Shown here: positions 1 to 64,000 of the stretch, in pieces
How the letters are laid out: each line of letters opens with the position of its first letter
Position numbering within the stretch: the stretch's first letter is position 1
NCBI GenBank assembly: GCA_013203785.1
Contig: JABMPJ010000161.1
Span: forward strand, 10,449 to 74,448
Direction of reading: 5' to 3'
From: Lentisphaerota bacterium
Lineage (GTDB): Bacteria; Verrucomicrobiota; Kiritimatiellia; UBA8416; JABMPJ01
DNA: 64,000 nucleotides
The notes under the pieces: model-generated
Told to the model about the DNA's origin: nothing
Databases searched by the model: none
The model's input: only the letters and a program-made list of their open reading frames with translations
Made by a program: the position numbers and the translations under genes

Positions 1-364
1 GCATGAGCGGGGCGACCGAGACATCGAAGGCACCGCCACTCATTTCAGCGTAGTGGATGGAGAGTCGAAGCATATCTCGCGTGGTGGTCGAGAGGGCCAC
101 CGGCTCACCTCCCGCCGCATCGTTGAGCTGAGAAATCTCACTAGCGTCGACATACGTACTGAGCCGCTGATTAAGGTCTTCAAAGACCTCTTTTGTCTGC
201 CGGACACAGGCCGCCAACTCCTCGGCACGACCGGCGCCCACACTGACAGAGGCAAAGGTGCCCATGGTGCTCCAGTGCTCAGAGAGAGGCGGGGAAGCGC
301 GACGACAGGAGAGGGAGAGGACGCAGAGGAGCACAATGGCCACTGAGCATCGAACATCGACCAT
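1..364 (-). CDS. apbE: ApbE-family FAD:protein FMN transferase, 5' part only; gene runs off the left window edge
   Basis: Not in the ORF track (no in-window stop). Minus strand from ATG at 364 (alternative ATG at 445, directly after the upstream TAG) reads MVDVRCSVAIVLLCVLSLSC (signal/lipoprotein-like) ...HWSTMGTFASVSVGAGRAEELAACVRQTKEVFEDLNQRLSTYVDASEISQLNDAAGGEPVALSTTTRDMLRLSIHYAEMSGGAFDVSVAPLM. The MGT..., S.ISqLN and GAFDvsvaPL blocks are the hallmark ApbE motifs. Same frame as the upstream ORF, separated by one stop. Confidence 0.55.
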   Translation of the reverse strand, partial: MVDVRCSVAIVLLCVLSLSCRRASPPLSEHWSTMGTFASVSVGAGRAEELAACVRQTKEVFEDLNQRLSTYVDASEISQLNDAAGGEPVALSTTTRDMLRLSIHYAEMSGGAFDVSVAPLM

Positions 365-445
365 CGAACGCCCAACATTGAAGTGGACCCGGAGAGACCG
401 TGAATCGATAGAGCGCCCCCTTTTCAATGTTCGATGTTCCTCCAT

Positions 446-1540
446 CTACGCTCCCGGTCTTGGGCCATACGCAGCGATGAACGCCTCATATCCGTCAGCC
501 GTTTGCGGCGTGGGATACGCTCCATGGAGGCGGTCGAAACAGTTGCGCGAGCGACGTGAGTCGCCCCGTGCATGGAGCATGAGGGTGGCACCGACGAGAA
601 AATTGGCATACGACTCCCTCACCCCAACACCCTCGTAGCGTGAGAGGGCATCTTCGTAGGCGCGCATCACGCCGGGCAAGAGGCGCGCGTCGGCCAGCAT
701 CGTGATGGTATCCCCGGGGCCCCAGGTGAGACGGCCCTTGACAAAGAGTTCAGCCATGGACTGGTAGATCATCCGACTGCACGGCAGATAGCCGTCGCTT
801 CCCGCGACCTGCAAACCGCGGTAAGCCCAGTAAACCGCATGCGACTGTGGCACGCGCCAGTCCAGCGGCCCATAGAGCGCATCGACCACCTGCATCCGGG
901 CGGGATCGAGCCCAAGGGCCTGGTGCAGCGCGAGGGTGCGGGCGGGGTCGCGGCTCAGCTCATCGTAGTCGGGCCGCCCGTTTCGTCCCAGCTGGTCTGC
1001 AACCAGATGGGCCCACTGAATCTTGTAGTACGCATGCAGCCGGTCCGACTCCCCACCCAGCTTGTGCTGAAAGAGCCAACCCAGCTCTTGGTAGATGCGC
1101 GGGTCGGAGGGGTTGTAACGCACGCCCTCGTCGCGCAACAGGTGAAGCCCCTGCTGAACCCAGCGCCAGCGATCTTCGGGCAGCGGCATCATGACGCTGA
1201 TGTTGTAGGCCAGATTCCAGGCGTGGAAGACCCATATGTCGGAGGTGTGCGGCTCCAGCTTAGTGATCCAGTCGGCCAACTGGACGAGCTCAAGAAAGCG
1301 CCCCTCGTCCTGAAGGTAGGAGGCGCGCAGCCAAAGCGCATCCGCGATGATACCGCGGAATCCACCCAAGACGACCGTCGTGAAGACCACCACCGGTGGC
1401 GCGCCGCTGAGCCCCTCCTGATCGGATACGGACGGCATACGCGCCTTGAGGAGCGGTTTGTGAAAGACCCCTGCTAAGACCAGCAGCGCAACGCCTGCGG
1501 ACAGAATCACCACCTCAGATCTATTCCCGTCTCTGCTCAT
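446..1540 (-). CDS. hypothetical membrane-anchored protein (N-terminal TM helix, large soluble domain)
   Basis: ORF 446..1651. Preferred start is internal M at 1540 (MSRDGNRSEVVILSAGVALLVLAGVF = single TM anchor). No family recognised. Confidence 0.45.
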   Translation of the reverse strand: MSRDGNRSEVVILSAGVALLVLAGVFHKPLLKARMPSVSDQEGLSGAPPVVVFTTVVLGGFRGIIADALWLRASYLQDEGRFLELVQLADWITKLEPHTSDIWVFHAWNLAYNISVMMPLPEDRWRWVQQGLHLLRDEGVRYNPSDPRIYQELGWLFQHKLGGESDRLHAYYKIQWAHLVADQLGRNGRPDYDELSRDPARTLALHQALGLDPARMQVVDALYGPLDWRVPQSHAVYWAYRGLQVAGSDGYLPCSRMIYQSMAELFVKGRLTWGPGDTITMLADARLLPGVMRAYEDALSRYEGVGVRESYANFLVGATLMLHARGDSRRSRNCFDRLHGAYPTPQTADGYEAFIAAYGPRPGA

Positions 1541-1577
1541 ATTGACATACAGCCTGTCCCTGACTCTTGACCACTGA

Positions 1578-2843
1578 TCACACGGGGAGCGCCCATTCGC
1601 GTCGGCGCAGCACAAGGCAGCCGGCCAGACAGAGTACACCGCCGTACCCAAGGATCAGGACGGCCGCGGCAGCCTGCACCTCGCGCCACGGGATGCGACG
1701 TCCCTCGGCGAGGCGCAGCCCCACGCGGTAGCGCAAGGTCGGTGCCATGGCCATGCGCACGGTTTCAGAGGCATGCGCCCCCACTCGCTCAATCCATGAA
1801 GGCCCCTCCTCTCCGCCGTGGTGGTGCTCGTGAGCCACGCGCTCGGGTGCGGTCGAAAACACAAAGAACTGTGCCAGGAGCGTGGCGACCACAAGCGCAA
1901 GCGACGCGAAGACCGCTACAGGAAACGTGAAGAGCGTTCCCGCCGTCACGCCCAAGGCCGCCAGTAGCGCCACGTGGCAGAATAGCAGCAACAACGCTCG
2001 CATCAGGTTAGCGCCAAAACCGCCCGTGGGAACCAGCAGCTCTACCTCGCGCTCAGGGTGAAACGTGGCCCCTGTCACTTGGCCAGCCGCATTGGGACGT
2101 TCTTCAAACAGAAGCTCGACCGGTTCGCCTCCGCGCAGCTGTGCGAGAGGGATCTTGAGCCGATTGACGCCATCCTGGTTGGCCGTGCAGTCTGACTCGA
2201 ACCAGATACGGCCATCCTCCCCCCGCAGCATCCAGTGCCCGATAACGGGGGGTTGGTCGCGCCAAGCAGACAGGAAGCGGTAGCTTAGCGTCGCCATGCC
2301 GGTGGCCCCTTCCGGTAACTCAGGGCAGGATAGACTCCAGCGGACGGGACGGTCACCAGGCGGTCCCAGGCGTCGGCCTTCCACCCACTCACGCGCCACG
2401 AGAACCTCTTCACGCACGGCGATGCCGTCTGGGGTACCGGCTACCGTACGGTGCTCTCCTATCCGCGCGGCCGCCCACATGAAGAGGCCCGCAGCGACGA
2501 GTTGCAACAGGACTACGGCGAGAATACCCATCCACTTTCCAAGCCACAGCTCAATGACGCGGACAGGCTTAACGACCACAAGGTGGATCCTACGGCTCTC
2601 AATCTCGGTCGCGAGTGAGCCGCAGGCCAGCCAGAGGGTCGCCATGCCCAGCACACTACCGACCGCACCCATGGCATAGGAGAGGAGTACCTGCAATCGG
2701 CCGGAGGCCGTGCCATCGCCCTGGATCGTTAGGGTGAATCCCACCAGCACCGTGAGCAGCAAACAGAAGAGGCTCACCACAAAGCGCGAGCGCACGGCCT
2801 GCCGAAACATCAGTCCGGCGATCCCAAAAATGCGATTATACAC
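1578..2843 (-). CDS. ABC-2 type transporter permease-like membrane protein (multi-TM with large extracytoplasmic loop)
   Basis: 421 aa. Hydrophobic N-terminal and C-terminal TM segments flank a soluble insert. It lies directly downstream of an ABC ATPase. Confidence 0.45.
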   Translation of the reverse strand: MYNRIFGIAGLMFRQAVRSRFVVSLFCLLLTVLVGFTLTIQGDGTASGRLQVLLSYAMGAVGSVLGMATLWLACGSLATEIESRRIHLVVVKPVRVIELWLGKWMGILAVVLLQLVAAGLFMWAAARIGEHRTVAGTPDGIAVREEVLVAREWVEGRRLGPPGDRPVRWSLSCPELPEGATGMATLSYRFLSAWRDQPPVIGHWMLRGEDGRIWFESDCTANQDGVNRLKIPLAQLRGGEPVELLFEERPNAAGQVTGATFHPEREVELLVPTGGFGANLMRALLLLFCHVALLAALGVTAGTLFTFPVAVFASLALVVATLLAQFFVFSTAPERVAHEHHHGGEEGPSWIERVGAHASETVRMAMAPTLRYRVGLRLAEGRRIPWREVQAAAAVLILGYGGVLCLAGCLVLRRREWALPV

Positions 2844-2857
2844 CGCTCATCCCCCGC

Positions 2858-3778
2858 TTACTTCTCAAGAAAGGCCGCCATCCTCGGCGTCGCCGCCTCG
2901 GGCGCGGCGCTGGCGCCGTTGGTTGCCTCCCTGACCACACGCACGAAGAATTCCTCCAGATTCATGGAGGGCCGCGACAGCTCTGCTTCGCAGTCGCAGG
3001 TCTCTCGAATCGTCTGCAACAGCCGCCGGGTGGTAGCCGCATCGAGGACGGGGAGATCGAGGGTCATACGGTCGGGAGTTGCCAGAAGATCGCGCAGGTT
3101 ACCGGCCGCGCGCGGCTTACCGTTGTACATAATCACAACCCGGTCGCAGATATGCTCCACATCGGCTAGAAGGTGCGAGGTCAGCAGAATGGTCGTGCCT
3201 TGGTCCGCCAGGGCGCGCAGCATCTCCTTGACCTGACGGCAGCCCATCGGATCGAGACCCGAGGTCGGCTCATCCAGAATCAACAGCTCCGGAGCATTGA
3301 GCAGGGCCTGCGCCAGGCCGAGACGGCGGGCCATACCCTTTGAAAATTCGCCTACGGCGCGATCGGCCGCCGCCGTCAGCCCCGTCATTTCAAGGAGCTG
3401 ATCGGTACGGGCCCGCCGCTCCCTGGCGGAAAGATCGAAAAGCCGACCATAGAAGAGGAGGGTCTCGCGAGGGGTCAGGTAACGGTAGAGATGGGAAACC
3501 TCGGGCAGGTAGCCGATCCGCCGGTGAACAGCCACATCACCGGGACGCCCCTCCATCAACCGGATGCTACCCTCGGTGGGATGCAACAGCCCAAGCAGCA
3601 ACTTGATCGTGGTGCTCTTGCCGGATCCATTGGGACCGAGCAATCCAAAGATCTCGCCCCGTCGCACCGAGAGATTGAGTCCGTCCACGGCGCGCACTTT
3701 GGGTCGCCGCCAGAAGTCGCAGAAGACCTTCGTCAGCTGAACCACTTCCAGTATCGTGCTATTTGCTTTCTCTTGCAT
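2858..3778 (-). CDS. ABC transporter ATP-binding protein
   Basis: Walker A GPNGSGKST, signature and Walker B LILDEPTSGLDP, Q-loop and H-loop present. 306 aa. Confidence 0.88.
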   Translation of the reverse strand: MQEKANSTILEVVQLTKVFCDFWRRPKVRAVDGLNLSVRRGEIFGLLGPNGSGKSTTIKLLLGLLHPTEGSIRLMEGRPGDVAVHRRIGYLPEVSHLYRYLTPRETLLFYGRLFDLSARERRARTDQLLEMTGLTAAADRAVGEFSKGMARRLGLAQALLNAPELLILDEPTSGLDPMGCRQVKEMLRALADQGTTILLTSHLLADVEHICDRVVIMYNGKPRAAGNLRDLLATPDRMTLDLPVLDAATTRRLLQTIRETCDCEAELSRPSMNLEEFFVRVVREATNGASAAPEAATPRMAAFLEK

Positions 3779-3783
3779 AACGT

Positions 3784-4767
3784 CTACACATCCTTCTGTC
3801 GAAACAGGACTGTACCGAGACAGAGCAGCGCACTCGCATAGACCAGGGCATAGAGGGCCGCCAATCCCATGTAGCCGCCGGTGATAGATCCACCCGCATT
3901 AAGCTGATCACACACCCAGAAATGCTGCCAATTGGGTACCGCCGAATAGAGCAGACCGGCCCAGAGCGACTCGGTGGCGTGGAGGCCAAAGAGGTAGTCA
4001 CTCATCATACCCAATGCGAACACCGCGCTACAGCTCGCCAGCGTGGGGACCATTCCCACGACGGTGGAGAGTGTCATGGCCAGGGAGGACATCACCACCA
4101 AGCCCAGCGTGATTAGAACGGAAACCGGTACGAGGCGCCAATCGAGCCTCGTCGCAAAAGGAGCCCACTGACCGGTCCGATCAAAACAGGACGCCAGTAC
4201 AACGCACAGAAGCAGGCCGCCCAGAAGCGCCGTCGTGGTGACCGAGCCAAAGGGGCGCTGCCGCTTGTAGTTCACGACAGCACCCACCACGCATGCCGCG
4301 ACCATGACGGCAATCAGGAGGGCACCGGTCTGGCCATCGGTCACAAAGCCCGCTACACCGTCACGGTTAACAAAACGCTCGGCCACCCGTTCGGCGAGCA
4401 GCGTCGTGAGTCCGGCACAGAGGGAAAAGACCCCGACCACACCGACCACACCAACGAATTTGGAGAGAAAGAAGCAGTCGCGACTGACCGGCTTACTGAG
4501 TACGACCAGCGCTGTACCGCTCTCGAGCTCGCGTGACAGCGCGGTGGTTGCGGCATAGCCCGCGACAAAGACACCGAAGACCGCGTGCAGCGCAAAGGCG
4601 CTGTCCCGGACCAGTTTTCCATCTTCGCCGAAGCGATGCAGGATCAGGAACGGAAGCAGCGCCGTTAACGTGCTAGAGACCAGAATCAGGAGTAGACAGA
4701 CGGGCTGTCGCAGGGCTTCCAACGCTGTGAGCCCTGCCAACGCGACCGCCTGTCTCAAGCGGAACAT
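3784..4767 (-). CDS. ABC-2 type transporter permease
   Basis: 327 aa polytopic membrane protein immediately upstream of the ABC ATPase. Its start overlaps the pnp stop by 1 nt. Confidence 0.55.
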   Translation of the reverse strand: MFRLRQAVALAGLTALEALRQPVCLLLILVSSTLTALLPFLILHRFGEDGKLVRDSAFALHAVFGVFVAGYAATTALSRELESGTALVVLSKPVSRDCFFLSKFVGVVGVVGVFSLCAGLTTLLAERVAERFVNRDGVAGFVTDGQTGALLIAVMVAACVVGAVVNYKRQRPFGSVTTTALLGGLLLCVVLASCFDRTGQWAPFATRLDWRLVPVSVLITLGLVVMSSLAMTLSTVVGMVPTLASCSAVFALGMMSDYLFGLHATESLWAGLLYSAVPNWQHFWVCDQLNAGGSITGGYMGLAALYALVYASALLCLGTVLFRQKDV

Positions 4768-6878
4768 CAGCCCTCGCTCGCGACCTGTTCGTCCTTATCG
4801 CGCATGGCCTCTTTGCGGCTGAGTTTGATGCGGCCGCGGTCGTCAACACCGACGCACTTAACCCACATCTGATCACCCACCTTGCAGATATCCTCGACGC
4901 TACCAACGCGGAAGTCGGCCAGCTCGCTGATATGCACCAGACCATCCATCCCGGGAAAGATTTCGACGAAGGCACCGAATTCTTTCACGCCCGATACGCG
5001 GCCGTCGTAGATGGTCCCAACCTCAGCTTCGGCCGTAACCATCTCCACTTCGCGAACCGCTTGCTTCAGGGCTTCGGCGTTGGTGGCGAAGATGCTGACG
5101 GTGCCGTCCTCTTCGATATCGATCTGGGCTCCGGTCAGCTCGGTGATACGGCGAATATTCTTGCCCCCCGGGCCGATCAGCTCGCCAATCTTATCAACCG
5201 GAATGGTGACCTGCGAGATGCGCGGCGCGTGCTCACTCATCTCTTCACGGGGAGCCGAAATGACCCCCTCCATGAACTCGATCAGCTCGATGCGGGTCTT
5301 GCGAGCCAGTGCGAAGGCACCTTCGACGAGGTCCCAGCGCAAGCCGGGAATCTTCATATCAACCTGAAACCCGGTGATACCATCACGGGTACCGGCCACT
5401 TTGAAGTCCATGTCACCACAGTGATCCTCTGAGCCGATGATATCGGTCACCAGCTCGGCCCTATCGCCATCGGAGAAGAGACCAATCGAGATGCCCGCTA
5501 CGGGCCGCTTGATGGGCACGCCGGCATCCATCAGGGTCAGCGTACCGACACAGACGCTCGCCATTGAGGAGGAGCCGTTCGAGCCCATGATGTCGGACAC
5601 CAGACGGACCGTGTAGGGGTAATCATCCGGAAGCACATGCGCAAGTGAGCGCTCCGTCAGTGCCCCGTGGCCGATCTCGCGCCGACCGGTGAATCCCAGA
5701 CGTCCGGCTTCGCCAACGCTGTAGGGCGGGAAGTTGTAGTGCACCATGAAGCTCTTCGAAGCGATGCCGCCGGTGATCGCGTCGGTGCGCTGAATGTCGG
5801 ACTTGGTGCCCAGTGTCAGACTGCCCAATGCCTGCGTCTCGCCGCGGGAGAAGAGAGCCGAACCGTGCGTACGGGGCAGGACCGATACTTCTGCTTCGAG
5901 TGAACGGAGCTGATCGAAGCCGCGGCCATCCATGCGCTTGCCCTCGTTGAGGGCGAGGTCACGCACCGTCTCAATCTCGAAATCGTCGAATGTGGCGCGA
6001 TACTCCTCGGTCGTCATCTCCGGGAACTTCGCGAGCATGCCGGCTTCGAGGTCGGTCTTAACCGCGCTGACTTTGTCCTGGCGATCAAGCTTATCGGCGA
6101 TGCCAAGGGCCTCGGTCATGGCGGTGCGGCCCAGTTCACGCATGGCGACCAGCATGGGGGTCTCGGTTTCGGCGACCTCGATCACCTTCTCGGGCAGTCC
6201 GAGCTTGCTGCGTAGTTCGATCTGGGCAGCAATGATCTTCTCACAGGCGACCTGACCAAATCTCATGGCCGCGACAAGATCGGCTTCGCTGGCTTCTTTG
6301 CAGTCACCCTCAATCATCATGGGCAGCTCTTGCTTGCCGCAGTAGACGAGGTCTATATCACTCTTGGCGCGCTCCTCGTGGGTCGGATTGATGATGAACT
6401 CACCATCCACGCGACCAACGCGTACCCCAGCGATCGGGCCCATGAACGGAATGTCGGAGAGCGTCAGCGAAGCGCTCGATGCAACAATGCTGAGCATATC
6501 GGAATCATTCACCCCGTCTGCGGAGAGCAGCATGTTGTTGATCTGTACATCGTTGTGATAGCCCTTGGGAAAGAGAGGGCGAATCGGGCGGTCGGTTATA
6601 CGTGAGGTCAGAATCTCTTTCTCGGCCGGACGCGTCTCGCGCTTGAAGAAACCACCGGGAAAGCGGCCAGCGGCATAGAATTTCTCACGGTACTCGACCT
6701 GAAGAGGGAAGTAGTCGATACCTTCGCGCGGCTTGCTGCTGCACGTGACGGCAGAAAACAGGATTGTGTCGGCTAGGCGAACGGTGACGGCACCGGCGGC
6801 CTGATGGGCCATACGGCCGGTTTCGATGGTCAGGGTCTTACCTCCGATATCGACGGAGACGGACTGGATGTTACTCAT
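4767..6878 (-). CDS. pnp: polynucleotide phosphorylase / polyadenylase
   Basis: 703 aa. Starts [31 protein letters not shown]. Two RNase PH domains, then KH ([12 protein letters not shown]) and S1 C-terminal domains. Confidence 0.96.
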
Positions 6879-6893
6879 GACTTCCTTTCTGGC

Positions 6894-6910
6894 GCGGCCT
6901 TTCGGGCCGC
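6894..6910 (-). promoter_or_regulatory. stem-loop GCGGCC-CGAAA-GGCCGC in the pnp 5' leader, 16 nt upstream of ATG
   Basis: Perfect 6-bp GC stem seen directly. By analogy with the RNase III-processed hairpin that autoregulates pnp in enterobacteria (analogy only). Confidence 0.3.
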
Positions 6911-7016
6911 TTTTCCTCTTTGACGTTCAGGCGTATGTGAGAGAAACCTCATGCGTGCTGGCCGGTCGTCGGTAAGCCCCCGCCCGAGCGAGGTGCAGGA
7001 GTGCGGTAGTGAGAAA

Positions 7017-7280
7017 CTACCGGCGGATACCCAGCTCCTTAATGAGCGACTGGTATCGGTCACTATCCTGAGATTTCAGATAATCCAGCAACCGCCTACG
7101 CTGACTGACCATTTTGATCAGTCCGTAGCGGGAGCTGTGATCCTTCTTGTGCGTCTTCAGGTGCTCGGTGAGCAACGAGATTTTGCTGGTCAAGATCGCG
7201 ATCTGAACGTCTGAAGAACCGGTATCACCTTCGTGACGCTGGAACTTCTCTTGGATAGCGGCTTTGTCGATTTGGCTCAT
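7017..7280 (-). CDS. rpsO: 30S ribosomal protein S15
   Basis: 87 aa. Starts [54 protein letters not shown]. Confidence 0.96.
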
Positions 7281-7336
7281 ACGCCGAACTTCTTCCTCTT
7301 CTCTTTTCTTTACTTCTTTTTCTCTATCGGGGTCGG

Positions 7337-7366
7337 ACTATAGTACGCGCCGACGTTGAGTGTAAA
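7337..7366 (-). promoter_or_regulatory. putative sigma70-type promoter for rpsO (TTTACA - 18 nt - TATAGT)
   Basis: Read on minus strand. -35 is RC of 7361-7366, -10 is RC of 7337-7342, about 50 nt upstream of the rpsO ATG. Confidence 0.3.
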
Positions 7367-7404
7367 GGTATTCTTTGCCATTTTTTCGGGGTCGCGAGAC
7401 GCGA

Positions 7405-8334
7405 TCAGCGCTGCGGCATGACGACCGCTTCAATGTCCTTGGCAATCTGTCTCTTGAGGGCCTCGATGCTGCCGAAGCGGCGCTCGCCGCGCAGCCGCTT
7501 CACGAGGTCCACCTCGATATCCTTTCCGTACAGGTTGGCACTCAACCCAGGCACATGCAGCTCCAGTTCACGCTGTTTGTCGGGGTTGTCGTTGAAGGTG
7601 GAGCGGTGACCATAGTAGAGCGCGGCCGGGTAGCGAGTGCGTCCAATCGTGGCCTCCACCACGTAGATGCCGGGCGGGGGTAAGACCTCGTTGTGGGGAT
7701 CGAGATTGGCGGTTGGAAAGCCCAGTTGACGGCCAATACCGTGACCGCGCTTGACCGTGCCCAGGATGCTGAAGCGCCGCCCCAGCAGCACGGCGGCACC
7801 ATCCAGATCGCCAGCTGCAACGGCCGCACGCACGCGCGTACTGGAGACGGGCTCCCCTCCACGCAGCACAGGCGTGGTGGCCGACACGCTAAAATCAAGC
7901 TCGCGACCAAGCTGCCGCAGCAGGGCCACATCCCCACGGCCGTTCTTACCAAAGTGCCAGTTGCACCCCACGTGCATATCGGCCAGGCGAGGAATCGAAC
8001 GTTTCAGCTGTCTGACAAAATCCTCCGGGGGAGTCGCGGCAAATCGACGCGTGAAGGAGAGCAGCAGGCACCCCTCCACGCCGAGACGACGCAACAGTTC
8101 AAGGCGATGGGGTGTGGAGGTGAGCAGACGTGGAGCCTTGTGGTGGCCCAGAACGCGCATGGGATGCTGGTCAAAAGTCAGAACCCAGACCTTGCCGCCC
8201 AGTTTTTCGGCGGCCGCCCGACTACGCTCAATGACTTTAAGGTGGCCGAGATGGAGTCCGTCAAAGAAACCGGCCGCCAGCACGATCGGGCTCCGCTTGT
8301 GGCGCAGGGCATCCATATGAGAGACAGTGATCAT
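7405..8334 (-). CDS. ribF: bifunctional riboflavin kinase / FAD synthetase
   Basis: 309 aa. N-terminal adenylyltransferase (AAGFFDGLHLGH) and C-terminal riboflavin kinase domain. Confidence 0.9.
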   Translation of the reverse strand: MITVSHMDALRHKRSPIVLAAGFFDGLHLGHLKVIERSRAAAEKLGGKVWVLTFDQHPMRVLGHHKAPRLLTSTPHRLELLRRLGVEGCLLLSFTRRFAATPPEDFVRQLKRSIPRLADMHVGCNWHFGKNGRGDVALLRQLGRELDFSVSATTPVLRGGEPVSSTRVRAAVAAGDLDGAAVLLGRRFSILGTVKRGHGIGRQLGFPTANLDPHNEVLPPPGIYVVEATIGRTRYPAALYYGHRSTFNDNPDKQRELELHVPGLSANLYGKDIEVDLVKRLRGERRFGSIEALKRQIAKDIEAVVMPQR

Positions 8335-8336
8335 AG

Positions 8337-9116
8337 TCAGCTATTGGACGTGGCGGCGACGAAACGAGCGAGCGGCAGGACGACCTTTTTGAGGGCGTCT
8401 TCGTCCATCTCCATGACGGCGTCGAATGGCCTAGCATCTTCCAGCTTCAACGGCCCCGATCCGGTTCGCCGCAAGGCCGAGAGATGAGCCCCGCATTCCA
8501 GGTCAGCCCCGACATCAGCACAGAGCGTACGGACATAGGTGCCCTTTGTACAATCGACATGAAAGCTAATCTGAGGCAACGCGCACTCTGTGATATCGAA
8601 GCGGTAGACATGGATGAAGCGAGCCTTGCGCTCAATGGTCTCACCTTGGCGCGCCGACTTGTAGAGCGGCACACCCTTGATTTTGACGGCGGAGACCATG
8701 GGCGGGGTCTGCATCATATCGCCCACATAGCGCTGCATGGCCTCAGCGGCCCGCTCGCAGGTCACGCCGCGCCACTCCCGCTCACGCGTCACCTCGCCAT
8801 CGGCATCCTGGGAATTGGTCTCGATGCCCAGAGTCATGGTGCCGTCATAGGCCTTGTCGCCGCTCATAAAGACGCTCGAAAGCTTGGTCCCCTTGCCCAA
8901 CAGGATGACCAGTAGACCGGTGGCCTGCGGATCAAGTGTGCCACCATGCCCGACCTTCCCGATATTGAAGTGCTTGCGAATGGCGGCCACGATGTCGTGA
9001 GAGGTGGGCCCGGCCGGCTTGTCCACCAGCAGGACGCCATCCAGGGAAGAGGCCTCACGTGGCGGGGCAGGACTCCTGTAGCGTGGGTCGGGACCTTTGG
9101 GCTTGGGTATGCTCAT
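8337..9116 (-). CDS. truB: tRNA pseudouridine(55) synthase
   Basis: LLVDKPAGPTSHDIV...GHGGTLDPQATGLLVILLGKGTKL, with catalytic Asp motif. Confidence 0.92.
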   Translation of the reverse strand: MSIPKPKGPDPRYRSPAPPREASSLDGVLLVDKPAGPTSHDIVAAIRKHFNIGKVGHGGTLDPQATGLLVILLGKGTKLSSVFMSGDKAYDGTMTLGIETNSQDADGEVTREREWRGVTCERAAEAMQRYVGDMMQTPPMVSAVKIKGVPLYKSARQGETIERKARFIHVYRFDITECALPQISFHVDCTKGTYVRTLCADVGADLECGAHLSALRRTGSGPLKLEDARPFDAVMEMDEDALKKVVLPLARFVAATSNS

Positions 9117-9529
9117 ACGGGGGGCTCCTCATCCGCGTCCTCGATGACCTTGTAGGGGTCGTAGGGCGGAATAGTGTGTTCATCTTCCATCGATTGGAGA
9201 AGTCCGAGCACATGGTCGCCCTGCTCCACCGACGTATCCAGATGGAAATCGAGGCGCGGCGTGAACTTCAGCTTCACGTTGTGGTTGATCCACTGCTGTA
9301 TCTCCACGCGATGGTTGCGGATTTCACGCAGGATAGTGCCGCGCTCATGTTCGTGACCCAGGATGGAGATCATCACACGCGCATAGCGCAGGTTGCGACT
9401 GGTCGTGACATGCGTCACGGTCAGGGCGGCCATATCCACGCGCCCCTCGGGCGGCAGGATTTTGTAGAATGCGGCCGCGATCTCACGCTTGAGTAGTTCG
9501 TTCACCCGCGTAATACGATCAATACTCAT
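9113..9529 (-). CDS. rbfA: ribosome-binding factor A
   Basis: 138 aa. RVNELLKREIAAAFYK...VTHVTTSRNLRYARVMISI, KH-like RbfA fold. Overlaps the truB start by 4 nt. Confidence 0.9.
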   Translation of the reverse strand: MSIDRITRVNELLKREIAAAFYKILPPEGRVDMAALTVTHVTTSRNLRYARVMISILGHEHERGTILREIRNHRVEIQQWINHNVKLKFTPRLDFHLDTSVEQGDHVLGLLQSMEDEHTIPPYDPYKVIEDADEEPPV

Positions 9530-11716
9530 CTACAGTGTCTGGGCGATCTCGGAAAGCTCGTAGAACTCCAGGAGATCACCCTCGTCGTAGTCCATGCTCT
9601 TGTCCAGGCGGAGACCACATTCCTGTGCCTCGCGTACCTCGGCGACCTCGTCTTGGAAATGCTTGAGCGATTCGATGCGGCCTTCGCACAGGACCTCTTC
9701 GCCCCGCTTGACACGTGCGCGAAAACTCGGACGGATGTTGCCCTTAACCACGAGGCAGCCCGCCACCTTATTGCGGCGCCCCACCATAAAGACCTTGCGC
9801 ACCTCGGCCACACCCCGGACATCCTCATGGATCAGCGGTTTCAAGAGACCGGTCATCCCGTCACGCACCTCGTCGATCAGCTCATAAATCACCTGGTGCA
9901 GGCGAATTTCAACACCTTCGTGCTTGGCCACGGCGTCGATTCCGGATTCCTTACCCACATGAAAAGCCAACACAATCGCGTTGGAGGCGCTGGCCAGCAT
10001 AACATCGTTTTCAGTCACGTTGCCTGTGCCGCTCAAAATAATGTTGAGGATCACCTTGTCGCTCTGAATGTCTTCGAGCGAGGTCGCAATGGCCTCAACC
10101 GAGCCCTGCGTATCGGCCTTGAGCACAACCTTCAGCTCCATCTTCTCACCCTCTTCAATCTGTTTGAAAAGGGAGTCGAGGGAGGTCTTGACCGGCGCAT
10201 AGAGGTTCTCCTGACGCACCTTCGTCGCCTCGGCCGTCGCGAGCGAGCGGGCCGCCTTCTCGTTGGCATAGACCATGAAGCGGTCACCGGCACCCGGCAC
10301 ACCGGGCAGACCGAGCAATTTGACCGGAGTGGAGGGACCCGCCGACTTTATCTTGGCACCGTGGTCATTGATCAGAGCGCGGACCTTGCCAGAGTACGAA
10401 CCGCACAAAATGACATCGCCAATGCTCAGGGTACCCCGCTTAACCAGCACGGTCGCGGTCGGGCCCATGCCGGGCTCAAGCTGGGCCTCAATCACGAACC
10501 CCTCGGCGCGGCGGGAGGGGTTGGCCTTGAGCTCAAGGACCTCAGCCTGTAGCAGAATCATTTCGAGAAGATGGTCAATGCCATCGCCCGTCTCAGCGCT
10601 AACGGGACAGCAGATCACCTCGCCGCCCCAATCTTCCGGGGCCAATCCTTCAGTCTGCAGCTGCTGCATGACACGCTGCACATCCGCAGTCGGCATGTCG
10701 ATTTTATTGATAGCCACCATCATGGATACACCAGCCGCCTGGACGTGTTTGATCGCCTCGCGCGTCTGAGGCATGATGCCATCGTCGGCCGCAATAATGA
10801 TGACGGCCACATCCGTCAGGTTGGCACCTCGCGCCCGCATAGCAGTAAAAGCCGCGTGGCCGGGGGTGTCGAGGAAGGCGATCTTCTTGCCGCTCAACTC
10901 GACCGTATAGGCTCCGATGTGCTGGGTGATACCACCGGACTCACCGGCCGCCACCTTGGCGTTGCGAATTTTGTCGAGCAGCGAGGTCTTGCCGTGGTCA
11001 ACATGCCCCAGGAACGTCACAACCGGCGGACGCGGTTCCAGATCCTCGGACTGGTCCTCATCTTCGGGGCGTTCGGCCAATTTGTTGTCAATGCTGGGCC
11101 TGCGGCCGCGCTTCTCAATCTCGACCGTAAAGCCATGCTTGTCCGCGATCTTCTTGATCACCTGCACGTCGATGCTCTGGTTGATCGCGGCCAGAATGTT
11201 CATCTTCATCAGCTCAGCGATGATCACGTTCGGCTTGAGACTGATCACGTCAGCGAGGTGTTTGACGATAATGGGGCCGCGCAGACGCAGGATGTTACCA
11301 TCCACAACCTCCGCCAGCGGCAGGGCCGAGGCTCCTGAGTCCAGCTCGGGGGCAGCAACAGGAGCAGGCTTGGCGGGCTCGACGGAATCACTCTTCGCCT
11401 TGGCCTTGGCCTTGACATTCGCCTTGGGCAATGGTGCCTCGGGCACCACAATGCTGGGAGCCGGAGCCACCGCGACCGGGGCGGCAGTTTTTTTCGCCGG
11501 TTTGGCCTTCGGCTTAGCGGATGGAGACGTGGGGGCCGTCAGCTCGGGCGTGGGGGCGGGCTTGGGCGGTGGAGGGGCTTCGCCCCGCAATACAGCCAGC
11601 ATGGTGTCGTCCACAACCGCCATCTGGTTCTTGGCGACGACACCCATCTCGTGCAGCTTGAGCAGCACCTCTTTGCTGGTGACGCCGAGCTCTTTAGCTA
11701 TCAGAAAAACTTTCAT
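9530..11716 (-). CDS. infB: translation initiation factor IF-2
   Basis: 728 aa. N-terminal IF2_N ([12 protein letters not shown]), Ala/Pro/Lys-rich linker, G domain [12 protein letters not shown]...DTPGH. Confidence 0.96.
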
Positions 11717-11756
11717 AATCGTTTCCAGACGGCTTTCCCCGCCGACGCCTTCTTAC

Positions 11757-13268
11757 TCAGGCTTTCTCTTCTTTATCGTCGGACGCGGCCACTTCTTCGG
11801 CCGCCTCCGCCTCCGCAGGTGTCACGTCACCGGTAGCCTCATCCGGGATCGCGGCCTCTTCGAGTGGGGACTCTTCAACAGGCGTCGTTTCCGCTTCGGC
11901 TTCGGTTGTCGGTTCCGCTTCGGCTTCCGCCTCCACCTCGACGATCGCCTCAGGCAGGGCCTCGGCTTCCGCGTGGGCATCGACCTCAGACGCGGCCTCG
12001 GCCTCAGTGTCAGCCGCGGCACTGACAGGCTTAACCCCCATCGCGGCATCGTGGATGGTCTGGGCCACATCGAGCTCCAATCCGGTCATCTCGGCGAGCT
12101 CACTGACTTCGGCTGCCAGAATACCATCCACAGTCAGGAATCCGACGGTCACGAGGGCCTGAGCATTCACGGGCCCGATACCCTCTACCACAGCCAGGGC
12201 CTCGACGGCCTCGGCCAGCTGCTTCTCAAAGTCGGCCTCCTGCTCATCTTTCTGGATATCAACCTTCAGGCCAAGCAGTTTGGCGGTCAAGCGGACGTTC
12301 TGGCCACGCTTGCCTATGGCCAGCGAGAGCTGGTCAGCATCGGCCACGACGTGCACCAGGCCGGGATCATTCTCATCGATCGTCACCTTGGCCAATTTGG
12401 CCGGTGAGAGGGCGTTGGCCACGTACGTGCGCGTGTCATCACTCCACCGAATAATATCGATTTTCTCGCCGGAGAGTTCGCGAACGATGTTTTTGACGCG
12501 CATGCCGCGCATGCCAACGCACGCGCCGACCGGATCGACCTTCTCGTCGTGCGACAGGACCGCGATCTTGGTGCGGTAGCCCGCCTCACGAGCGATGCCC
12601 TTGATTTCCACAATGCCGTCGTTGATCTCAGAGACCTCGAGCTCAAAGAGCGTCCGCACAAAATTGGGATGACTGCGCGACAAAACCACGCCGGGCCCCG
12701 CTGATTCGCTACGCACATCCAGCACGTAGGCGCGAATGCGGTCGCCGATCTGATACTCCTCGGTGGGGACACGCTCGTTGGACGGTAGCAACGCCTCAGC
12801 GCGCCCCAAATCGATCACGATGTCGCTACGGTTGAACTGGCGCACCGACCCGCTCACGATATCACCCACACGGTCCTTATATTCTTCGTAGACGACATCC
12901 TTTTCGGCCTGCCGGATGCGCTGGATAATGGCCTGTTTGGCTGTTTGGGCGGCGATGCGACCAAAATCGCGAGGGGTCACCTCCACCTCGGTGAACTCAC
13001 CGAGCTCAGCCGCGGGATCAATCTCCAGCGCGTCGGCGAAAAGGACCTCTTCGTCCGCATGGGTCACATCTTCAACGACCAGCTTCTTGGCAAACGCCTT
13101 GATATCGTAGGTCTTGCGATCAATCTCTATACGGACATCCTTGTTTCGCGCCAAATTCTTGCGGGATGCCGACTGGAGCGCGTATTCGACCGCCTGAATA
13201 AGGATTTCGCGATCAAGACCACGCTCCTTCTCCATGTAGTTAAGAATCGCCTGCAGTTCGTTATTCAT
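11757..13268 (-). CDS. nusA: transcription termination/antitermination factor NusA (with long acidic C-terminal tail)
   Basis: 503 aa. Starts [29 protein letters not shown]1, KH1/KH2 and acidic-repeat domains. The E/A/T-rich C-terminal extension is unusual but conserved in order. Confidence 0.95.
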
Positions 13269-13340
13269 GACCTGTTTCTCTCCACCCGGGGCGGACCCCG
13301 TTCAATTGTCCAGTTTTTCGCGCCGCCCCCATATGCACAA

Positions 13341-13364
13341 AAGAGTGGGGTAAGCCCCACTCTT
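13341..13364. promoter_or_regulatory. perfect 10-bp hairpin AAGAGTGGGG-TAAG-CCCCACTCTT in the nusA leader (73 nt upstream of ATG)
   Basis: Seen directly. Its position suggests a leader attenuator or processing site. Confidence 0.3.
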
Positions 13365-13466
13365 CACCTGACCACTATGTAAAGGGCAACCGGTACTGTA
13401 TGCGCCGCCCCCGGAATCGTCAAGCCCCCATCTGGAAAGCTTTCTACGCACTACGCCTCAAGCAGG

Positions 13467-13567
13467 AGTCAGAATTCAGAAGTCAGAAGTCAGTGCCCCA
13501 TTCTTCGTGGGGTCAAAACGTCCAAGTGACTCTCATTCTGAATTCTGACTCCTGAATTCTGACTTCC
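13467..13567. repeat. compound inverted/tandem repeat: three CAGAAKT heptads, a CCCCA..TGGGG mini-hairpin and an inverted copy (TTCTGAATTCTGACTCC x2)
   Basis: GAGTCAGAATTCAGAAGTCAGAAGTCAGTG ... GTGACTCTCATTCTGAATTCTGACTCCTGAATTCTGACTTCC. A 17-nt arm is exactly complementary. It lies between the divergently arranged nusA operon and the thioredoxin-like gene. Confidence 0.5.
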
Positions 13568-13726
13568 TTGCTGGGGACACAGAAGCTTACACCATCATCT
13601 CGCGCTGCTCGCATTGACTCGCTTGGCATCGCAGACAGAGTGCTCTGGCATTTTAAGCCCGCTTCTGTCGTGACAGAGGCCGGTACGGTTGGATACTGTC
13701 AGGGCATACGAAAACTAAGGAGAGTG

Positions 13727-14311
13727 ATGATGCCCTTTACACTGCCGTTGGGAACAGAGGCGCCGGATTTCAGTCTGCCGGCCACAGATGGAAAGCGCTA
13801 CAGCCTGGCCGACTTTGCCGAGAGCGAGGTGCTGGTGATCTTCTTTACCTGCAACCATTGCCCCTATGTCATCGGCTCAGATGAGGTGACCCGGGCCACC
13901 GCCAACCGCTTTAAAGCGCAGGGCGTGGCGTTCCTCGGAATTAACTCTAATAGTATCAATACCTACGCCGAAGACAGCTTCGATCATATGGTCGCACGTA
14001 TGAAAGAGCATCACTTCCCCTGGGTATATGCCCATGACCAGTCCCAGGAAGTCGCCGTGGCCTATGGTGCCCTACGGACGCCGCACTTCTATGTCTTCGA
14101 CCGCGCACGCAAGCTGGTCTATACCGGCCGCGCCATCGACACCCCGCGCAACGGAGCGCAGGCCACAATCAACGATCTGGACAACGCGCTGGAAGACATC
14201 CTGGCCGGACGCCCGGTCCAGACCCCCTTGACCAACCCGATCGGCTGCAACGTCAAGTGGGACCGCAAGGAAGCGCACTGGATGCCTGCCGACGCCTGTG
14301 ATTTGGTGTAG
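13727..14311 (+). CDS. thioredoxin-fold protein, AhpC/TSA / TlpA-like family (CxxC: FTCNHCPYV)
   Basis: ORF 13568..14311. Preferred start is ATG 13727, preceded by AAGGAGAG RBS. Motifs include [26 protein letters not shown]. Confidence 0.7.
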
Positions 14312-14974
14312 TTACTTCCTGCGGTTTCGTTTCCTGGCCTTCGCCGCCTGCTTCCGTTTGGCCTTCGCCTTCTTGCGGCTTGCGAGGTGAGGGCCAGAGG
14401 GTACCCCGGATGACCGAAGATGGTCCCCGTCCACCACCATATCCATGATCTGTTCGTCCTCATCGAGGATATATATAGGCTTCTCGCCGTTCCATGTTCC
14501 AAAGTAGTCGGGATCCTTCTTGCCGAAATAGTCTATGCCCACCACACGGCGGAAGGTGTAGCCATGCTTCACGCCGGTGGCCACCATCTGTTCATCAACA
14601 ATGACTGTCGGGCAGGTTGTGCAGAAGAAACCGGCCGGCGCAAGCATCGCGCGAGTTGCGATATCCGTGGCATAGATGAAATTGGCCGCCCTCCGCTGCG
14701 TCGCGGACTGACAAAGGGGACAGATCGCCACGTTCCCCAGGAACTTTTTCGAGTAGCCGTGGGTGACATTTCCTTCAAAAAGCGCGAGACCATTGCGCCG
14801 GATGACCTCCTCGGCCAATGCCTTTTGTGATTCCGCCTCAAAACTGTCGAGATCAACCGTTACCATCTTCCCATTGCGAAGAATACCGGGCTCCCTGCCG
14901 ACATCGGGGGTCACCGTCTCCTTCGTTTCGTCCACGCGCCTATTCTTCTCTCTAAATCGTTGGAACAGGTTCAT
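14312..14974 (-). CDS. hypothetical protein with two CxxC pairs and a polybasic C-terminal tail (KKAKAKRKQAAKARKRNRRK)
   Basis: 220 aa. ICPLCQ and FFCTTCP suggest a zinc ribbon; the tail suggests nucleic-acid binding. No family recognised. Its stop abuts the stop of the convergent gene at 14311 with 0 nt spacer. Confidence 0.45.
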   Translation of the reverse strand: MNLFQRFREKNRRVDETKETVTPDVGREPGILRNGKMVTVDLDSFEAESQKALAEEVIRRNGLALFEGNVTHGYSKKFLGNVAICPLCQSATQRRAANFIYATDIATRAMLAPAGFFCTTCPTVIVDEQMVATGVKHGYTFRRVVGIDYFGKKDPDYFGTWNGEKPIYILDEDEQIMDMVVDGDHLRSSGVPSGPHLASRKKAKAKRKQAAKARKRNRRK

Positions 14975-14981
14975 TCTTCCC

Positions 14982-15362
14982 TCATCTTCTCAGCGCCCTC
15001 CTGTAGCGCTGCATGCCACGCCGCACCAGCCCGCACGAGAACCGCGAGGCGATGACGAGACGGCCGTCAGCGACGACCGGTCGGCAGCTGATCGGTGCAG
15101 TTGGGAGGCGACGGTACATCCCACGTGCGAGACACCAGATAACCGGATGCGGCGAACGCAGAAGTATCCGCAGACATTCCTGCTCCATCGGCAAATGGAA
15201 ACCGCTGATAACGAGAACGCCTTCGTTCCGAAACCGCTTGGCGAGGTCATAGGTTTCGAGAATCAGTTTTCCCGGGCACTTGACGGAGCAGAACCGTGCG
15301 ACCTTGGGACGATCCAAGATTCCCGCGTCTCCGATAATCTGAATGGCTGGTTTGGCTGTCAT
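14982..15362 (-). CDS. short DprA/Smf-like (SLOG superfamily) Rossmann-domain protein, possibly a truncated remnant
   Basis: 126 aa. VLVISGFHLPMEQECLRILL...PVIWCLARGMYRRLP aligns position-for-position with the DprA core VVSGLAxGIDxxAHRGAL...TIAVLGxGLDxxYP. The downstream GRLVIASRFSCG resembles GxLlSExPxG. Too short for a full DprA Rossmann domain. Confidence 0.3.
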   Translation of the reverse strand: MTAKPAIQIIGDAGILDRPKVARFCSVKCPGKLILETYDLAKRFRNEGVLVISGFHLPMEQECLRILLRSPHPVIWCLARGMYRRLPTAPISCRPVVADGRLVIASRFSCGLVRRGMQRYRRALRR

Positions 15363-15565
15363 CGCTCAGTCTCAATCACTTGGGTTATCTCGTTTTACGT
15401 AGTTCCTGTCACGACCGATGATGGCCCCATTTGCCCCTTTGTGTCACCTTTGCTGCGTGAGCCATTCGCGAGCCATTTCCATCATCACTTCTCCGTGGCA
15501 CGTTTGGCGCGTTCTTGGCACGATTCGGTCTCTTGTTGCCGGATTCGTATTCTGGTGCGTTTGGT

Positions 15566-17050
15566 TCATTTATGGTGCGTTTGAGATGCGTTTGTTTGCC
15601 CCTTATGCCCCTTCATTGCCCCTTTCGCCACTCGGTAAAAGACGCCTCTCCCTGTAGTACCGACCTTCTCTACCAGTTTCATCTCTACCAACCCGGCCAG
15701 ATCAAGGGACGCGGTTCTCTTGGCAACAGAAAATGCCCGTTGATACTCCGTATTTGTCATGCGCCCGTGTGTCTTCATCAACCCAATGGCTCGGATTTTC
15801 CGCTCATTCAGGCCCAACTCATCTATCACCGCATCAGTAAGCCAATCACGCCAAATCACTGTGACAAACCGTTCTCCCTCACCGCGGAATTCCGGTTCCG
15901 GCAGACCGGCATCGGCGCACAACTGTATCATGTCGAGTGTCCCGGTTCCGGCCCGCTCGATATAGTGCGCCAGGTAGAGGGGTTCGCAGATCAAGCGATT
16001 GCGCGGAACGGAGGGATGCGGCCCTTTCAGCATGTCTGACGTCAGATCTTCCGGCAGGCCACCCGGATTCCAGATCTCGATGCGGTTGGCGAAGACCATG
16101 ACCTGCACGCCGGACTTGGAGGCATAGTTGCGATGGGCTACGGCGTTGACGATCGCCTCGCGTACAACCCGGAAGGGTACCTCATAGCTGACATCGCTTG
16201 CAGCCGACTTGTCGCTGGGCTTGACGGAGCGGTGCAGCCGGTCCATGACGAAATCCACGGCTTTGTCCACCACGTCAAACAAGGATCCATGATAGACTTG
16301 CTGGCTGGGGATAGGCTTTGCAATGGCGGTGCCATGGAAGTGCAGACACGTCACGTCAGCCGAACGGATAAACCGCTCCGGCGCGTCATTAAAGAGCAGG
16401 ATAGCGCCCCGTGTCGGTTTGCCTTTGGCGAGCAGGTTTAGGTGGGCCAGCGCCTCTTTGCGCGAGGTGTTGGGAGCAAGTGCATAGCTTCTTTCTGCAC
16501 GAGCCTTCTCTATAAACCAACGCATCTTTTGCGTCGAAATATCTTTGAGTGTAGCGTCATGGCAGGCAACTGCATCGAAATCTTTCGCCGCCACAAACCC
16601 ATGATCCTGTAGATACTGAATCAAGCTGCCGTAGAGCAGGCGCAGCATTTCGTCCGTATTCTCAAACCGCCGTCGGACAACTTCAGCCCCCGCACGTTCG
16701 ATCAGGGCCTTCATCATTGGCTTACGAGCCTTGTCGTCGCGTCCCTTCACCAGAATCAGGCGGCGTTTGCGAAGTCGCGTCGCTTCGGCGAACTCACGCT
16801 CCGTGGGCGACTGGCCACTATCGTCCGTCCATCCGTACTCGTTTCCAAAGACGCCGACGTAGATCGCGCTGTTCTTCACTTCATCGAGGTAGACGGCATC
16901 CGCCCGCCGATCCGCAGGCGGCAAGCCCTCAAACAGAAATACCCGGAAGAACTGCCGCAACAGGTCATGCCCATGAACAAAATCGCGCATGACATACCGC
17001 TCCGCCTGAAGCTCCTTCTGCACACTGCTTATGATTAATTGATCCATCAT
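15566..17050 (-). CDS. ATP-binding protein: DUF4062-like N-terminal domain + AlbA_2 (Schlafen-like divergent AAA) + HATPase_c_4 + C-terminal winged HTH
   Basis: 494 aa. The N-terminal block (LIISSVQKELQAER...SAIYVGVFGNEYG...SPTEREF) matches my recollection of DUF4062. AlbA_2 block ~190-300. HATPase_c_4 block VVREAIVNAVAHRNYASKSGVQVMVFANRIEIWNPGGLP. The wHTH lies in the last ~70 aa. The C-terminal low-complexity tail is encoded by short tandem DNA repeats. Confidence 0.7.
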   Translation of the reverse strand: MMDQLIISSVQKELQAERYVMRDFVHGHDLLRQFFRVFLFEGLPPADRRADAVYLDEVKNSAIYVGVFGNEYGWTDDSGQSPTEREFAEATRLRKRRLILVKGRDDKARKPMMKALIERAGAEVVRRRFENTDEMLRLLYGSLIQYLQDHGFVAAKDFDAVACHDATLKDISTQKMRWFIEKARAERSYALAPNTSRKEALAHLNLLAKGKPTRGAILLFNDAPERFIRSADVTCLHFHGTAIAKPIPSQQVYHGSLFDVVDKAVDFVMDRLHRSVKPSDKSAASDVSYEVPFRVVREAIVNAVAHRNYASKSGVQVMVFANRIEIWNPGGLPEDLTSDMLKGPHPSVPRNRLICEPLYLAHYIERAGTGTLDMIQLCADAGLPEPEFRGEGERFVTVIWRDWLTDAVIDELGLNERKIRAIGLMKTHGRMTNTEYQRAFSVAKRTASLDLAGLVEMKLVEKVGTTGRGVFYRVAKGAMKGHKGQTNASQTHHK

Positions 17051-17097
17051 CTCGCCATTGCGGCCATTACGAGACCTTGAGATTGTAAGTGGGAAAT

Positions 17098-18963
17098 CTA
17101 CAGCAGATGTTCCGCCTTGTAGTCATCATTGATGCAGTACCGGGGCTTGCCTTCCATGCGATGGATGAAGCCCGCTTTTTCCATACCGTTGAAAGCGCTT
17201 CTGGCCTTGCGAAGAAAACCATCGAACTTCTTGATGTTGCCGACTGCGACATGACTCTGGAACCACAGGGCGAGGCTTACTTGTCGTGCGCTGGGATAAG
17301 GGGTCTTCGAGTATCGGTTGAATCTGTAGACGATACTCAACAGATCTTTGCTGAAATCATGAAGCTGGTCGAAGGCTGCGCCATAAGCATCCCTCAACTC
17401 GACGATATGATCTCGCTTTAGCAGGAGACGATCGGCAATGTAAACCGGATGCAACGATGTGCTGCTCTGATGCTTGGAGATCAACCCCTTGTTTTCAAGA
17501 AACGAAATCTCGTTGAAGTGGTTGTTGTCGGGCGTGAGTAGAATTGTGTAGCGCAACTGCGCGTTTGCCCATTCTGACTTGATCAGGTAGGCAAGGATAC
17601 GCTTCTGCTGTTCGTTTAACGTTCGACCTTCCAGACGGTCCTCGATGTAGCGGTCGAAAGACAGAAACAGCGCTTCCATCCGGTCGTCCAAAAGTCGACC
17701 GGTGTTGAGAAACAGCCCGATGTCCGACTCCGAGTAGAAGCGATAGTACGGCAGATCAACGAGATTCTGTAAGCACAAGTCCACCATCGTCGCCATTCCT
17801 ATGCCCTTGCCTTCCCACTTGTTGAAGACCATGAGTACCATGGCCAGCTTGGGATTTCGCGGACGTGCCTCCGGTACAATACGCCTGACAGGAACGGAGT
17901 GGTCCGGCTCTTCGATAACCAGGTGTTTTCTGAAAGCGCCCGGATTTCGGATCTCTATATGGCTTCCCGGCTTGATCGTGATCGTAACATATTTGTCGAT
18001 AGAGTAATCACGATGCGCCAAGGCGTTGTTGACGGTCTCGCGAATCAAGGCCTGTGGATACTGGGGGGTTGCCGAACCGCCTTCATCCAGGCTTACCCCC
18101 ACCGGGATGTTTCTCATGACAAATGCGTTTGCCGCTTCCATGACGGGAAGTATGTTGCCGCTGATGACCTGCTTATCCTGAACAACGACCTGCGGGGCTT
18201 CCACATAACCATGAACGCGACAGCGAAACTGTAGATGGTCTTCGGGATGCTGACCGCAGACGAGCATGCCCAACGTCGTGACCTGGCCGTCTTTAACGAA
18301 GGCCTTCCGGCTGAGAAAGGACATAGCGGAATGGACATCCGGCTTCATGGTTTCCACTTTGGTCTGGCGATTGAGCAGCTGGATATACTCGTTGAGTTGA
18401 TCGATATCCAAGTCATTTGGTGTTGCGTTGGCAACCGGCATCAGTTCACGAGCTTGCAGGACATCTTCTTTGTATTCCTCTTGGCTCGATATTTCCGCTT
18501 CCGACAGCTTGTGATCACCTGTGAGAACACGGCGATAACCAACGCCATTCAAGAAACAGAACTTCTGATCGGCTGGAAGCTCATCCACGAAAACTACCGC
18601 CACCTGACCATCCATGAACGAGCGCAATTCCGGGTTCGGAAAAAGCGATTTCAGATCAAGCTTCCGTCCCTGACGATCCGTGAAGACCGCACCGAATTCC
18701 TTCAACTTCGGTTCCGCCTCGGAGCGGTAGCCTGTGAAGATGTAGCGGCTGGTTCCGGCTGACTGCTCTTCCTTTACTCCCAGCAACAGCACTCCACCAC
18801 GCGTATTGAGAAACGCATTGACGGTCTCATGTATGCTACGCCATTCCCCGCCGGTCGCGGGAACCGGTTTGATTTCGATTCCGTCGCTCTCCAACTCTTC
18901 AAACTCGCCGCCACGAATCAGCGGCTCCAGTTTTTCCAGCAATTGGTCTATGGTCTTGCGCAT
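17098..18963 (-). CDS. ATP-binding protein with two AlbA_2 (Schlafen-like) domains + HATPase_c_4 + long C-terminal domain
   Basis: 621 aa. First AlbA_2 at residues ~1-110 (GGEWRSIHETVNAFLNTRGGVLLLGV). Second AlbA_2 ~200-290. HATPase_c_4 motif LIRETVNNALAHRDYSIDKYVTITIKPGSHIEIRNPGAF. Paralogous to the upstream gene. Confidence 0.7.
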   Translation of the reverse strand: MRKTIDQLLEKLEPLIRGGEFEELESDGIEIKPVPATGGEWRSIHETVNAFLNTRGGVLLLGVKEEQSAGTSRYIFTGYRSEAEPKLKEFGAVFTDRQGRKLDLKSLFPNPELRSFMDGQVAVVFVDELPADQKFCFLNGVGYRRVLTGDHKLSEAEISSQEEYKEDVLQARELMPVANATPNDLDIDQLNEYIQLLNRQTKVETMKPDVHSAMSFLSRKAFVKDGQVTTLGMLVCGQHPEDHLQFRCRVHGYVEAPQVVVQDKQVISGNILPVMEAANAFVMRNIPVGVSLDEGGSATPQYPQALIRETVNNALAHRDYSIDKYVTITIKPGSHIEIRNPGAFRKHLVIEEPDHSVPVRRIVPEARPRNPKLAMVLMVFNKWEGKGIGMATMVDLCLQNLVDLPYYRFYSESDIGLFLNTGRLLDDRMEALFLSFDRYIEDRLEGRTLNEQQKRILAYLIKSEWANAQLRYTILLTPDNNHFNEISFLENKGLISKHQSSTSLHPVYIADRLLLKRDHIVELRDAYGAAFDQLHDFSKDLLSIVYRFNRYSKTPYPSARQVSLALWFQSHVAVGNIKKFDGFLRKARSAFNGMEKAGFIHRMEGKPRYCINDDYKAEHLL

Positions 18964-19054
18964 TGTTCACCTCGCAATCTGTCTCTTCTTCACTCCGACC
19001 CAGCGCCCCGCCCATGCGGTATTTGATGTCGTAATTGATGATGAAATCCACGCC

Positions 19055-19519
19055 TTACCCCCGTCCCAACCGCTGCGCCTGATGCACCAAGTCCTTACAG
19101 GCATCGCCGCACTGCTGGAACTCGGCTTGCGAATTGCCACAGACGGTGTTCGCGAAACGCCCGAAAGACGGAAGTCCCTTCTCGTCGGCGTTTGTGGGAA
19201 TCCCAACCATCAGCTGATCGCGAAAATCCTGGGCGAGCTTTCGCTTGAGAGCAATGGCCGTAGCCTGGTCGATTTGCTCCCCATCTTTGGCGAGACTCAT
19301 GGAATGCCGCAGTTGGTCCTGTGGCATTTGCTGCATGCCGACGAGCAGGCGGCAGCAGTGGCCCTCGCCGCCGGACCAATTCTCGATGGATTCGTGCAGT
19401 TGTCGCCATCCACGGAGGTTGAAATACCCGACGCAGAAGTCGCCACGGTGACAAAGCCCGAGCGTCTCCTGCAGGGCCGGCAGAAGTCTCTCCTCAATGT
19501 TGTCAAAGATGCGAGGCAC
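19055..19519 (-). pseudogene. truncated N-terminal fragment of a PLD-like nuclease / SF2 helicase-type defence protein
   Basis: 154 aa ORF MPRIFDNIEERLLPALQETLGLCHRGDFCVGYFNLRGWRQL...GHCCRLLVGM. The fDN..l..l......d..vGYFnlrGw...iRllvG pattern is typical of the N-terminal PLD-like domain fused to restriction/defence helicases. It ends before any HxK motif or helicase motifs, and only ~90 nt remain before the next gene. Confidence 0.45.
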
Positions 19520-20087
19520 TGTTTCTGTCCCTTCTCTCCGGCCTTTCCCGTCTTCGTGCTACACGCTACGCCGAGGCGCGGCCGGAGCGAACCCAATAAT
19601 CTGCTTCACCCTTCGTGAATTTCCGTGGTTCGCCGACCTTGTGTACAGGCCCTGCGAGGTCGGTCTTCACTGGCACTTTCTCTATGTCGAACATCAGCTT
19701 TTCTAGAGAAAGGGTTCTAGCCCCATTCTCTATGGTAAACAAGGACGGAATGCTTGGAACGGGTTGAAATGGTGCAAACGGAAATAGAGGCGCTTGCGAA
19801 TTCCCCACAGCAATGCTACATCAAAGCGCATGAGAGAGACGACCGCCATAGCAACCATTCCTACGGAGCACAGCGATTCAGAGCTGATTCGAGCGCTCTG
19901 CACGACGGGGGCCTATCAAACCCCTGCGGCAGGCCGACGCGTCGGGTGGAGCCGCCTGGTGGGTGGCTGGGATCCGTGGGTCTACTGGCGCGTCTACCTT
20001 ATTATGCGCGCGGGCTGCCGCGCCGCCAAGGGGGGGCGTCACACGGCGGCGGTGTGGCGTAGGGAGTCCGAGGGCCTCATCCAGATC

Positions 20088-20720
20088 ATGGAGGCCGCGG
20101 GCGGTAGGTTGATAGTCTCAGGGATGTCAGAGGCACTTGCGCTGAATGAACCGGTGGTCTTTATCGCCAACCACATGGGTATGCTCGAAACCTTCTTTCT
20201 GCCCGCCATCCTGATGGCCCACGGCGATGTATCCTTTGTGGTAAAGCAGAGTCTGCTCGACTACCCGCTCTTCGGCCCCCTACTGGGCGCCACCCACCCC
20301 ATCGCGCTGACACGCCAAGATCCGCGGGGTGATCTGAAGACCGTGCTGACACGCGGATGCGAACTGCTCAAGCAGGGCCGCTCCATTGTCATCTTCCCGC
20401 AGGCCACGCGTGCCTCGGCCTTTACGCCGAGCAAGTTCAACAGCCTGGGAGCCAAGCTGGCCGCCCGCGCGGGGGTCCCGATCGTGCCCCTCGCACTCAA
20501 AACCGACTTTATGCGCGTCGGTAAGTGGGTCCGTGACTTTGGCTCGCTCGACCGCGAGTTACCCATCTACTTCCGTTGCGCCCCACCGATTATGCCCCCG
20601 ATCAACAGCCGCGATGCCCAGGCCGAGGTCGTGGCCTTTATTCGGTGCTGCCTGACCGAGTGGGGCGGACAGATTGACGACGGAGAGGTCGCGGACGAAG
20701 AAAGTGAGCCTGAATCATGA
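20088..20720 (+). CDS. 1-acyl-sn-glycerol-3-phosphate acyltransferase-like (LPLAT/PlsC family)
   Basis: ORF 19794..20720 (TTG start). Preferred ATG is ~20088 (MEAAGGRLIVSGMSEALALNEPVVFIANHMGMLETFF...). NH(x4)E/D acyltransferase motif and FPQATR/PIVPLAL blocks. Start uncertain (+/-1 nt; see summary). Confidence 0.6.
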   Translation: MEAAGGRLIVSGMSEALALNEPVVFIANHMGMLETFFLPAILMAHGDVSFVVKQSLLDYPLFGPLLGATHPIALTRQDPRGDLKTVLTRGCELLKQGRSIVIFPQATRASAFTPSKFNSLGAKLAARAGVPIVPLALKTDFMRVGKWVRDFGSLDRELPIYFRCAPPIMPPINSRDAQAEVVAFIRCCLTEWGGQIDDGEVADEESEPES

Positions 20721-21124
20721 GTGAATCCATGTTACCAGATCTTCAATCGAGCCTGCTGTGCGATGACGTGCGCCAGGAGCGCAACGGAAAGTTCATGCTG
20801 ATCGGCCTTTTTGACGGGCTCGGCGTACCCCAGTATCCGGCCGTCTTCCAGAAACTCTGTCTCGTGAATCGCTGGTGCTGCGGCAGTGGCGAATTCACCC
20901 AGTCCAGCCGCATTATAGGAACGGATGGGGTCACCGTAGTGACGCAGGGCAAGGATGTGGCCCTACGCCTGCCCAATGACATGGCCACCGCGACCAGCGT
21001 GGAGATCTTCCTCAACGTGAAGCTGGAAACACCCGGCATCTACTGGGTCGAAGTGATGCTGAACGGCAACATGCGCATCCGCTACCCCCTCCAAGCCCGT
21101 GAGGTCAAGCAGGGGCAGGGCTAA
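20717..21124 (+). CDS. hypothetical protein
   Basis: 135 aa. ATGA start/stop overlap with the upstream acyltransferase. No family recognised. Confidence 0.4.
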   Translation: MSESMLPDLQSSLLCDDVRQERNGKFMLIGLFDGLGVPQYPAVFQKLCLVNRWCCGSGEFTQSSRIIGTDGVTVVTQGKDVALRLPNDMATATSVEIFLNVKLETPGIYWVEVMLNGNMRIRYPLQAREVKQGQG

Positions 21125-22962
21125 TCCACCATCTCCATCTCAATCACATCGAGACCCGTCACCCAACGTTTGAGTGAGTTGAGGTCCAGCGTGAGCTGCG
21201 ACATGCGCTGTTGCGAGGCGGCGGAGAGGGGGATTTCATGGGCGAGCCGATCCCGCTCGAGGCTGAGGTGACGACGCCACAGCCGCAGAATAAGGTCCCG
21301 CGTGGCGTCTTCAGGTGCAAGCTCGCTCAAGCGCATGCGTGACTCGGTCATGAGCAACCGGGTCACGAAACCGTGCAATCCTTGTATACGCGCCTCCTCG
21401 TCAGCCAAAAGCTCCTGTACGGTACCCTCCCCCTTGCCCGCCCGCAGCGCGACCTCAGCCACGGCCCGGCAACGCATGTCCTGTAGAATGGCAAGGGGAA
21501 AATACTGCTCCACCAAAGCCCCTACACCGGGATGCTCCTCAATTTGCACAAGATGCTCACAGAGCTTCAGTTCGAGCTCCGGAATGGCGGCCTCGTCCTG
21601 CGACGCGCCCTCGTCCGCATCGGCCTCCGCCCCGGGCGCGGGCCGACGCTGACGGCGTTCAAGGTGCCTTAACTCATCCTGCAAGGCGGCCACGGGCAGA
21701 TTCAAATGCTGCGCCGCCGCCTGCATCAGGCGGGCCTGCTGCACCGAGTTGGGACTGCGCAGAATGGTTTGCAGCACATCCCGCGCCGCGCGCATGACGC
21801 CCACATCAGAGGAGAGGTCTTCGCGTCGCGCCAGCACAGCCACTTGGAAGTCCACGACCGAACCGGCGGCATCGAGGATAGCCTCAAAGGCCTCTCCACC
21901 CCGCTTGGCGATGAAACTGTCGGGGTCTTCCCCCTCCGGCAACGCGGCCACGCGCACACCCAACCCGGCCGAGAGGAAGATACCGGCGGTCTTAATGGCC
22001 GCCTCTTCGCCGGCATGGTCCGGATCGAACACGATCGCCACACTATCGACATAGCGCCGCAGGATGTTGGCGTGATCCTCCGTGAACGCGGTGCCCTGCG
22101 AGGCCACCGCAGTTGTGAAGCCGGCCTGATGGCAGCGGATCACATCAATCTGCCCCTCGCAAATGATCGCCTCGCGCTTGTCGACCATGGCGCGCCGTCC
22201 CTGATGGAGGGCATACAGCACACGACTCTTGCGAAAGAGCAACGTCTCCGGGCTGTTGATATACTTGGCCCCACGCGCATCGTCGCTCAGCGCGCGACCA
22301 CTAAAACCGATCACACGCCCCTGGATATCGCAGATCGGAAATATGAGACGATCACGAAAACGATCGTAGTAGCCCGCCTTCGGGTCATCCGCGTTACGCG
22401 GAATCACCAGGCCGGCCTTCTCCATCATCTCGGGCGTGAACTTGTGCTTGCGGGCCCATTGTAAGGCGCCGTCCCAGCGCTTGGGCGCATAGCCCACCCC
22501 GAAGGTCCGGATGATCTCCCCCTCCAGCTCGCGCTTCTTGAGGTAGCCGCGGGCATGCTCGGCCGCCTTCATCTGTTCGAGGCAGCGACTGAAGAACTCG
22601 GCAATCTCGGTGTGAATCTTATAGAGCGCGTCCTTGTCGGAGCGCTCTCCCGGATCGCCGTCCTCGAAATCGAGATGGATGCCCGCCCGGTCGGCCAGCA
22701 TCCGCACGGCGGTCATGAAATCAACCCCCTCATGCTCCTGAATAAAGGAGAAGACATCGCCGCCCTTCCCGCAGCCGAAGCAGTGGTAGATCTGGCGTTG
22801 GGCGTTGACGTTGAAAGAGGGCGTCTTCTCTTTGTGGAAAGGGCAGCACGCCTTAAACGTACCTCCCGCGCGCTTGAGAGTGAGGGCGGCCCCGATCACC
22901 TCGACGATATCGTTCCTGAAGCGGATCTCCTCGAGCGTACGTTTGGGTATAATCCCCGCCAT
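21121..22962 (-). CDS. dnaG: DNA primase
   Basis: 613 aa. Zinc-binding domain CCPFHKEKTPSFNVNAQRQIYHCFGCGKGGDVFSF, TOPRIM domain, C-terminal helicase-interaction region. Confidence 0.92.
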   Translation of the reverse strand: MAGIIPKRTLEEIRFRNDIVEVIGAALTLKRAGGTFKACCPFHKEKTPSFNVNAQRQIYHCFGCGKGGDVFSFIQEHEGVDFMTAVRMLADRAGIHLDFEDGDPGERSDKDALYKIHTEIAEFFSRCLEQMKAAEHARGYLKKRELEGEIIRTFGVGYAPKRWDGALQWARKHKFTPEMMEKAGLVIPRNADDPKAGYYDRFRDRLIFPICDIQGRVIGFSGRALSDDARGAKYINSPETLLFRKSRVLYALHQGRRAMVDKREAIICEGQIDVIRCHQAGFTTAVASQGTAFTEDHANILRRYVDSVAIVFDPDHAGEEAAIKTAGIFLSAGLGVRVAALPEGEDPDSFIAKRGGEAFEAILDAAGSVVDFQVAVLARREDLSSDVGVMRAARDVLQTILRSPNSVQQARLMQAAAQHLNLPVAALQDELRHLERRQRRPAPGAEADADEGASQDEAAIPELELKLCEHLVQIEEHPGVGALVEQYFPLAILQDMRCRAVAEVALRAGKGEGTVQELLADEEARIQGLHGFVTRLLMTESRMRLSELAPEDATRDLILRLWRRHLSLERDRLAHEIPLSAASQQRMSQLTLDLNSLKRWVTGLDVIEMEMVD

Positions 22963-22965
22963 GAC

Positions 22966-23571
22966 CTACCCGTCCCGCGAGAACCATTTGCGCAGCCTGC
23001 CCGCCTTGGGCTTCTCAACGTCATGCTCCAGCAGGGCTTCGACTTTCTCGCGTGAAGCCTCCACCTGTTCGTGCAGACGATCCGGTACATCCATCTCCTC
23101 AAGCTGCTCCTGCACGGCCGGCACCAGACGCATGACGAACGACCCGATCAGTGACTCCTCACCGAAGTGACGGTTGAGATAGTCGTGCGGCCAGAGATTC
23201 ATGGCCAGGAAGATAATCGCGACATAGAGCGCCCCTTTGACCAGACCGGCGACGCCGCCAGCAATCGCATCGACCCCCTCGGGGATAGCCAACTTGATCA
23301 GCTTGCTCATCACGACTGTCAGCAGCAGCGAAGCCAGCATCACAAGGAGTACCACGCCGATATAAGAGACCACCTGGGCCGTCTGCCCCTCCACGCGAGT
23401 ATGATCCGCGAGCCACCCCGCCACGCTGTCGTGATAGCGCAGGCCCAGCCAGAATGCGACAATCGCGCCCAACAGACGGGCGATCTCCTCCGATAGCCCA
23501 CGTCTACAACTCAACACTATATGCAGCAGTACAAATAGCACCGCCACGATATCCACTACGTTCAACTGCAT
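22966..23571 (-). CDS. cvpA: CvpA family membrane protein (colicin V production protein-like)
   Basis: 201 aa. MQLNVVDIVAVLFVLLHIVLSCRRGLSEEIARLLGAIVAFWLG, 4 TM, glycine-rich GGVAGLVKGALYV block. Confidence 0.7.
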   Translation of the reverse strand: MQLNVVDIVAVLFVLLHIVLSCRRGLSEEIARLLGAIVAFWLGLRYHDSVAGWLADHTRVEGQTAQVVSYIGVVLLVMLASLLLTVVMSKLIKLAIPEGVDAIAGGVAGLVKGALYVAIIFLAMNLWPHDYLNRHFGEESLIGSFVMRLVPAVQEQLEEMDVPDRLHEQVEASREKVEALLEHDVEKPKAGRLRKWFSRDG

Positions 23572-23578
23572 TACCGTC

Positions 23579-25117
23579 CTACCGCTTCGGTTGAGGGGGC
23601 GACGTGCGCTCGTTCTCTTTCAGCCAGTCGCGTGCCTGCAGCCCGAACTCACCGTCACCATCGAGACGGCGCACGTGTTCGAAATGGGTGCGTGCCAGGC
23701 CACGACTGTTCGCCTTGGCATGAATCACTGCGAGGAGATAGTGCGCCTTAACGTGGTTGGCGCTGCCGATGAGCAGCTCGTCGAGCAGCTCGGCTGCGTG
23801 GTCGTCGTCGCCTCGTTCGTGCAGCACCACGGCCAACATGAAGCGCGCATCCGACCAGTCTGGACGCAGGGCCAGCGCCTTCTCAAAGGCCTGCTGCGCT
23901 GTGGCCAGATCGCCTTCAGTCTTCGCGACCAGGCCGAGATTATGCCAGGCACCAAAAAGCGTAGGATCCTTCGCCACGGCTTGCTTATAGAGGACCAAAG
24001 CACGCGCCGACTCGTTCCGGCGGTGTGCCGCCAGCGCTTGCGTCCATAGCTCGGCACCGGTCTCAGCACTCGCGACGGTCGGGGCTTGCGAGGCGGAGGG
24101 CTTGGCCTTCACGGGGGCGGCTGGAACCGGTCCCGGTATGAGGGCGACTCGCGCATCGTCAGGATAGGCCGCTGCAAAACGCTTGTACGTGGCTGCGGCC
24201 TTGGAGCTCATCCCCAGATGGACGCCATAGACCTCCGCCAAACGCCACAGCAGGTCGGGATCTTCGCTCTTTTCGATCGCCTGTTTCAGTGTTACCAGCG
24301 CCTCCTCATACGCCTTCCGATCAATCGACGCCTTGGACAGGGCCAGTGCTTTGGCCACAGAAGCGGGGGGGGCAGTCACGGCCACGGTGGGCACCGCCAC
24401 AGGCACTGGAGTCGGCACCGCGATGGGCACAGGGGCCGCTGCGGTTGGTGCCTTCGGGGCCACACCATGCTGCGCCACAAACGCCTGCAGATCCGCTGCA
24501 CGCGTGTCATCCTGCCCAGCCTGTGCCAGGTAGCCTTCGAAATAGGCCGCCGCGCGCGCCATATCCTTGCGCCCGTCGCGCTGCACCACGCCGGCGTTGT
24601 AGAGCGCCGCCCCATAGTGCTCGTCGGCCTGTAGTGCCTGACTGAGGAACGCCTCGGCCATATCGAGGTTTCCTGCACGGTACTCCACGACACCCATGGA
24701 TGTCAGAATGCGTGGAGAGTAGCCCTCGCGCCGGTTGGCCTGGTCGAGCAGCACCCGGGCCTCGCGCCAATGGCCCGCCTTCATCTCCAGCTGTGCCGCG
24801 AGCTCGAGCGCGCGTGTGTCCGCCCGGTCCAGCGTCGCCGCCTGCGCAAAGGCCGCCAGCGCCGGGGGTGATTCGCCCGCCAAGGCATAGGCGCTCCCCA
24901 AGTTGATCCAGGCCACGCTGTTGGAGGGTACCTGTTCCACAACATGCACCAGCAACGGAATAGCGCCTGCGGCATCGCCGTGCTCAAGCAGATCGACCGC
25001 CTTAACCATCTCGACGTCATGCGGGACCGGGGACGGGACCGGGTCCGGAGCGCCGCAACCGCTCCCCAACACCCCCCACAGCACGAGCCACGACAAGGTC
25101 CTCACTGAATCTCTCAT
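23579..25117 (-). CDS. secreted/lipoprotein-like TPR-repeat protein
   Basis: 512 aa. Signal peptide MRDSVRTLSWLVLWGVLGSGC. Multiple TPR units (AWINLGSAYALAG, ALYNAGVVQRDG, AWHNLGLVAK). Pro/Ala-rich linker in the middle. Confidence 0.75.
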   Translation of the reverse strand: MRDSVRTLSWLVLWGVLGSGCGAPDPVPSPVPHDVEMVKAVDLLEHGDAAGAIPLLVHVVEQVPSNSVAWINLGSAYALAGESPPALAAFAQAATLDRADTRALELAAQLEMKAGHWREARVLLDQANRREGYSPRILTSMGVVEYRAGNLDMAEAFLSQALQADEHYGAALYNAGVVQRDGRKDMARAAAYFEGYLAQAGQDDTRAADLQAFVAQHGVAPKAPTAAAPVPIAVPTPVPVAVPTVAVTAPPASVAKALALSKASIDRKAYEEALVTLKQAIEKSEDPDLLWRLAEVYGVHLGMSSKAAATYKRFAAAYPDDARVALIPGPVPAAPVKAKPSASQAPTVASAETGAELWTQALAAHRRNESARALVLYKQAVAKDPTLFGAWHNLGLVAKTEGDLATAQQAFEKALALRPDWSDARFMLAVVLHERGDDDHAAELLDELLIGSANHVKAHYLLAVIHAKANSRGLARTHFEHVRRLDGDGEFGLQARDWLKENERTSPPQPKR

Positions 25118-25248
25118 AAAATCACGCCTTCATTACTTCGGGTTCTGCGTCCCTATATAGCAGTAGACCTCTAATCCGGCCAAGGTGAATGTGCGGTAAG
25201 AGAGAAAACGCTGGACGCCGCGATAGCAGATTGTCCATAACTTTTGCC

Positions 25249-25845
25249 ATGGAACCGACCCCTACAGGCTTGGACCCGACGCCCGCGCGCAAAAATCCAC
25301 CAGCCACGCGCAAGCAGCGCCTGCTCCTGCACATCTGCAGTGCACTCTGCCCACCCGAGGCGATCGAATGCCTGCGCGCTGACTACGAGATCACCGGCTT
25401 CTTCTCCAACTCGAACATCGCCCCGGAACCCGAGTATTGGCGACGCCTGACCGAGGCCCACCGCCTGGCTACGGAACTCGGGATACCCTTTATTATGGAC
25501 ACCTACGACCATGCCGAGTGGTTGGAAAGCGTGGCCGGACTGGAATCAGAGCCGGAAGGAGGGGCGCGCTGCGAGCGCTGCTTCGCCTTCAGCCTCTCGC
25601 ACGCCGCCGCCTATGCCGCCGCCAACGGCTTCGACAACTACACCACCACCCTCTCCATCGGCCCTGACAAGGATAGCACCACGATCTTTCGAGTGGGGCG
25701 CGAGCAGGGCCCTTTCCTTGAAGTGAACCTCAAGAAGAAGGACGGCTTCCGCCGCAGCCTCGAGTTAAGCCGCACCTATGATCTCTACCGCGAGGACTAC
25801 TGCGGCTGTGAGTTCAGCCGCTCCACTCCCGCCCCCTCGGCGTGA
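25249..25845 (+). CDS. queH: epoxyqueuosine reductase QueH (DUF208 family), variant N-terminal Cys motif
   Basis: ORF 25189..25845; preferred start ATG 25249. LLLHICSALCPPE (canonical LLLHxCCAPCS) and C-terminal YDLYREDYCGCEFS (canonical YCGC). Confidence 0.7.
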   Translation: MEPTPTGLDPTPARKNPPATRKQRLLLHICSALCPPEAIECLRADYEITGFFSNSNIAPEPEYWRRLTEAHRLATELGIPFIMDTYDHAEWLESVAGLESEPEGGARCERCFAFSLSHAAAYAAANGFDNYTTTLSIGPDKDSTTIFRVGREQGPFLEVNLKKKDGFRRSLELSRTYDLYREDYCGCEFSRSTPAPSA

Positions 25846-25917
25846 GAGCCTCTCGCTCCTGCATCCCGAAGACCGCCCTGCACATGGGATCGGGCGCATC
25901 TGCGATTTGGTGCATAG

Positions 25918-25988
25918 GTCCCAATCGTAATCGTAATCCTGCTCGTAATCATAATCGGATTACGATTACGAGCAGGATTACGATTGGG
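25918..25988. repeat. ~71-bp imperfect palindromic element built from CGTAATC heptads (copy A)
   Basis: TCCCAATCGTAATCGTAATCCTGCTCGTAATCATAATC|GGATTACGATTACGAGCAGGATTACGATTGGGA. A near-identical element is at 38486..38556. The ORF-track translations NRNRNPARN.RITITSRITI on both strands are artefacts of this repeat. Confidence 0.8.
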
Positions 25989-26081
25989 ACAGATACAACA
26001 GAACGTCAGATAGGCCCTGAAAGCAACAGCAGCCCTATTTTTGGAGTCGCTGTGATCGAGTCCCTGTGTCAGGCTAGAGAG

Positions 26082-26408
26082 ATGAAGAAGACCTTTGAGT
26101 TGATTCACCCGAAAATCAAGTACCCCAGACTTGTCGAGGCGGTCCGGCGAGATGTTAAGAAATATGTAAAGCGCGAGTGCCGCAAGACGCTCCCGGAGGG
26201 ATTTGATTTCTGGGCTTTCGACTGCAAATTTGGTCCGACCGAAGCGGATGCCAAGGTGATCCATGTGGCCGAGTTCAGCCAGTATATCACTACCGCCGAG
26301 AAGGAAGAGCTGACCTCTTTCTATATTGAGATCCTGGCGAAGCCAGCGAAACGCCAGAAGAAACAGGGAGCCGTAGCCAAGGGCGGGCAGGCAATGCCGG
26401 AGGCCTAG
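26082..26408 (+). CDS. small basic hypothetical protein (108 aa)
   Basis: ORF 25842..26408; upstream portion is repeat-derived. Real start likely ATG 26082 (MKKTFELIHPKIKYPRLVEAVRRDVKKYVKRECRKTL...). Lys/Arg-rich, slightly lower GC. Confidence 0.45.
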   Translation: MKKTFELIHPKIKYPRLVEAVRRDVKKYVKRECRKTLPEGFDFWAFDCKFGPTEADAKVIHVAEFSQYITTAEKEELTSFYIEILAKPAKRQKKQGAVAKGGQAMPEA

Positions 26409-26509
26409 CACCTAAATAAGCCAACTGATACCCTATTTAGACTTGTGTTCGTTGGGGCGCTGCGATAGAGTCTCTTTTTCATTCAAAACACCCTACGGGA
26501 GAGGTTACC

Positions 26510-27829
26510 GTGCCTGAAGAACAAGCTGTCCTGGATGCGCTAAGCCAGATCATTGATCCTGATTTTCAACGAGATATTGTCAGTCTGGGCTTTATCAAAG
26601 AGATGGTCATTCGTGAGGGGCATGTGGCCTTCTCGATCGAGCTGACCACACCGGCCTGCCCTATTAAGGATCGCTTCCGCGAGGAAGCGGAGCGGCTGGT
26701 TGGGGCTGTACCCGGCGTCACGAAGGTGAGTGTCACCATGACCGCCCGCGAGCGGCCCAAGCGGCAGCTCGAAGAGGGCAGCGGCCTGGACAAGGTGCGC
26801 ACCATCATCGCGATCAGCTCGTGCAAAGGCGGCGTCGGAAAATCGACGGTTGCCGCCATGCTGGCGCGTAACATCGCCGCGCGTGGACACAAGACCGGGC
26901 TGCTCGATACCGATATTTTCGGGCCGTCCGTTCCCACCCTCTTTAATCTACACCAAGAGGGTGTGGCCGGACAGGGCGACTACATGCTACCCGTGGAGGC
27001 GGATGGACTCAAAATCATGTCGTTCGGTTTCATGATTGGAGACAAGCCAGCCGTCATGCGTGGCCCGATGGTGTCGAATTACCTACAGCACCTGCTCCAT
27101 CACGTGGCATGGGGCGAACTGGACTACCTCGTGATTGACCTGCCACCCGGCACGGGGGATATCCAGCTGACGTTGTCGCAATCGATCCAGATTGATGCGG
27201 CCGTGATTGTGACGACACCGCATCAGCTCTCGCTGACCGATGTACGTAAAGGGATACTGATGTTCGACAAGGTTAATGTGCCGGTGATCGGCGTGATCGA
27301 GAACATGGCCTACTTTATCTGCGACGGCTGCGACAAGCGGCATGAGATTTTCGGAGGCGGTGGCGCCGGTGAGCTGGAACAGCGCTTTGGACTGAAGCAG
27401 CTGGCAGAACTACCCATTTCGACCAGCATGAGTGGCTCGCTGGCCGCTATTTCCGACTCTGCTGCGGCCCAAGAGGCTACTGACGCGGTGATCCGTGCGG
27501 TCGGAGCCCAGGCACTAGCGCGCAACGAGAAACCCGCCGTGGCCTTTGATGCGGCACAGATCACCCTGACGTGGCCGGATGGCGAAACGGTCACGGTGGC
27601 GAACCGGGCGCTGCGATTGGCGTGCGCGTGCGCGAATTGCGTGGACGAGATGTCGAGCCGCCCCACCCTCGATCCTGACACGGTGCCCATGGACATTCAT
27701 GCCAAGGAGGTCTGGACGATCGGCAACTACGCCATCGGCGTGAACTGGTCGGATGGCCACGCCACCGGGTTCTTCCCCTATCATACGTTGCGGGAGATGG
27801 TGGGCGCGCCGGCCAAAGCGCGCCGGTAG
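26510..27829 (+). CDS. apbC: Fe-S cluster carrier ATPase Mrp/ApbC/NBP35 with N-terminal DUF59 (MIP18-like) and C-terminal DUF971 domain
   Basis: 439 aa, GTG start. DUF59 block IIDPDFQRDIVSLGFIKEM. P-loop IIAISSCKGGVGKST. CxxC cluster-binding CDGCDKRH. C-terminal CACANCVDE...WSDGHATGFFPYHTLRE matches the DUF971 zinc-binding domain. Confidence 0.85.
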   Translation: MPEEQAVLDALSQIIDPDFQRDIVSLGFIKEMVIREGHVAFSIELTTPACPIKDRFREEAERLVGAVPGVTKVSVTMTARERPKRQLEEGSGLDKVRTIIAISSCKGGVGKSTVAAMLARNIAARGHKTGLLDTDIFGPSVPTLFNLHQEGVAGQGDYMLPVEADGLKIMSFGFMIGDKPAVMRGPMVSNYLQHLLHHVAWGELDYLVIDLPPGTGDIQLTLSQSIQIDAAVIVTTPHQLSLTDVRKGILMFDKVNVPVIGVIENMAYFICDGCDKRHEIFGGGGAGELEQRFGLKQLAELPISTSMSGSLAAISDSAAAQEATDAVIRAVGAQALARNEKPAVAFDAAQITLTWPDGETVTVANRALRLACACANCVDEMSSRPTLDPDTVPMDIHAKEVWTIGNYAIGVNWSDGHATGFFPYHTLREMVGAPAKARR

Positions 27830-27890
27830 GGCGCATGCTCTGGGTGCGCCGCGAATAGGTAGTGCACGCGGCCACACGCTGGGGTGATCC

Positions 27891-28535
27891 CTATTGCCCC
27901 TCTTCCCTACAGGCTTGGATCAGGGCCGTGGCGCCCTCGCTGATTTCTTCCGACGTGCGGTTGGCACGGTAGACGCAGGAGCCCACCCCTACCCCGCAAG
28001 CACCGCTGGCCAGAAACTCCCTCGCGTTGGAGGCACTGACACCGCCCACGGCAAGGACCGGAACAGGGAGAACCGCCTTAAGATCCTTGATATAGCCTGG
28101 CCCCATGCGCCCGACGGGGAAGCACTTGAGTAGATCGGCCCCAGCGGCAACAGACATAAAGGCCTCCGTGGGCGTCAGAAAGCCTGGGATCGAGATAAGG
28201 CCCCGTTCGCGGGTGCGTCGAATGACGGACGGATCACTGTTGGGTGAAATGATATAGCGGCCACCCGCCTCAGCTACGGCGTCGACCTCCTCCGGGCTCA
28301 GTACGGTTCCGGCCCCGATATGGACGCCGGATCCACTAAACTCTTTTGCCGCCCTGGCGATACTTTCCAACGGCTTCGGCGAGTTGAGCGTAACTTCGAT
28401 GAAGCGCACACCGCCGGCGGCAATGGCCTTACAGACAGACAGCGTCGTCTCCGGCGTGACCCCTCGTAGAATCACAATCACTGGGGCCAAGGCCAGGTCG
28501 GCCATGAATACGTTGCGGTACTCGGCTGTCATCAC
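27891..28535 (-). CDS. eda: KDPG / KHG aldolase (2-dehydro-3-deoxyphosphogluconate aldolase family)
   Basis: 214 aa. VIVILRGVTPE...IEVTLNSP...GAGTVLSPEEV...PGFLTPTEA motifs. Confidence 0.8.
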   Translation of the reverse strand: MMTAEYRNVFMADLALAPVIVILRGVTPETTLSVCKAIAAGGVRFIEVTLNSPKPLESIARAAKEFSGSGVHIGAGTVLSPEEVDAVAEAGGRYIISPNSDPSVIRRTRERGLISIPGFLTPTEAFMSVAAGADLLKCFPVGRMGPGYIKDLKAVLPVPVLAVGGVSASNAREFLASGACGVGVGSCVYRANRTSEEISEGATALIQACREEGQ

Positions 28536-28908
28536 TCTCCCTTCGATGCGTATGGCTCGTCAAACTGGAGCAATGCCCCAAAGCGTGCGCCATCTTGGAC
28601 AGAGCACAACCCTACAGACTCCTGACCCTTCTTGCACCACTGAAGGTTCATAATTGTTACAGGCTTGACCATCCTGAACCCGTTGAGAGACGCCTCCAAC
28701 CGCAAAAGGCGCAATTTCTAAGCTTTATGCAAATCGAGCCTCGCCAACATAGGCCTATGCGGGCCACAATGGCATGCAACCTGCATTATCTCTTTGTCAT
28801 GGCAGGAATGACGGGAACCAGTGGAAGCGGCGCTTCCCCTGATTACTCGCTGAGGCACATCATCCCCGTTGCGGCACACACTGCAACAGGCCACTTTGTG
28901 GAGAACGT

Positions 28909-29919
28909 ATGACAGAATCAGACACACCAACCGATCAGCCGCCCCCCGAGGCAGGGGCGGCGACAGAGCCCCGTCGTAAACTGATCGTAATCGATGACGA
29001 TGCGGCAATCCGGCAGATGGTGAGGCATGCCATGGTGAGGCATGGTTACGACGTCGTCGAAGCCGGGACAGCCGAAGAAGGTGAAGCGTTGCTGCATGGC
29101 GGCGACATTCCGGTCGCACTGGTGGATATCAATCTGCCCGGAATTTCGGGCATGGAACTGGTGCGACGCTTTGCTGATGATAGCCGCGTCGCGATCATTC
29201 TCTTCACGGGCGATGACATGACCTACTCGTATGACCAAGCCATACACGAAGGGGCCGCCGACTTTGTGCTGAAACCCGTGCGTATGGGTGAACTGGCCAT
29301 GCGGATCGAGCGAGCCATGGGTACCCGGCGGATGCGTATGGCTCAGGACATTCTGGTGGGCAAGCTGGAGCACATGGCCGTAACCGATGAGCTCACGGGG
29401 CTGGCCAACCGGCGTCGGATGACGGAACGACTGGCCGATGAAGTCGCGCGCGCCGACCGCTATGATCGGCCGCTGGCACTGTTGGTGATGGATATCGACC
29501 ACTTTAAGGAGATCAATGACCGCTTCGGACACGCCGCCGGCGATCAAGCGTTGAAGGCGCTGGCAGAGCTCCTGCGCGCCGATGTCAGGACGACTGACCA
29601 CGCTTACCGCTACGGAGGAGAGGAATTTGTTATTCTTCTGCCTGAGCTGCAATTTCCGGAATCGATGGCCGTAGCCGAGCGCCTTCGCAAAGACGTTGAA
29701 AACTGCCGACTGATCGACGACCCACAGCAACGGATCACCGTAAGCATCGGTATGGCGCAGTATATCAAGGGCGAGTCCCCTACGAAGTTCCTGGAGCGGG
29801 CTGACAAGGCGATGTATGAAGCCAAGCAGGCCGGGCGTAACCGCGTGCGGTCTGCCCCCCCAACTCAGGACAATTTAGGCGACACGCTCCAGCCGAGCGT
29901 TGAAGCGCCGGGGACGTAG
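28909..29919 (+). CDS. response regulator receiver - GGDEF diguanylate cyclase
   Basis: REC block KLIVIDDDAAIRQMV...ALVDINLPGISGMEL. GGDEF domain with RYGGEEF active-site motif and upstream RxxD-type region. Confidence 0.9.
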   Translation: MTESDTPTDQPPPEAGAATEPRRKLIVIDDDAAIRQMVRHAMVRHGYDVVEAGTAEEGEALLHGGDIPVALVDINLPGISGMELVRRFADDSRVAIILFTGDDMTYSYDQAIHEGAADFVLKPVRMGELAMRIERAMGTRRMRMAQDILVGKLEHMAVTDELTGLANRRRMTERLADEVARADRYDRPLALLVMDIDHFKEINDRFGHAAGDQALKALAELLRADVRTTDHAYRYGGEEFVILLPELQFPESMAVAERLRKDVENCRLIDDPQQRITVSIGMAQYIKGESPTKFLERADKAMYEAKQAGRNRVRSAPPTQDNLGDTLQPSVEAPGT

Positions 29920-30063
29920 TCGGCCTGGCACCCCGGCCATTCAGTGGGTTCAGGGGAGGATCCATATTCACGGGATCACGATCAATCCGGGCAAACCCCA
30001 GATTGCTGCAATCCTGGGGCTAGTAAGATCCTGTACGGCTGGCCGCGGCATCCGCTCGCCCGC

Positions 30064-31191
30064 CTACAACCAGCCGGTGAGCTCGGCGAGCTGGCGGCAG
30101 TAGTCGAGGTAGTTATTCCAGGATACATCATGGGGTACCCCATGGTCACATCCGGGGATGAAGCCTCCGTCACGGATGACAGGTTCAATGCGCCGCAGTT
30201 CATTCTTGAGCGCGTCGCCGCCTGCGGCGATACAGCGCTTGTCGACGCCCTGCCGAAACGCCATCTTTTTCCCGAAGCGCTGGCGGAACTCCACGATGTC
30301 ACAGTGCGCGGCCACCTCGATCGGGTCGCAGACGTTGACACCGGCTTCGATCCACAGCGGAATCAGCTCGCCAATGAAGCCGTCGCTGTCCACATCGACA
30401 ATGGGGCACCCAGCGGCCTTGACCTGACGGGTCCATCGCTTCCAGCTCGGCATACAGAACTCGCGCGCCATATCCATGGAGATCATGCTCTTGGCCTTGT
30501 AGGCCATATCTTCAGAAATCAGTATCCCATCCGGAACGACGTGCGGCAGAATACGGTCGAGCATGCGCGCGACAAAGTCGCTCCAGAACTCGGCCATCTC
30601 GGCAACGAATTCCGGGTCATCAATCATTAACATGCACAACCCCTCAAACCCGCACCATTCGCGGAGTTGCCAGAACGGCCCGGAAAACCCAATGATCAGC
30701 GGCCAGTCGCGCTCGGCCAACGGCGCACAGCGCGCCGCAAAATCATCCGGGAAACGGCCGGGAGCCTCCGTATCATAGCGCACCTTGATCGCCTCCCAAT
30801 CCTCCCGATTCTCAACCGGACACTTGATCCAGCGCCGCGTCACAAAGTCGATCCCCGTGCGTAGATACGAGACATCGTACTCGTCGGAAATCTCACAGAT
30901 ATTCCCCTTCCAGTCCTGGACGACATAGTGCCCATCCCTGTGCTCAAGGACTTTCTCCTCATACATGGGGAGGAGCCGGAAATCAGCGTCAGGATAGATA
31001 GTAGGCTGTCGTGGCTCATCGGGCTTGATGCCAAGAACGCCCATAGCGAACTCCATGGGATCGCGCCCCTCGGGCAACCCTTCGGCGTGCCATCGCTTGC
31101 GGGTGGACTCCCGACCGTGCCCTGGTTCGAAAGGGATACGATCCGGTGTACCGAATGTCACTGTCTCGATATAGCGTTCGCGCGGATTCAT
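30064..31191 (-). CDS. uroporphyrinogen decarboxylase (URO-D) family protein
   Basis: 375 aa. (beta/alpha)8 URO-D-like sequence with C-terminal GFIPGCDHGVPHDVSWNNYLDY. Function probably not heme biosynthesis given context. Confidence 0.55.
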   Translation of the reverse strand: MNPRERYIETVTFGTPDRIPFEPGHGRESTRKRWHAEGLPEGRDPMEFAMGVLGIKPDEPRQPTIYPDADFRLLPMYEEKVLEHRDGHYVVQDWKGNICEISDEYDVSYLRTGIDFVTRRWIKCPVENREDWEAIKVRYDTEAPGRFPDDFAARCAPLAERDWPLIIGFSGPFWQLREWCGFEGLCMLMIDDPEFVAEMAEFWSDFVARMLDRILPHVVPDGILISEDMAYKAKSMISMDMAREFCMPSWKRWTRQVKAAGCPIVDVDSDGFIGELIPLWIEAGVNVCDPIEVAAHCDIVEFRQRFGKKMAFRQGVDKRCIAAGGDALKNELRRIEPVIRDGGFIPGCDHGVPHDVSWNNYLDYCRQLAELTGWL

Positions 31192-31245
31192 GTTTATCCA
31201 AGCTCCTTCTCTGTCGGTTGCTCATAAGATAACCCAAGGCCCGGA

Positions 31246-31274
31246 TTGACGCGTTCAGGAATGGGACGTAGTAT
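31246..31274 (+). promoter_or_regulatory. putative sigma70-type promoter TTGACG-17-TAGTAT giving a leaderless or near-leaderless AraC-family transcript
   Basis: -35 at 31246-31251 and -10 at 31269-31274. Predicted TSS ~31281 and ATG at 31283. No Shine-Dalgarno visible. Confidence 0.4.
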
Positions 31275-31282
31275 GTTCAACT

Positions 31283-32053
31283 ATGGGCCATCCATCGATA
31301 CAGTTCCATGTGGAGTCAAAGCGGCAACCTCCCGGATATACCTTTGTTACAGAGGAGTATAATGAGCTCCAGTTGATCTATGTGACGGAGGGTCAACTCC
31401 TAATCTATGGTGAAGATTCGGACAAGACTGTGATTATGGACCCGCACAGATTTGTGCTGTTAAGGCAGGGGGGGGCCTTCAGATTGAGCTGCAAAGGAGA
31501 GGGGTACCGCGGCTTTGGCGTGTCTCTTCGGGGCGAGAAGCCGCGCGCATTTCGGGGGGCACCGGTCACCGGGCTGGCGGATGGTACGGTTCGGATGCTA
31601 GGCGGGATAATCCTAAGACACATTGCCGCGCCCGTGGCAGAGAGCCGAGAGGCATTAGCCGGGCTGGGGCAGGCTCTGGTGTGGGAGGTCCTCGCCCTGG
31701 AACGCGAGCGCGACCAGCGCCCTGGCCGGGACTGGGCCATGGCCGTACGTACGGCCTTGGAGCTTAACATAGGGACCTCGCTACCGGTGCGCGAGGCCCT
31801 GGCCTCCCTGCCATTGAGTTACCGCCAGCTTTGCCGCTGCTTCCGAGAGCGGTATGGGACCTCACCCAAGGCCTACCAGGAACTGCTGCGTGTCGATGAG
31901 GCGCGCCGCATGCTGGAGGGAACCGCACTGGACATCACATCGATTGCCACCGAACTGGGCTTCTCGAGTTCGCAACATTTCGCCTATCAGTTCCGGCGCA
32001 TGGTCGGCTGCACGCCCTCATCCTATCGCAGGGAGCCGCGCAGCATCAGTTAA
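31283..32053 (+). CDS. AraC/XylS-family transcriptional regulator (N-terminal cupin-like sensor, C-terminal dual HTH)
   Basis: 256 aa. C-terminal LSYRQLCRCFRERYGTSPKAYQELLRVDEARRML...SSQHFAYQFRRMVGCTPSSYRR. Confidence 0.82.
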   Translation: MGHPSIQFHVESKRQPPGYTFVTEEYNELQLIYVTEGQLLIYGEDSDKTVIMDPHRFVLLRQGGAFRLSCKGEGYRGFGVSLRGEKPRAFRGAPVTGLADGTVRMLGGIILRHIAAPVAESREALAGLGQALVWEVLALERERDQRPGRDWAMAVRTALELNIGTSLPVREALASLPLSYRQLCRCFRERYGTSPKAYQELLRVDEARRMLEGTALDITSIATELGFSSSQHFAYQFRRMVGCTPSSYRREPRSIS

Positions 32054-33218
32054 CGTCGGCGTTAAAATAGGCGGCGAGCTCATCAGGAACAGGAGGGCAA
32101 TCGGCGGGTTGGCCGCCGTTGCGCAGCGACTGCGTAGCCATGCATCCCGCCGCTACGCTGTTGCGTGCGGCGACGGCCGAGGTCTTGATCGATCCACCCT
32201 CGCGCACATAGCGCACGAATTCCGCCACGATCTTGGGGTCCGCTCCGCCGTGCGTTCCTGCTTCCGCTGGGATCGCAAAGGCTTCATGCCCCTCCGGGTT
32301 GTAGCTCTCACGATGATTCCATAGCTTGACGCTGCACTCGCCGGGAACGTCGCCAAAGTTCTCAAGCCGACCCTCCGATCCGATGATACAGTAGTTGCGC
32401 CAACTGTCAGGCGTGTAGTGACACTGTTGATAGGATGCCAGCACCCCGTTGTTGAGGCGCATCAGCATCATACTGAGGTCTTCCACATCGATAATGGGAT
32501 TGAGCTGCTTCTGCGAAAGCGGCGGCCAATTCTCATCGTGCCAGCTGGCATCGGCCGGCTTGGATGGGTCACGTCGATCGGTGATCTGATCGTAAAGTGA
32601 CAGAGCACCCAGCGCCGTGACCCTTTCGCTGTAACCGCCGCACAGCCAATGCAGAACATCAATGTCGTGAGCGCCTTTCTGCAGCAACAGCCCTGTTGAT
32701 TTTTCCCGCTCGGCGTGCCAATCCTTGAAATAGGCATCGCAGCCATAGCCGATAAAGTGCCGACACCAGCCCGCCTTGACCTCGCCGATGGCACCACGGT
32801 CGATCAGCTCCTTCATCTTGAGAACAAAGGACATGTGCCGCATGTTGTGCCCAAGATAGAGCTTGGCCTTCTTCTCGTATGCCACTCGGAGGATGCGGTC
32901 GCACCCCTCAATGGTGATCGCCATGGGTTTTTCAAGATAGACATGCTTGCCTGCCTCCAGTGCCGCAACAGCATGCTCTTCGTGCAGAAAATCAGGTGAC
33001 GTCACAAACACAGCCTGAATAGAGTCGAGCGCCAGAAGTTTCCGGTAGTCGTCTGTCACGAACACGTCCGGGCCGAATTTCTCTTTGAAGGTGCTCAAGG
33101 CTGCGGGCCGGGTATCCGCCCCGGCCACCAATCGAACCCCCTCGTCCGGTCGATGCGCGTTGTGGGCCAGTGCGCCTCTACCACCCGCTCCGATGACACC
33201 GATATTCAAGTCGTTCAT
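32046..33218 (-). CDS. Gfo/Idh/MocA family NAD(P)-dependent oxidoreductase
   Basis: ORF to 33305; preferred ATG at 33218 (MNDLNIGVIGAGGRGALAH...) with GGAGA-like RBS. Rossmann GxGxxG plus C-terminal GFO_IDH_MocA_C-like region. 3' end overlaps the convergent araC-type gene by 8 nt. Confidence 0.8.
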   Translation of the reverse strand: MNDLNIGVIGAGGRGALAHNAHRPDEGVRLVAGADTRPAALSTFKEKFGPDVFVTDDYRKLLALDSIQAVFVTSPDFLHEEHAVAALEAGKHVYLEKPMAITIEGCDRILRVAYEKKAKLYLGHNMRHMSFVLKMKELIDRGAIGEVKAGWCRHFIGYGCDAYFKDWHAEREKSTGLLLQKGAHDIDVLHWLCGGYSERVTALGALSLYDQITDRRDPSKPADASWHDENWPPLSQKQLNPIIDVEDLSMMLMRLNNGVLASYQQCHYTPDSWRNYCIIGSEGRLENFGDVPGECSVKLWNHRESYNPEGHEAFAIPAEAGTHGGADPKIVAEFVRYVREGGSIKTSAVAARNSVAAGCMATQSLRNGGQPADCPPVPDELAAYFNADVN

Positions 33219-33359
33219 TCTCTCTATTCTCCAATGAAATATGGTGGTGAACCGATCTGCCTCAATCCGACAATCATCGGCCATTACTGGTTGTGACACC
33301 ATCAAAAAAGAGGGATAAGGATATTCGCACCCGTCCCCCTCAGATAGAGGAGAGAGGAA

Positions 33360-33959
33360 TCAGTGGGGCGTCGGGTTGCCTCCCTTAACCGCCTCGGTGA
33401 ACCGCTCCTTCATGCGCTGTAGCGCGGCAAGGTAGGCGTCCACGTCCGCCCGACTGACAGTGCGCCCCTTTCTCGTTCCGTAGAGATCCGGCAGGATGTC
33501 CGGCAACGCGATCAGATCTTCAATCTGGAGGGCCCGGTGTGTGGCGCTCTGCACCACCCCCAGATCGTTGAGGACCACCAGCATCTTGCTGCACAGCTGC
33601 GTCGTGCAGGTAATCGGACGGCATTTCTTGATCCGGCACCCCTGTTCTCCAAGAGCCGGACAGGGACCGTTCCCCACCCCGCGCACGCGCTTTTCGCGAC
33701 GAATAGCATCGTACCACTGACGATTAATCCGCGACTGGACGGCATTGAGCGATTCCCAGTTGTCATGCACCTGGTTGTCGATCATGCAACAACACCATGC
33801 ATCGCGGCCCTCTCGCTCGCCAGCGGCCATGGCCTCCAGCGTGTCTTGGGCACACTGGCCACACAGCTCTCCAAACAAACCAAAGAATGACCACAGCGCC
33901 TTCTCGATCTCGTGAAACCATTTTAGGTAGTTGCTGTTCACGACATTCTTTGTACCCAT
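33360..33959 (-). CDS. cysteine-rich hypothetical protein, possible YkgJ/UPF0153-type Fe/Zn-chelating cluster (CGQCAQ...WCCCM)
   Basis: 199 aa with 10+ Cys, including CxxC and a CCC run. Family assignment tentative. Confidence 0.35.
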   Translation of the reverse strand: MGTKNVVNSNYLKWFHEIEKALWSFFGLFGELCGQCAQDTLEAMAAGEREGRDAWCCCMIDNQVHDNWESLNAVQSRINRQWYDAIRREKRVRGVGNGPCPALGEQGCRIKKCRPITCTTQLCSKMLVVLNDLGVVQSATHRALQIEDLIALPDILPDLYGTRKGRTVSRADVDAYLAALQRMKERFTEAVKGGNPTPH

Positions 33960-34048
33960 TACTCTGCCTATCCTTTGGCGTGGTCAATGTGGAGGAGGCT
34001 TACCCGAAGGGAAGCCGCGCCTCGGTACGGGACGCTGCTGGCTCGTTT

Positions 34049-34258
34049 CTATTTTTTCGGCGCGCGCTTCGCCAGAGCAAAAGAGAGGAGGATTCCCGCT
34101 GCAGCCCCCACCAGAAATGTGATCACCAGCAACGCGGCGCGCGGCATGGTAAAGGAGGTGAACAGAAAACGGGTCACGACTGGATCCCTGTTCTGGAACA
34201 CCACGATCAGCACGAGCAGAACCAACGCCAAGGCGGCAGAGAGTTTAAGTTTTATCAT
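34049..34258 (-). CDS. small membrane protein (LapA/DUF1049-like, two TM)
   Basis: 69 aa. MIKLKLSAALALVLLVLIVVFQNRDP...LLVITFLVGAAAGILLSFALAKR. Confidence 0.35.
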   Translation of the reverse strand: MIKLKLSAALALVLLVLIVVFQNRDPVVTRFLFTSFTMPRAALLVITFLVGAAAGILLSFALAKRAPKK

Positions 34259-34340
34259 TGGACATTCCCTTTTCTCTCAGGACCTTCCATGCAGTTCTCA
34301 GCCGGAAACCGGCGACCGATCATACCATGCGATCAAGCCA

Positions 34341-34691
34341 TCACAGTATGGCGAGCACACTCTCAGGGGGACGACCCACGGCAACACGCCCCTTGTAGGT
34401 AACGATGGGGCGTTCGATCAGTATCGGATTCGAGATCATGAGCGCCATCCATTCGCCATCGGAGCGCACGTCTGACGGGGAGAGGCCAAGCTCCGCGAAG
34501 CGGGCCTCCTTCGTCCGCATGATCTGTAGGGGGGTGACGCCCAGCCCGCGACAAATTTCAGCCAACTCGTCGGCCGAAGGCGGGGTCTCCAGGTAAAAGA
34601 CCGTCTCGAGCTCAACACCCCGCTCCTCCAGGAGCGCGAGGGTCTGACGACTCTTGCTGCAGCGGGGGTTATGAAAGATGGCGTTACGCAT
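34341..34691 (-). CDS. arsC: ArsC/Spx-family thioredoxin-fold reductase (arsenate reductase-like)
   Basis: ORF to 34709; preferred ATG at 34691 (GGAG 9 nt upstream). [38 protein letters not shown] motif. Overlaps the nfo 3' end. Confidence 0.75.
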
Positions 34692-35535
34692 TGGCCGGCT
34701 CCATTCCATGCAGGAGCTGGATCTCCTGGGGCCATATCGTCATGTCCACCGTTTCAAGGACGAGCGGCATATGGTCGAAGCGGCTGTCGCGCATGATATA
34801 CTCGAACGCCACCAAGGGGATGGAGCCCTCGCCCAAGCTGTGGTGCCGGTCCTTACGACTATCAAAGGGCGTCTTGCTGTCGTTGAGATGCATACCGCGC
34901 AAGTATTTGAACCCTACGACGTCTTCAAACTCCTGGAAGGTCTGGCGGCAGAGCTCCTCGCTGCGGAGATCGTACCCGGCCGAGAAGGCGTGACAGGTGT
35001 CGAGACAGACGCCGATGCGGGATTTGTCGTCTACCTGATCGATGATGGTGGCCAGATGCTCAAAACGGTGCCCCATATTGGAGCCTTGGCCCGCCGTATT
35101 CTCGAGCACGCAGGTAACCCCTTCGGTTACCTCCAGGGATCGGTTGATGCCTTCCGCAATCAGAGCCAGACAGGCCTCCTCCGAAATTTCGCGCAGGTGG
35201 CTACCGGGATGCATATTGAGCAGTCTGAGCCCAAGCTGCTGGCAGCGGTGCATCTCGTCGGTGAAGGCGTCCTGCGACCGCTTGCGCTTCCCCCGATCCG
35301 CATTGCCGAGGTTGATCAGGAAGCTGTCGTGCGGCAACACGTAGTCGGGCGAGAAGCCGTTTTCCTCGAGCGCCGTACGGAAGCGGATGATGTCATCCTC
35401 CGTATAGTCCGCCGCGACCCACTGACGCTGGTTTTTAGTAAACAGTGCGAAGGCGGTCGCGCCGATGGCCTTGGCGTTGACGGGGGCGTTGTAGACGCCG
35501 CCTTGGGCGGATACGTGTGCACCAACAAATTTCAT
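34684..35535 (-). CDS. nfo: endonuclease IV (deoxyribonuclease IV, AP endonuclease family 2)
   Basis: 283 aa. [13 protein letters not shown]...[10 protein letters not shown]...MHPGSH...VLENTAGQG...[13 protein letters not shown]. Confidence 0.92.
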
Positions 35536-35558
35536 GACGGCTCGCTCCTGGGATAACG

Positions 35559-36521
35559 TTATATGACGGCGGCAATATCGCGCGTGATGCGCGGTGACCG
35601 AGAGAGAGCGCCTTCAAGCAGCGAAAGCATGCAGAGCTTGCTCAACGACCGTGCGATGCCGCCGGATCGTTCGTGAAGCAGGGCCAGGGCATCGTCATCA
35701 AAGAGCGACTCAGAGCGGCCTGCGACGGAAAGGCGATAACTGACATAGTGCGCCACCTCCTCAAGCGTGAGTGGCTGCAGTTGGCACTGCAGGTACATGC
35801 GGTTGCGCAGGGAGTCGTAGCTGGGATTCTCCAGCCGCTTGGCAAAGCGGGACTCGCCAAAGAGCAGGCAGGTCACCAGCTTGCACTCCGGAATCTCAAT
35901 ATTGCTCACCGTCCGCAGGATGTGCAGGCTGTCGGAGGTGAGGAAGTGACATTCGTCGATGACGATGACGAGCCGCCGCCCCTCCTGATAGAGATCGATT
36001 ACGTGGTTGGTCAGGAGACGGACGAGATCCTGCGTGCGCACGATACCGGTCGGCAGGGCGATATTCAACTCCGAGAGAATCGTGCGCAACAACGCCGTCT
36101 TGCTCATCCCCGGGGTGACCAGGACCAACACGGCCTGATGCGTCTCCTGATCGATATTCTGGAGCAGAATCTGTGAGACGAGCGTTTTGCCCGCCCCGCT
36201 CTCGCCGGTCACCATGCCGAGTGAGACATTGTAGCGGACCGCCATGAGCATGCGTGTGATGACATCGCGATGACTCTCGATCCGGAAGAAATAGGCCGGG
36301 TTGATGCTATCGGCAAAAGGATTGTCCCGCATGCCATAGAACCCCACAAAATCGGCTTCGCGCGGTATGTCGAAGTGGACTTGTGACTGTGAGATATCTG
36401 ACTGAGGTGTGGCCTCGACGAGCGCCATAAGCGGATTATCATGCTGCCCGGCCGTGTCGGCGGCCGCATCGTCTTCATCTATCTGGGGCGCGATCAGCGC
36501 TTCAAGCGTTTGCGTATTCAT
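35559..36521 (-). CDS. ExeA/GspA-like AAA+ ATPase (AAA_22/AAA_16 type), cytoplasmic
   Basis: 320 aa. [12 protein letters not shown] Walker [12 protein letters not shown] Walker B, N-terminal [18 protein letters not shown] typical of ExeA-like proteins. No peptidoglycan-binding C-terminal domain. Confidence 0.65.
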
Positions 36522-37395
36522 TGTGAGTTCCCTCTCTTAGATTTGAGCGAAAGCGGGGGTGATGATTCAGCGTGGTCCTCAGCCCCGTAACCAGCATGCC
36601 CATCCGGCTCCAAGGCTCTGCGGCCGTCTGGCGATCCGGCTTCTTGATCAGGCAGGGGATCATCTTATCGATGCGACGGGCACTGTCTGCGCCGAGTCCG
36701 CTCAGCATCAGCGGACGGCGCGCCTGGTTGGCATCGTGCAGCGCGCGGTCCCGGTAAACCGCGCCCAGAGTATTCGGCGTGAACTTGAGAAAGCGTTCGG
36801 TGCAACCGATGATTCGACCACACACGCCAGCCACCTCGTCCTCGTTCTCAACTAGGTTAGCCAACAGATGGATGCTTCCACTCACCTTGGCTTCGCGGGC
36901 CACCTTGATGACCCCGTAAGCATCCAGGCTGGAGGCCAGGTCGGGCGTGACAACGACCACGATCTCATCGGCGATTCGAAGATACTCCATCACGACACGC
37001 GAAATGCCCGCCCCGGTATCAACCACCACAGCGTCGAAACCACCCATCAGGCGATCCAACTCCCCTGTGACCCGTGCCAAGTCCTCTGCCCCCAGGTCAG
37101 CCAGCTCGGTCAGCCCGGAGGGGCCGCAAAGCATCTGGAGCCCATTCGGGCCCTCCATGAGCGCCTCCTCGCCGGACAGACGCCCGTGCAGGACATCCAG
37201 AACCGTGTGCTTGGGGTTGATGCCAGCGAATATATGGGCGTTGGCCATGCCCATATCGGCGTCAAAAAGGAGTGTTTTCAGGCCTCGCCGGACCATGGCC
37301 AACGCGAGATTGACGGCCAGCGTGGTCTTGCCCACGCCACCTTTTCCACTGGTCACGGAAATGACGCGTGTAGTTGTTCTGGACGGCAGACTCAA
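36502..37395 (-). CDS. ParA/MinD/FlhG-family P-loop ATPase
   Basis: 297 aa. Deviant Walker A SGKGGVGKTT. DADMGMAN and VVDTGAGI motifs. Overlaps the downstream ExeA-like gene by 20 nt. Confidence 0.75.
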   Translation of the reverse strand: MSLPSRTTTRVISVTSGKGGVGKTTLAVNLALAMVRRGLKTLLFDADMGMANAHIFAGINPKHTVLDVLHGRLSGEEALMEGPNGLQMLCGPSGLTELADLGAEDLARVTGELDRLMGGFDAVVVDTGAGISRVVMEYLRIADEIVVVVTPDLASSLDAYGVIKVAREAKVSGSIHLLANLVENEDEVAGVCGRIIGCTERFLKFTPNTLGAVYRDRALHDANQARRPLMLSGLGADSARRIDKMIPCLIKKPDRQTAAEPWSRMGMLVTGLRTTLNHHPRFRSNLREGTHNEYANA

Positions 37396-37482
37396 ATGAC
37401 TTATACTCTATATTGTTCCTGAGCTTCTGGTTGACCACACTATGTGGTGGCTACCGCATGGAAGTCAAGAAATAGGTGAACC

Positions 37483-37794
37483 GTGGTTTCTCTGAAACAA
37501 CGCGATGACGCGTCCTCTGACGCGCCTGACACTGCCGACGGGGGGGGTGAGGCGCGGGTTCTGGCAGTCGAGATTAAGTTTCTGTGCCCGACCTGCGACT
37601 CAAAGCTGCGCACCGAGGTGCAGCATGCAGGCCGCGAAGTCCCGTGCTCGGTCTGTCGCAGCCTGCTGACCGTACCCTCACCCTTTGCGGGAGTGAGCTA
37701 CCCACCCCCTGGCAGCACTCGCCCCCCTGAACGCGATGAGTTGGCATCGGTGCTCACGACGGACGAGGTCGCCTTTCTTACAGGGAATATGTGA
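37483..37794 (+). CDS. zinc-ribbon protein (MJ0042-type finger; CPTC...CSVC)
   Basis: 103 aa, GTG start. FLCPTCDSKLRTEVQHAGREVPCSVCRSLLTVP. Start site uncertain. Confidence 0.45.
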   Translation: MVSLKQRDDASSDAPDTADGGGEARVLAVEIKFLCPTCDSKLRTEVQHAGREVPCSVCRSLLTVPSPFAGVSYPPPGSTRPPERDELASVLTTDEVAFLTGNM

Positions 37795-38357
37795 TGTCGG
37801 GTGTAAGCGGAACGACCAAGATGGATTGCCCGGCATGCGGCGTAACGATCACCGTGCCTATGGGCCCCAGCAACCGCACGTTCCAATGCCCGCGCTGCCT
37901 GAATGTCGTTGATCCCGTTGAGGCACCACCAGTTACGGAGGCACCAGCGGTAGTGGTGCCACCCCCACGCCAGGTTGAGCTCGCCCTCCCCGCACCGCCC
38001 CCGCAGGCTGCGGCCCCGCTGAAGCTCTCACCTCCCCCCCCAAAGCTGGAACCATTGCGGGAGACCCAGGCACTCGGGCAGGATCAGGGGCGGGAGCTGG
38101 ATAAAGCGCTGCGCGAACTCTCGCTGGAACGGGACAGCCTTCTGCGCCAAGTGGAAGACGCTCAAACAACCATCCGAGAGTTTACGCCCATTATCCAGCG
38201 CGTGGGTGAGTTGGAGTCCCGTATCTGGGAGCTGGGCACCACCTACCTCAAATGCCTGCAGCATCTCGGCGAGCTCGAAGCCGAAAACGAACGCCTCAGA
38301 CGCGCCCGCGCGCCCAAAGTCGATGCCCTCCCGGTGCGCTCGCGCGCGACGGCCTGA
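37791..38357 (+). CDS. zinc-ribbon - Pro-rich linker - coiled-coil protein
   Basis: 188 aa. MDCPACGVTITVP...FQCPRCLNVV zinc ribbon. PPVTEAPAVVVPPPR...PPPPK linker. C-terminal heptad-rich ELDKALRELSLERDSLLRQVEDAQTT...LEAENERLRR. ATGTGATG overlap with the upstream gene. Confidence 0.5.
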   Translation: MMSGVSGTTKMDCPACGVTITVPMGPSNRTFQCPRCLNVVDPVEAPPVTEAPAVVVPPPRQVELALPAPPPQAAAPLKLSPPPPKLEPLRETQALGQDQGRELDKALRELSLERDSLLRQVEDAQTTIREFTPIIQRVGELESRIWELGTTYLKCLQHLGELEAENERLRRARAPKVDALPVRSRATA

Positions 38358-38485
38358 GGGTCGCCGCATCCCGATTCCGTGACTCCATCTCCCTCTACAG
38401 CCCACAGCCTGGTCGTCTGCCATGGCCGAAGCTTAGGGAGTATCTGTGAGTTGTCATGGACCAGTGGATTCGAAGACATCACCGT

Positions 38486-38556
38486 TCTTCGTAATCGTAA
38501 TCTTGCTCGTAATCGTAATCCGAGTACGATTGCGGGCAGGATTACGATTACGGAAA
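38486..38556. repeat. ~71-bp palindromic CGTAATC-heptad element (copy B)
   Basis: TTCTTCGTAATCGTAATCTTGCTCGTAATCGTAATCCG|AGTACGATTGCGGGCAGGATTACGATTACGGAAAA. Arm mismatches are T/C transitions, which would still pair as G-U in RNA. About 85% identical to copy A. Confidence 0.8.
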
Positions 38557-38806
38557 ATACCAGTACAACAAACCGGAGAAGTGCCGTGCAGACTCCTCAT
38601 CCCCCAATTCCGCTTGAGCTTCATCTCGCTTCTGTGATAGGCCTGTCCGGTCGGTGAAGATCGACACTGTCTCCGAGCCATCCCCCCCTAAGGCTAGAGT
38701 GCTACGGGTTGATAGGCCGGTATAGGGCGTGGGCGGAAACGACCACGCCTCCCGGGGGGTGGCATACAATAGGTGTGCCATACCACCCATTGGAAAGGAG
38801 ACGGCA

Positions 38807-40021
38807 ATGATGACACCACTTGAGGCGTGGCAGAGCATTGGTCTGCACACGCAGCCGCTACCTGCAACCCATCGATCCCTCGCGTCGGCCACGGGATATG
38901 TCCTGTCCGAAGCGGTGGTCGCAGATCGCGACGTACCACCCGTCAACCGCGCCGCCATGGACGGCTACGCCGTGCGGGCCGAGGACCTCGCGTCCTGCCC
39001 TGCCACACTCACCCTTATAGGCGAAGTGGCCGCCGGATCCGATGCCACTCCCCTCGTCAGTCAGGGCGAATGCGTGGCGATCTACACCGGTGCCAATGTC
39101 CCCCCAGGTGCCGATAGCGTGATCATGGTTGAAGAGACGGAAGCGGCGGGCACAACGATCCGCTTTCTCAAACCGCCCCGCTCCGGGCAGCATATCTTCC
39201 GCCAGGGCGAGAATGCCCAGCGGGGCGAGATCCTATTGGAAGCCGGGGTCGTTCTGGGCGCAGCAGAAGTCGGCGTATGCGCCGCGGTGGGTGTGGATCG
39301 CCCCTCTGTTTTCGGACGGCCGCGCGTGGCGATTCTCTCTACCGGGGCCGAACTGTTGGATGCCAGCGAGGAGGTCGAAGCCCACCAGCTGCGTAACTCG
39401 AACGGGCCCATGCTCGTAGCAGGCCTAACGGCTGCCGGATTCGAGGTGACCCACTGCCGCGCCGTGGATGACGATGAGGAGCGGATCGTTCAAGGCATAC
39501 GCGATCTGCTCTCGACATGCGACTGCCTCATTCTGACCGGAGGTGTTTCCGTCGGCAAGTATGACCTGGTCCCACAGGCCATTCAACAGGCCGGGGGCAC
39601 GGTACATTTCCACGGCGTCGCGATCAAACCGGGAAAGCCCCAACTCTTTGCGACCACCGACGCGGGCAAGATCCTTTATGGTCTGCCCGGCAACCCGCTC
39701 AGCTCGATGGTCGGTTTACAGGAGTTTATTCTGCCCGCCCTGCGCCGCATGGCCGGCACCCCGGTCGAGCGCTGCCGGCCAATGCTGAAGGTCCACCTCG
39801 GAGCAGACATCGGCGGCAAGACCGGCCGACTGCGCCACAACATGGTCTCACTGGTGTCGGACGAGACGTGGGGCATGGTGGCTATGCCGGTCACCCACAG
39901 CGGCTCGGCCGATCTGATTGCCGGGGCCCGCGCCGATGGCACCGTCATCATACCGGCAGACGTCGCCAGTATACCGGCTGGCAAGATGGTGCATTTTTGT
40001 CCGTGGAGAACGATCGGATGA
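38807..40021 (+). CDS. moeA: molybdopterin molybdenumtransferase MoeA
   Basis: ORF from 38729; preferred ATG 38807 after AAAGGAG RBS. MoeA N-terminal, MoCF-binding GGVSVGKYD and C-terminal domains. Confidence 0.9.
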   Translation: MMTPLEAWQSIGLHTQPLPATHRSLASATGYVLSEAVVADRDVPPVNRAAMDGYAVRAEDLASCPATLTLIGEVAAGSDATPLVSQGECVAIYTGANVPPGADSVIMVEETEAAGTTIRFLKPPRSGQHIFRQGENAQRGEILLEAGVVLGAAEVGVCAAVGVDRPSVFGRPRVAILSTGAELLDASEEVEAHQLRNSNGPMLVAGLTAAGFEVTHCRAVDDDEERIVQGIRDLLSTCDCLILTGGVSVGKYDLVPQAIQQAGGTVHFHGVAIKPGKPQLFATTDAGKILYGLPGNPLSSMVGLQEFILPALRRMAGTPVERCRPMLKVHLGADIGGKTGRLRHNMVSLVSDETWGMVAMPVTHSGSADLIAGARADGTVIIPADVASIPAGKMVHFCPWRTIG

Positions 40022-40992
40022 TCGCACCCGCCCCAGATCGCACGCTCTCGCTGCGAGTGTCGGTCACCGACCGCTGTCAGCTACGCTGCACCTATTGCAT
40101 GCCGGAGGAGGGCGTCGATCCCTGCGCCCATGCCGACATTCTGCGGTACGAAGAGATCGCCACGCTGGTGGCCATGCTGAAGGATGAGTTCAGTCTGGGC
40201 AAGGTCCGCATCACCGGCGGCGACCCTCTCGTGCGACCCAACATCGAGACGCTGGTCGGTATGTTGAGTCGTATGGATATTCCGGAGCTGGCCCTAACCA
40301 CCAACGGACAGGCCCTGGCCGACAAGGTTGATCCGTTGCGCGATGCCGGACTGCACCGCGTCAATATCAGCCTCGACAGTTTGGATCCCGACACCTTCCG
40401 CACGCTGACACGGGGGGGGGATGTCACACGCACCCTCGCGGGCATCCGCGCCGCCGTGCGGGGAGGATTGACCCCCGTAAAGCTCAACATGGTGGTGATG
40501 CGTGGCGTCAACGACCACGAAGTTCAGGCGATGCTCTCCTTCGCACTCAATGAGGGCTGCGAACTGCGTTTTCTGGAACTGATGCCAGCCGGGTTGGACG
40601 GGGACGAATTCGAGCAGCGCTACATCTCATGCTCCGACATCTGCAAGGCGCTCAAGACGGAATTCAAGGTGGAGCCCCTGCCCCTCAGATCCGGCGAGAC
40701 CAGTCAGATGCACGAGGTCGAATCGCCTGCCAAGGTCCGCGGCCAGTTCGGCATCATCACCCCCACCAGCCACCCCTTCTGCACAGGCTGTCGGCGACTG
40801 CGTCTCACGGCTGACGGGCACCTGATCGGATGCCTGGCCCGACAAGACCGCATCTTCATCCGACCATTCCTGGATACCTCAACTGATGCCAAACGCCAGG
40901 AACTCTTCAGGGCCGTAAAAGAAGCCATGGGCCACAAACGCTCGGATGCCGTCTTCGAAACGCAACCGTCCATGGCAAGGATCGGCGGATGA
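40018..40992 (+). CDS. moaA: GTP 3',8-cyclase MoaA (radical SAM)
   Basis: ATGA overlap with moeA stop. LRVSVTDRCQLRCTYCMPEEG (CxxxCxxC) and C-terminal CTGCRRLRLTADG auxiliary-cluster motif. Confidence 0.9.
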   Translation: MIAPAPDRTLSLRVSVTDRCQLRCTYCMPEEGVDPCAHADILRYEEIATLVAMLKDEFSLGKVRITGGDPLVRPNIETLVGMLSRMDIPELALTTNGQALADKVDPLRDAGLHRVNISLDSLDPDTFRTLTRGGDVTRTLAGIRAAVRGGLTPVKLNMVVMRGVNDHEVQAMLSFALNEGCELRFLELMPAGLDGDEFEQRYISCSDICKALKTEFKVEPLPLRSGETSQMHEVESPAKVRGQFGIITPTSHPFCTGCRRLRLTADGHLIGCLARQDRIFIRPFLDTSTDAKRQELFRAVKEAMGHKRSDAVFETQPSMARIGG

Positions 40993-42164
40993 TCGGAATC
41001 CGATTTGATCGCAACGAGCTGGCCGGTGCCTTTGGGGATATCGGCACAGATTTTCCTCTGATCACAGGGATGATCCTCGCATCGGGGATGAATCCGGCCG
41101 CAGTCCTGACCATCTTCGGCGCTCTGCAAATCGCGTCGGGCCTGCTTTACCGCATGCCGATGCCGGTACAGCCCCTCAAGGCCGTGGCCGCCCTGGCCAT
41201 TGCCGGCAATCTCGCTCCGGAGACCATCATGGGCGGCGGCCTGGCCATTGGGATCGTCATGCTGGTGCTGGTGGCTACAGGCCTGATCAACTGGTGCGCA
41301 CGGGTGATCCCCAAACCCGTCATCCGAGGGATTCAGTTTGGGCTGGGTCTGAAACTGGCCCTACTGGCCATGGGCAACTACATGCTGCGAGACGGATGGT
41401 CCGGTGCCGTGCTGGCGGCGCTTAGCTTCGGCTTCATCGTCTATTTCTTGGGGCACCGCAGGTACCCACCGGCCATTCTGGTCATCGGGCTCGGGCTGCT
41501 CTATGCGCTGCTCTTTCGTAACCCAGCCGCTGCCGGTGCCCTGACCCCCGGTTTCGTGCTGCCCACTCTGCGAGTGCCCGCCGCCCATGATATCTGGCAG
41601 GGCTTTCTGCTGCTTGCGCTCGCGCAGATCCCCCTCTCGCTGGGCAACTCGGTTCTAGCCACACAACAGATCGCGCATGATCTCTATCCCGAACGGAACA
41701 TCACGGTTCGCCGCATTGGACTCTCCTTTTCTCTCTTCAATATCGTCGCACCCTTCTTCGGTGGCATTCCGGTCTGCCACGGCTCCGGCGGTATCGCGGG
41801 CCACCACACCTTCGGCGGCAGGACGGGGGGCTCGGTCCTGCTTTACGGAGGCTTCTACCTCCTGATCGGACTCTGCTTCAGTCGAGGGTTCGGCCAGATC
41901 ATCAACTTTTTCCCCATGCCGGTCCTGGGCGTGATCCTGCTCTTCGAGGGGCTCCTCCTGATGCGTTTCATAAGTGATACGGTGACCGACCACGTGGCCT
42001 TTCCTCTGGCATTGCTGGTGGGGCTGGCGGCGGCAGGCTTGCCCTATGGTTTTTTGATCGGGCTGGTCGGGGGCACCCTCCTCGACATCCTCGCACGTCG
42101 CTTCAACCTGGGACTGTTCGCCGTTCCTACACACATCCAAACGAAGAGAGAGAAGCAACCATGA
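40989..42164 (+). CDS. MOT1-family (SulP-related) putative molybdate transporter
   Basis: 391 aa, ~10 TM. N-terminal [19 protein letters not shown] resembles the conserved SGA.GDLGT.IPI block of MOT1-type transporters. Embedded in the moa operon (ATGA overlaps both sides). Confidence 0.55.
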
Positions 42165-42655
42165 CCGAACCTAGTTTTGCACATCTATCTGAGAGCGGGC
42201 AGGCCTGTATGGTCGACGTCGGCGACAAGCCGCGCTCCGTGCGGACCGCACGCGCCGAGGCACGCATCGCAGTGGGCAAACCCATCGCAGATCGCCTGCG
42301 CGACACGGGTGCCATAGGCAAAGGCAACGTGGTGGAAACCGCCAGGATTGCCGGTATCATGGCTGCCAAGCGCACATCCAATCTGATTCCGATGTGCCAT
42401 CCCCTGCTCCTGGATCATGTGGCCGTCACAGCCGACTGGGAGGGCGACGTTCTGCGTATCGAGAGTAGCGTGCGCTGCGCCGGTGTGACCGGTGTGGAGA
42501 TGGAAGCCCTGACGGCCGCATCGGTGGCGGCCTTGACGGTGTATGACATGTGTAAATCAGCCGGTAAGGGCATTGTGATAGAGTCGCTGCGACTGCTGGA
42601 GAAGACCGGCGGCAAGTCGGGCGACTGGAAGGCCTACAGCACGGAGAGTCACTGA
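42161..42655 (+). CDS. moaC: cyclic pyranopterin monophosphate synthase MoaC
   Basis: 164 aa. MVDVGDK...[23 protein letters not shown]...[21 protein letters not shown]. Confidence 0.92.
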
Positions 42656-43611
42656 TGACGGATCAACCAACAGGTAGGATTGAAGCAATCTGTCTCAGCG
42701 AGAAGAAGGGCGAGCGCAAGAAACCCGTCGAACGGGCACGGCTCCTGACCCAGCAGGGATTTGAGGGCGATGCGCATGCGGGTGACTGGCACCGTCAGGT
42801 CAGTCTGCTGGCCGCGAATGATATCGCGGATATGCGCGCCAAGGGACTGCCCAATCTTAAGGCCGGAGATTTTGCTGAGAACGTGATCGTCTCGGGGCTC
42901 GATCTGGGCCCCCTCGGTCTGGGCAGCCGGATCAAGATCGGCCAGGACGTCGAACTCATGATCTCTCAGCTCGGCAAGACCTGCCACGCCCACTGCGCCA
43001 TCTACCACCAGACTGGTGACTGCATTATGCCCCGCCTGGGCGTTTTTGCACGCGTCGCTGCCGGAGGCGAAATCGCCGAGGGCGACGAGGTCCAGGTCAT
43101 CCAATGCGTACCGCGCAAGGCCATGCAGATGGTGGTCCTGACGATCAGCGACCGCTGCTCGCGCGGCGAGACCGAAGATACGGCGGGCCCGGGCGTGGCG
43201 GCACTCCTGGAGTCAGAACTGGACTGCCATCTCTACCGCTTGGAGGTCATTCCCGACGAGCAGGAGCAGATCGCCGAACGGATGCGCCACTATGCCGATG
43301 GACACACGATTGATCTGGTCGTGGCCGTGGGCGGCACCGGCTTCTCGCCGCGCGACGTGACACCCGAGGCCGTGCGAGCGGTGATTGAGCGCCCCACCCC
43401 AGGGCTCGACGAGGCCATGCGCGCCGCCTCCATGGCCAAGACCCCGCACGCCATGCTCTCGCGCAGCACCTCCGGCATCCGCCAACAAACCCTCATCATC
43501 TCCACGCCCGGCTCCGAACGGGCCTCCCGCGAAAGTGTAGAGGCGATCCTACCCGGCCTGAAGCACGGCCTCCGCAAACTACGAGGCGACCCAACCGATT
43601 GCGGGCGATAA
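42655..43611 (+). CDS. MOSC domain - MogA/MoaB fusion protein
   Basis: 318 aa. N-terminal MOSC-like (ICLSEKKGERKK...GDFAENVIVSGLDL...GKTCHAHCAIY). C-terminal MogA/MoaB (MVVLTISDR...VAVGGTGFSPRDVTPEAV). Confidence 0.75.
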   Translation: MTDQPTGRIEAICLSEKKGERKKPVERARLLTQQGFEGDAHAGDWHRQVSLLAANDIADMRAKGLPNLKAGDFAENVIVSGLDLGPLGLGSRIKIGQDVELMISQLGKTCHAHCAIYHQTGDCIMPRLGVFARVAAGGEIAEGDEVQVIQCVPRKAMQMVVLTISDRCSRGETEDTAGPGVAALLESELDCHLYRLEVIPDEQEQIAERMRHYADGHTIDLVVAVGGTGFSPRDVTPEAVRAVIERPTPGLDEAMRAASMAKTPHAMLSRSTSGIRQQTLIISTPGSERASRESVEAILPGLKHGLRKLRGDPTDCGR

Positions 43612-43827
43612 TTGATTGTCAACTATTGGCTTCATGGGATCGATTCGGCCCCAGATCATCGTGTCACAGCTCGATGTCACGGCTTGTCGTAAACCGTGTC
43701 GTGATTCTGGCGCGATCCATGGCGCGAACATCTCATAACATCCTCATATTCATATGACAACGCGTATGGAAACCCTCAGCTCCAGCATTGTCTCTTCGGT
43801 GCGAAGAGAACTGGGCTGTCGCGCTTG

Positions 43828-44886
43828 TCATATGTTTGACCTCTTCTCGCCTTTGCTCAGTCGTAGCGCCACCTTGTCGAAATCCGACTCCTTGTGGTCT
43901 TCTGCGACAATACATCGACGATTGAACGTCTCGTACTCGCCCTCGGCTCGCGCAACGGCCATCTCATGGGATATTTTTCCCGCGTGCGTCAGGATGTCTC
44001 GTTCATTCAAGTTTAGAAATGCATCCAGCTTGGCACTCCAGTCCGTCATGTGCATCGGGACACGCCGCATCGCTCGCCCCTCGGCAAAAATCAGGTATTG
44101 CTCGACCAGGTTGTTCAGCGCCAGAAGTTCCTCCTCGGCCAAGTAGTTCTTTGCGATCGTGACGTCTGCCTTACGCAGCTTGTTGCCGCGCCAATTTGTC
44201 AGCCCCATGTTCTTCTTCTCGGCATCGACACGGTCGTGGATGATTTCGGCAGCCGTCATGCCGGTTATGGCCCAGTGCATCTTGTTTTGCACGGTCCTGA
44301 AGAAGTCGATGCTGATTTCCTGCGTGGGATCATAGTCGACGCTCGTGGCGTAAATATCAGTGATCTTCTGGTAGAAGCGACGTTCAGACGTCCGTATATC
44401 CTGAATTCGCCGCAGGAGCTCTTCAAAGTAGTCGAACGGCTGGTCTGGATTCTTGAGTCGCTCATCGTCCAAAAGGAATCCCTTGACCAGATACTCACCG
44501 AGCCGTTGCGTGGCCCACTGGCGGAAACGCGTAGCCACATGGGATTTCACGCGATAACCCACGGAGATGATCATATCCAGATTGTAGTAATCCAATTCCC
44601 GCTGAACATTCCTTGCCCCCTCCTGGCGAACCGTTAAGGATTTCTTAACAGTTGCCTCCGGAGCCAACTCACCCTCCTCATAGACATTCCGGATGTGCAT
44701 GCTGATGTTAGGAACCGTGGTCTGAAACAGCTCTGCCATAAGTTGCTGCGTCAGCCAGACGGTCTCGTTCTCCAGGCGCACCTCGATACGGGGTGTACCG
44801 TCCGCATCCTGGTAGACCAGCACCTCGCCGTGGGATTCGGCCTTCTCGGGGCTGACAGAATCATATTTTGCTGGCTTGTTGCTCAC
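43828..44886 (-). CDS. rhuM: RhuM-family virulence/Fic-DOC-associated protein
   Basis: 352 aa. EVLVYQDADGTPRIEVRLENETVWLTQQLMAELFQ...YYNLDMIISVGYRVKSHVATRFRQWATQRL is the canonical RhuM N-terminal block. Confidence 0.8.
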   Translation of the reverse strand: MSNKPAKYDSVSPEKAESHGEVLVYQDADGTPRIEVRLENETVWLTQQLMAELFQTTVPNISMHIRNVYEEGELAPEATVKKSLTVRQEGARNVQRELDYYNLDMIISVGYRVKSHVATRFRQWATQRLGEYLVKGFLLDDERLKNPDQPFDYFEELLRRIQDIRTSERRFYQKITDIYATSVDYDPTQEISIDFFRTVQNKMHWAITGMTAAEIIHDRVDAEKKNMGLTNWRGNKLRKADVTIAKNYLAEEELLALNNLVEQYLIFAEGRAMRRVPMHMTDWSAKLDAFLNLNERDILTHAGKISHEMAVARAEGEYETFNRRCIVAEDHKESDFDKVALRLSKGEKRSNI

Positions 44887-45320
44887 ACCTTCACCTCCAC
44901 CGTGATGCTTGCATCTAAGCCAAATGTCTGTCCCACCTTCGCGCAGGCCGTGTATGTGCCCTTCAACGGGTCCTGTACAAGCACATCGGCAGGAATGCCC
45001 AATCCGTTGTAAAGCTTGCGAATCATAGCCAAACTCAGTGGGCGTTTCCGGTTCAATACCTCTGACACCTTGCTCTTGCTTCCGATATGGGGAACAAGAT
45101 CAGCCTGCTTCAATCCCTGCTGTTCCATGCGGAACTTGAGGGCGTCAATGGGGTCTGGCATGGCAATTGGATACTGCGCAGCCTCGAACTCCTCGACGAG
45201 ATGCAGAAGCAATTCAAGCTCATCGCCCTCGGCGGTGCCAGGGCTTGCATTGAATATCGCATCGATGCGCGCCAGTGCCGCTTCGTGGTCTGCTTTCGTT
45301 CTGATGAGTCGAACATTCAT
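44883..45320 (-). CDS. HigA-family HTH (XRE-type) antitoxin-like protein, no cognate HigB detected
   Basis: 145 aa. C-terminal GLKQADLVPHIGSKSKVSEVLNRKRPLSLAMIRKLYNGLGIPADVL matches the HigA block (GLT.SDL..IGSKS.VS.VL.GKR.LTL....KLA..FGISP). 4-nt overlap with the downstream rhuM. Confidence 0.6.
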   Translation of the reverse strand: MNVRLIRTKADHEAALARIDAIFNASPGTAEGDELELLLHLVEEFEAAQYPIAMPDPIDALKFRMEQQGLKQADLVPHIGSKSKVSEVLNRKRPLSLAMIRKLYNGLGIPADVLVQDPLKGTYTACAKVGQTFGLDASITVEVKV

Positions 45321-45560
45321 TAGACAGTCTCCGCGTCAACTCGATCATATTCCCTATGTGTCCCGACGAATCGTAGGTTCACTGTAGCAAATCTATGCTC
45401 ATAATCGATATGAATCCTCGCTATGCGAGGTCTGAACCACGGTCTTTGGTTTTCATGCGGCATAGTAGATAGGGATGCGGCGGTACGACGAACACCTGAT
45501 CGGCCTCGGAATCGGCCTCGTTATCGCTATCGATATTCGACTGCGAGGCCGAAGGAGCCA

Positions 45561-45962
45561 CTAGTCCAAGAAATTCTGCAGCGTCGTTTCGCTTAGCACG
45601 CTGTCGATCCCGACTTGGGCCTGAACGAGGCAGCGGTGCAGGCGGCAATTGTGCTTATTCTGGCAGCAGCCATGCGGCCGAACACACTGGTTCAGTGTGA
45701 CGGCTCCTTGGACCGACTCCAAGACGGCCAACAGCGTGATTTCATGCGGATCACGCGCCAGACGTACCCCTCCGCTGCGCCCCTTGACTGATTCCACGAT
45801 GCCGCTCTTCACCAGGCGCTGCAGAATCTTGCGCAGGAGGGGCTCGGGTAGGGATTCCTCGGCCGCAATATGCTTGGCGCTCTCAACCGAATCAGCCTCC
45901 ACCCCGGCCAGTCTCACCAGGCAGCGGAAGGCGTAATCGGTCTCTTTACGAATAATGTCCAT
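45561..45962 (-). CDS. Rrf2-family transcriptional regulator with 3-Cys (Fe-S) motif (IscR/NsrR-like)
   Basis: 133 aa. wHTH ESLPEPLLRKILQRLVKSGIVESVKGRSGGVRLA. Cys cluster CVRPHGCCQNKHNCRLHRC. Confidence 0.85.
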   Translation of the reverse strand: MDIIRKETDYAFRCLVRLAGVEADSVESAKHIAAEESLPEPLLRKILQRLVKSGIVESVKGRSGGVRLARDPHEITLLAVLESVQGAVTLNQCVRPHGCCQNKHNCRLHRCLVQAQVGIDSVLSETTLQNFLD

Positions 45963-45992
45963 TTTGTGTTTTCCTACTTGATCGGGAAAGAG

Positions 45993-46005
45993 GACTAATT
46001 TAGTC
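45993..46005. promoter_or_regulatory. 13-bp palindrome GACTAATTTAGTC in the Rrf2 / respiratory-operon divergent promoter region
   Basis: AT-rich palindrome 30 nt upstream of the Rrf2 start. Resembles Rrf2-family (NsrR/IscR-type) operator architecture. Confidence 0.35.
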
Positions 46006-46148
46006 TTCTTTTACTTGGAATGCAAATCATCCCGAGCCGAAATCACCGTTGGACCCGTTCAGCTGAGAGAGAATAGTCGAAGCCATGGGATCTGACAACT
46101 GCCACAGCGTGGTAGAGACGAAGGCGGACAGGGAGAGACGGGATCAGA

Positions 46149-48098
46149 GTGAACCAATTCAAGCTCCGCATACCGGACCTGGATTACTGGAGGGAAAACA
46201 TTCCCTGCCAGTCCGCCTGTCCGGTTCAGACCGATGCACGCGGCTATGTCCGCGCCATCGCAGCGGGACGCTTTGAAGAGGCGTATCTGATCGCGCGGGG
46301 TCCCAATCCACTCGCCTCGATCTGTGGTCGTGTCTGTGCCGCGCCGTGCGAGATGGCCTGCCGGCGCGGGGCGATCGATGCACCCATCTCTATTCGAGCT
46401 CTCAAACGCTTTGTAACCTCCGCCCATGGGGCCGAAGCCACCCCGCCCGAAGCGCTCCTTACCTACCTGGAATCCAAATTGACCGAGCGCCAGTGCGAAG
46501 GCCGCGAAGAGCTACGCCAGTTCATGGCAAACCATCCCACCTCAGCACCCAAGGCCGATGCACCCAGCGTCGCGATTGTGGGTGCCGGTCCGGCCGGTCT
46601 AGCCTGCGCGCATGATCTGGCTCTCTTCGGGTTCCGCCCGGTGATCTACGAGCTGGAGGACCGCGCCGCCGGTATGCTTTATGTGGGCGTACCGGAATAT
46701 CGCCTGCCGCGCGACCTGATTCAGGCCGAGGTTGCCTCGATCAAGGCGATGGGCGTCGAAATCAGATGCAACGTCGCGGTGGGCCGTGATGTCACGCTGG
46801 ATGCGCTGCGCGAAGAGCATGCCGCCGTGGTGCTCTGCGTCGGGGCCAAGAAGAGCCGCGCCCTCCCCGTCCCCGGGGTAGAGGGTCCCGGCGTCCTCCC
46901 CGGCATTGATTTCCTGCGCGATGTGGCTCTGGGCCGTAGCGTCACCCTCGGCAAAACCATCGTGGTCATCGGCGGTGGCAGCGTTTCCTACGACGTCGCC
47001 CGTAGCGCCTGGAGGACCAGCGGCCCCATGGACACGGAGATGGTGGCACCCGAACAGACTGCCGCCCATATGGCGTACGAGGATGTCAGCAGCGTCGCGG
47101 CACGGCAATCGCAGGGCGAGGTCCACCTCTGCTGCCTCGAAAGTCGCGAGCAGATGCTGGCCGACCCGATGGATATTCGCGAAGGCGAGGAAGAGGGTAT
47201 CGTGCGCCACAACAGTGTGGGACCGCAGGAAGTGCTTCGCGACGGCGATGGCAAAGTGATCGGCGTCCGGTTTGCACCCGTCCTGAGCCTCTTCGACGCG
47301 GATGGCCGTTTCAGTCCGAAATTTGACATGGAGAATACGCATGTGGTGGAGTGCGATACGGTGCTCGTCGCGATCGGACAGCTCTGCGACCTGAGCTTCC
47401 TTGAAGAACGGCATGGCGTTGCACTCGATCCGCGCGGCTATCCCAAGCACAACCCCGAATCGCTAATGACCAGCGGCGACGGCATTTTTGTCTCGGGTGA
47501 CCTTCAGACCGGGCCCCGCCTGATCATCGACGCGGTTGCTTCAGGTAAGAAGGCCGCCCGTGGGGTGCTGACCTACATCACCGGCAAGACCGTCTCCTTT
47601 GGCGCCACCGAGCTGCATATCGATATTGAGGATTATCGGCGCGAACAGGGCTACGAGACCATCCCACGCGCTGAGATCGAGACCATCGCTCCGGGCCAAA
47701 GGCGCGAGATGTCCGCCGTGGTTGAGAGTGGTTACGGAGAGGCCGAAGCGTTACGCGAAGCGTCACGCTGTCTCGACTGCGGAGTCAACACGATCTTTAA
47801 CGGTGAACGCTGCGTGCTATGCGGTGGCTGTGCCGATGTTTGCCCGGAGCTCTGCCTCAAGCTCGTCTCACTGGATCATACCGATCCCAACGATGAGACA
47901 TTGCAGGCCCTCATACGGCACGTCGTGGGCGACGGCGCCCCCTCCGATGCCTCTATGATCATTAAAGATGAGACGCGCTGCATTCGGTGTGGCCTGTGCG
48001 CCGAGCGCTGTCCAGCCGACGCGATCACAATGGAACGTTTCTGCTTTACGGAGCAGACCCAGTATTCAGTAACCGTAGGAGATGCGAGTCATGGCTAA
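46149..48098 (+). CDS. GltD-like NAD(P)H-dependent FAD oxidoreductase with N-terminal Fe-S and C-terminal 2x[4Fe-4S] ferredoxin domain
   Basis: 649 aa. N-terminal Cys cluster (PCQSACPVQTDARGYV...CGRVCAAPCEMACRRG). VAIVGAGPAGLACAHDL FAD/NAD(P) Rossmann. CVLCGGCADVCPE and CIRCGLCAERCPADAI ferredoxin motifs. Confidence 0.75.
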   Translation: MNQFKLRIPDLDYWRENIPCQSACPVQTDARGYVRAIAAGRFEEAYLIARGPNPLASICGRVCAAPCEMACRRGAIDAPISIRALKRFVTSAHGAEATPPEALLTYLESKLTERQCEGREELRQFMANHPTSAPKADAPSVAIVGAGPAGLACAHDLALFGFRPVIYELEDRAAGMLYVGVPEYRLPRDLIQAEVASIKAMGVEIRCNVAVGRDVTLDALREEHAAVVLCVGAKKSRALPVPGVEGPGVLPGIDFLRDVALGRSVTLGKTIVVIGGGSVSYDVARSAWRTSGPMDTEMVAPEQTAAHMAYEDVSSVAARQSQGEVHLCCLESREQMLADPMDIREGEEEGIVRHNSVGPQEVLRDGDGKVIGVRFAPVLSLFDADGRFSPKFDMENTHVVECDTVLVAIGQLCDLSFLEERHGVALDPRGYPKHNPESLMTSGDGIFVSGDLQTGPRLIIDAVASGKKAARGVLTYITGKTVSFGATELHIDIEDYRREQGYETIPRAEIETIAPGQRREMSAVVESGYGEAEALREASRCLDCGVNTIFNGERCVLCGGCADVCPELCLKLVSLDHTDPNDETLQALIRHVVGDGAPSDASMIIKDETRCIRCGLCAERCPADAITMERFCFTEQTQYSVTVGDASHG

Positions 48099-48573
48099 GA
48101 AGAAAACAGACAAGGGCGTAGACTGTGATCGTCGGGCATTCATTACCGGCAAAGGGTGGTTGCCAGCATTTGTGGGGGCGATCGGTCTGGCCGGGCTGGG
48201 CTCGATCGTCGGACTGAAGCCGCGCGTTCTGCCGGATCCCTCGGCCCAGTTTAAGATCGGCCCACCGCAGGACTTCCCGGTCGGAACGGTCAAGGTGTTC
48301 GACGAGGAGAAGGTTACCATTTTTCACGACCATGACGGGATGTACGCGATCTCACTGGTGTGCACGCACCTGGGGTGTATTGTGAGCTACAATGACGCGG
48401 ATGCGCGGTTTGACTGTCCCTGCCACGGCTCAAAGTTTACGCTCCAGGGCAAGGTGCTTAAGGCTCCGGCACCACGCGCACTCGACTGGTTCGAAATCTC
48501 AGCGCTCCCGAGCGGGCAACTGATGGTGGATCGGGGCGTGACCGTTCCAATGGGAACGAAGGTGGTCGTATGA
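48082..48573 (+). CDS. Rieske [2Fe-2S] iron-sulfur protein (bc-complex type), Tat signal
   Basis: 163 aa. RRAFITG Tat motif with TM anchor. CTHLGC...CPCHGS boxes. Confidence 0.85.
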   Translation: MRVMAKKKTDKGVDCDRRAFITGKGWLPAFVGAIGLAGLGSIVGLKPRVLPDPSAQFKIGPPQDFPVGTVKVFDEEKVTIFHDHDGMYAISLVCTHLGCIVSYNDADARFDCPCHGSKFTLQGKVLKAPAPRALDWFEISALPSGQLMVDRGVTVPMGTKVVV

Positions 48574-50126
48574 GCGACACACCCAGGAAATCAGGATTCG
48601 GTGAGCTGCTCGCTAATCTGCGCGCACTCCCGCGGAACCTGACGGCCAGCATCAATCGCCGCAGTTCGGGTGAGAGCGCACGCGGACGATCGCAGTCGGT
48701 CTTCGGCAATGTCTTTCTACACATTCACAGCGTGCGGACCCACCGCTGGACCCTGCGCCCCCGCTTCACGATGGGCCTCGGTGTCGCCTCAGGCGTTCTC
48801 TTCCTGATGCTGGTGGTTTCTGGTGCCGTGCTGATGGTGCACTATGTCCCCTCCGTCAGCGGGGCCTATAATTCGGTCAAGAATATCCATTTTGTGGTGC
48901 CGGGCGGGCGCGTGATTCGTAACCTGCATCGCTGGGCGGCCTACGGCATGGTCGTGGCGGTCTTCCTGCACATGGTTCGGGTCTTCTACACGAACTCCTA
49001 CAAGAGTCCACGTGAGTTCAACTGGATCATCGGCGTCATTCTCTTTGTCCTGACCCTGGGACTGGCTTTCACCGGCTACTGCCTGCCTTGGGATCAGTTG
49101 GCCTATTGGGCCATCACGATCGGCGCGAATATCGCGGGCAGCCCGGCCGAGGTCACCGATGCCATCGGCATCACGGACATGATCGATATCGGCGGCTTTC
49201 AGAAACTACTCATGCTGGGCTCCAATACCCCCGGCGAGTCGGCCCTGCTGCGCTTCTACTGGGGTCACTGCGTCGTCCTTCCGCTGGCTATGGTCATGTT
49301 CCTGGCGGCCCATTTCTGGCGCATCCGCAAGGATGGCGGCCTCTCCCGTCCGGATGATATCCGCGATGAGGAGCTGATCGGTACGCCTTGTGACCCGCTC
49401 GCCGAAGAGGTCTTCAAACCCGAGACCAAGACCTATGGCCTGATGTGCCTGGTCAAGGATCGCAGCGGTAACGTCAACCGCGGACCGGAGCGCACGGTGC
49501 TGAGCTGGCCCCATGTCCTGCGCGCCGAAGTTGCCATTGCGATGATCCTGCTGGCCATCATGCTGCTCCTGGCGATCTTCATTGATGCCCCGCTCAAAGA
49601 GATGGCCAACCCCTCCGTGCCCGAAAACCCGGCCAAGGCGCCGTGGTACTTCCTGGCGATGCAGGAAGTCATCTCCTACTCCGCCTTCTCGGGCGGCATG
49701 GTCCTGCCGGGCATTACGGTTCTGATGTTGATGATGATCCCCTATCTCGATCGGCGCGAAGGCGGAACCGGTCGCTGGTTTGGCGTGCCCGGTGACCGTC
49801 GATTGGCCATCGGCAGCGCCATCGCCATGGCGGTCGCCGTTGTCTCTATGCTGACCTTCACGGTCAAGGTGGGCTGGTTGCGCGACTGGTTCCCCGACAC
49901 CAACCAGATCCTGATTACGACGGTCAACCCCGGCACCGTGCTGGCCGCCTTTACGACCCTGCTCACGCTGGGGGCACTCATGGTGACGGGCTCAACACGC
50001 AAGAGTGCGATTGTCTTCTTCACCTGCTTTCTTGTGAGCTTTGTGATTCTGACCTATTTCGCCCTCGTCCACCGTGGCCCCAACTGGGACTTCTACTGGT
50101 GGCCTTCACTATGGCCGACCCACTAG
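48570..50126 (+). CDS. cytochrome b (bc-complex, b/b6 N- and C-terminal regions fused)
   Basis: 518 aa. ATGA overlap with the Rieske stop. Heme-ligand His in NLHRWAAYGMVVAVFLHMVRVFYT and LPWDQLAYWA (PEWY-like). Multi-TM. Confidence 0.85.
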   Translation: MSDTPRKSGFGELLANLRALPRNLTASINRRSSGESARGRSQSVFGNVFLHIHSVRTHRWTLRPRFTMGLGVASGVLFLMLVVSGAVLMVHYVPSVSGAYNSVKNIHFVVPGGRVIRNLHRWAAYGMVVAVFLHMVRVFYTNSYKSPREFNWIIGVILFVLTLGLAFTGYCLPWDQLAYWAITIGANIAGSPAEVTDAIGITDMIDIGGFQKLLMLGSNTPGESALLRFYWGHCVVLPLAMVMFLAAHFWRIRKDGGLSRPDDIRDEELIGTPCDPLAEEVFKPETKTYGLMCLVKDRSGNVNRGPERTVLSWPHVLRAEVAIAMILLAIMLLLAIFIDAPLKEMANPSVPENPAKAPWYFLAMQEVISYSAFSGGMVLPGITVLMLMMIPYLDRREGGTGRWFGVPGDRRLAIGSAIAMAVAVVSMLTFTVKVGWLRDWFPDTNQILITTVNPGTVLAAFTTLLTLGALMVTGSTRKSAIVFFTCFLVSFVILTYFALVHRGPNWDFYWWPSLWPTH

Positions 50127-50142
50127 TGCAGCTAGGAAGCAT

Positions 50143-52719
50143 ATGATGAATAGTCAACGTATCAAGCAGCTGATCTTGGGTGCCAGCCTGGTCGCCATCG
50201 TCCTGATGGTGTTTGCCGCACTGCGTGAGAATGTTTTCGTGGAGTACAAGTTCCACCAACGGCGCTATCGCAAACAGCTCGTGGCCATGGCGGAAACACC
50301 AGAGCAGCTCGCCAAAGCCAAGGCCTACCCCATTCAGATGCGCCAACTCGTTCTGCCCGATCTGGGCCGGACGGACCGCTGCGTATCCTGCCACGTCGGC
50401 ATCGAGGATCCGCGCATGGCCGGGGCCCCGGCGCCCTTGGTCTACCATCCCGATGGCCTGCTCGAAACGCACGATATCCGGCAGATGGGCTGTACGGTCT
50501 GCCATGACGGACAAGGCCTCGCCACCAATCGCAAAGATGCGCATGCCAACGAGGTCAAGTTCTGGGAGTCGCTACGGCTGCACGATGATCTGACCCAGGC
50601 CAACTGCCTGCGCTGCCATTATGTCGAGAGTTTGCCCGAAGCCACGACCCTCCAGCTGGGCCGCAAGCTCTTCGCCGAGAACGGCTGCCTGGGGTGCCAT
50701 AAGAAGGATCGTGTGGGCGGCTTCCTGGGCCCTGACCTGACCACCATCGGTGACGCCTCGTTTCATATCAAGGCACCCCATGGGGAGGATCGCCAGGAGA
50801 TCATTGGCAAGTTCGACCACAATCTCAACATGGCCTATCTCTTTGAGTCCGTCAAAACCCCCAGTCTGGCCCCTGGCGACAGCATCATGCCCGATAATGA
50901 TTTCTCCGACAAAGAGGCCCATGCCTTGGCGGTCTACCTGAAGAGCTTCCAGACCCGCAAGGTTCCGGATTCCCTGCAGGACTTCGACAAGCATCTGCCT
51001 CAGCCCACCGGGCGGACCCTTTTCCTGGAATTCTGCGCGGCTTGCCACGGCAAAAATGGTGAGGGCGCCCCCCTTCCCGACCACAGCAAGCAGGGACCCT
51101 CGCTGGCCGGCAATGGGTTCCAGTCGATCGCCACGCTGGACTTTGTCAGGAAGATCGTCTTCGAATCGGGCAGCTCGCTCATGCCCAACTGGGGCAAGTC
51201 CGGCGGCCTCTCGCCCGAGCAGATTGAGTTGGTCAGTCGCTACGTCCTAACCCTGCGTGAGCCGCCGCCCGCACCGGAGCCGGATTACGTCGGGCGCGTC
51301 GATTACGGCAAGATCCGCTTCGAGAGTCGCTGCGCGGGCTGCCACGGCATCGAAGGCAACTACGAGATTGACCTAATCGGACCGACCCTCTCAAGCCCGG
51401 ACTTTCTCACCTTCGCCTCGCATGCATTTCTCACAAAGACCATTATGGATGGCCGCCCAAACACCGCCATGCCGAGCTGGAATTTCCTGCGCGACCGCGA
51501 GATTAAGGACATCGTGGCCTATCTGGCCCGTCCACGCAGCGAGCCCCCATCGCTTGCGGCGGTGCAGGCCGAAGCGCGCGAGCCCAACGCCGCCGCTCAG
51601 GGCGCACACCTCTTCCGTAGCCGTTGCGGCTCCTGCCACGGGACCGGGGCCGAAGGCGGAATCGGGCCCTCGCTCAATACATCCGAGTTCCTGGGCCTGG
51701 CGTCGGATGACTTCATTCACAAGACCGTCACGCAGGGACGACGCGGCACCGCCATGGGCGGCTGGTCGCAGTTGAGCGCACGCGAGCTGGGTAGTATCCT
51801 CGCCTTCCTGCGCAGCTTCCCTGCCGCGCCGATCCGCTCGCCCGCCGGTCAGGCCGTTGCGAGTGAGAGTAAGGGACGCATCAATTTTGAGCGGACCTGC
51901 GTCGCCTGTCATGGTGCAGGCGGCAAGGGCTTGATCGGGCCGGCCATCGGCAACCACGACTTTCTGGACGCCGTGGATGACCAGTTCCTGCGCGAGACCA
52001 TTCGTTATGGACGCATGGGTACCGCCATGCGCTCCAACCTCGAAGGCACCGCAAGCTTTGCCTCCTTCTCCGAGCACGAGATCGAAGAGATTATCGCCTA
52101 TATGCGCACCCTGCGTAACGTGCCGTTCGTGACGATCGGCCAGACCATCATGCAGGGCGACATCTCGCTCGGGCGTGAGCTGTTCGCGCGTAGCTGCGCC
52201 CAGTGCCACGGTGAGTTCGGAGGAGGAGGTTCAGGGCCTGCGGTGGGTCGCCCCGGCTTCCTGGTCACAGTGAGCGATGGCTTTATCGCGGGCACCATCG
52301 CCAATGGCCGCTCCGGCACGGAGATGCGTTCCTTTGCGCGTGGCCAAGGTGCCCTGACCGAACTCTCGGAACATGAGATTCGCTCGATCGTGACCTACTT
52401 GCGCTCCGAGGAGGACGTCGTCCATCAGACGCCCAAGCTCACACTGGGTACGCCCGCACGCGGCGCCATGCTCTACGAGGGACAGTGTGCGCAGTGCCAT
52501 GGCACCACGACCGATGAAGGTTTTGCCCCGCGCCTGCTCAACCCCAAGTTCCTGGAAGCCGCCAGCGATTCCTATCTGCAGGCCACTATGTCGCTGGGAC
52601 ACGGCACCACAATGCGCTCAATGATTCGGGGAGGCTCAGGCGTGGTCGAAATGAGCGGCCGAGATATTAACGATATCATTCAGTACCTACGGGAGACGGT
52701 GCCAACCGATTCGTTCTAG
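50143..52719 (+). CDS. membrane-anchored decaheme cytochrome c (4 N-terminal CxxCH + 6 mono-heme class-I-like domains)
   Basis: ORF from 50074; preferred ATG 50143 after AGGAAG RBS. Ten CxxCH sites: CVSCH, CTVCH, CLRCH, CLGCH, CAACH, CAGCH, CGSCH, CVACH, CAQCH x2. Conserved Met ligands (TAMPSW, TAMGGW, TAMRSN, TEMRSF, TTMRSM). N-terminal TM helix. Confidence 0.8.
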   Translation: MMNSQRIKQLILGASLVAIVLMVFAALRENVFVEYKFHQRRYRKQLVAMAETPEQLAKAKAYPIQMRQLVLPDLGRTDRCVSCHVGIEDPRMAGAPAPLVYHPDGLLETHDIRQMGCTVCHDGQGLATNRKDAHANEVKFWESLRLHDDLTQANCLRCHYVESLPEATTLQLGRKLFAENGCLGCHKKDRVGGFLGPDLTTIGDASFHIKAPHGEDRQEIIGKFDHNLNMAYLFESVKTPSLAPGDSIMPDNDFSDKEAHALAVYLKSFQTRKVPDSLQDFDKHLPQPTGRTLFLEFCAACHGKNGEGAPLPDHSKQGPSLAGNGFQSIATLDFVRKIVFESGSSLMPNWGKSGGLSPEQIELVSRYVLTLREPPPAPEPDYVGRVDYGKIRFESRCAGCHGIEGNYEIDLIGPTLSSPDFLTFASHAFLTKTIMDGRPNTAMPSWNFLRDREIKDIVAYLARPRSEPPSLAAVQAEAREPNAAAQGAHLFRSRCGSCHGTGAEGGIGPSLNTSEFLGLASDDFIHKTVTQGRRGTAMGGWSQLSARELGSILAFLRSFPAAPIRSPAGQAVASESKGRINFERTCVACHGAGGKGLIGPAIGNHDFLDAVDDQFLRETIRYGRMGTAMRSNLEGTASFASFSEHEIEEIIAYMRTLRNVPFVTIGQTIMQGDISLGRELFARSCAQCHGEFGGGGSGPAVGRPGFLVTVSDGFIAGTIANGRSGTEMRSFARGQGALTELSEHEIRSIVTYLRSEEDVVHQTPKLTLGTPARGAMLYEGQCAQCHGTTTDEGFAPRLLNPKFLEAASDSYLQATMSLGHGTTMRSMIRGGSGVVEMSGRDINDIIQYLRETVPTDSF

Positions 52720-52757
52720 AAACAATGTAGACACAAACGGAAGACAGGAGAGATACC

Positions 52758-55475
52758 ATGAAGTCAAAAGGCTATAATATATCGCGGCGTGCATTCATCG
52801 AGGGATCGGTAGCCGGATCGGCCGCCCTCGGACTGGGCGGAGTGATCTTCGCACCGGAAACACTGAAGGCGGAAATTGGCAACACGGCACGCGTGAAGAC
52901 CTGTCTGGCCCAATGCCCTTACTGCGGTGTGGGCTGTGGATCGGTGATCAAGTACGAAGCCGACTCGGGTCGTATCCTGGGGGTCGTACCCGATAAACAG
53001 CATCCCACCAACAAGGGAATTCAGTGCATCAAGGGGCTTAACGCTGATGAGCCGGTCTATATCGACCGACTCACCAAAGTGCTCGTCCGCAAGGACAGGA
53101 GCGACCCGATCAGTGGGCATGTCTCCAAGACCAAGGGCAGCTTCAACGATAGTGATTTTGAGGAGATGTCCTACGAAGATGCCGAGCATCTCGTGGCCGA
53201 CAAGATCGCGGAGATTTATAAGAAGTGGGGGGGCAACTCCATCGGGCTCTATGGCTCCGGCCAGCTCACGGTTGAGACCCAGTGGATCGAGAACAAGATG
53301 CTCAAGGGCATGCTAGGCTCCAACTCGATCGAGGCCAACGCACGTACCTGCATGACGTCGGCCGTAACGGCCTACTTTGCCACCCTCGGTTCGGATACGC
53401 CGCCGCTCTGTTACGACGATATTGAAGAAGCCGACATGATCAGCTTCTGGGGACATAACCCGCGCGCCGCCCACACCATCGTCTTCTGGCGCGTGGCCGA
53501 TCATAAACTGAAGAAGGGTATTCCGACCCTGGTCGTTGATCCGCGCCGCACTGGTTCCGTGCAGGCCCTGGAGTCGATCAATCCCGAGAACTCCTATCAC
53601 TTCCCCACCATCAACGGCGACATCTCCTGCCTCAACGCGATCGGCCACTGCCTCGTGACGGAACATCAGGACGTGATCGATTATGACTTTCTGAAAGCCA
53701 ACGTCGTGGGATGGGAAGACTACATCAAGATGGTGACGGAAGACTACGCCCCGGAGGCCGTCTTCGACCGCACCGGTGTGGACCCGGCGCACATCCACAA
53801 AGTGGCGGACGAATGGGCCGACGCAAGCCGCAAGGGTAAGCGGCGTGGGCGCGGTGGCGTGCTCACCATGTGGGGCATTGGCTACAACCAGCACATCCAC
53901 GGACAGCACAACGTTATCTCGATCATCAACCTGCACGCCCTCACGGGTGATCTGGGACGCCCCGGCTGCGGACCGTTCTCGATGACCGGACAGCCTAACG
54001 CAATGGGCGAACGCTTCACGGGCGGCCTGACCGACCGACTCCCCTTCAATCAGGGGCTCAAGGGACCGGGCGGCTTGAACATGAAGGGGATCGAACAGAT
54101 CGCCAAGGCCTGGAACTGCCCGCCGGAGCGCCTGATCGAGGCGGCAGGCCACAAGAACCCAGGCATGATGGTCGGTCAGTTCGAACGCGCCCTGATGGAC
54201 CAGGCCACGCTGGACCGCAATGGACTGGACCCCATGAAGGCCATGTTCTACTGCTACACAACCCATATTCATCAGCCCGACGTGAACAACCTTGTTCGTC
54301 CGGCGCTTGAGAAGATGTTCGTCGTGGTGCAAGACATCTATCGTCATGCACCCAACCTGCTCTACGGGGACATCATCTTCCCCGCCCTCACGTGGGGCGA
54401 ATGGCAGGGCGGCACCTACATCTCATCCGAACGCCGCTTCAATGTCGTCGATGGCGTCGGAAAAGGCGCACCCGGCTTTGAGAAGTGCCTGCCAGACATG
54501 GACCTGGCGATCGACAAAGGCAAAGCGATTGCCAAGGCCATCGGCATGTCGGAGGCCGAAGTGAAGAAGATGTGGCCCTACACCAAGAAGAAGTTTCATC
54601 CCAATGGCCCCGAGTTGTACGACCCCGAGGAGGTCTTTGAGGAGATCGTTCGCGGCAGCAAGGGCGCTGACTGTGATCTGACCGGCATGCTTGAAGTGCG
54701 AGAGCGCGATGGCATCGGCCTTTATGATCAAATCCGCCGCCTGCGCGGCGTGCAGTGGCCCGCGCCGACCTATGCCCATGCCAAGCAGGGCGGCGTTTCG
54801 CGGCGCTACATGGGACAGGAGGGCTGGGACGACAAGCCCTACGGCAACTTCCGCACGCCGGACGGCAAGCTCCACATGAAGAGCTGCAAACAGGATTACA
54901 CGGACAAGGATGCCGTCATCGCCGATCTACGCAAGATGGGAACCGATCCCAACTACTTCGCTTCCGATCATAAGGACGTGCTGATCAAGGCACGTGATAT
55001 GGCGCTTCCGCCCGAATGGCCGGACGAGGACTTCCGTGGGCGCCGTTGGGATGCGGTCCCGAAAGACAAGTACCCGCTCTGGCTGGGCCTCGGAATCGTG
55101 TACGAGCACTTCCACACGGCCAAGACCATTCGCGGGGCCACCACACGCCGCCTCGTGCCCGAACAGTATGTCGAAATCCATCCTGAAGACGCCAAGGATC
55201 TGGGTGTGAACGATGGCGATATGGTGCGCATCATCACGCGGCGGGGCAGTTACGAGGGCCGCGTATCGATTGGCGGACTCCACTCCAAAGTGCGGCCAGC
55301 CCGTAACGAGGTACCACGTGGCTATGTCTTCAGCCCCTGGAATCTCTCGGTGGCCGACTCGGCCGATCCGAAGAAGAACAAGTGGATGGTCAATGCCTCG
55401 AGCCACCGTGCCTATGACCCCGTGTCCGGGCAGGTCGACTTCAAGAAGCTCGCCGCACGGATTGAACGCGTCTAG
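52758..55475 (+). CDS. napA: periplasmic nitrate reductase catalytic subunit NapA-like (molybdopterin oxidoreductase, Tat signal)
   Basis: 905 aa. RRAFIEGSVAGSAALG Tat signal. CLAQCPYCGVGCG 4Fe-4S motif. Long blocks similar to NapA (NARTCMTSAV...CYDDIEEADM; NQHIHGQHNVISIINLHALTGDLGRPGCGPFSMTGQPNAMG; C-terminal LWLGLGIVYEHFHT...HPEDAKDLGVNDGDMV). Confidence 0.75.
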   Translation: MKSKGYNISRRAFIEGSVAGSAALGLGGVIFAPETLKAEIGNTARVKTCLAQCPYCGVGCGSVIKYEADSGRILGVVPDKQHPTNKGIQCIKGLNADEPVYIDRLTKVLVRKDRSDPISGHVSKTKGSFNDSDFEEMSYEDAEHLVADKIAEIYKKWGGNSIGLYGSGQLTVETQWIENKMLKGMLGSNSIEANARTCMTSAVTAYFATLGSDTPPLCYDDIEEADMISFWGHNPRAAHTIVFWRVADHKLKKGIPTLVVDPRRTGSVQALESINPENSYHFPTINGDISCLNAIGHCLVTEHQDVIDYDFLKANVVGWEDYIKMVTEDYAPEAVFDRTGVDPAHIHKVADEWADASRKGKRRGRGGVLTMWGIGYNQHIHGQHNVISIINLHALTGDLGRPGCGPFSMTGQPNAMGERFTGGLTDRLPFNQGLKGPGGLNMKGIEQIAKAWNCPPERLIEAAGHKNPGMMVGQFERALMDQATLDRNGLDPMKAMFYCYTTHIHQPDVNNLVRPALEKMFVVVQDIYRHAPNLLYGDIIFPALTWGEWQGGTYISSERRFNVVDGVGKGAPGFEKCLPDMDLAIDKGKAIAKAIGMSEAEVKKMWPYTKKKFHPNGPELYDPEEVFEEIVRGSKGADCDLTGMLEVRERDGIGLYDQIRRLRGVQWPAPTYAHAKQGGVSRRYMGQEGWDDKPYGNFRTPDGKLHMKSCKQDYTDKDAVIADLRKMGTDPNYFASDHKDVLIKARDMALPPEWPDEDFRGRRWDAVPKDKYPLWLGLGIVYEHFHTAKTIRGATTRRLVPEQYVEIHPEDAKDLGVNDGDMVRIITRRGSYEGRVSIGGLHSKVRPARNEVPRGYVFSPWNLSVADSADPKKNKWMVNASSHRAYDPVSGQVDFKKLAARIERV

Positions 55476-55495
55476 AAAAAGTGTAAGATGCTCAC

Positions 55496-56101
55496 ATGAA
55501 GCCGATGACCAGGCGACGCCTGCTTGAGGTATTGCTTTCTGCGGCTACGGTCACGGCCATCTCCGGATGGCTGGTGCGTAGTCGCAGAAGCATGCTGGCC
55601 CATGCCACCAAATGGCGTGATGCGGTCATCCGCCCGCCCGCCGCGCTTCCCGAGGCCGAATTCCTCTCGCGCTGCATCGGCTGCGGACAGTGCGCTGACG
55701 TCTGCCCCAACGGCTGCATTCAGTTCGATCGCACCACCGGCGGGATCGGCGCCCCCTACCTCCGCCTGCGCGAGAAGGCCTGTATCCTCTGCATGCGCTG
55801 TACACAGGCCTGCCCCACCGGCGCGCTGCAAGCCGTTCCCTCTGATAGTGGTGAGGATATTCAGGCCCACGTCCGTATGGGTACCGCGATCGTGGATGAG
55901 AACATCTGCAACTCTTATAACGGCTACGCCTGCGGTGCCTGTGTACAGGCCTGCCCGTTCAAAGGCACAGCGCTCAAAGCCCTGACGTGGGAGCGACCCG
56001 TGGTGGATCCCGACTACTGTGTCGGCTGCGGTCTGTGCGAGAAGGCCTGTATCGTCTACCCGCAAGCCATTCGCGTGAAGCCCCAATCGGTCATCGCATG
56101 A
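55496..56101 (+). CDS. napG: NapG/MauM-like periplasmic ferredoxin (Tat signal, 4x[4Fe-4S])
   Basis: TRRRLL Tat motif. Four Cys clusters (CIGCGQCADVCP, CILCMRCTQACP, CGACVQACP, CVGCGLCEKAC). Confidence 0.75.
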   Translation: MKPMTRRRLLEVLLSAATVTAISGWLVRSRRSMLAHATKWRDAVIRPPAALPEAEFLSRCIGCGQCADVCPNGCIQFDRTTGGIGAPYLRLREKACILCMRCTQACPTGALQAVPSDSGEDIQAHVRMGTAIVDENICNSYNGYACGACVQACPFKGTALKALTWERPVVDPDYCVGCGLCEKACIVYPQAIRVKPQSVIA

Positions 56102-57024
56102 AAGCTCTACCCAAAATAGCGTGGTGGCGGCATGCGGTCCGGTTGGCCGTCCTGCTGGGGCTCTTGGCGATTGCCGGGACCAGCCTGCACCGCCGCTACA
56201 AATCACAGTACGGCGGCCAGTTCGAGATCGATAAGCATGCCGGGCTGCGTTTGGTGGATCGTATGATGGGTAGCTCACCCCATATGGACCGGCGTCCGGT
56301 GCAGGTGTCGGGCGGACTGTGGAGCTTCAAGGCCGGACCGCTGCGCGCCAGCGACCCGCTTGCGGTTCTGAGCGGCGTCCTCACCTCACGCACCCTCACC
56401 GTCACCCTCCTCCTCTCGCTCCTCATTCCGCTGGTCGGTATCCTCTGGGGCGGACGCCTCTACTGTAGCTGGGTCTGTCCGATGGGACTGCTTGGTGAGA
56501 TCGTACGAGGTATCCGACGACGACTGGACCGGATCGGGGTTCGTTTCTTCAACCTGCCCATCTCGGGCCTCCCGAAATATATCCTGCTGGTTGTGGGAGC
56601 AGGCACCTGTCTCATCTTCAGCATCCCCTTCTTCTACGGCTTCTACCCTCCGCGCATTCTCTCCGATGCCCTGGCAGACTCATGGTCCGGAACCCTCATG
56701 ACCGGCGAGCTGCTCTTCATCGGCCTGCTTCTGCTATGTGAGTTGGTGTTGTGTGAGCGCCTCTGGTGCAAGTGCCTCTGTCCTGGTGGCGCACTGCTCG
56801 CCTGGATGGGCAACCTGCGCCAACTGCGGGTGCGACATGACCCGGATGCCTGCACAGCCTGTGGGGCCTGCGACCAAGCCTGTCCCTACGATCTCACCCC
56901 ATCACGCCGCACCCTCGGCGGCGAGTGCGACAACTGCGGCCTCTGTATCGAGGTCTGTAACGACAGTGCACTCGAGTTTCACATTGGATCCATCCAGAAG
57001 ACAGAGAGGACCGTCCAACCGTGA
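56098..57024 (+). CDS. napH: NapH/MauN-like membrane-bound ferredoxin (quinol dehydrogenase subunit)
   Basis: ORF from 55987; preferred ATG 56098 (ATGA overlap with napG stop). TM helices plus CSWVCPMG, CKCLCPGG, CTACGACDQACP, CDNCGLCIEVC motifs. Confidence 0.75.
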   Translation: MKALPKIAWWRHAVRLAVLLGLLAIAGTSLHRRYKSQYGGQFEIDKHAGLRLVDRMMGSSPHMDRRPVQVSGGLWSFKAGPLRASDPLAVLSGVLTSRTLTVTLLLSLLIPLVGILWGGRLYCSWVCPMGLLGEIVRGIRRRLDRIGVRFFNLPISGLPKYILLVVGAGTCLIFSIPFFYGFYPPRILSDALADSWSGTLMTGELLFIGLLLLCELVLCERLWCKCLCPGGALLAWMGNLRQLRVRHDPDACTACGACDQACPYDLTPSRRTLGGECDNCGLCIEVCNDSALEFHIGSIQKTERTVQP

Positions 57025-57575
57025 ACCCACCTCATCTCCTACGCATCCTCTTCACCATCGCCGCCGCCGTACTGATCGCCACGGCCGCCCCAGCCCACCA
57101 CATCCGTGGCATCCCTCACTACAGCTACCAGGATAACTACCCTCAAGCGCCCCTGTTTGAAGAGTTTCGGGATGTCGGGCCTTGGACCCTGCAGTTCACC
57201 TTCTGGCCCATCCCCGCACAGAAAGCCCTCGATCTAGCCCTCTATGTAAAGCACGCCACCACCGGCAAGCCCTATGATGGCGCCGTAACCTTCCGGGTCT
57301 ATCAGCACGGCGAAGACCTCACCGACGCCAACCACCCCTTCGCCGCCACAGCCAATCCACGCCACATCCACAAAGTCGGCTGGGTCTACGAAGAGGATGG
57401 CATCTACTACGCCGAGATCACTGTCGGCGAAGGCGACCAGACCGTCACCGAAACCTTCCGCTTCCAAGTCGGTCAGGTGAAACCCAACTACATCGTCCTC
57501 GGCAGCATCGCCCTCGCCATCCTGGCCCTCATCACCACCGTCGCCATCATCAAGCGCAGACAGACCGACGTGTAA
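57021..57575 (+). CDS. hypothetical periplasmic protein with signal peptide and C-terminal TM anchor
   Basis: 184 aa, GTG start overlapping the napH stop. MNPPHLLRILFTIAAAVLIATAAPAHH signal. C-terminal IVLGSIALAILALITTVAII TM. No heme motif. Confidence 0.5.
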   Translation: MNPPHLLRILFTIAAAVLIATAAPAHHIRGIPHYSYQDNYPQAPLFEEFRDVGPWTLQFTFWPIPAQKALDLALYVKHATTGKPYDGAVTFRVYQHGEDLTDANHPFAATANPRHIHKVGWVYEEDGIYYAEITVGEGDQTVTETFRFQVGQVKPNYIVLGSIALAILALITTVAIIKRRQTDV

Positions 57576-57612
57576 CGACAATTATGTTGATTATTGTCAA
57601 CAAAGTCGTTAC
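57572..57612. promoter_or_regulatory. 41-bp nested palindrome GTAACGACAATTATGTTGATTATTGTCAACAAAGTCGTTAC upstream of fic
   Basis: Outer arms GTAACGAC/GTCGTTAC, inner arms GACAAT.A/T.ATTGTC. AT-rich. Overlaps the stop of the upstream gene, 27 nt before the Fic start. Confidence 0.5.
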
Positions 57613-57638
57613 AAGAAGGGTATTCAGTGCTGTGAGAG

Positions 57639-58628
57639 GTGACAATGCCAGGCAAACCATACCAGTCCAAACTGGCCCCGCATGAGGCCGAGATCTTCGA
57701 ACTGCGGGACAAGGGCGTTACATACCGAGCCATTGCGGAGCAGCTCAGTCTACGCCATGCCCTGAATGTCACCCACAATGCCGTCTTCTCGTTCCTGAAG
57801 ACCCGGGGCCCCACCCGCGGTGGTGGCCGGTTGTTCTACGAGGGATTCTCCCCAGATATCCGCGAGCAACTCCTCAAGCGAATCACGGCCGAGTGGACGC
57901 ACGACTCAACGGCGATTGAAGGCAATACACTTACGCTCGGCGAAACCATAAAGGTATTGGAGCTTGGCCTGACCGTCAGCGGCAAGCCACTGAAGGATCA
58001 CCAGGAGGTCTATGGTCATGCCCACGCCATTGACCTGATCTATGCCATGATTGCCCGAGCTGAGATTAGCGAAGACGATCTTTGCGATCTGCACCGTTCG
58101 ATCATGCATCAGGCTCCAGTCGATGCCATGAACCCCATCGGGGCCTGGAAGCGGGACTACAATGGAACCACGGGGGCCAGAGATGGGAAAAGCATCTACA
58201 TGGAATACGCAGAACCGGCGGCTATTCCCCGACTCATGAAACGCTGGCTCGGGGATTTCAACGGTACTGAAAAGTGTACGGGGCGGCCGGAGCAAGCCAT
58301 TGCAGCATATGTTCGTGCACACATGATTTTTGTCCGTATCCATCCCTTCTTCGATGGCAACGGCCGCATGGCACGTCTACTCGCCAACATCCCCGTTCTA
58401 CGTGGCGGCTTCCCGCCCGTGGTGGTTCCCGCAGAGCGTCGGTCCGACTACATCGGATTGCTGTGGGAGTATCAGAATGACGCCGGCACGATTCGCCCCG
58501 GCTCACGCCTCATGCCTCCGCACCCCGCCATCAGACAGATGGAAAAACTGCTCAAGAACGAATGGACCAAAACCGTCTCGCTCGTAGAGGAAGCCCTTAG
58601 GCGGCAGGCGGCAAGAAGCCACAAGTAG
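57639..58628 (+). CDS. fic: Fic-family protein (class II-like, N-terminal inhibitory [ST]xxxE[GN] motif) with N-terminal HTH-like region
   Basis: 329 aa. HPFFDGNGRMARLL Fic motif. STAIEGN inhibitory-helix motif. N-terminal AEIFELRDKGVTYRAIAEQLSL. Confidence 0.85.
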   Translation: MTMPGKPYQSKLAPHEAEIFELRDKGVTYRAIAEQLSLRHALNVTHNAVFSFLKTRGPTRGGGRLFYEGFSPDIREQLLKRITAEWTHDSTAIEGNTLTLGETIKVLELGLTVSGKPLKDHQEVYGHAHAIDLIYAMIARAEISEDDLCDLHRSIMHQAPVDAMNPIGAWKRDYNGTTGARDGKSIYMEYAEPAAIPRLMKRWLGDFNGTEKCTGRPEQAIAAYVRAHMIFVRIHPFFDGNGRMARLLANIPVLRGGFPPVVVPAERRSDYIGLLWEYQNDAGTIRPGSRLMPPHPAIRQMEKLLKNEWTKTVSLVEEALRRQAARSHK

Positions 58629-58770
58629 CGGGGATGTTCTACTCATGCCTCTCACTATTTACGGATCCACGAAGCTCTCGTGGACAAGGGACACCGGCTA
58701 TTTGTGGTGCGAGATCAGAGCTGAGTCCTCAGTGGCTGCGACAGGACGCAGCTAACCATGGACGTCTTTG

Positions 58771-59058
58771 TTATGCCGCCGCCAGTCTCTTGACGTGCAA
58801 CGCTTTGGGACTTTGTTCGGCCACCCAGAGATCGTATTGCACCTGCTGGTGCAGCCAGCTCTCCGGGGTTGTGTCGAACGCCTTTCCCAAACGCATGGCC
58901 ATTTCGGGACTGATCCCGGAGCGACCATTCAGAATGGCCGACAGGGTCTTCCTCGCAACGCCGAGCGCCTCGGCTGCGTCGGTTACGGAAAGCCCCAAAG
59001 GTTCCAGGCACAACTCTCGCAGGACCTCTCCAGGATGGGGGGGATTGTGCATTCTCAT
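58771..59058 (-). CDS. higA: HigA antitoxin (XRE-type HTH)
   Basis: 95 aa. [61 protein letters not shown]. Confidence 0.88.
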
Positions 59059-59070
59059 ATCTCTTCTCTC

Positions 59071-59349
59071 CTAATGATAGTCCTCGTAGTCAACATCGAT
59101 CACATCCGCACCATCGAACACGAATGTGATACTCCAATTGCCGCTGACCGAGACCGCCCATGTTCCCTTGCGCTTCCCCTTGAGCGGGTGCAATCTCAGT
59201 CCCGGCAAATCCATGTCCCGTGGAGACATGGAAGCATGTAGGCGACCAAGGATTAGCCTGATTCGCTTCTCATGCTTGGCTTGGATACCGGCCTTTGTGC
59301 CTTTCGTGAAATACCGCTCTAGCCCACGATGGCAAAATCCATTGATCAT
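59071..59349 (-). CDS. higB: HigB toxin (RelE/ParE superfamily, plasmid maintenance system killer)
   Basis: 92 aa. MINGFCHRGLERYFTKG...RLILGRLHASMSPRDMDLPGLRLHPLKGKRKGTWAVSVSGNWSITF. Toxin-first order, typical of higBA. Confidence 0.88.
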   Translation of the reverse strand: MINGFCHRGLERYFTKGTKAGIQAKHEKRIRLILGRLHASMSPRDMDLPGLRLHPLKGKRKGTWAVSVSGNWSITFVFDGADVIDVDYEDYH

Positions 59350-59684
59350 GATTCAACCGTAACGCGATACGTATCAGGTGGCAATCAGTTTCTTTATGAG
59401 GCATAACATTCAAGCTCTCCGGCGGCTGTAGGCCGCGCGAGAGCAGCGCTGTGTGGGGCATCTTCCGATTCGTGAGTGAAGCGTGTTTCCAGTTTCGATT
59501 CTGCTGACAAGCCTCGATCTCGAACGGTCGGCAACATGCCGACCCTCCCAAACGCCTTTAAAAAACATGTTTTGTGACGGGAGGGACGGCGTGTCGCCGT
59601 CCGCATAGGGGTTTTTCAGCAGAATCCAGTTTCTAAGTTTGACCCTGTCGCCTAATTGAGCGGTCACCGATATGGATGGCCCCT

Positions 59685-61190
59685 CTAGGCGGAACGAATT
59701 GCCGCCTCGATGCGCGTCACCTCCATATCAGACAGGAACTTGAAATGGCTGGTGCGCCTGTTGGCCGACAGGTGTCCATTGTTTTGCAGGCAGAATCGAA
59801 TGAACAGGTCGATCTGTCTGTCCGGCATGTCTACAACAGCCTGAATGGCCTGCTTGGTATGGTCGTAGTTGGCCAGGAATGCCAGTTCTTCTGCCAGTTC
59901 CGTATCGATGGTCTGTTCGATGAACCGGAATAGCGCCTCCGCTTGCGGCGTCATGTCGGTGTACTTGTACCAGATTGCCGTATCGTTCTGCACCGTCATC
60001 CGCCCCATCTCATCCAGTGAGTATTCCACAAGCATCATCAGAGGCTTGGAGAAGGCCTCCAGTGATGCGTCGTAGTCTGCTATGTTCTGCAGCATCGATG
60101 CAGATACGGGGAAAATGAAGCCAGCCGGTGTGAATCCGTGACGGGCAAGTATGTTGTGGATCAGGAAACGGTGAATACGTCCGTTCCCATCCTCGAACGG
60201 ATGCAGGAAAACGAATCCGTACGCGATGGCGGCGGCATGAATGACGGAGAACACCTCTCCTGTCTCCATCCTCTCGTGGGATGCGAGCAGCCCTTCCATA
60301 AGTTCAGTTACGTCCTGGGGTCGCGGACCGGCGAAATGGACCTTCTCCTTTTGCCAGGCTACGGTCTCGCCAACATAGTTCTGACTACCACGATAATCCG
60401 TATCTTGGAAGCGGGGGTCCACAGTACGGTTCTGTAGATCGATCAGGCGCCCCTTCTCGCAGAAATCCTCTTTTTCGGCCAAGTGGAGCAGAGAAACGAA
60501 GCGTTCCGTTCGGGTCGAGGTCGGCTTGATGTGCTCGATCTCGAAGGACGATTTCGTTTCCTTCTTGTAGAGGTAGCTCATGGCCCGTTTCAGTAATTCA
60601 GGGGGATACTTGGCAACAATATCCCGGCACCGTTCAGGAAGATTTGCTTCTTCGAAGGATCGCAATACTGCCGTACGGCGAATTGTGGGACAGAACCTGG
60701 CGTCCCCGAGCAGGTTGTCATTGATACGCTGGCGACGCACCCGACGGGGTTCGGCCATCGTGTAGTATTCGTCTGGATCGAGCAGATCGATGTATCCCCC
60801 GGTCCCAAGGTCAGCCAGGGGAAGCTCCACACCGGTGAGCATTTCGTATAGGAACCACACTCGACGGGTATATTTCCCCCTCGGCGCAGATGCGACATAC
60901 TGTTGGATTTCATCCTGAGGAGCCACCTTGAACACGCTGACAAGGATGGCCAGATTTGTCCCATCGTACTTGAGCGCAAATTGCAGATGGTCACCGAGCG
61001 TGTCCCCGGGCCAATACCGGGCTGGGTAGACTTCTTCGGTTACGCCTGCGGTCGTATCGACTCGATGTGTGTTTCCTGTGGCAACAAGAGATCGATGCCA
61101 GTTCGGTAGCACGTCTAACCCGAATTTCTCGATCAGTGCGCCGTACCCAGTCACCTTCATCCCCGTCGCATCTAAAGAGTGCTCATTCAT
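59685..61190 (-). CDS. large Fic-family protein
   Basis: 501 aa. HPFEDGNGRIHRFLIHNILARHGF Fic motif, preceded by a long N-terminal domain. Confidence 0.8.
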   Translation of the reverse strand: MNEHSLDATGMKVTGYGALIEKFGLDVLPNWHRSLVATGNTHRVDTTAGVTEEVYPARYWPGDTLGDHLQFALKYDGTNLAILVSVFKVAPQDEIQQYVASAPRGKYTRRVWFLYEMLTGVELPLADLGTGGYIDLLDPDEYYTMAEPRRVRRQRINDNLLGDARFCPTIRRTAVLRSFEEANLPERCRDIVAKYPPELLKRAMSYLYKKETKSSFEIEHIKPTSTRTERFVSLLHLAEKEDFCEKGRLIDLQNRTVDPRFQDTDYRGSQNYVGETVAWQKEKVHFAGPRPQDVTELMEGLLASHERMETGEVFSVIHAAAIAYGFVFLHPFEDGNGRIHRFLIHNILARHGFTPAGFIFPVSASMLQNIADYDASLEAFSKPLMMLVEYSLDEMGRMTVQNDTAIWYKYTDMTPQAEALFRFIEQTIDTELAEELAFLANYDHTKQAIQAVVDMPDRQIDLFIRFCLQNNGHLSANRRTSHFKFLSDMEVTRIEAAIRSA

Positions 61191-61230
61191 GAAACCTCCG
61201 TGAAAGAGAAGAACTACCCGTGAATAATAC

Positions 61231-61355
61231 GCCAGAATTGTGGCTGGTCAATAGAAACGCGCCAGACTAAGGTCATTTTTGGATGTTGTGAGAAAACAGT
61301 GCCAGAGTAGAGAACAGCATGCCAGAATATACATCCCCATGAAAGGTGCGCCAGA
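61231..61355. repeat. five direct GCCAGA hexamers spaced ~10n bp (61231, 61261, 61301, 61321, 61350) upstream of the large fic gene
   Basis: Spacings of 30/40/20/29 bp put all copies on one DNA face. Flanking context is (a/t)(c/g)GCCAGA(a/g). Confidence 0.5.
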
Positions 61356-61468
61356 GCTGCCATACTTTTTGCATGGTCCTGTTGAGAGGCCATCAGTGAG
61401 ATCTTCAGCTATTCAAGTCGGCAAGGTGAAGTCAATTACATGGCCCTCGGCAGCGTCGCCTTCGCGAT

Positions 61469-61519
61469 CCTATCCCGGTGATAACCAGCAAACACCGTTG
61501 CTGGTGACGACCAGGATAG
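61469..61519. repeat. ~51-bp imperfect palindrome with perfect CCAGCAA/TTGCTGG core
   Basis: CCTATCCCGGTGATAACCAGCAAacaccgTTGCTGGTGACGACCAGGATAG. Confidence 0.45.
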
Positions 61520-61748
61520 TAGTCACTCATGCGCCTATGAGCTAGTGCCTTGAATGTTATATGTTGATTCCGTTGAAAAACCCCCTGTTTCAGCCGCCCT
61601 CTGAGCCGCTGGGCGGGTAGTGTGGCGCGCGGCTCGTTGCCTCCTATCGGCCATGGTTTTCGGTGGTGGCCACCCTTCGGGCAACCTGGGGCGATCAGAG
61701 CTGGATTCTTTGCGACTGAACCAGCCGTGAACGGCGCAGAAGGCTCTC

Positions 61749-62279
61749 CTATGCCGCCTTCAGCTGCTTTTCGACCTCCCACCGGGACAAACGGAGCCAA
61801 CGGTTGATGTTGACGGCCGCCCCTTGAAAGTAGTTGGACAGAGTGGTCTTGGCCAGCCCTCGATATCGTGTGCGCCGACCTCCCCCGCGCGTGAACTCAC
61901 TGATGGTTCCCTCGATGGCATTGCGTCGATGCATCTTCAGCTTGAACTCATCGGTCTTCATATCACGCCGTCGTTGCTGCAAGAGGTCGTGATGCCGGCC
62001 GACCGATATATGCCGCCTTCCATCTTTACGCCTTGTGCACTGCTTCTGAAGCTCGCAGTCATCGCAGAGACCGGCCCACTCAAAGCGGTAGTAAGTGGAC
62101 GCATTGTAGCGGTCGTTGATCAGACTGATATGTTGAGACGTGACCCTTCCAGCCCTCTTCCAGCCCCCTTCCAGCCTCTCGGCCACCCAATCCGGGATGA
62201 TATCGGCCACTCTTGAGGCGGGATCGAAATGGGGGGCGATATGTGGCGGAATGCGCACCATGCCCGGCACACACGCCAT
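61749..62279 (-). pseudogene. C-terminal fragment of an IS5/IS1182-family DDE transposase (5' part missing)
   Basis: 176 aa. ...HRRNAIEGTISEFTRGGGRRTRYRGLAKTTLSNYFQGAAVNINRWL is the conserved C-terminal block of IS5-group transposases. N-terminal catalytic region is absent and vapC sits where it should be. Confidence 0.6.
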
Positions 62280-62314
62280 GCATCACGCGCTTTTGCGAGG
62301 CCGTTCGCGGCCTT

Positions 62315-62698
62315 TCAGGAATCACGTTGACGCAGTTGTTGGCTGTATTCGATGTTCATTTCCTTTGCCATGATCTGGAGCCGTTTGTCTCTCGTCCAGA
62401 GAAGACAAGAGTCAATGCAGCACGAAGCCAGGATGTGGGCATCGATCAACCCGATGCCTCGCCCCATCAGGCGGTGGCGCTCAATGAACAGAAGAATCTC
62501 ATCCTCTTCCACCTTGGTTGCATGGGGCAATGCATGAAGCAAAGCGATGATCTCCTTTCGGTTGCTCAGGTTGCCGCAAGCTAACTCGCCTAGGACGTAC
62601 GAATGAATCGTGACCTCTTCCGCTTCCAACAATGAGGAGAGATTGCCGCTTACCTTCCGGAAGTGGTCAATCCAGATCGAGGTGTCCACGAGTACCAC
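62315..62698 (-). CDS. vapC: PIN-domain ribonuclease toxin VapC
   Basis: 127 aa. MVLVDTSIWIDHFR...acidic residues D6, E, D at PIN positions. Confidence 0.85.
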   Translation of the reverse strand: MVLVDTSIWIDHFRKVSGNLSSLLEAEEVTIHSYVLGELACGNLSNRKEIIALLHALPHATKVEEDEILLFIERHRLMGRGIGLIDAHILASCCIDSCLLWTRDKRLQIMAKEMNIEYSQQLRQRDS

Positions 62699-62889
62699 TA
62701 CGCCGTCCTCCGCCGTGGAATGGGCTTGAGGTCTGGTTCAGACCCACCGAGTGCCGCAAGGCGCTGCGCGCTGTAGCGCGCCACCAGGGCCTCCAAGCCC
62801 ATCCGCACCAAAGAGGTCTTCTCTTTTACCCCGGTAAGCCGCGACGCTCGGGCGAGGATCCCGTCATCTATATTGAGTGTAGTTTTCAT
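62698..62889 (-). CDS. vapB: VapB-type antitoxin
   Basis: 63 aa. MKTTLNIDDGILARASRLTGVKEKTSLVRMGLEALVARYSAQRLAALGG. 1-nt overlap with vapC. Confidence 0.7.
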   Translation of the reverse strand: MKTTLNIDDGILARASRLTGVKEKTSLVRMGLEALVARYSAQRLAALGGSEPDLKPIPRRRTA

Positions 62890-63184
62890 ATGGCGAAGTA
62901 TGTATTAATCGTATGTATATGTCAAGAAGCATCGGAGTAGCGACGCTCGCTGCCGGATGCCCCCGCACAGATCCCGGCGTGCAGTTTTGCCGCACCGGGC
63001 TCCTCGCTTTGAACCTTCGCCACTTCCGCACCAGGCAGGCATTGCAGCAGGCCGACACCGATTCTCCGTCTACATCCCTGCCTCTGTTCACCATGCTGAT
63101 CATCCGGGCGGCACATTCACACCGCCTAGCGTATCCGCTTGTGGCCCAATTGCTGTGTAGCCATTTCGCGCCACTCTCGCTGGC

Positions 63185-64000
63185 TCACGCAGGCGGTGAT
63201 GGACGGGCGCGACGCGCCACCAGTGGCCCGGCAATGAAGATTGAGGAGTAGGTTCCTACCACGATGCCGACCAGGAGCGTGAAGGCGAAGCCGCGAATGA
63301 CGGCACCGCCTAGCGCGAGCAGGGCCACAACGACCAACAGGGTAGTCAGACTAGTGATCAGGGTTCGCATCAGAACCTGGTTGATCGAGGTGTTGACGAT
63401 CGATGGCGAGATGGTGCCGGAGCTGCTGTTTTCACGGATGCGGTCGAAGACCACAATCGTATCGTTGAGCGAGTAGCCGATCACCGTCAGGAGCGCCGCC
63501 GCCACTTTCAGATCGATCCCGCCCGAGACCCACCCGAGCTGGCCCGCCAAGAGCAGTAGCCCCAGCGTGATGATCACATCGTGAACCAACGTCACCACGG
63601 CCACCCAGCCAAACACAAGACGCATCCGGAAACGGATGACGATGTAGAGAAAGATGGCCCCCAGTGCCAGCCCCATCGCCGCCAGTGTGGCCCGCCGCAT
63701 CTCACGCGCCACCATCGGCCCCATCTGACTGGCCGACTCCACCGTGACCGCGCCCTGCGAACCCGTTTCCTCAAACGCCTCTTTCACGGCGCGCTCCATG
63801 CCCGCCAACGGGGCGCTTTCCATAACGTCGCCCCGCTCCTGGCGAGCCGTCAGAGAGAACGCTTTGAAATACTGACCGCTATCCCCATCCATCTCTACCG
63901 CGCGGCCCTGTGAGCGCAGCGTGATTGCCGCCGCTGGCATGAGCTCTTTCAGGTGTGACTGAAGCCGCTGGCGCACCGCCTCGACCGGCTGGGGCTGCGC
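63185..64000 (-). CDS. secF: protein-export membrane protein SecF (or SecDF C-terminal half), 5' end beyond window
   Basis: Conserved SecD/F block LLTVIGYSLNDTIVVFDRIREN and a 6-TM pattern. The ORF remains open to the right window edge. Confidence 0.7.
   Translation of the reverse strand, partial: AQPQPVEAVRQRLQSHLKELMPAAAITLRSQGRAVEMDGDSGQYFKAFSLTARQERGDVMESAPLAGMERAVKEAFEETGSQGAVTVESASQMGPMVAREMRRATLAAMGLALGAIFLYIVIRFRMRLVFGWVAVVTLVHDVIITLGLLLLAGQLGWVSGGIDLKVAAALLTVIGYSLNDTIVVFDRIRENSSSGTISPSIVNTSINQVLMRTLITSLTTLLVVVALLALGGAVIRGFAFTLLVGIVVGTYSSIFIAGPLVARRARPSPPA

Follow-up and report, generated by a model that had tools for sequence, protein, structure and literature searches.

A probable mosaic defence island in a Lentisphaerota genome, with two candidate single-gene abortive-infection proteins

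Several validated defence systems use the DUF4062 domain as their NADase effector, according to the main texts of recent reports (10.64898/2026.05.01.722283; 10.64898/2026.06.25.731849; 10.64898/2026.09.04.749371). In Swarozyc, the protein KpSwz combines a DUF4062 TIR-like NADase with an HTH/winged AUX domain (PDB 10wc, 11cq and 11cv; 10.64898/2026.05.01.722283), and Evangelion (Eva01), Vulcan, Vesta and Avs2-NIR are all described, in the main texts on these systems, as acting by NAD+ depletion and abortive infection (10.64898/2026.06.25.731849; 10.64898/2026.09.04.749371). According to the same texts, each has a DUF4062 (alternatively termed NIR) domain with an E-aromatic motif and a variable sensing region or partner: a short AUX region in Eva01, HEAT repeats in Vulcan, an alkaline phosphatase gene in Vesta, and STAND plus TPR in Avs2. 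Among prokaryotic Schlafen proteins, the commonest architecture is SLFN_AlbA_2 with a GHKL ATPase, at 34% plus 19% in one census and 58.6% in another (PMC13056530; 10.64898/2026.05.29.728809). This class, termed Slfn-HisKinase(-HTH) (PMC13056530) or the "Schlatpase" supradomain (10.64898/2026.05.29.728809), is composed of an SLFN_AlbA_2 domain with the motif Ex4ExK, PF13749 and an HTH.

We analyzed a stretch of 64,000 nucleotides (the window) from a Lentisphaerota metagenome-assembled genome (MAG), in which relatives of both groups lie side by side. Five minus-strand open reading frames (g1 to g5) had been listed in an earlier, sequence-only reading of this DNA, and all are present at the coordinates given there. 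The features of the locus are as follows:

13730..14311, plus strand: redoxin/AhpC-TSA family gene, left flank, core (Pfam Redoxin, 2.7e-23)
14312..14974, minus strand: g1, intact, 220 aa, zinc-ribbon protein with a conserved polybasic C-terminal helix
14982..15362, minus strand: g2, truncated DprA-like gene (PF02481; PsyrA/ShosA-type), by homologue length, tblastn and DNA identity
15566..17050, minus strand: g3, intact, 494 aa, with a DUF4062/NIR TIR-like NADase domain, a middle domain, GHKL and wHTH (Pfam, profiles, AF2)
17098..18963, minus strand: g4, intact, 621 aa, "Schlatpase"-type prokaryotic Schlafen (motif, family Pfam, hhalign)
18983..19051, minus strand: stub with the final 23 codons (3' end) of a gene for a type IIG restriction-methyltransferase (tblastn, DNA identity)
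19055..19519, minus strand: g5, stub of an HKD(PLD)-SNF2 helicase gene in a 154-codon reading frame (N-terminal homology)
19520..19829, no strand: right border, 310 nt, non-coding, from the helicase stub to the plsC start
19830..20720, plus strand: plsC-like acyltransferase gene, right flank, core (Pfam Acyltransferase, 3.3e-17)

The segment from 14312 to ~19829 is a real insertion of ~5.5 kb between the redoxin gene and plsC, because the two closest relatives found (L007, a Victivallales MAG, NusA 88%; L006, a Kiritimatiellae MAG, NusA 81%) have no homologues of g1 to g5 at this site, and because its composition is deviant. In these relatives, plsC lies directly next to the redoxin gene (79–81% identity to the window copy), at a distance of 25 nt in L007 and 17 nt in L006. 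The GC content is 0.549 in the interval vs 0.599 in the rest of the window (for g4, 0.525, z = -3.0 vs 47 other reading frames), and by tetranucleotide composition the interval is the most deviant of 117 sliding 5.5-kb windows. An accessory insertion of lower GC had been proposed from the sequence-only reading and is borne out, as is its left border, where the redoxin stop codon (TAG, 14309–14311) abuts the stop codon of g1 (complement of 14312–14314) with no spacer at 14311/14312. The right edge, in contrast, had been set at 19793 and shifts to ~19829: the N-terminus of PlsC aligns with those of the relatives from the ATG at 19830, not 19794, and the relatives' homology picks up again at ~19839. 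Scans of the interval for promoter and terminator consensus sequences gave nothing above shuffle expectation.

The insertion is probably a mosaic defence island, in which two intact and independent single-gene abortive-infection candidates (g3 and g4) are accompanied by stubs and a passenger gene, and which would have been reshaped by deletions after it was inserted between the redoxin gene and plsC. The abrupt insertion at a gene end and the deviant composition could also be read as what decay has left of a self-mobile element (an integrative island or transposon) whose genes are merely cargo, and in two contexts g3 homologues adjoin transposase genes (Tn3 in L185, Y1 in L005). Against this unlikely reading, no integrase, transposase, tRNA target, or flanking direct or (terminal) inverted repeat was found at the interval, and a scan of viral contigs returned a single g3 orthologue and zero g4 homologues. 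It concerns the origin of the segment, and is compatible with a mosaic island.

The protein encoded by g3 consists of a DUF4062/NIR domain (residues ~1–150, predicted catalytic residue E86), a linker or middle domain, a GHKL ATPase domain (PF13749; E298...N302), and a C-terminal wHTH; Pfam scores are 57.8 bits for DUF4062 (cutoff 24.7) and 72.5 bits for HATPase_c_4. Across 29 homologues, E84, E86 and the motif S-x-T-E-x-E-F/Y are invariant. The g3-family profile matches the DUF4062 domain and stalk of KpSwz (PDB 10wc) with an E-value of 2.8e-8 over residues 3–170, and the position of the catalytic Glu is kept: E86 aligns with an Ala in the deposited construct, presumably its E97A substitution. 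Swarozyc and g3 also have in common a single-gene, patchy and horizontally transferred distribution. They differ in that KpSwz has 326 aa and a portal-binding HTH/winged module (AUX), whereas g3 has 494 aa with the middle domain, GHKL and wHTH; no similarity was detected between the two outside the DUF4062 region. The main texts (figures aside) on DUF4062/NIR systems make no mention of a GHKL/HATPase_c_4 partner, and the NIR-GHKL-wHTH architecture of g3 is a new variant among DUF4062 proteins, while the remainder of the interval is ordinary defence-island turnover.

The AF2 model of g3 (pLDDT 83.7) has its best Foldseek match (E 1.6e-13) in PDB 3lmm, the structural-genomics "uncharacterized protein" DIP2311 of Corynebacterium diphtheriae; further matches are PDK1/4 (GHKL), nucleoside deoxyribosyltransferase (NDT) and TIR proteins for the N-domain, and MarR for the wHTH. 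DIP2311 shares with g3 the chassis of GHKL and C-terminal wHTH (sequence profile 1.1e-5), but its identity is 16–17% and our searches detected no DUF4062 domain in this protein. Position 6, which is Phe in at least 90% of the family, is Ile in the window copy. Given that Eva01 is described, in the main texts, as inactivated by F11A, a change that matches this position (10.64898/2026.06.25.731849; 10.64898/2026.09.04.749371), this copy of g3 could be impaired.

The protein encoded by g4 consists of an SLFN/AlbA_2 RNase domain (E25-x4-E30-x-K32), a GHKL domain (E309...N313), a wHTH-like region, and an extra C-terminal domain of ~120 aa. The Pfam matches to SLFN_AlbA_2 and HATPase_c_4 are sub-threshold in the window protein, while PF04326 and PF13749 are both matched by each of the 24 aligned family members. 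E25, E30 and K32, which agree with the published Schlafen motif Ex4(E/D)xK, are invariant in the family, as are E309 and N313. Its PADLOC matches are to pAgo-associated models, and its profile has weak matches to SLFN12/5/14. The extra domain sets g4 apart from known Slfn-HisKinase proteins, as a distinct subfamily of ~620 aa in which no member has a demonstrated phenotype; neither g3 nor g4 has, in its exact architecture, a known activity or phage phenotype.

The two proteins share one chassis, given that g3 161–464 aligns with g4 175–499 in hhalign (98.5%, E 2e-15), and the alignment with phrog_12156 starts at profile position 40 for g4 and only at 153 for g3. Relative to the Schlatpase architecture, g3 keeps the ATPase-HTH half and has lost the Schlafen half. 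The sequence-only reading had both as paralogous AlbA_2/HATPase_c_4 proteins: paralogy holds for the GHKL-wHTH part, but g3 has DUF4062 in place of AlbA_2/Schlafen. That the locus matches no named system is likewise out of date, given the DUF4062 systems and prokaryotic Schlafen/"Schlatpase" proteins described in 2025–2026.

By analogy with the related proteins described in 2026, a defence function is likely for both, with NAD+ depletion as the likely activity of g3 and tRNA cleavage as that of g4. Different N-terminal effectors would be joined to a common regulatory chassis of middle domain, GHKL ATPase and wHTH. [quoted passage not shown] In g3, a phage cue would relieve autoinhibition of the DUF4062/NIR NADase (as in Swarozyc, Evangelion, Vulcan and Avs2-NIR), with NAD+ depletion as the outcome.

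A different function is conceivable, in which g3 and g4 are ATP-dependent wHTH regulators or nucleic-acid binders carried along with mobile DNA and R-M genes, for example as R-M or plasmid controllers. It would accord with the C-terminal wHTH of both, the source annotation of their families ("predicted HTH transcriptional regulator"), the par/rep genes adjoining a g3 homologue on a Legionella plasmid, the g4 homologues amid housekeeping genes, and a published E. coli screen in which none of the tested Slfn-HisKinase fusions showed detectable defence (PMC13056530). We consider it improbable, as both families (each reaching 55–75% identity across phyla) have invariant effector catalytic residues, needless for a pure regulator, experiments on other architectures have validated DUF4062 and SLFN domains as defence effectors, and the wHTH-type AUX domain of KpSwz binds the phage portal, not DNA (10.64898/2026.05.01.722283).

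Since g3 and g4 are adjacent and co-oriented with 47 nt between them, and the GHKL domain of their common chassis drives homo-tetramerisation in RzAgo, they might instead be a two-gene system whose paralogous chassis hetero-oligomerise and fire tRNase and NADase on one signal. This is quite unlikely, as the adjacency is not kept: a g4 homologue of 89% identity (L184) has no g3 beside it, the gene that follows being one for cytochrome c assembly, g4 homologues are absent from all five distinct g3 contexts (in L093–096, with the copy nearest to the window g3, the upstream side ends with the contig), and no g3 homologue occurs in the g4 contexts examined. Homologues of g3 lie beside YhcG/GmrSD/Tn3 genes (L185), alone on conjugative Legionella plasmids and, in L003, within a type I R-M locus that is broken. 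Those of g4 are found alone amid housekeeping genes (L088, L090, L184; several with no defence neighbour) or, in L086/L091, next to an intact HKD-SNF2 helicase gene with type IIG R-M and kinase genes, such that the R-M association of Slfn-HisKinase/Schlatpase proteins is mirrored there and in the methyltransferase stub here. The two genes have no conserved gene linkage and are probably independent.

The mosaic-island explanation is also drawn from the remaining genes: g2, g5 and the type IIG piece are debris of defence genes, and g1 would be an unrelated passenger. In g5, homology is confined to codons 1–116 (19519–19172), which are 66% identical to the N-terminal end of a PLDc_2+SNF2 protein of 1134 aa (L091:176–3580; PADLOC C3a139 "HKD+Snf2", 5e-47), and the rest is junction sequence. 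The type IIG stub, which lies just upstream of g4 and adds to the features listed in the sequence-only reading, matches residues 1100–1122 of the L091 methyltransferase (tblastn, 70% identity, E 5e-4), with 41 nt 95% identical to the end of its gene; that protein is a full-length PADLOC REase_MTase_IIG match (E=0). With 66–70% identity to both ends of the L086/L091 pair (an HKD-SNF2 and type IIG set, DISARM DrmD/DrmMI-like), only 116 + 23 codons survive here, and ~6.5 kb with every catalytic domain has been deleted.

In g2, codons 1–108 (15362–15039) are homologous and the last 18 are junction sequence; its homologues, of 185–220 aa, cover ~86% of it, and an intact gene has ~190 codons. A tblastn search with P0241 (94% identity) halts at residue 108, with the remainder absent from the window, and the DNA matches L093 no further than 15039. 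The intact P0241 (Pfam DNA_processg_A) matches the antitoxin-type PADLOC models PsyrA and ShosA (PDLC03927, PDLC03961) at 7e-18 and 2e-7; the g2 family differs from these as a stand-alone domain of ~190 aa with no PsyrT/ShosT partner seen. Both g2 and g5 are truncated stubs rather than short genes, and the "two decayed" modules of the sequence-only reading come close for these two; g3 and g4 are intact.

The defence-island character stands: besides a DUF4062 NADase-type and a Schlafen-GHKL protein, the interval has pieces of a PsyrA/ShosA-like DprA gene and of HKD-SNF2 helicase and type IIG R-M genes. On the other side, no system is assigned to it by PADLOC 2.0. That all five genes form a single undescribed module, as their common strand, short spacers and defence-type domains throughout had suggested, is already contradicted and hardly credible: g2 and g5 are truncated stubs without catalytic parts, g1, g3 and g4 each stand without the rest in unrelated neighbourhoods, and where relatives of g5 and g2 are intact, their partners differ (type IIG R-M and kinase genes for the helicase, a CBASS cyclase gene for the DprA-like protein).

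The sole adjacency of the interval to recur elsewhere is g3-g2 (L093–096), where g2 is intact and precedes a CBASS-type (CD-NTase-type) cyclase gene instead of g1. The latter belongs to a rare orphan family with invariant C85, C88, C118, C121 and W161, for which we found neither a conserved neighbour nor a match to any known fold, and its homologues occur without other genes of the interval. The wHTH of g3 and g4, and their routine annotation as transcriptional regulators, count against a defence role for the two.

The interval between the redoxin gene and the plsC-like gene carries five ORFs, g1 to g5, all of which were confirmed where the sequence-only reading had placed them:

14312-14974, minus strand, g1, 220 aa, Cys-containing protein with a polybasic tail
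14982-15362, minus strand, g2, 126 aa, truncated DprA-like protein
15566-17050, minus strand, g3, 494 aa, DUF4062/GHKL protein
17098-18963, minus strand, g4, 621 aa, probable Schlafen-GHKL protein
19055-19519, minus strand, g5, 154 aa, N-terminal remnant of a PLDc_2+SNF2 protein

The left border is as abrupt as first described, with the stop codon of the redoxin gene (TAG, 14309-14311) touching that of g1 (complement of 14312-14314). The lower GC content suspected of the interval was also borne out (0.549, vs. 0.599 in the remaining window): the GC of g4 lies 3.0 standard deviations under that of the 47 other ORFs, and in tetranucleotide deviation the interval ranks first among 117 sliding 5.5-kb windows. 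The identical arrangement occurs in two independent assemblies (Logan SRR28106102 and JGI 3300033274), and one source record for g4 is annotated as coming from a Lentisphaerae MAG.

All window proteins were mapped onto 80 NusA-anchored loci from species-representative genomes, of which the closest relatives are a Victivallales MAG (L007; NusA 88%) and a Kiritimatiellae MAG (L006; NusA 81%). The gene order is cvpA-dnaG-DUF6941-plsC-redoxin-nusA-infB in L007 and, on a shorter contig, plsC-redoxin-nusA-infB in L006; neither locus contains a homologue of g1-g5, in agreement with the accessory insertion that had been proposed. At the DNA level, the redoxin stop and the plsC ATG are separated by 25 nt in L007 and 17 nt in L006, and N-terminal alignment identifies the ATG at 19830 of the window as homologous to the plsC ATG of both relatives. 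From this spacing and the homologous ATG, the insertion is delimited as 14312 to ∼19829; it parts plsC from the redoxin gene, and probably split a redoxin-plsC operon. Position 19830 is also the most likely start of the plsC-like gene; mechanical ORF calling starts it at 19794, and in public annotation the gene (253 aa) corresponds to a start at 19959.

The interval does not have the recombinase, the att sites or terminal repeats, or the tRNA or other target of an integrative mobile element: there is no tRNA in the window and no recombinase domain (Pfam) in any of the five ORFs, and the only repeats at the borders are short and at chance level. Promoter and terminator scans returned nothing above shuffle expectation. 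A phage origin was also rejected, as viral contigs in IMG/VR include one g3 orthologue and no g4 homologue, and g1, g2, and g5 have no PHROG match.

Work in 2026 established the DUF4062 domain as a TIR-like NADase, now called NIR. Swarozyc (10.64898/2026.05.01.722283), Evangelion, Vulcan, Vesta, and some Avs2 proteins use this domain as their effector, for which one catalytic Glu is required (E97 in the Swarozyc protein KpSwz, E87-Y88 in the Evangelion protein Eva01, E108 in PsAvs2). The g3 protein is a predicted NIR NADase, with a match to Pfam DUF4062 (PF13271) over residues 7-90 (57.8 bits; cutoff 24.7) and to HATPase_c_4 (PF13749; the GHKL ATPase) at 72.5 bits. The family is large and mobile, with at least 3,406 homologues, and PF13271 is present in nearly all of the best 120; relatives at 55-75% identity come from NC10, Desulfobacterota (Desulfobacterales), Syntrophales, Kiritimatiellia (Kiritimatiellae), and Lentisphaerota. 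The motif S81-x-T83-E84-x-E86-F is invariant in 29 homologues, as are the GHKL residues E298 and N302, and E86-F87 corresponds to the conserved catalytic Glu and adjoining aromatic residue of DUF4062 domains. The g3-family profile aligns residues 3-170 with the solved DUF4062 domain of KpSwz (PDB 10wc; E = 2.8e-8), in which the Ala opposite E86 is presumably the E97A substitution of the deposited chain. Beyond this region g3 and KpSwz do not align: the remainder of g3 is a GHKL ATPase followed by a MarR-like wHTH, whereas Swarozyc proteins (∼326 aa) join DUF4062 to a portal-binding HTH/winged AUX domain that g3 does not have.

In Foldseek searches, the AF2 model of g3 (pLDDT 83.7) matched the uncharacterized GHKL-wHTH protein 3lmm (E = 1.6e-13), PDK-type GHKL kinases (PDK1/PDK4), and MarR-type wHTH domains. 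Its modeled N-terminal domain is predicted to adopt a TIR-like or nucleoside-deoxyribosyltransferase-like flavodoxin fold, with matches to the nucleoside deoxyribosyltransferase 8pqt (TMt 0.57) and to the TIR domains of MAL, SARM1, RPS4/RRS1, and L7 (TMt 0.46-0.65). Both the Pfam match, which begins at residue 7, and 28 homologues back the 494-aa start of g3; the public call P0001 (474 aa) begins 20 codons late (window 16991-17050), and so loses strand beta-1 of the DUF4062 domain. Position 6, equated with F11 of Eva01 from its place in strand beta-1, is Phe in at least 90% of the family and Ile in the window copy, which thus departs from the N-terminal aromatic motif. Given that F11A abolishes defense by Eva01, Ile6 may, by analogy, impair the window copy of g3.

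The Schlafen domains of prokaryotes cleave tRNA and bear an Ex4(E/D)xK motif; their commonest partners are "HisKinase" (GHKL) domains, with or without an HTH (PMC13056530). The pair of SLFN and PF13749 has been named the "Schlatpase" supradomain, and in RzAgo, an Argonaute fusion, the Schlafen nuclease is assembled by tetramerization, which is driven by ATP bound to the GHKL domain (10.64898/2026.05.29.728809). The g4 protein is a probable further member of this Slfn-GHKL class. Its own match to SLFN_AlbA_2 (PF04326) is below the cutoff (23.7 bits; cutoff 25.3) and covers only the first 44 profile positions; all 24 aligned family members match PF04326 at E ≤ 0.01 (best 6e-8); the same 24 match PF13749, for which g4 itself scores below the cutoff (21.3 bits). 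The family profile matches SLFN12/5/14 weakly (E = 0.2-0.9). The catalytic motif is present as E25-SDGI-E30-I-K32, with all three residues invariant in 24 homologues, and E309 and N313 of the GHKL domain are equally invariant; both g4 and g3 have the Mg/gamma-phosphate Glu and Asn that correspond to E314 and N318 of RzAgo. The g4 family (∼620 aa) has 1,330 homologues, including relatives at 55-62% identity from Verrucomicrobiota, Nitrospirae, Competibacter, and Sumerlaeota.

The sequence-only reading took g3 and g4 for a paralogous AlbA_2/HATPase_c_4 pair. The two proteins align at 24% identity by BLASTP (g3 165-389, g4 179-408), and their family alignments match with 98.5% probability by hhalign (E = 2e-15; g3 161-464, g4 175-499); on the phrog_12156 profile, g4 is aligned from position 40 and g3 only from position 153. 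These partial alignments indicate a common chassis, in which a middle domain is followed by the GHKL ATPase and the wHTH, joined to different N-terminal domains. The kinship of the pair thus holds for the chassis, while the Schlafen assignment of g3 does not: g3 has no PF04326 match, and aligns with g4 only past the Schlafen region. With this architecture, g3 is a predicted NIR NADase carried on the Schlatpase chassis, and a variant of known NIR and Schlatpase proteins. In the texts of the papers on DUF4062 and on Schlafens, and in one supplement, DUF4062 is not linked to GHKL/HATPase or Schlafen domains; published figures may already depict the architecture.

We tentatively suggest, with a little under even confidence, that the g3 family is an undescribed single-gene anti-phage system in which an NIR NADase is governed by the Schlatpase GHKL-wHTH chassis. 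For g4, assembly would be ATP-dependent, via the GHKL domain, and the Schlafen domain would be activated when the wHTH or the C-terminal region senses a phage cue, leading to tRNA cleavage and translational arrest. In g3, the same chassis would control the NIR NADase, such that activation would lead to NAD+ hydrolysis at E86 and growth arrest. If the proposal for the g3 family is correct, the chassis would be a general ATP-dependent sensor and oligomerization platform on which unrelated effectors (tRNase or NADase) can be swapped, and the window holds its Schlafen and NIR versions side by side. A defensive role for an NIR-GHKL-wHTH protein would also join, through one chassis, DUF4062 NADases and prokaryotic Schlafens, two effector families recognized only in 2025-2026, and the same scaffold bearing different effectors would offer a natural experiment on GHKL-wHTH sensing and ATP-driven effector switching. 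Published values for enrichment near known defense systems are 20% vs. 3.9% for NIR and 69.6% for prokaryotic Schlafens (pSlfn). Slfn-HisKinase fusions tested in E. coli gave no protection (PMC13056530), and the literature searched reports no phenotype for stand-alone Slfn-GHKL-HTH proteins. PADLOC, which the sequence-only reading had suggested as a check, calls no system in the interval; this result, the failure of the tested fusions to protect, the occurrence of some g4 homologues without defense neighbors, and the possible impairment of g3 by Ile6 count against an immune role.

The neighborhoods of g3 and g4 homologues vary widely. In L003 the g3 homologue lies inside a broken type I R-M locus, in L005 next to a Y1 transposase gene, in L185 ahead of YhcG/GmrSD/Tn3 genes, and in L004 in a neighborhood without a recognizable defense or mobility gene. 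The 638-aa neighbor in L003 was considered as a g4 relative and showed no similarity. In three assemblies (L185:4223-4552, also L186 and L187), a 109-aa ORF without a Pfam match begins 3 nt past the stop of the g3 homologue (74%); next comes a YhcG/DUF1016 nuclease gene, with GmrSD_C and Tn3 transposase genes after it in L185. In that lineage the 109-aa ORF may encode an accessory partner. Legionella plasmids also carry proteins of the DUF4062+GHKL type, with 49% identity to g3 over its residues 4-401 (L188, NZ_CP021275.1 35955-37526, and 12 others, including pLPP of strain Paris). In the one plasmid looked at in detail, which was typed as conjugative, the g3-like gene adjoins a par/rep module; seven of the Legionella records listed annotate the gene as two separate pieces. 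Homologues of g4 stand alone amid housekeeping genes in L088 and L090, and a copy 89% identical occurs without an adjoining g3 in L184. Genes of the g4 type adjoin the same HKD-SNF2/type IIG pair in two different arrangements (the window and L086), an association, and only that, in keeping with the connection of Schlatpase modules to R-M loci that has been published (10.64898/2026.05.29.728809).

The remnants of this pair in the window, along with g2, are debris. Over its first 116 residues g5 shares 66% identity with the N-terminal end of a PLDc_2+SNF2 protein of 1134 aa; beyond them the ORF is unrelated, and g5 has no Pfam match. Positions 18983-19051 are the last 23 of the 1122 codons of a type IIG gene (70% protein identity; 41 nt at 95%). 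The HKD nuclease motif, the SNF2 core, and the methyltransferase domain are all missing from these stubs, and, with only the gene ends surviving (116 and 23 codons), ∼6.5 kb of helicase and methyltransferase sequence has been deleted. An intact island (L086/L091; CAYYJS010000002.1, GCA_964472315.1) resembles part of the window island as it would look undecayed, and could be a multi-gene system in its own right. It is composed, in this order, of an RHH gene, a g4 homologue (62%), an HKD-SNF2 helicase (PADLOC C3a139, 5e-47), a type IIG R-M enzyme (full-length PADLOC match, E = 0), a PD-T4-6-like Ser/Thr kinase, two unknown proteins (403 and 180 aa), and a DprA-like relative of g2 (71% identity). 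The g2 family consists of ∼190-aa stand-alone DprA-like proteins (PF02481; PsyrA 7e-18, ShosA 2e-7). Homology of g2 ends at codon 108 of ∼190 (position 15039), the remaining codons do not occur elsewhere in the window, and the interval has no PsyrT or ShosT homologue; g2 thus has neither the full DprA-like domain nor the toxin gene of PsyrTA/ShosTA.

L093-096 have a g3 homologue (84%) with an intact DprA-like gene (94%) after it and, in third place, where the window has g1, a CBASS-type cyclase (PADLOC Cyclase, 1e-94); the 221-aa cyclase of L093 was considered as a g1 homologue and has no similarity to it. The DprA-like gene and the cyclase together occupy L093:1315-2583 (also L094-L096), with the ∼190-aa DprA-like gene 27 nt upstream of this CD-NTase-type cyclase, which covers only 211 of 295 profile positions, and the DprA-like/SLOG gene and the cyclase could be paired. 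The g1 gene is full length, and an orphan within the mosaic. Its family is rare (174 representatives among 1.84 billion); four Cys (CPxC...CxxC) and one Trp are invariant in it, and the polybasic tail is conserved, but in a few relatives a SEC-C motif replaces the tail, or DUF1186 lies upstream of it. Among 57 loci g1 has no conserved partner, and its neighbors are mixed housekeeping genes with a few R-M, TA, and transposase genes.

Of the undescribed defense module envisaged by the sequence-only reading, a real defense-type insertion remains; a single five-gene system is rejected on the truncated members and on linkage that is not conserved. The varied neighborhoods of g3 and g4 homologues indicate instead that the interval is a mosaic. 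A 17-25-nt spacer has become a 5.5-kb patchwork by insertion and then deletions, and the locus is otherwise a textbook case of defense-island turnover, in a poorly studied phylum.

Two further low-GC regions were observed in the window. The first (43828-45320; GC 0.54) is probably another small accessory insertion, and the second (57639-62698) is an accessory region:

43828-44886, minus strand, RhuM-family protein (PF13310, 2.5e-112)
44883-45320, ORF overlapping and upstream of the RhuM gene, weak HTH_31 match
57639-58628, plus strand, Fic/DOC protein
59685-61190, minus strand, Fic/DOC protein
61749-62279, minus strand, DDE_Tnp_1_6 transposase fragment
62315-62698, minus strand, PIN-domain toxin

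Next to the insertion, the DUF6941 gene (20717-21124; PF22091, 6e-24) has a 4-nt overlap with the plsC stop. It stays near plsC and dnaG in L007, L015, L017, L019, L020, and L029, which suggests that it is a core gene in this clade.

Follow-up and report, generated by a model that had tools for sequence, protein, structure and literature searches.

Two adjacent GHKL-ATPase genes with different predicted effector domains in a decayed defence islet of a Lentisphaerota genome

Two neighbouring genes in the window analysed here (the whole 64,000-nucleotide stretch of Lentisphaerota DNA) are probably two independent, self-contained single-gene anti-phage modules that were left adjacent in a decayed islet, and not a pair. 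They share a common chassis (a winged helix preceded by a middle subdomain and a GHKL ATP-binding domain), and what sets gene 1 apart from gene 2 is its N-terminal predicted enzyme. In gene 1, a predicted TIR-like NADase of the DUF4062/NIR type occupies the slot that is filled by a predicted Schlafen RNase in gene 2, which we regard as an effector swap. All feature coordinates are listed in Table 1.

Table 1. Features of the islet and of the two GHKL genes (coordinates count from the first nucleotide of the window).
Feature	Position	Strand	Evidence
220-aa orphan gene, distal islet edge	14312..14974	-	family and context of relatives
Truncated DprA/PsyrA-like gene, first 108 of 191 codons conserved, then diverging (ORF 14982-15362)	15039..15362	-	
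Short repeats around the gene 1 stop: CAAACGCAYC x3 (15554-15594), AAGGGGCA x3 (15597-15624)	15554..15624	-	
Gene 1, predicted DUF4062/NIR TIR-like NADase + GHKL ATPase + wHTH + KG-rich tail	15566..17050	-	ORF, Pfam, family alignment, AF2, fold matches
Gene 1 winged HTH (aa 403-476) + disordered KGxxKGxKG tail (aa 477-494)	15569..15844	-	AF2, fold and PDB sequence matches
Gene 1 middle subdomain (aa 151-289) + GHKL domain (aa 290-402)	15845..16600	-	PF13749, BLASTP, hhalign, 3lmm match
Gene 1 NIR (DUF4062) domain, aa 1-150	16601..17050	-	PF13271, KpSwz profile match, fold matches
Gene 1 predicted catalytic Glu84	16799-16801	-	
Gene 2, predicted prokaryotic Schlafen RNase + GHKL ATPase + tandem winged-helix C-terminus	17098..18963	-	ORF, Pfam, family conservation, fold matches
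Gene 2 C-terminal region, aa 423-621, two winged-helix-like modules	17101..17697	-	AF2, hhalign, weak fold matches
Gene 2 GHKL (HATPase_c_4) ATP-binding domain, aa 300-422	17698..18066	-	Pfam, hhalign, invariant motifs
Gene 2 Schlafen (AlbA_2) nuclease domain, aa ~20-170	18454..18906	-	motif conservation and SLFN12 alignment
Gene 2 predicted catalytic motif E25-x4-E30-x-K32	18868-18891	-	
Probable last ~16 codons of a type IIG-like methyltransferase, follows the helicase	19004..19051	-	Pelobacter match
HKD(PLD)-Snf2 helicase remnant, residues 1-115 of a ~1100-aa protein (ORF 19055-19519)	19172..19519	-	Pelobacter match

Both reading frames agree exactly in position and length (494 aa for gene 1 and 621 aa for gene 2) with an earlier sequence-only reading of this DNA, which had described them as tandem paralogues. 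They are co-directional, with gene 2 as the upstream one, and are separated by a 47-nt gap in which no terminator is predicted. The paralogy holds: residues 165–389 of gene 1 align with residues 179–408 of gene 2 (BLASTP, 24% identity over 239 aa, E 7e-13) and the GHKL segments match each other with an hhalign probability of 98%; the two genes are distant paralogues. Pfam, PDB sequence matches, AF2 models and fold searches give concordant domains for both proteins.

For gene 1, the sequence-only reading had listed a DUF4062-like N-domain, AlbA_2, HATPase_c_4 and a wHTH, and every one of these except AlbA_2 is confirmed. DUF4062 (PF13271) scores 57.8 bits over residues 7–90 (cut-off, 24.7; E 1.3e-15), and HATPase_c_4 (PF13749) covers residues 314–398 with 72.5 bits (E 3e-20). 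The GHKL motifs, i.e. the N-box (E298/N302), NPGG (328–331) and GTGT (368–371), are invariant in the family alignment, and the domain has a PDB sequence match to 3lmm (residues 294–400). The AF2 model (pLDDT 82.5) finds 3lmm, NDT/TIR and MarR structures as fold matches; the wHTH has both MarR-family fold matches and PDB sequence matches to wHTH proteins, while the tail is modelled at pLDDT <50. By contrast, AlbA_2 has no Pfam match in gene 1 even at E<=10, the middle region of gene 1 bears no similarity to the Slfn domain of gene 2 (hhalign) and no SLFN structure occurs among its top 50 fold matches. Gene 1 thus falls outside the Schlafen proteins, and the label 'Schlafen-like AlbA_2' is wrong for it because the Schlafen domain is the very part that is missing.

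In the AF2 model, residues 3–150 of gene 1 form a beta-alpha repeat, for which Foldseek returns NDT (8pqt and 2a0k), TIR-STING, SARM1 TIR and L7 TIR structures with a probability of ~1 and weak E-values (3e-3 to 2e-2). In the profile match to the DUF4062 structure of KpSwz (10wc), E84 of gene 1, which is invariant in 20 homologues, falls on chain residue E82; the latter equals the published catalytic E97 only if the numbering offset of the 15-C construct applies. The public call of gene 1, at 474 aa, cuts off the strand with which the NADase fold begins. Members of the gene 1 family occur in many phyla of bacteria and in some of archaea; the family is present in at least 214 species-level genomes and, in a separate count, comprises ~178 clusters at 50% identity (E<=1e-30).

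The short DNA repeats that were reported to straddle the gene 1 stop and to encode its KG-rich tail are real. The three CAAACGCAYC copies are the only ones in the window (0.43 expected), and the AAGGGGCA repeats simply encode the KGxxKGxKG tail, which is kept across the gene 1 family. A separate function of these repeats is not indicated.

Gene 2 is an ordinary member of the Schlafen–GHKL class, i.e. a protein of the 'Schlatpase'/pSlfn HisKinase-HTH type, and its family is conserved over the full length (55–89% identity) across phyla. Residues E25, E30 and K32 are invariant in a 20-homologue alignment, line up with E200/E205/K207 of SLFN12 and fit the Ex4(E/D)xK motif of pSlfn proteins (PMC13056530). 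Gene 2 combines this motif with the AlbA_2/Schlafen C-lobe-like domain of pSlfn nucleases. Its Pfam matches are below threshold: AlbA_2 (PF04326; aa 25–68) scores 23.7 bits, just under the cut-off of 25.3, and HATPase_c_4 (PF13749; aa 335–408) scores 21.3 bits against 26. Both assignments, which the sequence-only reading had also made, are nevertheless backed by homologues that bear PF04326/PF13749 and by the fold matches of the AF2 model (3lmm, 2kyy and SLFN13/14/11/5). The GHKL region is poorly modelled (pLDDT <50 across much of residues 240–390), and its N-box (E309/N313), NPG (340–342) and GxGxG (385–389) motifs are invariant in the family alignment. A second AlbA_2 domain, also proposed earlier, is not recovered: there is a single one, and the middle region shows no similarity to the protein's own Slfn domain (hhalign).

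The long C-terminal domain that had been noted in gene 2 is confidently modelled (residues 423–621, pLDDT mostly 84–94) and consists of helices and small hairpins. Residues ~442–499 match the wHTH of gene 1 (hhalign probability 44%, E 2.4e-4), and weak fold matches link the region to winged helices of MukE/F, kleisin and RPC62. From the model, we read this C-terminus as two putative winged-helix-like modules.

The sequence-only reading had proposed from the tandem arrangement that the paralogues form a two-component sensor/effector system. Such a system could be, e.g., a GHKL hetero-oligomer in which one protein senses and the other executes. Their adjacency, common direction, short gap and lack of a predicted terminator agree with this idea and may allow co-transcription and some cross-talk in this genome; so does the common GHKL module, which oligomerises in a relative. 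The proposal fails, however, when co-occurrence is checked, a test that the sequence-only reading had itself named. No gene 2 orthologue is found within 10 kb of a gene 1 relative (0/80 genome loci), and a gene-1-like gene is near a gene 2 relative at two of the 80 metagenome loci, non-adjacent, with hsdS and other genes between. One metagenome operon (L099) holds both families and thereby lends the pairing some support, but hsdS and several other genes separate the two; another metagenome locus (L111) has a gene 1-type fragment alongside a gene 2 relative. The closest relatives are likewise unpaired (gene 2 at 89% and 87% identity and gene 1 at 84%). The recurring adjacency expected of a conserved two-gene system is not observed, each protein has its own predicted effector, switch and C-terminal module, and identity between the GHKL regions is as low as ~24%. 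We therefore consider a sensor/effector pair highly improbable; the tandem arrangement itself is incidental, and two independent modules remain the preferred reading.

Both genes belong to defence-associated families, in line with the defence link suggested earlier. Relatives of gene 1 lie in operons with the orders helicase–gene 1–DUF1156–DUF499 and DUF499–DUF3780–DUF1156–gene 1–helicase, and in BREX loci with the orders PglX–gene 1–PglZ–BrxL and BrxC–gene 1–PglX; relatives of gene 2 are found in the order HsdM–HsdS–gene 2–HsdR. Restriction-like genes occur within 10 kb at 26 of the 80 gene 1-family loci and 18 of the 80 gene 2-family loci, only about a third of the loci at most; these are raw, uncontrolled counts from a limited probe and lower bounds. 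As a rule, a gene of the gene 1 type is an accessory that lies amid the core genes of BREX or of DUF499-centred BR (Hma) systems, and in some cases of type I R-M systems, and a gene of the gene 2 type is an accessory flanked by the hsdS and hsdR genes of type I R-M systems. PMC12839542 describes Schlafen-minimal-HK-wHTH genes that lie within BREX/BR loci as back-up effectors.

This conserved position inside R-M/BREX operons, together with the C-terminal winged helices of both models and the names used in source annotations ('predicted HTH transcriptional regulator' and 'ATP-dependent DNA helicase RecG'), could also mean that the two proteins are HTH transcriptional regulators (or 'RecG-like helicases') of neighbouring restriction genes, with ligand-binding N-domains. 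Against this, the predicted catalytic Glu in the NADase fold does not vary across phyla, nor does the complete Ex4ExK nuclease motif, the homologous domains are experimentally proven enzymes that kill or arrest the cell, and Pfam detects no helicase domain in either protein. A regulatory role is thus quite unlikely, and for annotation purposes neither gene is a RecG helicase and gene 1 is not a Schlafen.

In the window, genes 1 and 2 sit in a low-GC islet of ~5 kb (GC 0.51–0.58 vs ~0.60–0.63 in the flanks) that is flanked by housekeeping genes. The helicase remnant is 49% identical (E 3e-32) to a helicase-related protein of Pelobacter pPRO1, which itself matches the PADLOC HKD+Snf2 model. The presumed methyltransferase tail is 81% identical over 16 aa (E 0.002) to residues 1065–1080 of the 1088-residue methyltransferase adjacent to that helicase-related protein in Pelobacter, evidence that is suggestive only because the match is short. 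Together, this helicase start and methylase tail would imply an internal deletion of ~6 kb in a helicase/methylase pair. The truncated DprA-like gene has PADLOC PsyrA/ShosA matches and is 94% identical to an intact 191-aa gene that follows an 84%-identical gene 1 relative (L164). The 220-aa orphan gene has no Pfam match and belongs to a 65-member, phylum-patchy family, relatives of which lie at the end of RM-like loci. No core restriction-like system is intact in the window, which has just the N-terminal helicase remnant and the possible methylase tail. The islet is a decayed defence island, in which the helicase/methylase pair probably collapsed by deletion and the DprA-like gene was truncated.

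Since truncation or deletion has struck three defence genes nearby, genes 1 and 2 might themselves be functionless leftovers on the way to decay, and they would be orphaned if they depended on the probable companion restriction-like system that is gone. However, both ORFs are full length for their families and keep every invariant residue, and many family members have no recognisable partner system. We regard this possibility as unlikely and retain the reading of two self-contained modules.

A mechanism for these modules can be proposed from studied relatives. DUF4062/NIR domains have been shown experimentally to be TIR-like NADases (bioRxiv 10.64898/2026.09.04.749371; 10.64898/2026.05.01.722283) that require a conserved Glu (E97 in KpSwz, E108 in PsAvs2 and E98 in Vulcan) and result in abortive infection; DUF4062 is an effector module found on STAND/Avs proteins, in agreement with the earlier remark that it is a putative effector/signalling module on STAND-type NTPases. 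The GHKL domain (PF13749) binds ATP and drives a tetramerisation that reconstitutes the Schlafen tRNase (10.64898/2026.05.29.728809), and prokaryotic Schlafens act in phage defence via tRNA cleavage (PMC13056530). The ATP/Mg site residues are present in both proteins (E298/N302 in gene 1 and E309/N313 in gene 2, the counterparts of E314/N318 in RzAgo). By homology, we infer NADase, RNase, ATP-binding and oligomerisation activities as predicted properties of the respective proteins. The C-terminal winged-helix region might, as a guess, sense a phage-derived cue, or it might alternatively be a DNA-binding regulator. [quoted passage not shown] Either tRNA cleavage or NAD+ loss would abort the infection. 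We do not favour a variant in which the GHKL modules of genomes with both genes co-assemble, so that one trigger would cause both tRNA cleavage and NAD+ loss.

More tentatively, the gene 1 family may represent a distinct, widespread and unnamed single-gene NAD+-depleting defence family, in which a GHKL ATP switch gates the TIR-like NADase. On this reading, the module and the Schlafen RNase could replace one another in the role of back-up suicide effector for BREX, BR/Hma and type I R-M systems. As part of the same tentative proposal, this switch would stand in place of a STAND NTPase or a phage-protein scaffold. What makes this locus useful is gene 1: a chassis known to drive a Schlafen tRNase is fitted with a predicted TIR-like NADase, and its family fills the same slots in BREX, BR/Hma and type I R-M operons. 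The two proteins thus provide a matched pair for asking (i) how GHKL-driven oligomerisation activates unrelated effectors and (ii) which signal the accessory genes in restriction-like systems sense.

Among known systems, the Schlatpase/pSlfn HisKinase-HTH class (PMC13056530; bioRxiv 10.64898/2026.05.29.728809) resembles gene 2 in its AlbA_2 domain with Ex4ExK, its PF13749 GHKL domain with an E...N ATP site, its C-terminal HTH-type module and its presence as a stand-alone gene within operons of type I R-M systems. Gene 2 differs in its longer C-terminus (~200 aa, apparently two winged helices), where a short HTH is typical. The class shares with gene 1 the middle subdomain, the GHKL domain, the wHTH and the same genomic niches, whereas DUF4062/NIR replaces the Schlafen domain in gene 1. 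DIP2311 of Corynebacterium diphtheriae (PDB 3lmm; AlbA_2-HATPase_c_4-HTH), an uncharacterised structural-genomics entry, is the top structural match of the gene 1 and gene 2 models (Foldseek E 9e-14 and 2e-16, respectively). It matches gene 1 in sequence over the GHKL domain and wHTH, but has a Schlafen-type N-domain that gene 1 lacks. The back-up effectors of BREX and DUF499-centred BR (Hma) systems (PMC12839542; Hma: PMC11232893) lie, as gene 1 relatives do, between PglX/PglZ or helicase/DUF1156/DUF499. Unlike gene 1, those catalogued in PMC12839542 are nucleases (HEPN, PIN, Schlafen, OLD and others), with DUF4062, TIR and NADases unmentioned, and the core system is either missing from this window or deleted.

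The nearest solved relative of the gene 1 N-domain is Swarozyc (KpSwz; DUF4062 + winged-helix AUX; bioRxiv 10.64898/2026.05.01.722283; PDB 10wc), which matches residues 3–171 (E 4e-9) and is likewise a single-protein system with a C-terminal HTH/winged-fold module. In KpSwz, the trigger is the phage portal, which is bound by the winged-helix AUX after the stalk (bioRxiv 10.64898/2026.05.01.722283). In gene 1, however, ~250 aa (middle subdomain + GHKL) lie between the NADase and the winged helix, and the comparison detected no sequence resemblance to the AUX domain of KpSwz: the PDB match ends at chain residue 179 of 326, and the AUX domain is therefore unmatched. An assignment of gene 1 to Swarozyc was rejected on these two grounds. 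NIR-Avs2, Vulcan (NIR-HEAT), Vesta (NIR + phosphatase) and Evangelion (bioRxiv 10.64898/2026.09.04.749371; 10.64898/2026.06.25.731849) differ from gene 1 in their partner modules, i.e. STAND NTPase + TPR, HEAT repeats or other AUX regions. The texts of the three papers on NIR/DUF4062 defence proteins mention no GHKL/HATPase, histidine-kinase-like or Schlafen-type partner, and the NIR-GHKL-wHTH architecture was not found in the text of those papers that were searchable. These systems share with gene 1 an N-terminal NIR domain with a conserved Glu that is followed by a sensing/oligomerising module, as well as an association with defence islands, and gene 1 adds a candidate to this newly recognised DUF4062/NIR defence repertoire.

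Gene 2 and, downstream of it on the same strand, gene 1 lie 47 nt apart in a stretch of a Lentisphaerae MAG where GC content dips to 0.51-0.58 (13-20 kb of the window; flanks ∼0.60-0.63). The region is bordered by housekeeping genes, with IF-2, NusA and a redoxin on one side; an acyltransferase, DUF6941 and the DnaG primase form the opposite border. Promoter and terminator signals around the two genes are no higher than shuffled expectation, so that the scan says nothing on their co-transcription. Of the sequence-only reading, the two genes and their paralogy, DUF4062 in gene 1, HATPase_c_4 and the wHTH hold.

Genes and gene remnants of the low-GC islet (window coordinates)
Feature	Position	Strand	Remarks
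Orphan-family gene	14312-14974	-	220 aa, last gene of the islet; CxxC...CxxC, K/R-rich tail
Truncated DprA/PsyrA/ShosA-like gene	15039-15362 (ORF 14982-15362)	-	Downstream of gene 1; first 108/191 codons
Gene 1	15566-17050	-	Downstream ORF, 494 aa
Gene 2	17098-18963	-	Upstream ORF, 621 aa
Possible type IIG-like methylase tail	19004-19051	-	81% over 16 aa, E 0.002
HKD-Snf2 helicase remnant	ORF 19055-19519	-	Upstream of gene 2; first ∼115 residues of a ∼1100-aa protein

Gene 2 encodes a typical Schlafen-GHKL-HTH protein. Its matches to AlbA_2 (N-terminal, residues 25-68) and HATPase_c_4 (residues 335-408) are slightly under the Pfam curated cut-off; its family is conserved over the full length and many members carry both domains. 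The Schlafen catalytic motif (E25-x4-E30-x-K32) is invariant in the family and aligns with that of SLFN12, and the model matches structure 3lmm, the AlbA_2 NMR domain 2kyy, SLFN13, SLFN14, SLFN11 and SLFN5. Residues 423-621 are confidently modelled by AF2 as helices and small hairpins, their initial portion is similar to the wHTH of gene 1 (hhalign E 2.4e-4), and the model may be read here as two winged-helix-like modules. A separate observation concerns the GHKL region of gene 2 (aa 240-390, window ∼17794-18246), where pLDDT is <50 over most of its length despite many invariant residues, unlike the equivalent region of gene 1, which is modelled well; the alignment of 20 sequences may be too shallow, or the ATP lid may be truly mobile.

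Gene 1 represents a variant with a swapped effector and the architecture NIR-GHKL-wHTH, where NIR denotes the DUF4062 TIR-like NADase domain. Pfam detects DUF4062 (residues 7-90, E 1.3e-15) and HATPase_c_4 (residues 314-398, E 3e-20) and no further domain, even at E<=10. A profile of 20 gene 1 homologues matches the DUF4062 structure of KpSwz (Swarozyc; PDB 10wc) with E 4e-9, and gene 1 Glu84 falls on a KpSwz glutamate in this alignment, which would be the published catalytic E97, given the 15-C construct numbering, if the offset applies. Glu84, the GHKL N-box (E298/N302) and the glycine motifs are invariant across the family. In the AF2 model (pLDDT 82.5), a beta-alpha N-domain (1-150) precedes a middle subdomain, which leads into a GHKL-like sandwich, a winged HTH (403-476) and, at the C-terminus, a disordered KG-rich tail. 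The top Foldseek match is 3lmm, an uncharacterised AlbA_2-HATPase_c_4-HTH protein. Fold matches of the N-domain are to TIR domains and nucleoside deoxyribosyltransferases, and those of the C-terminus are to MarR-type regulators. The public gene 1 call has 474 aa and starts at Met21; residues 1-20 (window 16991-17050, reverse strand; cf. locus L166, 4366-5790) are conserved in the family alignment (S9, Q11, K12, E13 and R18 are invariant) and, in the model, make up the initial strand and helix of the NADase fold, which indicates that the deposited protein is N-terminally truncated. The short DNA repeats noted earlier at the gene 1 stop are confirmed, and the AAGGGGCA copies among them encode a KGxxKGxKG tail that is conserved family-wide; we see no reason to assign a separate role to the repeats.

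The relatedness of the two proteins (24% identity, E 7e-13, BLASTP) is confined to the middle subdomain and the GHKL domain. In hhalign comparisons, the GHKL segments match with 98% probability and the middle segments weakly but collinearly, and neither middle segment has any likeness to a Schlafen domain. The sequence-only reading had placed an AlbA_2 domain in gene 1 and two in gene 2; with middle segments unlike Schlafen and relatedness limited to the middle-GHKL stretch, neither the gene 1 copy nor the second gene 2 copy is supported, and both are ruled out by hhalign probabilities of 0.3-1.8% and no Pfam match at E<=10. Schlafen structures are likewise absent from the top 50 Foldseek matches of gene 1. 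Both proteins share one chassis (middle subdomain, GHKL ATP-binding domain and winged helix), with an N-terminal Schlafen RNase in gene 2 and DUF4062/NIR at the equivalent position in gene 1. The PADLOC models Aga_SIR2-PNTD1-PNTD2 and pAgo also match gene 1 aa 195-341 and gene 2 aa 172-350 (E down to 7e-15), a hint that Argonaute-associated SIR2 proteins may carry the same middle/GHKL module and represent another NADase-on-chassis case; we found nothing in the literature on the meaning of PNTD1/PNTD2.

We then considered whether the two genes form a two-component sensor/effector pair, as had been suggested from their adjacency. In loci of the two families (80 from genomes for gene 1 and 80 from metagenomes for gene 2; <=10 kb on each side), no gene 2 orthologue occurs near the gene 1 family (0/80; three loci contain other, distant paralogues), and a gene-1-like gene occurs near the gene 2 family in 2/80 loci (L099 and L111). 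In L099 (Ga0224558_1001879), a gene with the NIR-GHKL-wHTH architecture and 48% identity to gene 1 follows hsdM (3502-4926), and the gene 2 orthologue (10001-11881) lies ∼5 kb downstream between hsdS and hsdR of the same type I restriction-modification (R-M) operon, with hsdS and other genes separating the two. In L111, the gene-1-like gene is present as a fragment next to the end of the contig, and the locus resembles a partial second case of L099. The L099 co-occurrence is one of shared niche, not adjacency. Downstream of the closest gene 2 relatives (89% and 87% identity) lie unrelated genes in the opposite orientation; the closest gene 1 relative (84%, L164) lacks any trace of gene 2 within 200 nt upstream, and a DprA/PsyrA-like gene and then a CBASS-type cyclase come after it. 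The two families are thus unpaired, the outcome that the sequence-only reading had named as refuting a two-component arrangement, which is therefore unsupported.

Flanking ORFs of the fetched loci were clustered and representatives scanned to survey genomic niches. The gene 1 family, with 214 confirmed matches among species-representative genomes, occurs in two recurrent orders: (i) HKD/PLD-Snf2 helicase, gene, variable inserts, DUF1156 methylase and DUF499 ATPase; and (ii) DUF499, DUF3780, DUF1156, gene and helicase. The four neighbours in order (ii) are 'anti-phage-associated' in NCBIfam and match the Hma models of PADLOC; such sets were named DUF499-centred BREX-related (BR) systems in a 2026 survey (PMC12839542). 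The family also occurs in type 1 BREX (PglX, gene, PglZ, BrxL; or BrxC, gene, PglX) and sometimes in type I R-M. The recurrent order for the gene 2 family is HsdM, YhcG or others, HsdS, gene and HsdR. Restriction-like genes are present within 10 kb in at least 26/80 gene-1-family loci and at least 18/80 gene-2-family loci, which are lower bounds from a limited set of targeted tblastn probes and many short contigs; the PADLOC scan of flanking genes counted matches per family, not how many loci have a defence gene nearby. The proposed defence association is supported. For comparison, 69.6% of Schlafen genes have a defence gene no more than 10 kb away (PMC13056530), and 20% of NIR genes are defence-associated versus 3.9% expected (10.64898/2026.09.04.749371). 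One viral-collection contig (L170, IMGVR_UViG_3300010356_002547, 1321-2523), which may be a true phage or a misbinned island, contains a gene 1 relative (53% identity, residues 2-401) and no such contig contains a gene 2 relative; neither family is phage-borne to any extent. Two BR/Hma operons, L007 (3905-4960 and 10001-11425) and L009 (2567-3622 and 8890-10341), each contain two chassis paralogues: one (∼25% identical to gene 2 residues 43-421) directly follows the helicase, and the other, of NIR type, lies farther along the operon. The position directly behind the helicase looks like a hot spot for chassis-type cargo.

The islet around the two genes is a graveyard of defence genes. The 154-aa ORF upstream of gene 2 had no significant match among the BR-type PLD-Snf2 helicases of the fetched loci (tblastn, blastp), and an origin as a fragment of these was rejected; in a protein search of plasmids, it matched the start of a related HKD-Snf2 helicase (49% identity, E 3e-32, to the Pelobacter pPRO1 protein), which pairs with a type IIG-like methylase. 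In Pelobacter, this methylase follows the helicase, and its last residues match codons within ∼120 nt after the helicase remnant (window 19004-19519), a match that is short and thus suggestive only. Together, the helicase N-terminus and the methylase tail suggest that a ∼6 kb deletion collapsed the pair just upstream of gene 2. Downstream, the DprA/PsyrA-like fragment is 94% identical to an intact 191-aa gene in L164 and diverges after codon 108; in L164 (1812-2684), a CBASS-type oligonucleotide cyclase comes after the intact gene. The orphan family has 65 members scattered over many phyla and no Pfam match; its relatives in L167, L168 and L169 close RM-like loci at their distal edge, preceded by a type IIG enzyme and an AAA ATPase or by HsdM N-terminal fragments. 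The ORFs of gene 1 and gene 2 are intact and retain all family-invariant residues.

Two other low-GC patches occur in the window. In one (0.54), a small HTH gene accompanies a RhuM-family gene (E 2.5e-112) at 43828-45320 (reverse strand); RhuM genes are frequent in R-M or defence loci. The other (57639-62279) contains Fic/DOC genes at 57639-58628 (forward) and 59685-61190 (reverse) and a DDE transposase fragment at 61749-62279 (reverse). Fic-like genes inside R-M/BR operons of the fetched loci (L025, L087, L040 and L002) fall into one cluster with the first of these Fic genes. A winged helix common to gene 1 and the two Fic proteins, an idea from a match to 8cil, was rejected because they share no similarity.

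Published work bears on how such proteins operate. In a Schlafen-Argonaute protein, the PF13749 GHKL domain binds and hydrolyses ATP via E314/N318, and ATP binding yields a tetramer in which Schlafen domains are paired into an active tRNase (10.64898/2026.05.29.728809); tRNA cleavage is the defence mode of bacterial Schlafens (PMC13056530). DUF4062/NIR proteins are TIR-like NADases that require the conserved Glu and act by abortive infection (10.64898/2026.09.04.749371; 10.64898/2026.05.01.722283), and KpSwz becomes active upon higher-order assembly, with a winged-helix AUX domain as sensor (10.64898/2026.05.01.722283). By analogy, the gene 1 and gene 2 proteins would each act alone: the C-terminal winged-helix region would sense a cue, the ATP-bound GHKL domains would oligomerize, and the N-terminal enzymes, thereby brought together, would fire, with tRNA cleavage by gene 2 and NAD+ depletion by gene 1.

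Effector swapping is a familiar theme, and the two genes represent a clean pair of a predicted RNase and a predicted NADase on one chassis. The NIR plus middle region is found in ∼178 clusters at 50% identity (E<=1e-30), mostly collinear in 480-550-aa proteins, and the gene 1 family is a candidate new NIR defence family. In the text of the DUF4062 papers, no partner of the HATPase, GHKL, histidine-kinase or Schlafen type is named; an earlier depiction of the NIR-GHKL architecture, for instance in a figure, is possible. DUF4062, TIR and NADases are absent from the BREX/BR survey (PMC12839542), in which Schlafen-minimal-histidine-kinase-wHTH genes within BREX and BR loci, from at least 1017 taxa, are classed as 'back-up' effectors. 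The recurrent embedding of both families in restriction-like operons is consistent with such a back-up role.

Follow-up and report, generated by a model that had tools for sequence, protein, structure and literature searches.

Two near-palindromic elements, here called A and B, are confirmed in the 64-kb stretch of DNA that was analysed as a whole (the window). The core of A (25919–25989) lies downstream of queH (PF02677, 25189–25845) and upstream of a small DUF6172 gene (26052–26408), with mrp following. The core of B (38485–38557), 12.5 kb from A, has a hypothetical gene on one side and a Moco riboswitch (38659–38816) on the other, beyond which lie the genes of the Moco-riboswitch/moeA-moaA operon. 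Both elements are in co-directional gaps, 70–130 nt past a stop codon, and the ends of the full elements are ~35–70 nt from the next gene or riboswitch. The initial annotation had named queH and the small downstream gene correctly as the neighbours of A. It had described a 71-nt palindrome at 25918–25988; the string is present, but one base further to the right. The second copy, which it placed near 38486–38556, is B.

The inverted-repeat arms of A (25929–25956 and 25958–25985) are 28 nt long and 96% complementary across a 1-nt spacer, and a weaker inverted repeat of 48 nt (75%) widens the palindrome to 25903–26005. The arms of B (38485–38520 and 38522–38557) are 36 nt each, with 83% complementarity. 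Allowing up to two mismatches, the sequence CGTAATCGTAATC is found 11 times in the window compared with 0.62 expected; none of 100 shuffles reaches 11, and nine of the 11 matches fall inside A or B. A relaxed scan of the window for five in-phase TCNT units returned A, B, and one chance site only (shuffle mean 0.05). The repeat unit of the arrays is the hexamer NNTCNT (AATCGT, AATCCT, GCTCGT, AATCAT), arranged in 14-nt boxes with 18-nt spacing. The period is six, and not the seven implied by the CGTAATC heptad first proposed. A Logan contig begins at the centre of palindrome A.

The 71 bp originally assigned to the element fall short of its extent. Based on the predicted RNA pairing, A and B each extend ~30 nt beyond the core at either end, to 126 bp for A (25892–26017) and 139 bp for B (38453–38591). 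The RNA of A is predicted to pair from end to end at −66.3 kcal/mol (z = −10.65). The predicted fold of B (−53.8 kcal/mol, z = −6.3) has a central stem of 30 bp and an outer pairing of GUCAUGG with CCGUGC. These computed folds support the hairpin or cruciform potential that had been suggested. The parts of the two elements, as we read them, are as follows.

25892..26017, no strand: element A in full, a gene-less palindromic (foldback) element of MITE type, delimited by end-to-end RNA pairing
25892..25912, + strand: decayed left terminal inverted repeat of A, GGGCGCATCTGCGATTTGGTG
25923..25957, + strand: left hexamer array of A, AATCGT AATCGT AATCCT GCTCGT AATCAT AATCG
25958..25990, + strand: right hexamer array of A, GATTAC GATTAC GAGCAG GATTAC GATTGGGAC, mirror of the left with one A/C mismatch
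25996..26017, − strand: decayed right terminal inverted repeat of A, reverse complement GGGCCTATCTGACGTTCTGTTG
38453..38591, no strand: element B in full, a more diverged second copy of the A-type foldback element
38453..38465, + strand: possible left-terminal-repeat remnant of B, GTCATGGACCAGT, from pairing with 38584–38590 in the fold only
38489..38520, + strand: left hexamer array of B, TCGTAATCGTAATCTTGCTCGTAATCGTAATC
38522..38553, + strand: right hexamer array of B, GAGTACGATTGCGGGCAGGATTACGATTACGG, mirror of the left with four mismatches
38566..38589, − strand: decayed right terminal inverted repeat of B, reverse complement GCACGGCACTTCT..GGTTTGTTG

Open reading frames run through A at 25842..26408 (from the first start codon) and 25797..26411 (minus strand), and through B at 38379..38657 and 38454..38681. 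Their NRNRN and ITIT peptides are artefacts of open frames reading through the elements, as had been noted originally. No frame in A or B is open for more than 42 codons on both sides, and no similarity to PF05635 or to a transposase was found within them. Coding readings of the repeat were rejected. The arm as an (Ile-Val)n branched-chain leader peptide has no start codon, a stop directly upstream, and unrelated downstream genes; an (Asp-Tyr)n frame is interrupted by stops in most variants; and most arrays lie outside long ORFs. Resemblances to DnaA-trio, Hfq (ARN)n, TRAP-like triplet, and CsrA motifs were also set aside; the copies number dozens per genome, and the arrays pair in the predicted fold.

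Using Rfam in gathering mode on the whole window, the sole match is the Moco riboswitch at 38659–38816, and no rRNA was detected. In E-value mode on 25800–26120, A gives just miRNA-hairpin models, at 19–25 bits compared with thresholds of 70–90. Neither element is picked up by a consensus terminator scan of the window. Their stems are rich in A+U, and the sequence after the stem is GGGACAGAUAC in A and GGAAAAUACC in B; as neither includes a U-tract, they are not canonical terminators. No sigma-70-like promoter overlapping A or B was found.

The arm sequence is found again in many genomes and metagenomes, which refutes the alternative that the two copies are a local duplication artefact. In many metagenome bins of the PVC group, an A/B-type arm is part of a complete cassette of roughly 560–600 bp, consisting of a 21-bp terminal inverted repeat (TIR) GGGCGCATGGCAGTTCTGTTG, an (AATCGT)n array, a PF05635/TIGR02436 gene, an (ACGATT)n array, and the inverted TIR. 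This anatomy is present in L117 (2923–3493), L141, L165, L179, L191, and L239. The arrays contain 5–9 NNTCNT hexamers, the leader before the gene is ~45 nt, and the complementary array begins directly 3' of the stop codon. The gene encodes a four-helix bundle of ~135 aa (Avd-like, '23S rRNA intervening-sequence protein'), and the PF05635/Avd-like subfamily of the cassettes comprises at least 8000 sequence clusters. In the predicted RNA of the complete L117 cassette, the left TIR and 5' arm pair with the 3' arm and right TIR around the ORF (z = −5.4).

The window arms are identical to cassette upstream arms at 31–32 of 32 nt, and the unit order AATCGT-AATCGT-AATC[C/T]T-GCTCGT-AATC[A/G]T is common to both. 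The segment 25925–25956 of A is 96.9% identical over 32 nt (31/32) to the upstream arm of the four-helix-bundle cassettes L010, L048, L108, and L110; the left array of B matches arms in L001 and L099 at all 32 nt (100%) and those in L010, L110, L037, and L056 at 96.9%. The signature CTGCTCG of the upstream arm is biased to the 5' arm in complete cassettes, and its mirror, CGAGCAG, is contained in the right array of A. Both arms of A and both arms of B are of the upstream type.

PF05635 is the sole gene family directly adjoining the arrays among the ORFs of 115 loci retrieved with the hexamer pattern. A PF05635 gene or fragment adjoins the arms or lies between them at 12 of these loci, and the arms flank the PF05635 gene on both sides in all three protein-based retrievals (L117/118, L119–122, and L123–132). 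The gene and its upstream neighbour have no clear co-orientation (12 same, 8 opposite). Neighbour-gene enrichment at the 115 loci found no transposase beside the hexamer hairpins; the larger neighbour-gene clusters there are ordinary regulator genes that do not adjoin the arrays. The family has dozens of copies per genome, and its elements break metagenome assemblies, with many matches at contig ends.

The arms have the polarity (AATCGT)n...(ACGATT)n in 35 elements and the reverse in 3, which points to common descent rather than to independent microsatellites. At pattern-free positions, the T, C, and T of TCNT are 94–98% conserved; N and both A positions vary. Single-substitution variants hit the N of TCNT in 30 of 47 cases and are mostly transversions, indicating that they do not arise from CpG decay. 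Raw hexamer hit counts were not used as evidence because permuted hexamers outnumber the real pattern in viral contigs: two of three permuted-hexamer controls gave at least 120 viral stretches each, compared with 20 for the real pattern. Unrelated simple repeats probably account for some of the cross-phylum spread seen in the hexamer-pattern search. Arms within an element are more alike than arms of different elements (39% versus 18% at informative positions), a difference confounded by lineage-specific unit types and therefore not used as evidence for RNA structure.

Several findings indicate that the cassette is mobile. At least 120 metagenome stretches contain the TIR core, in many cases at the end of a contig. 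As expected for 9-bp target-site duplications, the flanking 9 nt are identical at 8 or more positions in 8 of 22 independent TIR pairs, and in mismatched controls 0 of 2000 had 7 or more identical positions of 9. Between identical TIRs we observe complete elements of 553–594 bp, derivatives with internally deleted genes of 271–410 bp, and gene-less derivatives of 79, 108, 184, 191, and 212 bp. The loop of L075 corresponds to the L115 gene deleted between two CCGATT repeats.

The cassette TIR also bounds an insertion sequence (IS). At 6–2005 of L211, with the exact 17-mer TIR core at both ends, lie an ISKra4 transposase (205.7 bits to NF033572, cut-off 205) and DUF6788. Homologues of this element at 80–84% identity (L255–L257) have the ends GGGCGCATGGCAGTTCTGATG, with one mismatch in the core, and L256 is flanked by a 9-bp duplication, TCTTTTGCA. 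These ISKra4-family IS thus have a 21-bp TIR and a 9-bp duplication as in the cassettes; unlike the cassettes, they are ~2 kb long, encode a 456-aa transposase together with DUF6788, and contain no hexamer arrays. Under the name 'Lentisphaerae bacterium', which this bin also bears, NCBI has an ISKra4 transposase with 80% identity to the L211 protein; its link to this genome is putative. A likeness of the TIR to IS6/IS26 ends (GGCACTGTTGCAAA) was discarded after an ISKra4 element proved to have identical ends.

The flanks of A and B retain TIR-like sequence, spaced from the arms as expected (p = 0.003, 0.035, and 0.035). The left TIR of A agrees at 13 of 15 positions with GCGCATCTCAGATTT, the TIR2 variant found in the L115/L075 cassettes (empirical p = 0.003), and its first 8 nt, GGGCGCAT, equal TIR1 exactly. 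The right TIR of A (25996–26017), which pairs with the left one (25892–25912) in the predicted fold, includes GTTCTGTTG, identical to the TIR1 core at 9 of 9 positions (empirical p = 0.035). In B, the right TIR is identical to the TIR1 core GCATGGCAGTTCT at 11 of 13 positions (empirical p = 0.035) and aligns with the TIR of L169; the left end compared with TIR1 is non-significant alone (p = 0.5). Element A aligns with the terminal repeat and upstream arm of the TIR-bounded elements L169 and L010. The full extent of B is based on the central stem and outer pairing of its fold and on alignment with A, L169, and L010. The ends of A and B are ~65% conserved. No target-site duplication is visible at A, where the flanks differ (CATGGGATC and TGAAAGCAA), or at B, where the flanks also differ as read from the sequence. 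The duplications are therefore absent or decayed, or the element boundaries are misplaced. No orthologous empty site for A or B was found among the nearest Mrp relatives (75% identity), as these are not syntenic.

Based on the arm homology and on the evidence that the cassette is mobile, we suggest that A and B are gene-less derivatives of MITE type. They are probably two decayed copies of a non-autonomous DNA transposon moved by an ISKra4-family transposase. The arm homology, the cassette anatomy, the target-site duplications, the deletion series, and an IS with the same ends are all established by the comparisons above, and in the window the palindromes are most likely just transposon remnants. 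They bear out the original idea of a dispersed, MITE-like repeat family, with the arm in many genomes and relatives that have TIRs, 9-bp duplications, and a matching IS. The complete form would be a mobile insertion cassette (MIC) that has no transposase of its own and is mobilised in trans by the DDE transposase of an ISKra4 IS of ~2 kb sharing its terminal repeats and 9-bp target duplication. Internal deletions would generate progressively shorter derivatives, of which A and B would be extreme: two upstream-type arms facing each other with no cargo, a left-end foldback. A foldback variant presumably transposed to these sites, and its copies A and B are likely now immobile and without a dedicated host function. 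Where transcription of queH or of the gene preceding B runs into the element, the RNA would fold into a hairpin of at least 30 bp, which may be cut by RNase III or act as a barrier in the transcript, by analogy with the terminal stems of rRNA intervening sequences that encode PF05635.

Several observations weigh against A and B as transposon remnants. Neither has a visible target-site duplication, and their terminal repeats are weakly significant. The 64-kb window contains neither a PF05635 gene nor an ISKra4 transposase, and the transposase is present in just 1 of 120 TIR-bearing metagenome stretches. Most hexamer hairpins from the hexamer-pattern search are without an outer terminal repeat, so the hairpin module may spread or persist independently of the TIRs, and A and B could be derived from a TIR-free form of this kind.

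It is possible, if rather unlikely, that the transposon-derived elements are now kept because the long hairpin serves the host. It might be processed by RNase III, act as a factor-independent barrier to transcription, or stabilise the 3' ends of mRNAs; DUF6172-mrp would then be uncoupled from queH, and the Moco-riboswitch/moeA operon from the gene ahead of B. The position of A and B, in co-directional gaps shortly past a stop codon and shortly before the next feature, is consistent with such a role, but gaps of this kind are the commonest anyway. Across genomes the family occurs in 15 tandem, 3 convergent, and 4 divergent gaps, with no terminator-like preference for gene orientation. The predicted stems are very stable. 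As read from the sequence, the four arm mismatches of B would comprise three G-U pairs on the transcribed + strand and one A-G; the sole mismatch of A, in contrast, is A-C on the + strand and G-U on the opposite strand. RNase III cuts the terminal stems of PF05635 intervening sequences in vitro (PMC4990558), in line with a host role of the hairpin. The stems of A and B have no U-tract and hence form no canonical terminator, and two copies are too few for a covariation test.

We consider it improbable that the hexamer arrays are the functional unit and the TIRs incidental. The arrays would then be putative periodic RNA or DNA sites for an oligomeric protein, for which the most plausible candidate is the pentameric four-helix-bundle protein encoded between them, and A and B would be orphan putative binding sites that serve as decoys or regulatory sites. 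The conservation of TCNT and the concentration of single substitutions on its N fit a binding site, but may reflect descent and slippage-driven homogenisation. The arrays are present with the PF05635 gene and absent from the autonomous IS; the PF05635 subfamily of L119 bears heptamer arrays instead, Coxiella has GACAGAT heptamers, and many hexamer hairpins are without terminal repeats. However, a 6-nt period is at odds with the helical repeat of a duplex, mutual pairing in the predicted RNA would mask single-stranded sites, and the window has no PF05635 gene. The initial annotation had considered a recognition site for an unknown protein. This fits only in part: the outer ends are transposase ends, and any recognition of the hexamer arrays would be putative.

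A gene-specific cis-regulatory site, either an operator or a structured leader RNA for DUF6172-mrp and the molybdenum-cofactor operon, is very unlikely. Both elements are upstream of metal-cofactor genes (mrp/apbC for Fe-S clusters, and the Moco riboswitch with moeA-moaA), but the identical arm sequence lies beside unrelated genes in many genomes, Rfam offers only generic hairpin miRNA models far under threshold, and no sigma-70-like promoter overlaps. The REP reading of the initial annotation, in which a REP/BIME-type palindrome is spread by a RAYT (Y1, IS200/IS605-like) transposase, can be practically dismissed: A and B are intergenic, palindromic, and multi-copy as REPs are, but REPs are 20–40 nt, Y1-dependent, and without TIRs or target duplications, whereas A and B are 126–139 bp with a tandem-hexamer interior, their complete relatives have 21-bp IS-type TIRs and 9-bp target duplications, the ends match an ISKra4-family IS with a DDE transposase, and PF05635 is the sole protein family enriched near the arrays. 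TIRs and target duplications are characteristic of DDE transposition; Y1 transposases do not generate them.

As transposon remnants, A and B can be compared with MITEs and MICs (for the definition of the former and the term for the latter, see PMC3129680). Like MITEs, the family is small (79–216 bp in relatives, 126–139 bp here), non-coding, intergenic, and numerous, with TIRs common to an autonomous IS, a fixed 9-bp duplication, and presumed mobilisation in trans. Unlike in MITEs, the interior consists of two inverted tandem-hexamer arrays derived from a gene cassette and not from the IS, and the window copies are one-end foldbacks with decayed TIRs and no visible duplication. The complete relatives resemble MICs such as MIC231 of the IS231/IS4 group in having IS-type TIRs, duplications, a passenger gene, and no transposase. 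They differ in their passenger, in every case a PF05635 gene with complementary hexamer arrays on either side, and in their partner IS, which is of the ISKra4 family. Being gene-less, the window copies are not themselves MICs. The cassette family appears to be undescribed: literature searches on the element, hexanucleotide repeats in Verrucomicrobia, ISKra4 MITEs, and PF05635 found no description of the element, and no published PF05635-carrying MIC of ISKra4 type.

The protein family of the cassettes is also that of the S23p/PF05635 intervening sequences of 23S rRNA (Leptospira, Coxiella, Brucella, and Xanthomonas relatives). In these, as in the cassettes, the ORF lies within terminal complementary sequences that form a long stem, with short tandem repeats beside it (GACAGAT heptamers in Coxiella; PMC4990558). 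The architecture of the Coxiella intervening sequence is like the predicted fold of the L117 cassette RNA, a stem around the ORF. Such intervening sequences are regarded as selfish, and their excision by RNase III is known for Coxiella, Leptospira, and Salmonella; the Coxiella study describes their origin as unclear and an origin by transposition as only a hypothesis (PMC4990558). They sit in helix 25 or 45 of 23S rRNA, whereas A and B lie between protein-coding genes and consist of the stem only, with no ORF. The cassettes differ from them by their IS-type TIRs and 9-bp duplications.

For the window itself the result is modest: A, B, and the ORFs that read through them are to be annotated as transposon remnants, and the elements not as genes, REPs, or regulatory RNAs. 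Beyond the window, it links multi-copy PF05635/Avd-like genes, the stem-enclosed architecture of rRNA intervening sequences, and an ordinary DDE transposon system. The cassettes make the hypothesis that intervening sequences originated by transposition more concrete, as they supply ends that can be tested, a transposase that is a candidate for moving them, and a series of deletions. We tentatively raise the possibility, which we think has perhaps a modest chance of being correct, that PF05635 genes are the standard cargo of widespread, undescribed ISKra4-mobilised cassettes whose paired arms act as a dsRNA excision device, and that A and B are RNase III-dependent transcript separators. If so, RNase III would free the cassette, or the gene-less hairpin, from the host transcript, and insertions between genes and even within rRNA genes would be tolerated. 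The classical rRNA intervening sequences would then be such cassettes that landed in rDNA, and A and B would separate transcripts ahead of DUF6172-mrp and the Moco-riboswitch operon.

The initial annotation described palindrome A, just downstream of queH, as ~71 bp built of heptads. The string it quoted occupies 25919-25989, a shift of +1 from the annotated coordinates. The palindrome itself is real, as is the second copy, B. The main features are as follows.

25929-25956 / 25958-25985, inverted-repeat arms of A from the repeat finder (28 nt, 96% complementary, 1 nt between)
25903-26005, reach of an outer, weaker inverted repeat of A (48 nt)
38485-38520 / 38522-38557, inverted-repeat arms of B (36 nt, 83% complementary)
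to 25845, queH (PF02677), upstream of A
26052-26408, DUF6172 gene, downstream of A, followed by mrp/apbC
38659-38816, Moco/tungsten-cofactor riboswitch (RF01055, 60.9 bits, E = 3.6e-12)
about 38804-40021, moeA, followed by moaA (to 40992)

Folded as RNA, A pairs end to end over 126 nt, well beyond ~71 bp (-66.3 kcal/mol, z = -10.65), and B forms a 30-bp stem with outer pairs (-53.8 kcal/mol, z = -6.3). The repeat period is six rather than seven: the arms consist of AATCGT, AATCCT, GCTCGT and AATCAT runs, with 14-nt boxes at 18-nt intervals. With up to two mismatches allowed, the 13-mer CGTAATCGTAATC has 11 matches in the window against 0.62 expected, a count attained in no shuffle, and nine of them fall within A or B. 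A relaxed scan of the window for five in-phase TCNT units returned A, B and one chance site only. A Logan contig of SRR28106102 with the same genes starts at window position 25961, the exact centre of palindrome A; the short-read assembly was evidently broken by the near-perfect inverted repeat.

The neighbours of A are those first annotated, queH and a small gene, now assigned to DUF6172. B lies 128 nt from a hypothetical gene upstream and about 100 nt from the Moco riboswitch, or about 70 nt when measured from the end of the full element; the riboswitch directly precedes moeA. The promoter of this riboswitch must lie in the short gap after B or within B; no sigma-70-type promoter was found at A or B. 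Open reading frames through A and B were rejected as genes; their peptides, as already annotated, are artefacts of frames open by chance. Neither element is a canonical terminator, because both lack a U-tract. The nearest relatives of the window Mrp protein are Pontiellaceae/Kiritimatiellia Mrp proteins, and synteny with the window is absent in the nearest relatives.

Scanning one genome per species with the pattern CGTAATCGTAATCNNNNNCGTAATC returned at least 115 stretches. The matches listed belong for the most part to bins of the PVC group (Verrucomicrobiota, Lentisphaerota, Kiritimatiellia, Planctomycetota), a minority to Acidobacteriota, Hydrogenedentota and others, and many of the matches lie close to contig ends. 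Tandem hexamers are common in their own right; simple or coding repeats plainly account for some of the matches. Viral contigs served as a control: the real pattern matched 20 stretches there, and of three permuted hexamers two matched at least 120 each and one matched none. Because two of the three permutations match more often than the real pattern, the match count is not used as evidence. In the IMG/VR viral contigs, (GCTAAT)n and (CTGAAT)n occur very often, especially in giant-virus bins, and (CGTATA)n is absent.

The organization of the arrays is more informative. Among the matches listed, the two T positions of the five left free by the pattern are 94-98% conserved and the base after TC is variable; this base accounts for 30 of the 47 single-substitution variants, mostly transversions. 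Since substitutions concentrate there, the repeat unit is NNTCNT. Where both orientations co-occur in these matches, (AATCGT)n precedes (ACGATT)n in 35 cases and follows it in three, at a lineage-specific interval of 0 to about 500 nt. The listed arrays are chiefly intergenic (15 tandem, three convergent and four divergent gaps).

In an all-versus-all comparison of open reading frames from the 115 loci listed, a single gene family directly adjoins the arrays; the slightly bigger clusters are ordinary regulator genes away from them. In L082, L096 and L115 the gene of the array-adjoining protein (roughly 120-140 aa) lies precisely between the two arms, and in L110 beside one arm; the protein matches PF05635 (23S_rRNA_IVP; E = 3e-17, 5e-22) and TIGR02436 ('four helix bundle protein'). 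By tblastn, a whole PF05635 gene or a fragment lies beside the arms in 12 of these loci, and the loop of L075 is the L115 gene deleted between two CCGATT repeats. The arm TCGTAATCGTAATCTTGCTCGTAATCATAATC, found ahead of the L110, L048, L108, L037 and L010 genes, is identical to the window arms at 31 of 32 positions. The subfamily comprises at least 8000 clusters with E below 1e-10, mostly on short contigs. Three of its proteins were retrieved by identity, independently of the DNA pattern, and all three genes have hexamer arrays on both sides. PF05635 is regarded as a homologue of Avd, the DGR accessory protein, without assigned function (PMC10053308). At L119 3429-4090 (also L120-L122 and L227), a PF05635 gene of a different subfamily directly follows a first cassette; its inverted arrays are heptamers, GGTTCAA upstream and CTTGAAC/CCTTGAAC repeated many times downstream, where copy number differs among samples.

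The gene and its arms are bounded by terminal inverted repeats (TIRs). A metagenome scan with the 17-nt TIR core returned at least 120 stretches, often at contig ends. Elements with this inverted repeat at both ends are of the following kinds.

79, 108, 184, 191 and 212 bp, TIR-bounded elements without a gene
271-410 bp, TIR-bounded elements with an internally deleted gene
553-594 bp, TIR-bounded elements with a complete gene
L117 2923-3493, complete cassette: GGGCGCATGGCAGTTCTGTTGGGG, hexamer array, leader of ~45 nt, open reading frame, hexamer array starting directly after the stop codon, CCCCCAACAGAACTGCCATGCACCC
about 2.0 kb, TIR-bounded insertion sequence (L211 6-2005): ISKra4-family transposase (NF033572, 205.7 bits, cut-off 205) and DUF6788 protein

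Among the matches listed, the 9 nt directly outside the ends are identical at eight or more positions in 8 of 22 independent pairs; none of 2000 mismatched pairings reached seven. This is a 9-bp target-site duplication. Homologous transposases, 80-84% identical, lie between GGGCGCATGGCAGTTCTGATG ends; around the L256 insertion sequence the target duplication is TCTTTTGCA (9 bp). In an Akkermansia-labelled bin, the cassettes end in a second variant, GCGCATCTCAGATTTTTC, likewise with a matching flank (L115, CATGAACC). The hexamer arrays are absent from the 2-kb element and belong to the gene module. The DUF6788 gene (Cys-rich, about 140-157 aa) lies divergently beside the transposase gene at L211 1459-1932, L255 74-505 and L256 155-589.

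On the basis of the shared ends, the 9-bp duplications and the size series, we classify the complete cassettes as mobile insertion cassettes and the short forms as MITEs, in ISfinder terms (PMC3129680). The family would be mobilised in trans, as is usually concluded from IS-type ends, 9-bp duplications, stepwise interior loss and ends common with a transposase-bearing insertion sequence; the transposase source is likely ISKra4-type elements. These relatives support the early suggestion of a dispersed, MITE-like repeat, but not that of a REP/RAYT system.

Outside their arms, A and B carry weak versions of the cassette ends at the expected distance.

25892-25912, left end of A, GGGCGCATCTGCGATTTGGTG, 13/15 to the second end variant (empirical p = 0.003)
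right end of A, contains GTTCTGTTG, 9/9 to the TIR1 core (empirical p = 0.035)
right end of B, reads GCACGGCACTTCT, 11/13 to the TIR1 core (empirical p = 0.035)
left end of B, GTCATGGACCAGT, not significant (empirical p = 0.5)

No target duplication is visible at A or B, and the 64-kb window has no PF05635 gene and no ISKra4 transposase. The CTGCTCG/CGAGCAG signature is present in each of the two arms of both elements. Of the arms in complete cassettes, 11 of 25 upstream ones have CTGCTCG and 3 of 20 downstream ones the mirror hexamer CGAGCA; at least some of these three look like coding-end matches, not arm units. Given this upstream bias, we infer that A and B are foldbacks of the left end rather than simple internal deletions. 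Their right flanks (TACAACAGAAC and TACAACAAAC) have derived bases in common that are missing from the canonical ends (CCCAACAGAAC), suggesting that one foldback variant spread to both sites. Most likely, A and B are old insertions, now immobile and without a dedicated host role.

Most hexamer hairpins among the listed CGTAATCGTAATCNNNNNCGTAATC matches have no outer terminal repeats, so they may also spread in another way, or the repeat may be recognised by a protein. Several other repeats were seen in relatives. Hairpins with (TGTCGT)n(AATCGT)n arms and a conserved ~60-nt loop (…GCGCCCCGGATTCTCTCGCACGCCAAATTGCATCGC…) in L006, L033, L076 and L097 (a Thiodictyon-labelled bin and others) are a separate multi-copy family built on the same hexamer principle; neither a PF05635 gene nor a recognisable TIR was seen in it. 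In the Akkermansia-labelled bin CAMBEJ01 (L054 380-640 and 7680-7790, L075 1470-1680, L028), hexamer hairpins sit inside a ~250-nt palindromic repeat with conserved loop CGGGTGTTGCCCTTGAAACAGAGGGGTG and outer inverted flanks CGAGCCAC[C/T]CCAATTCC, unlike the cassette type of the same bin. Three hexamer hairpins from different bins (L094 2398-2480, L077 753-835, L061 1920-2001) have the same loop (CTGCCCCGGAAAG type) and, to one side only, 80 nt of conserved flanking sequence (AAGGAAATTTCAACAATCACAATCTCGCAAACGATTC...), with neither an open reading frame nor an inverted partner. A different palindromic mini-element (CTAGCATCCCATAGGA...TCCTATGGGATGCTAG) interrupts the leader of a four-helix-bundle cassette at L056 236-345, with a copy of TTACGCTGTCA on either side; this is a MITE of another family nested in the cassette. 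In L123, a complete cassette lacks its right TIR, and a partial hexamer array (TTAATCGTAATCCTAATCTTAATCGG, 2838-2870) adjoins the left TIR on the outside; insertion of the cassette into an older hexamer hairpin, or recombination with one, may account for this. Beside the complete cassette of L030 (7830-8000), at least nine 18-nt units (GAGGAGGATTACGATTAC) run to the contig end, and one frame would read (EEDYDY)n.

In the predicted fold of a complete cassette RNA, the left TIR and 5' arm pair with the 3' arm and right TIR around the open reading frame (z = -5.4), which is how intervening sequences are built. That of Coxiella 23S rRNA encodes the same protein family, PF05635, within a 28-bp terminal stem that is cut by RNase III, and has tandem GACAGAT heptamers ahead of the reading frame (PMC4990558). 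By analogy, a transcript across A or B would form a long duplex and could thereby be a substrate for RNase III. MITEs and mobile insertion cassettes are already known as kinds of element; we found no literature description of a family that combines ISKra4-type ends with inverted hexamer arrays and a passenger gene of PF05635. The window copies are ordinary remnants, and the cassette family provides a concrete route for testing the old idea of transposon-derived rRNA intervening sequences.
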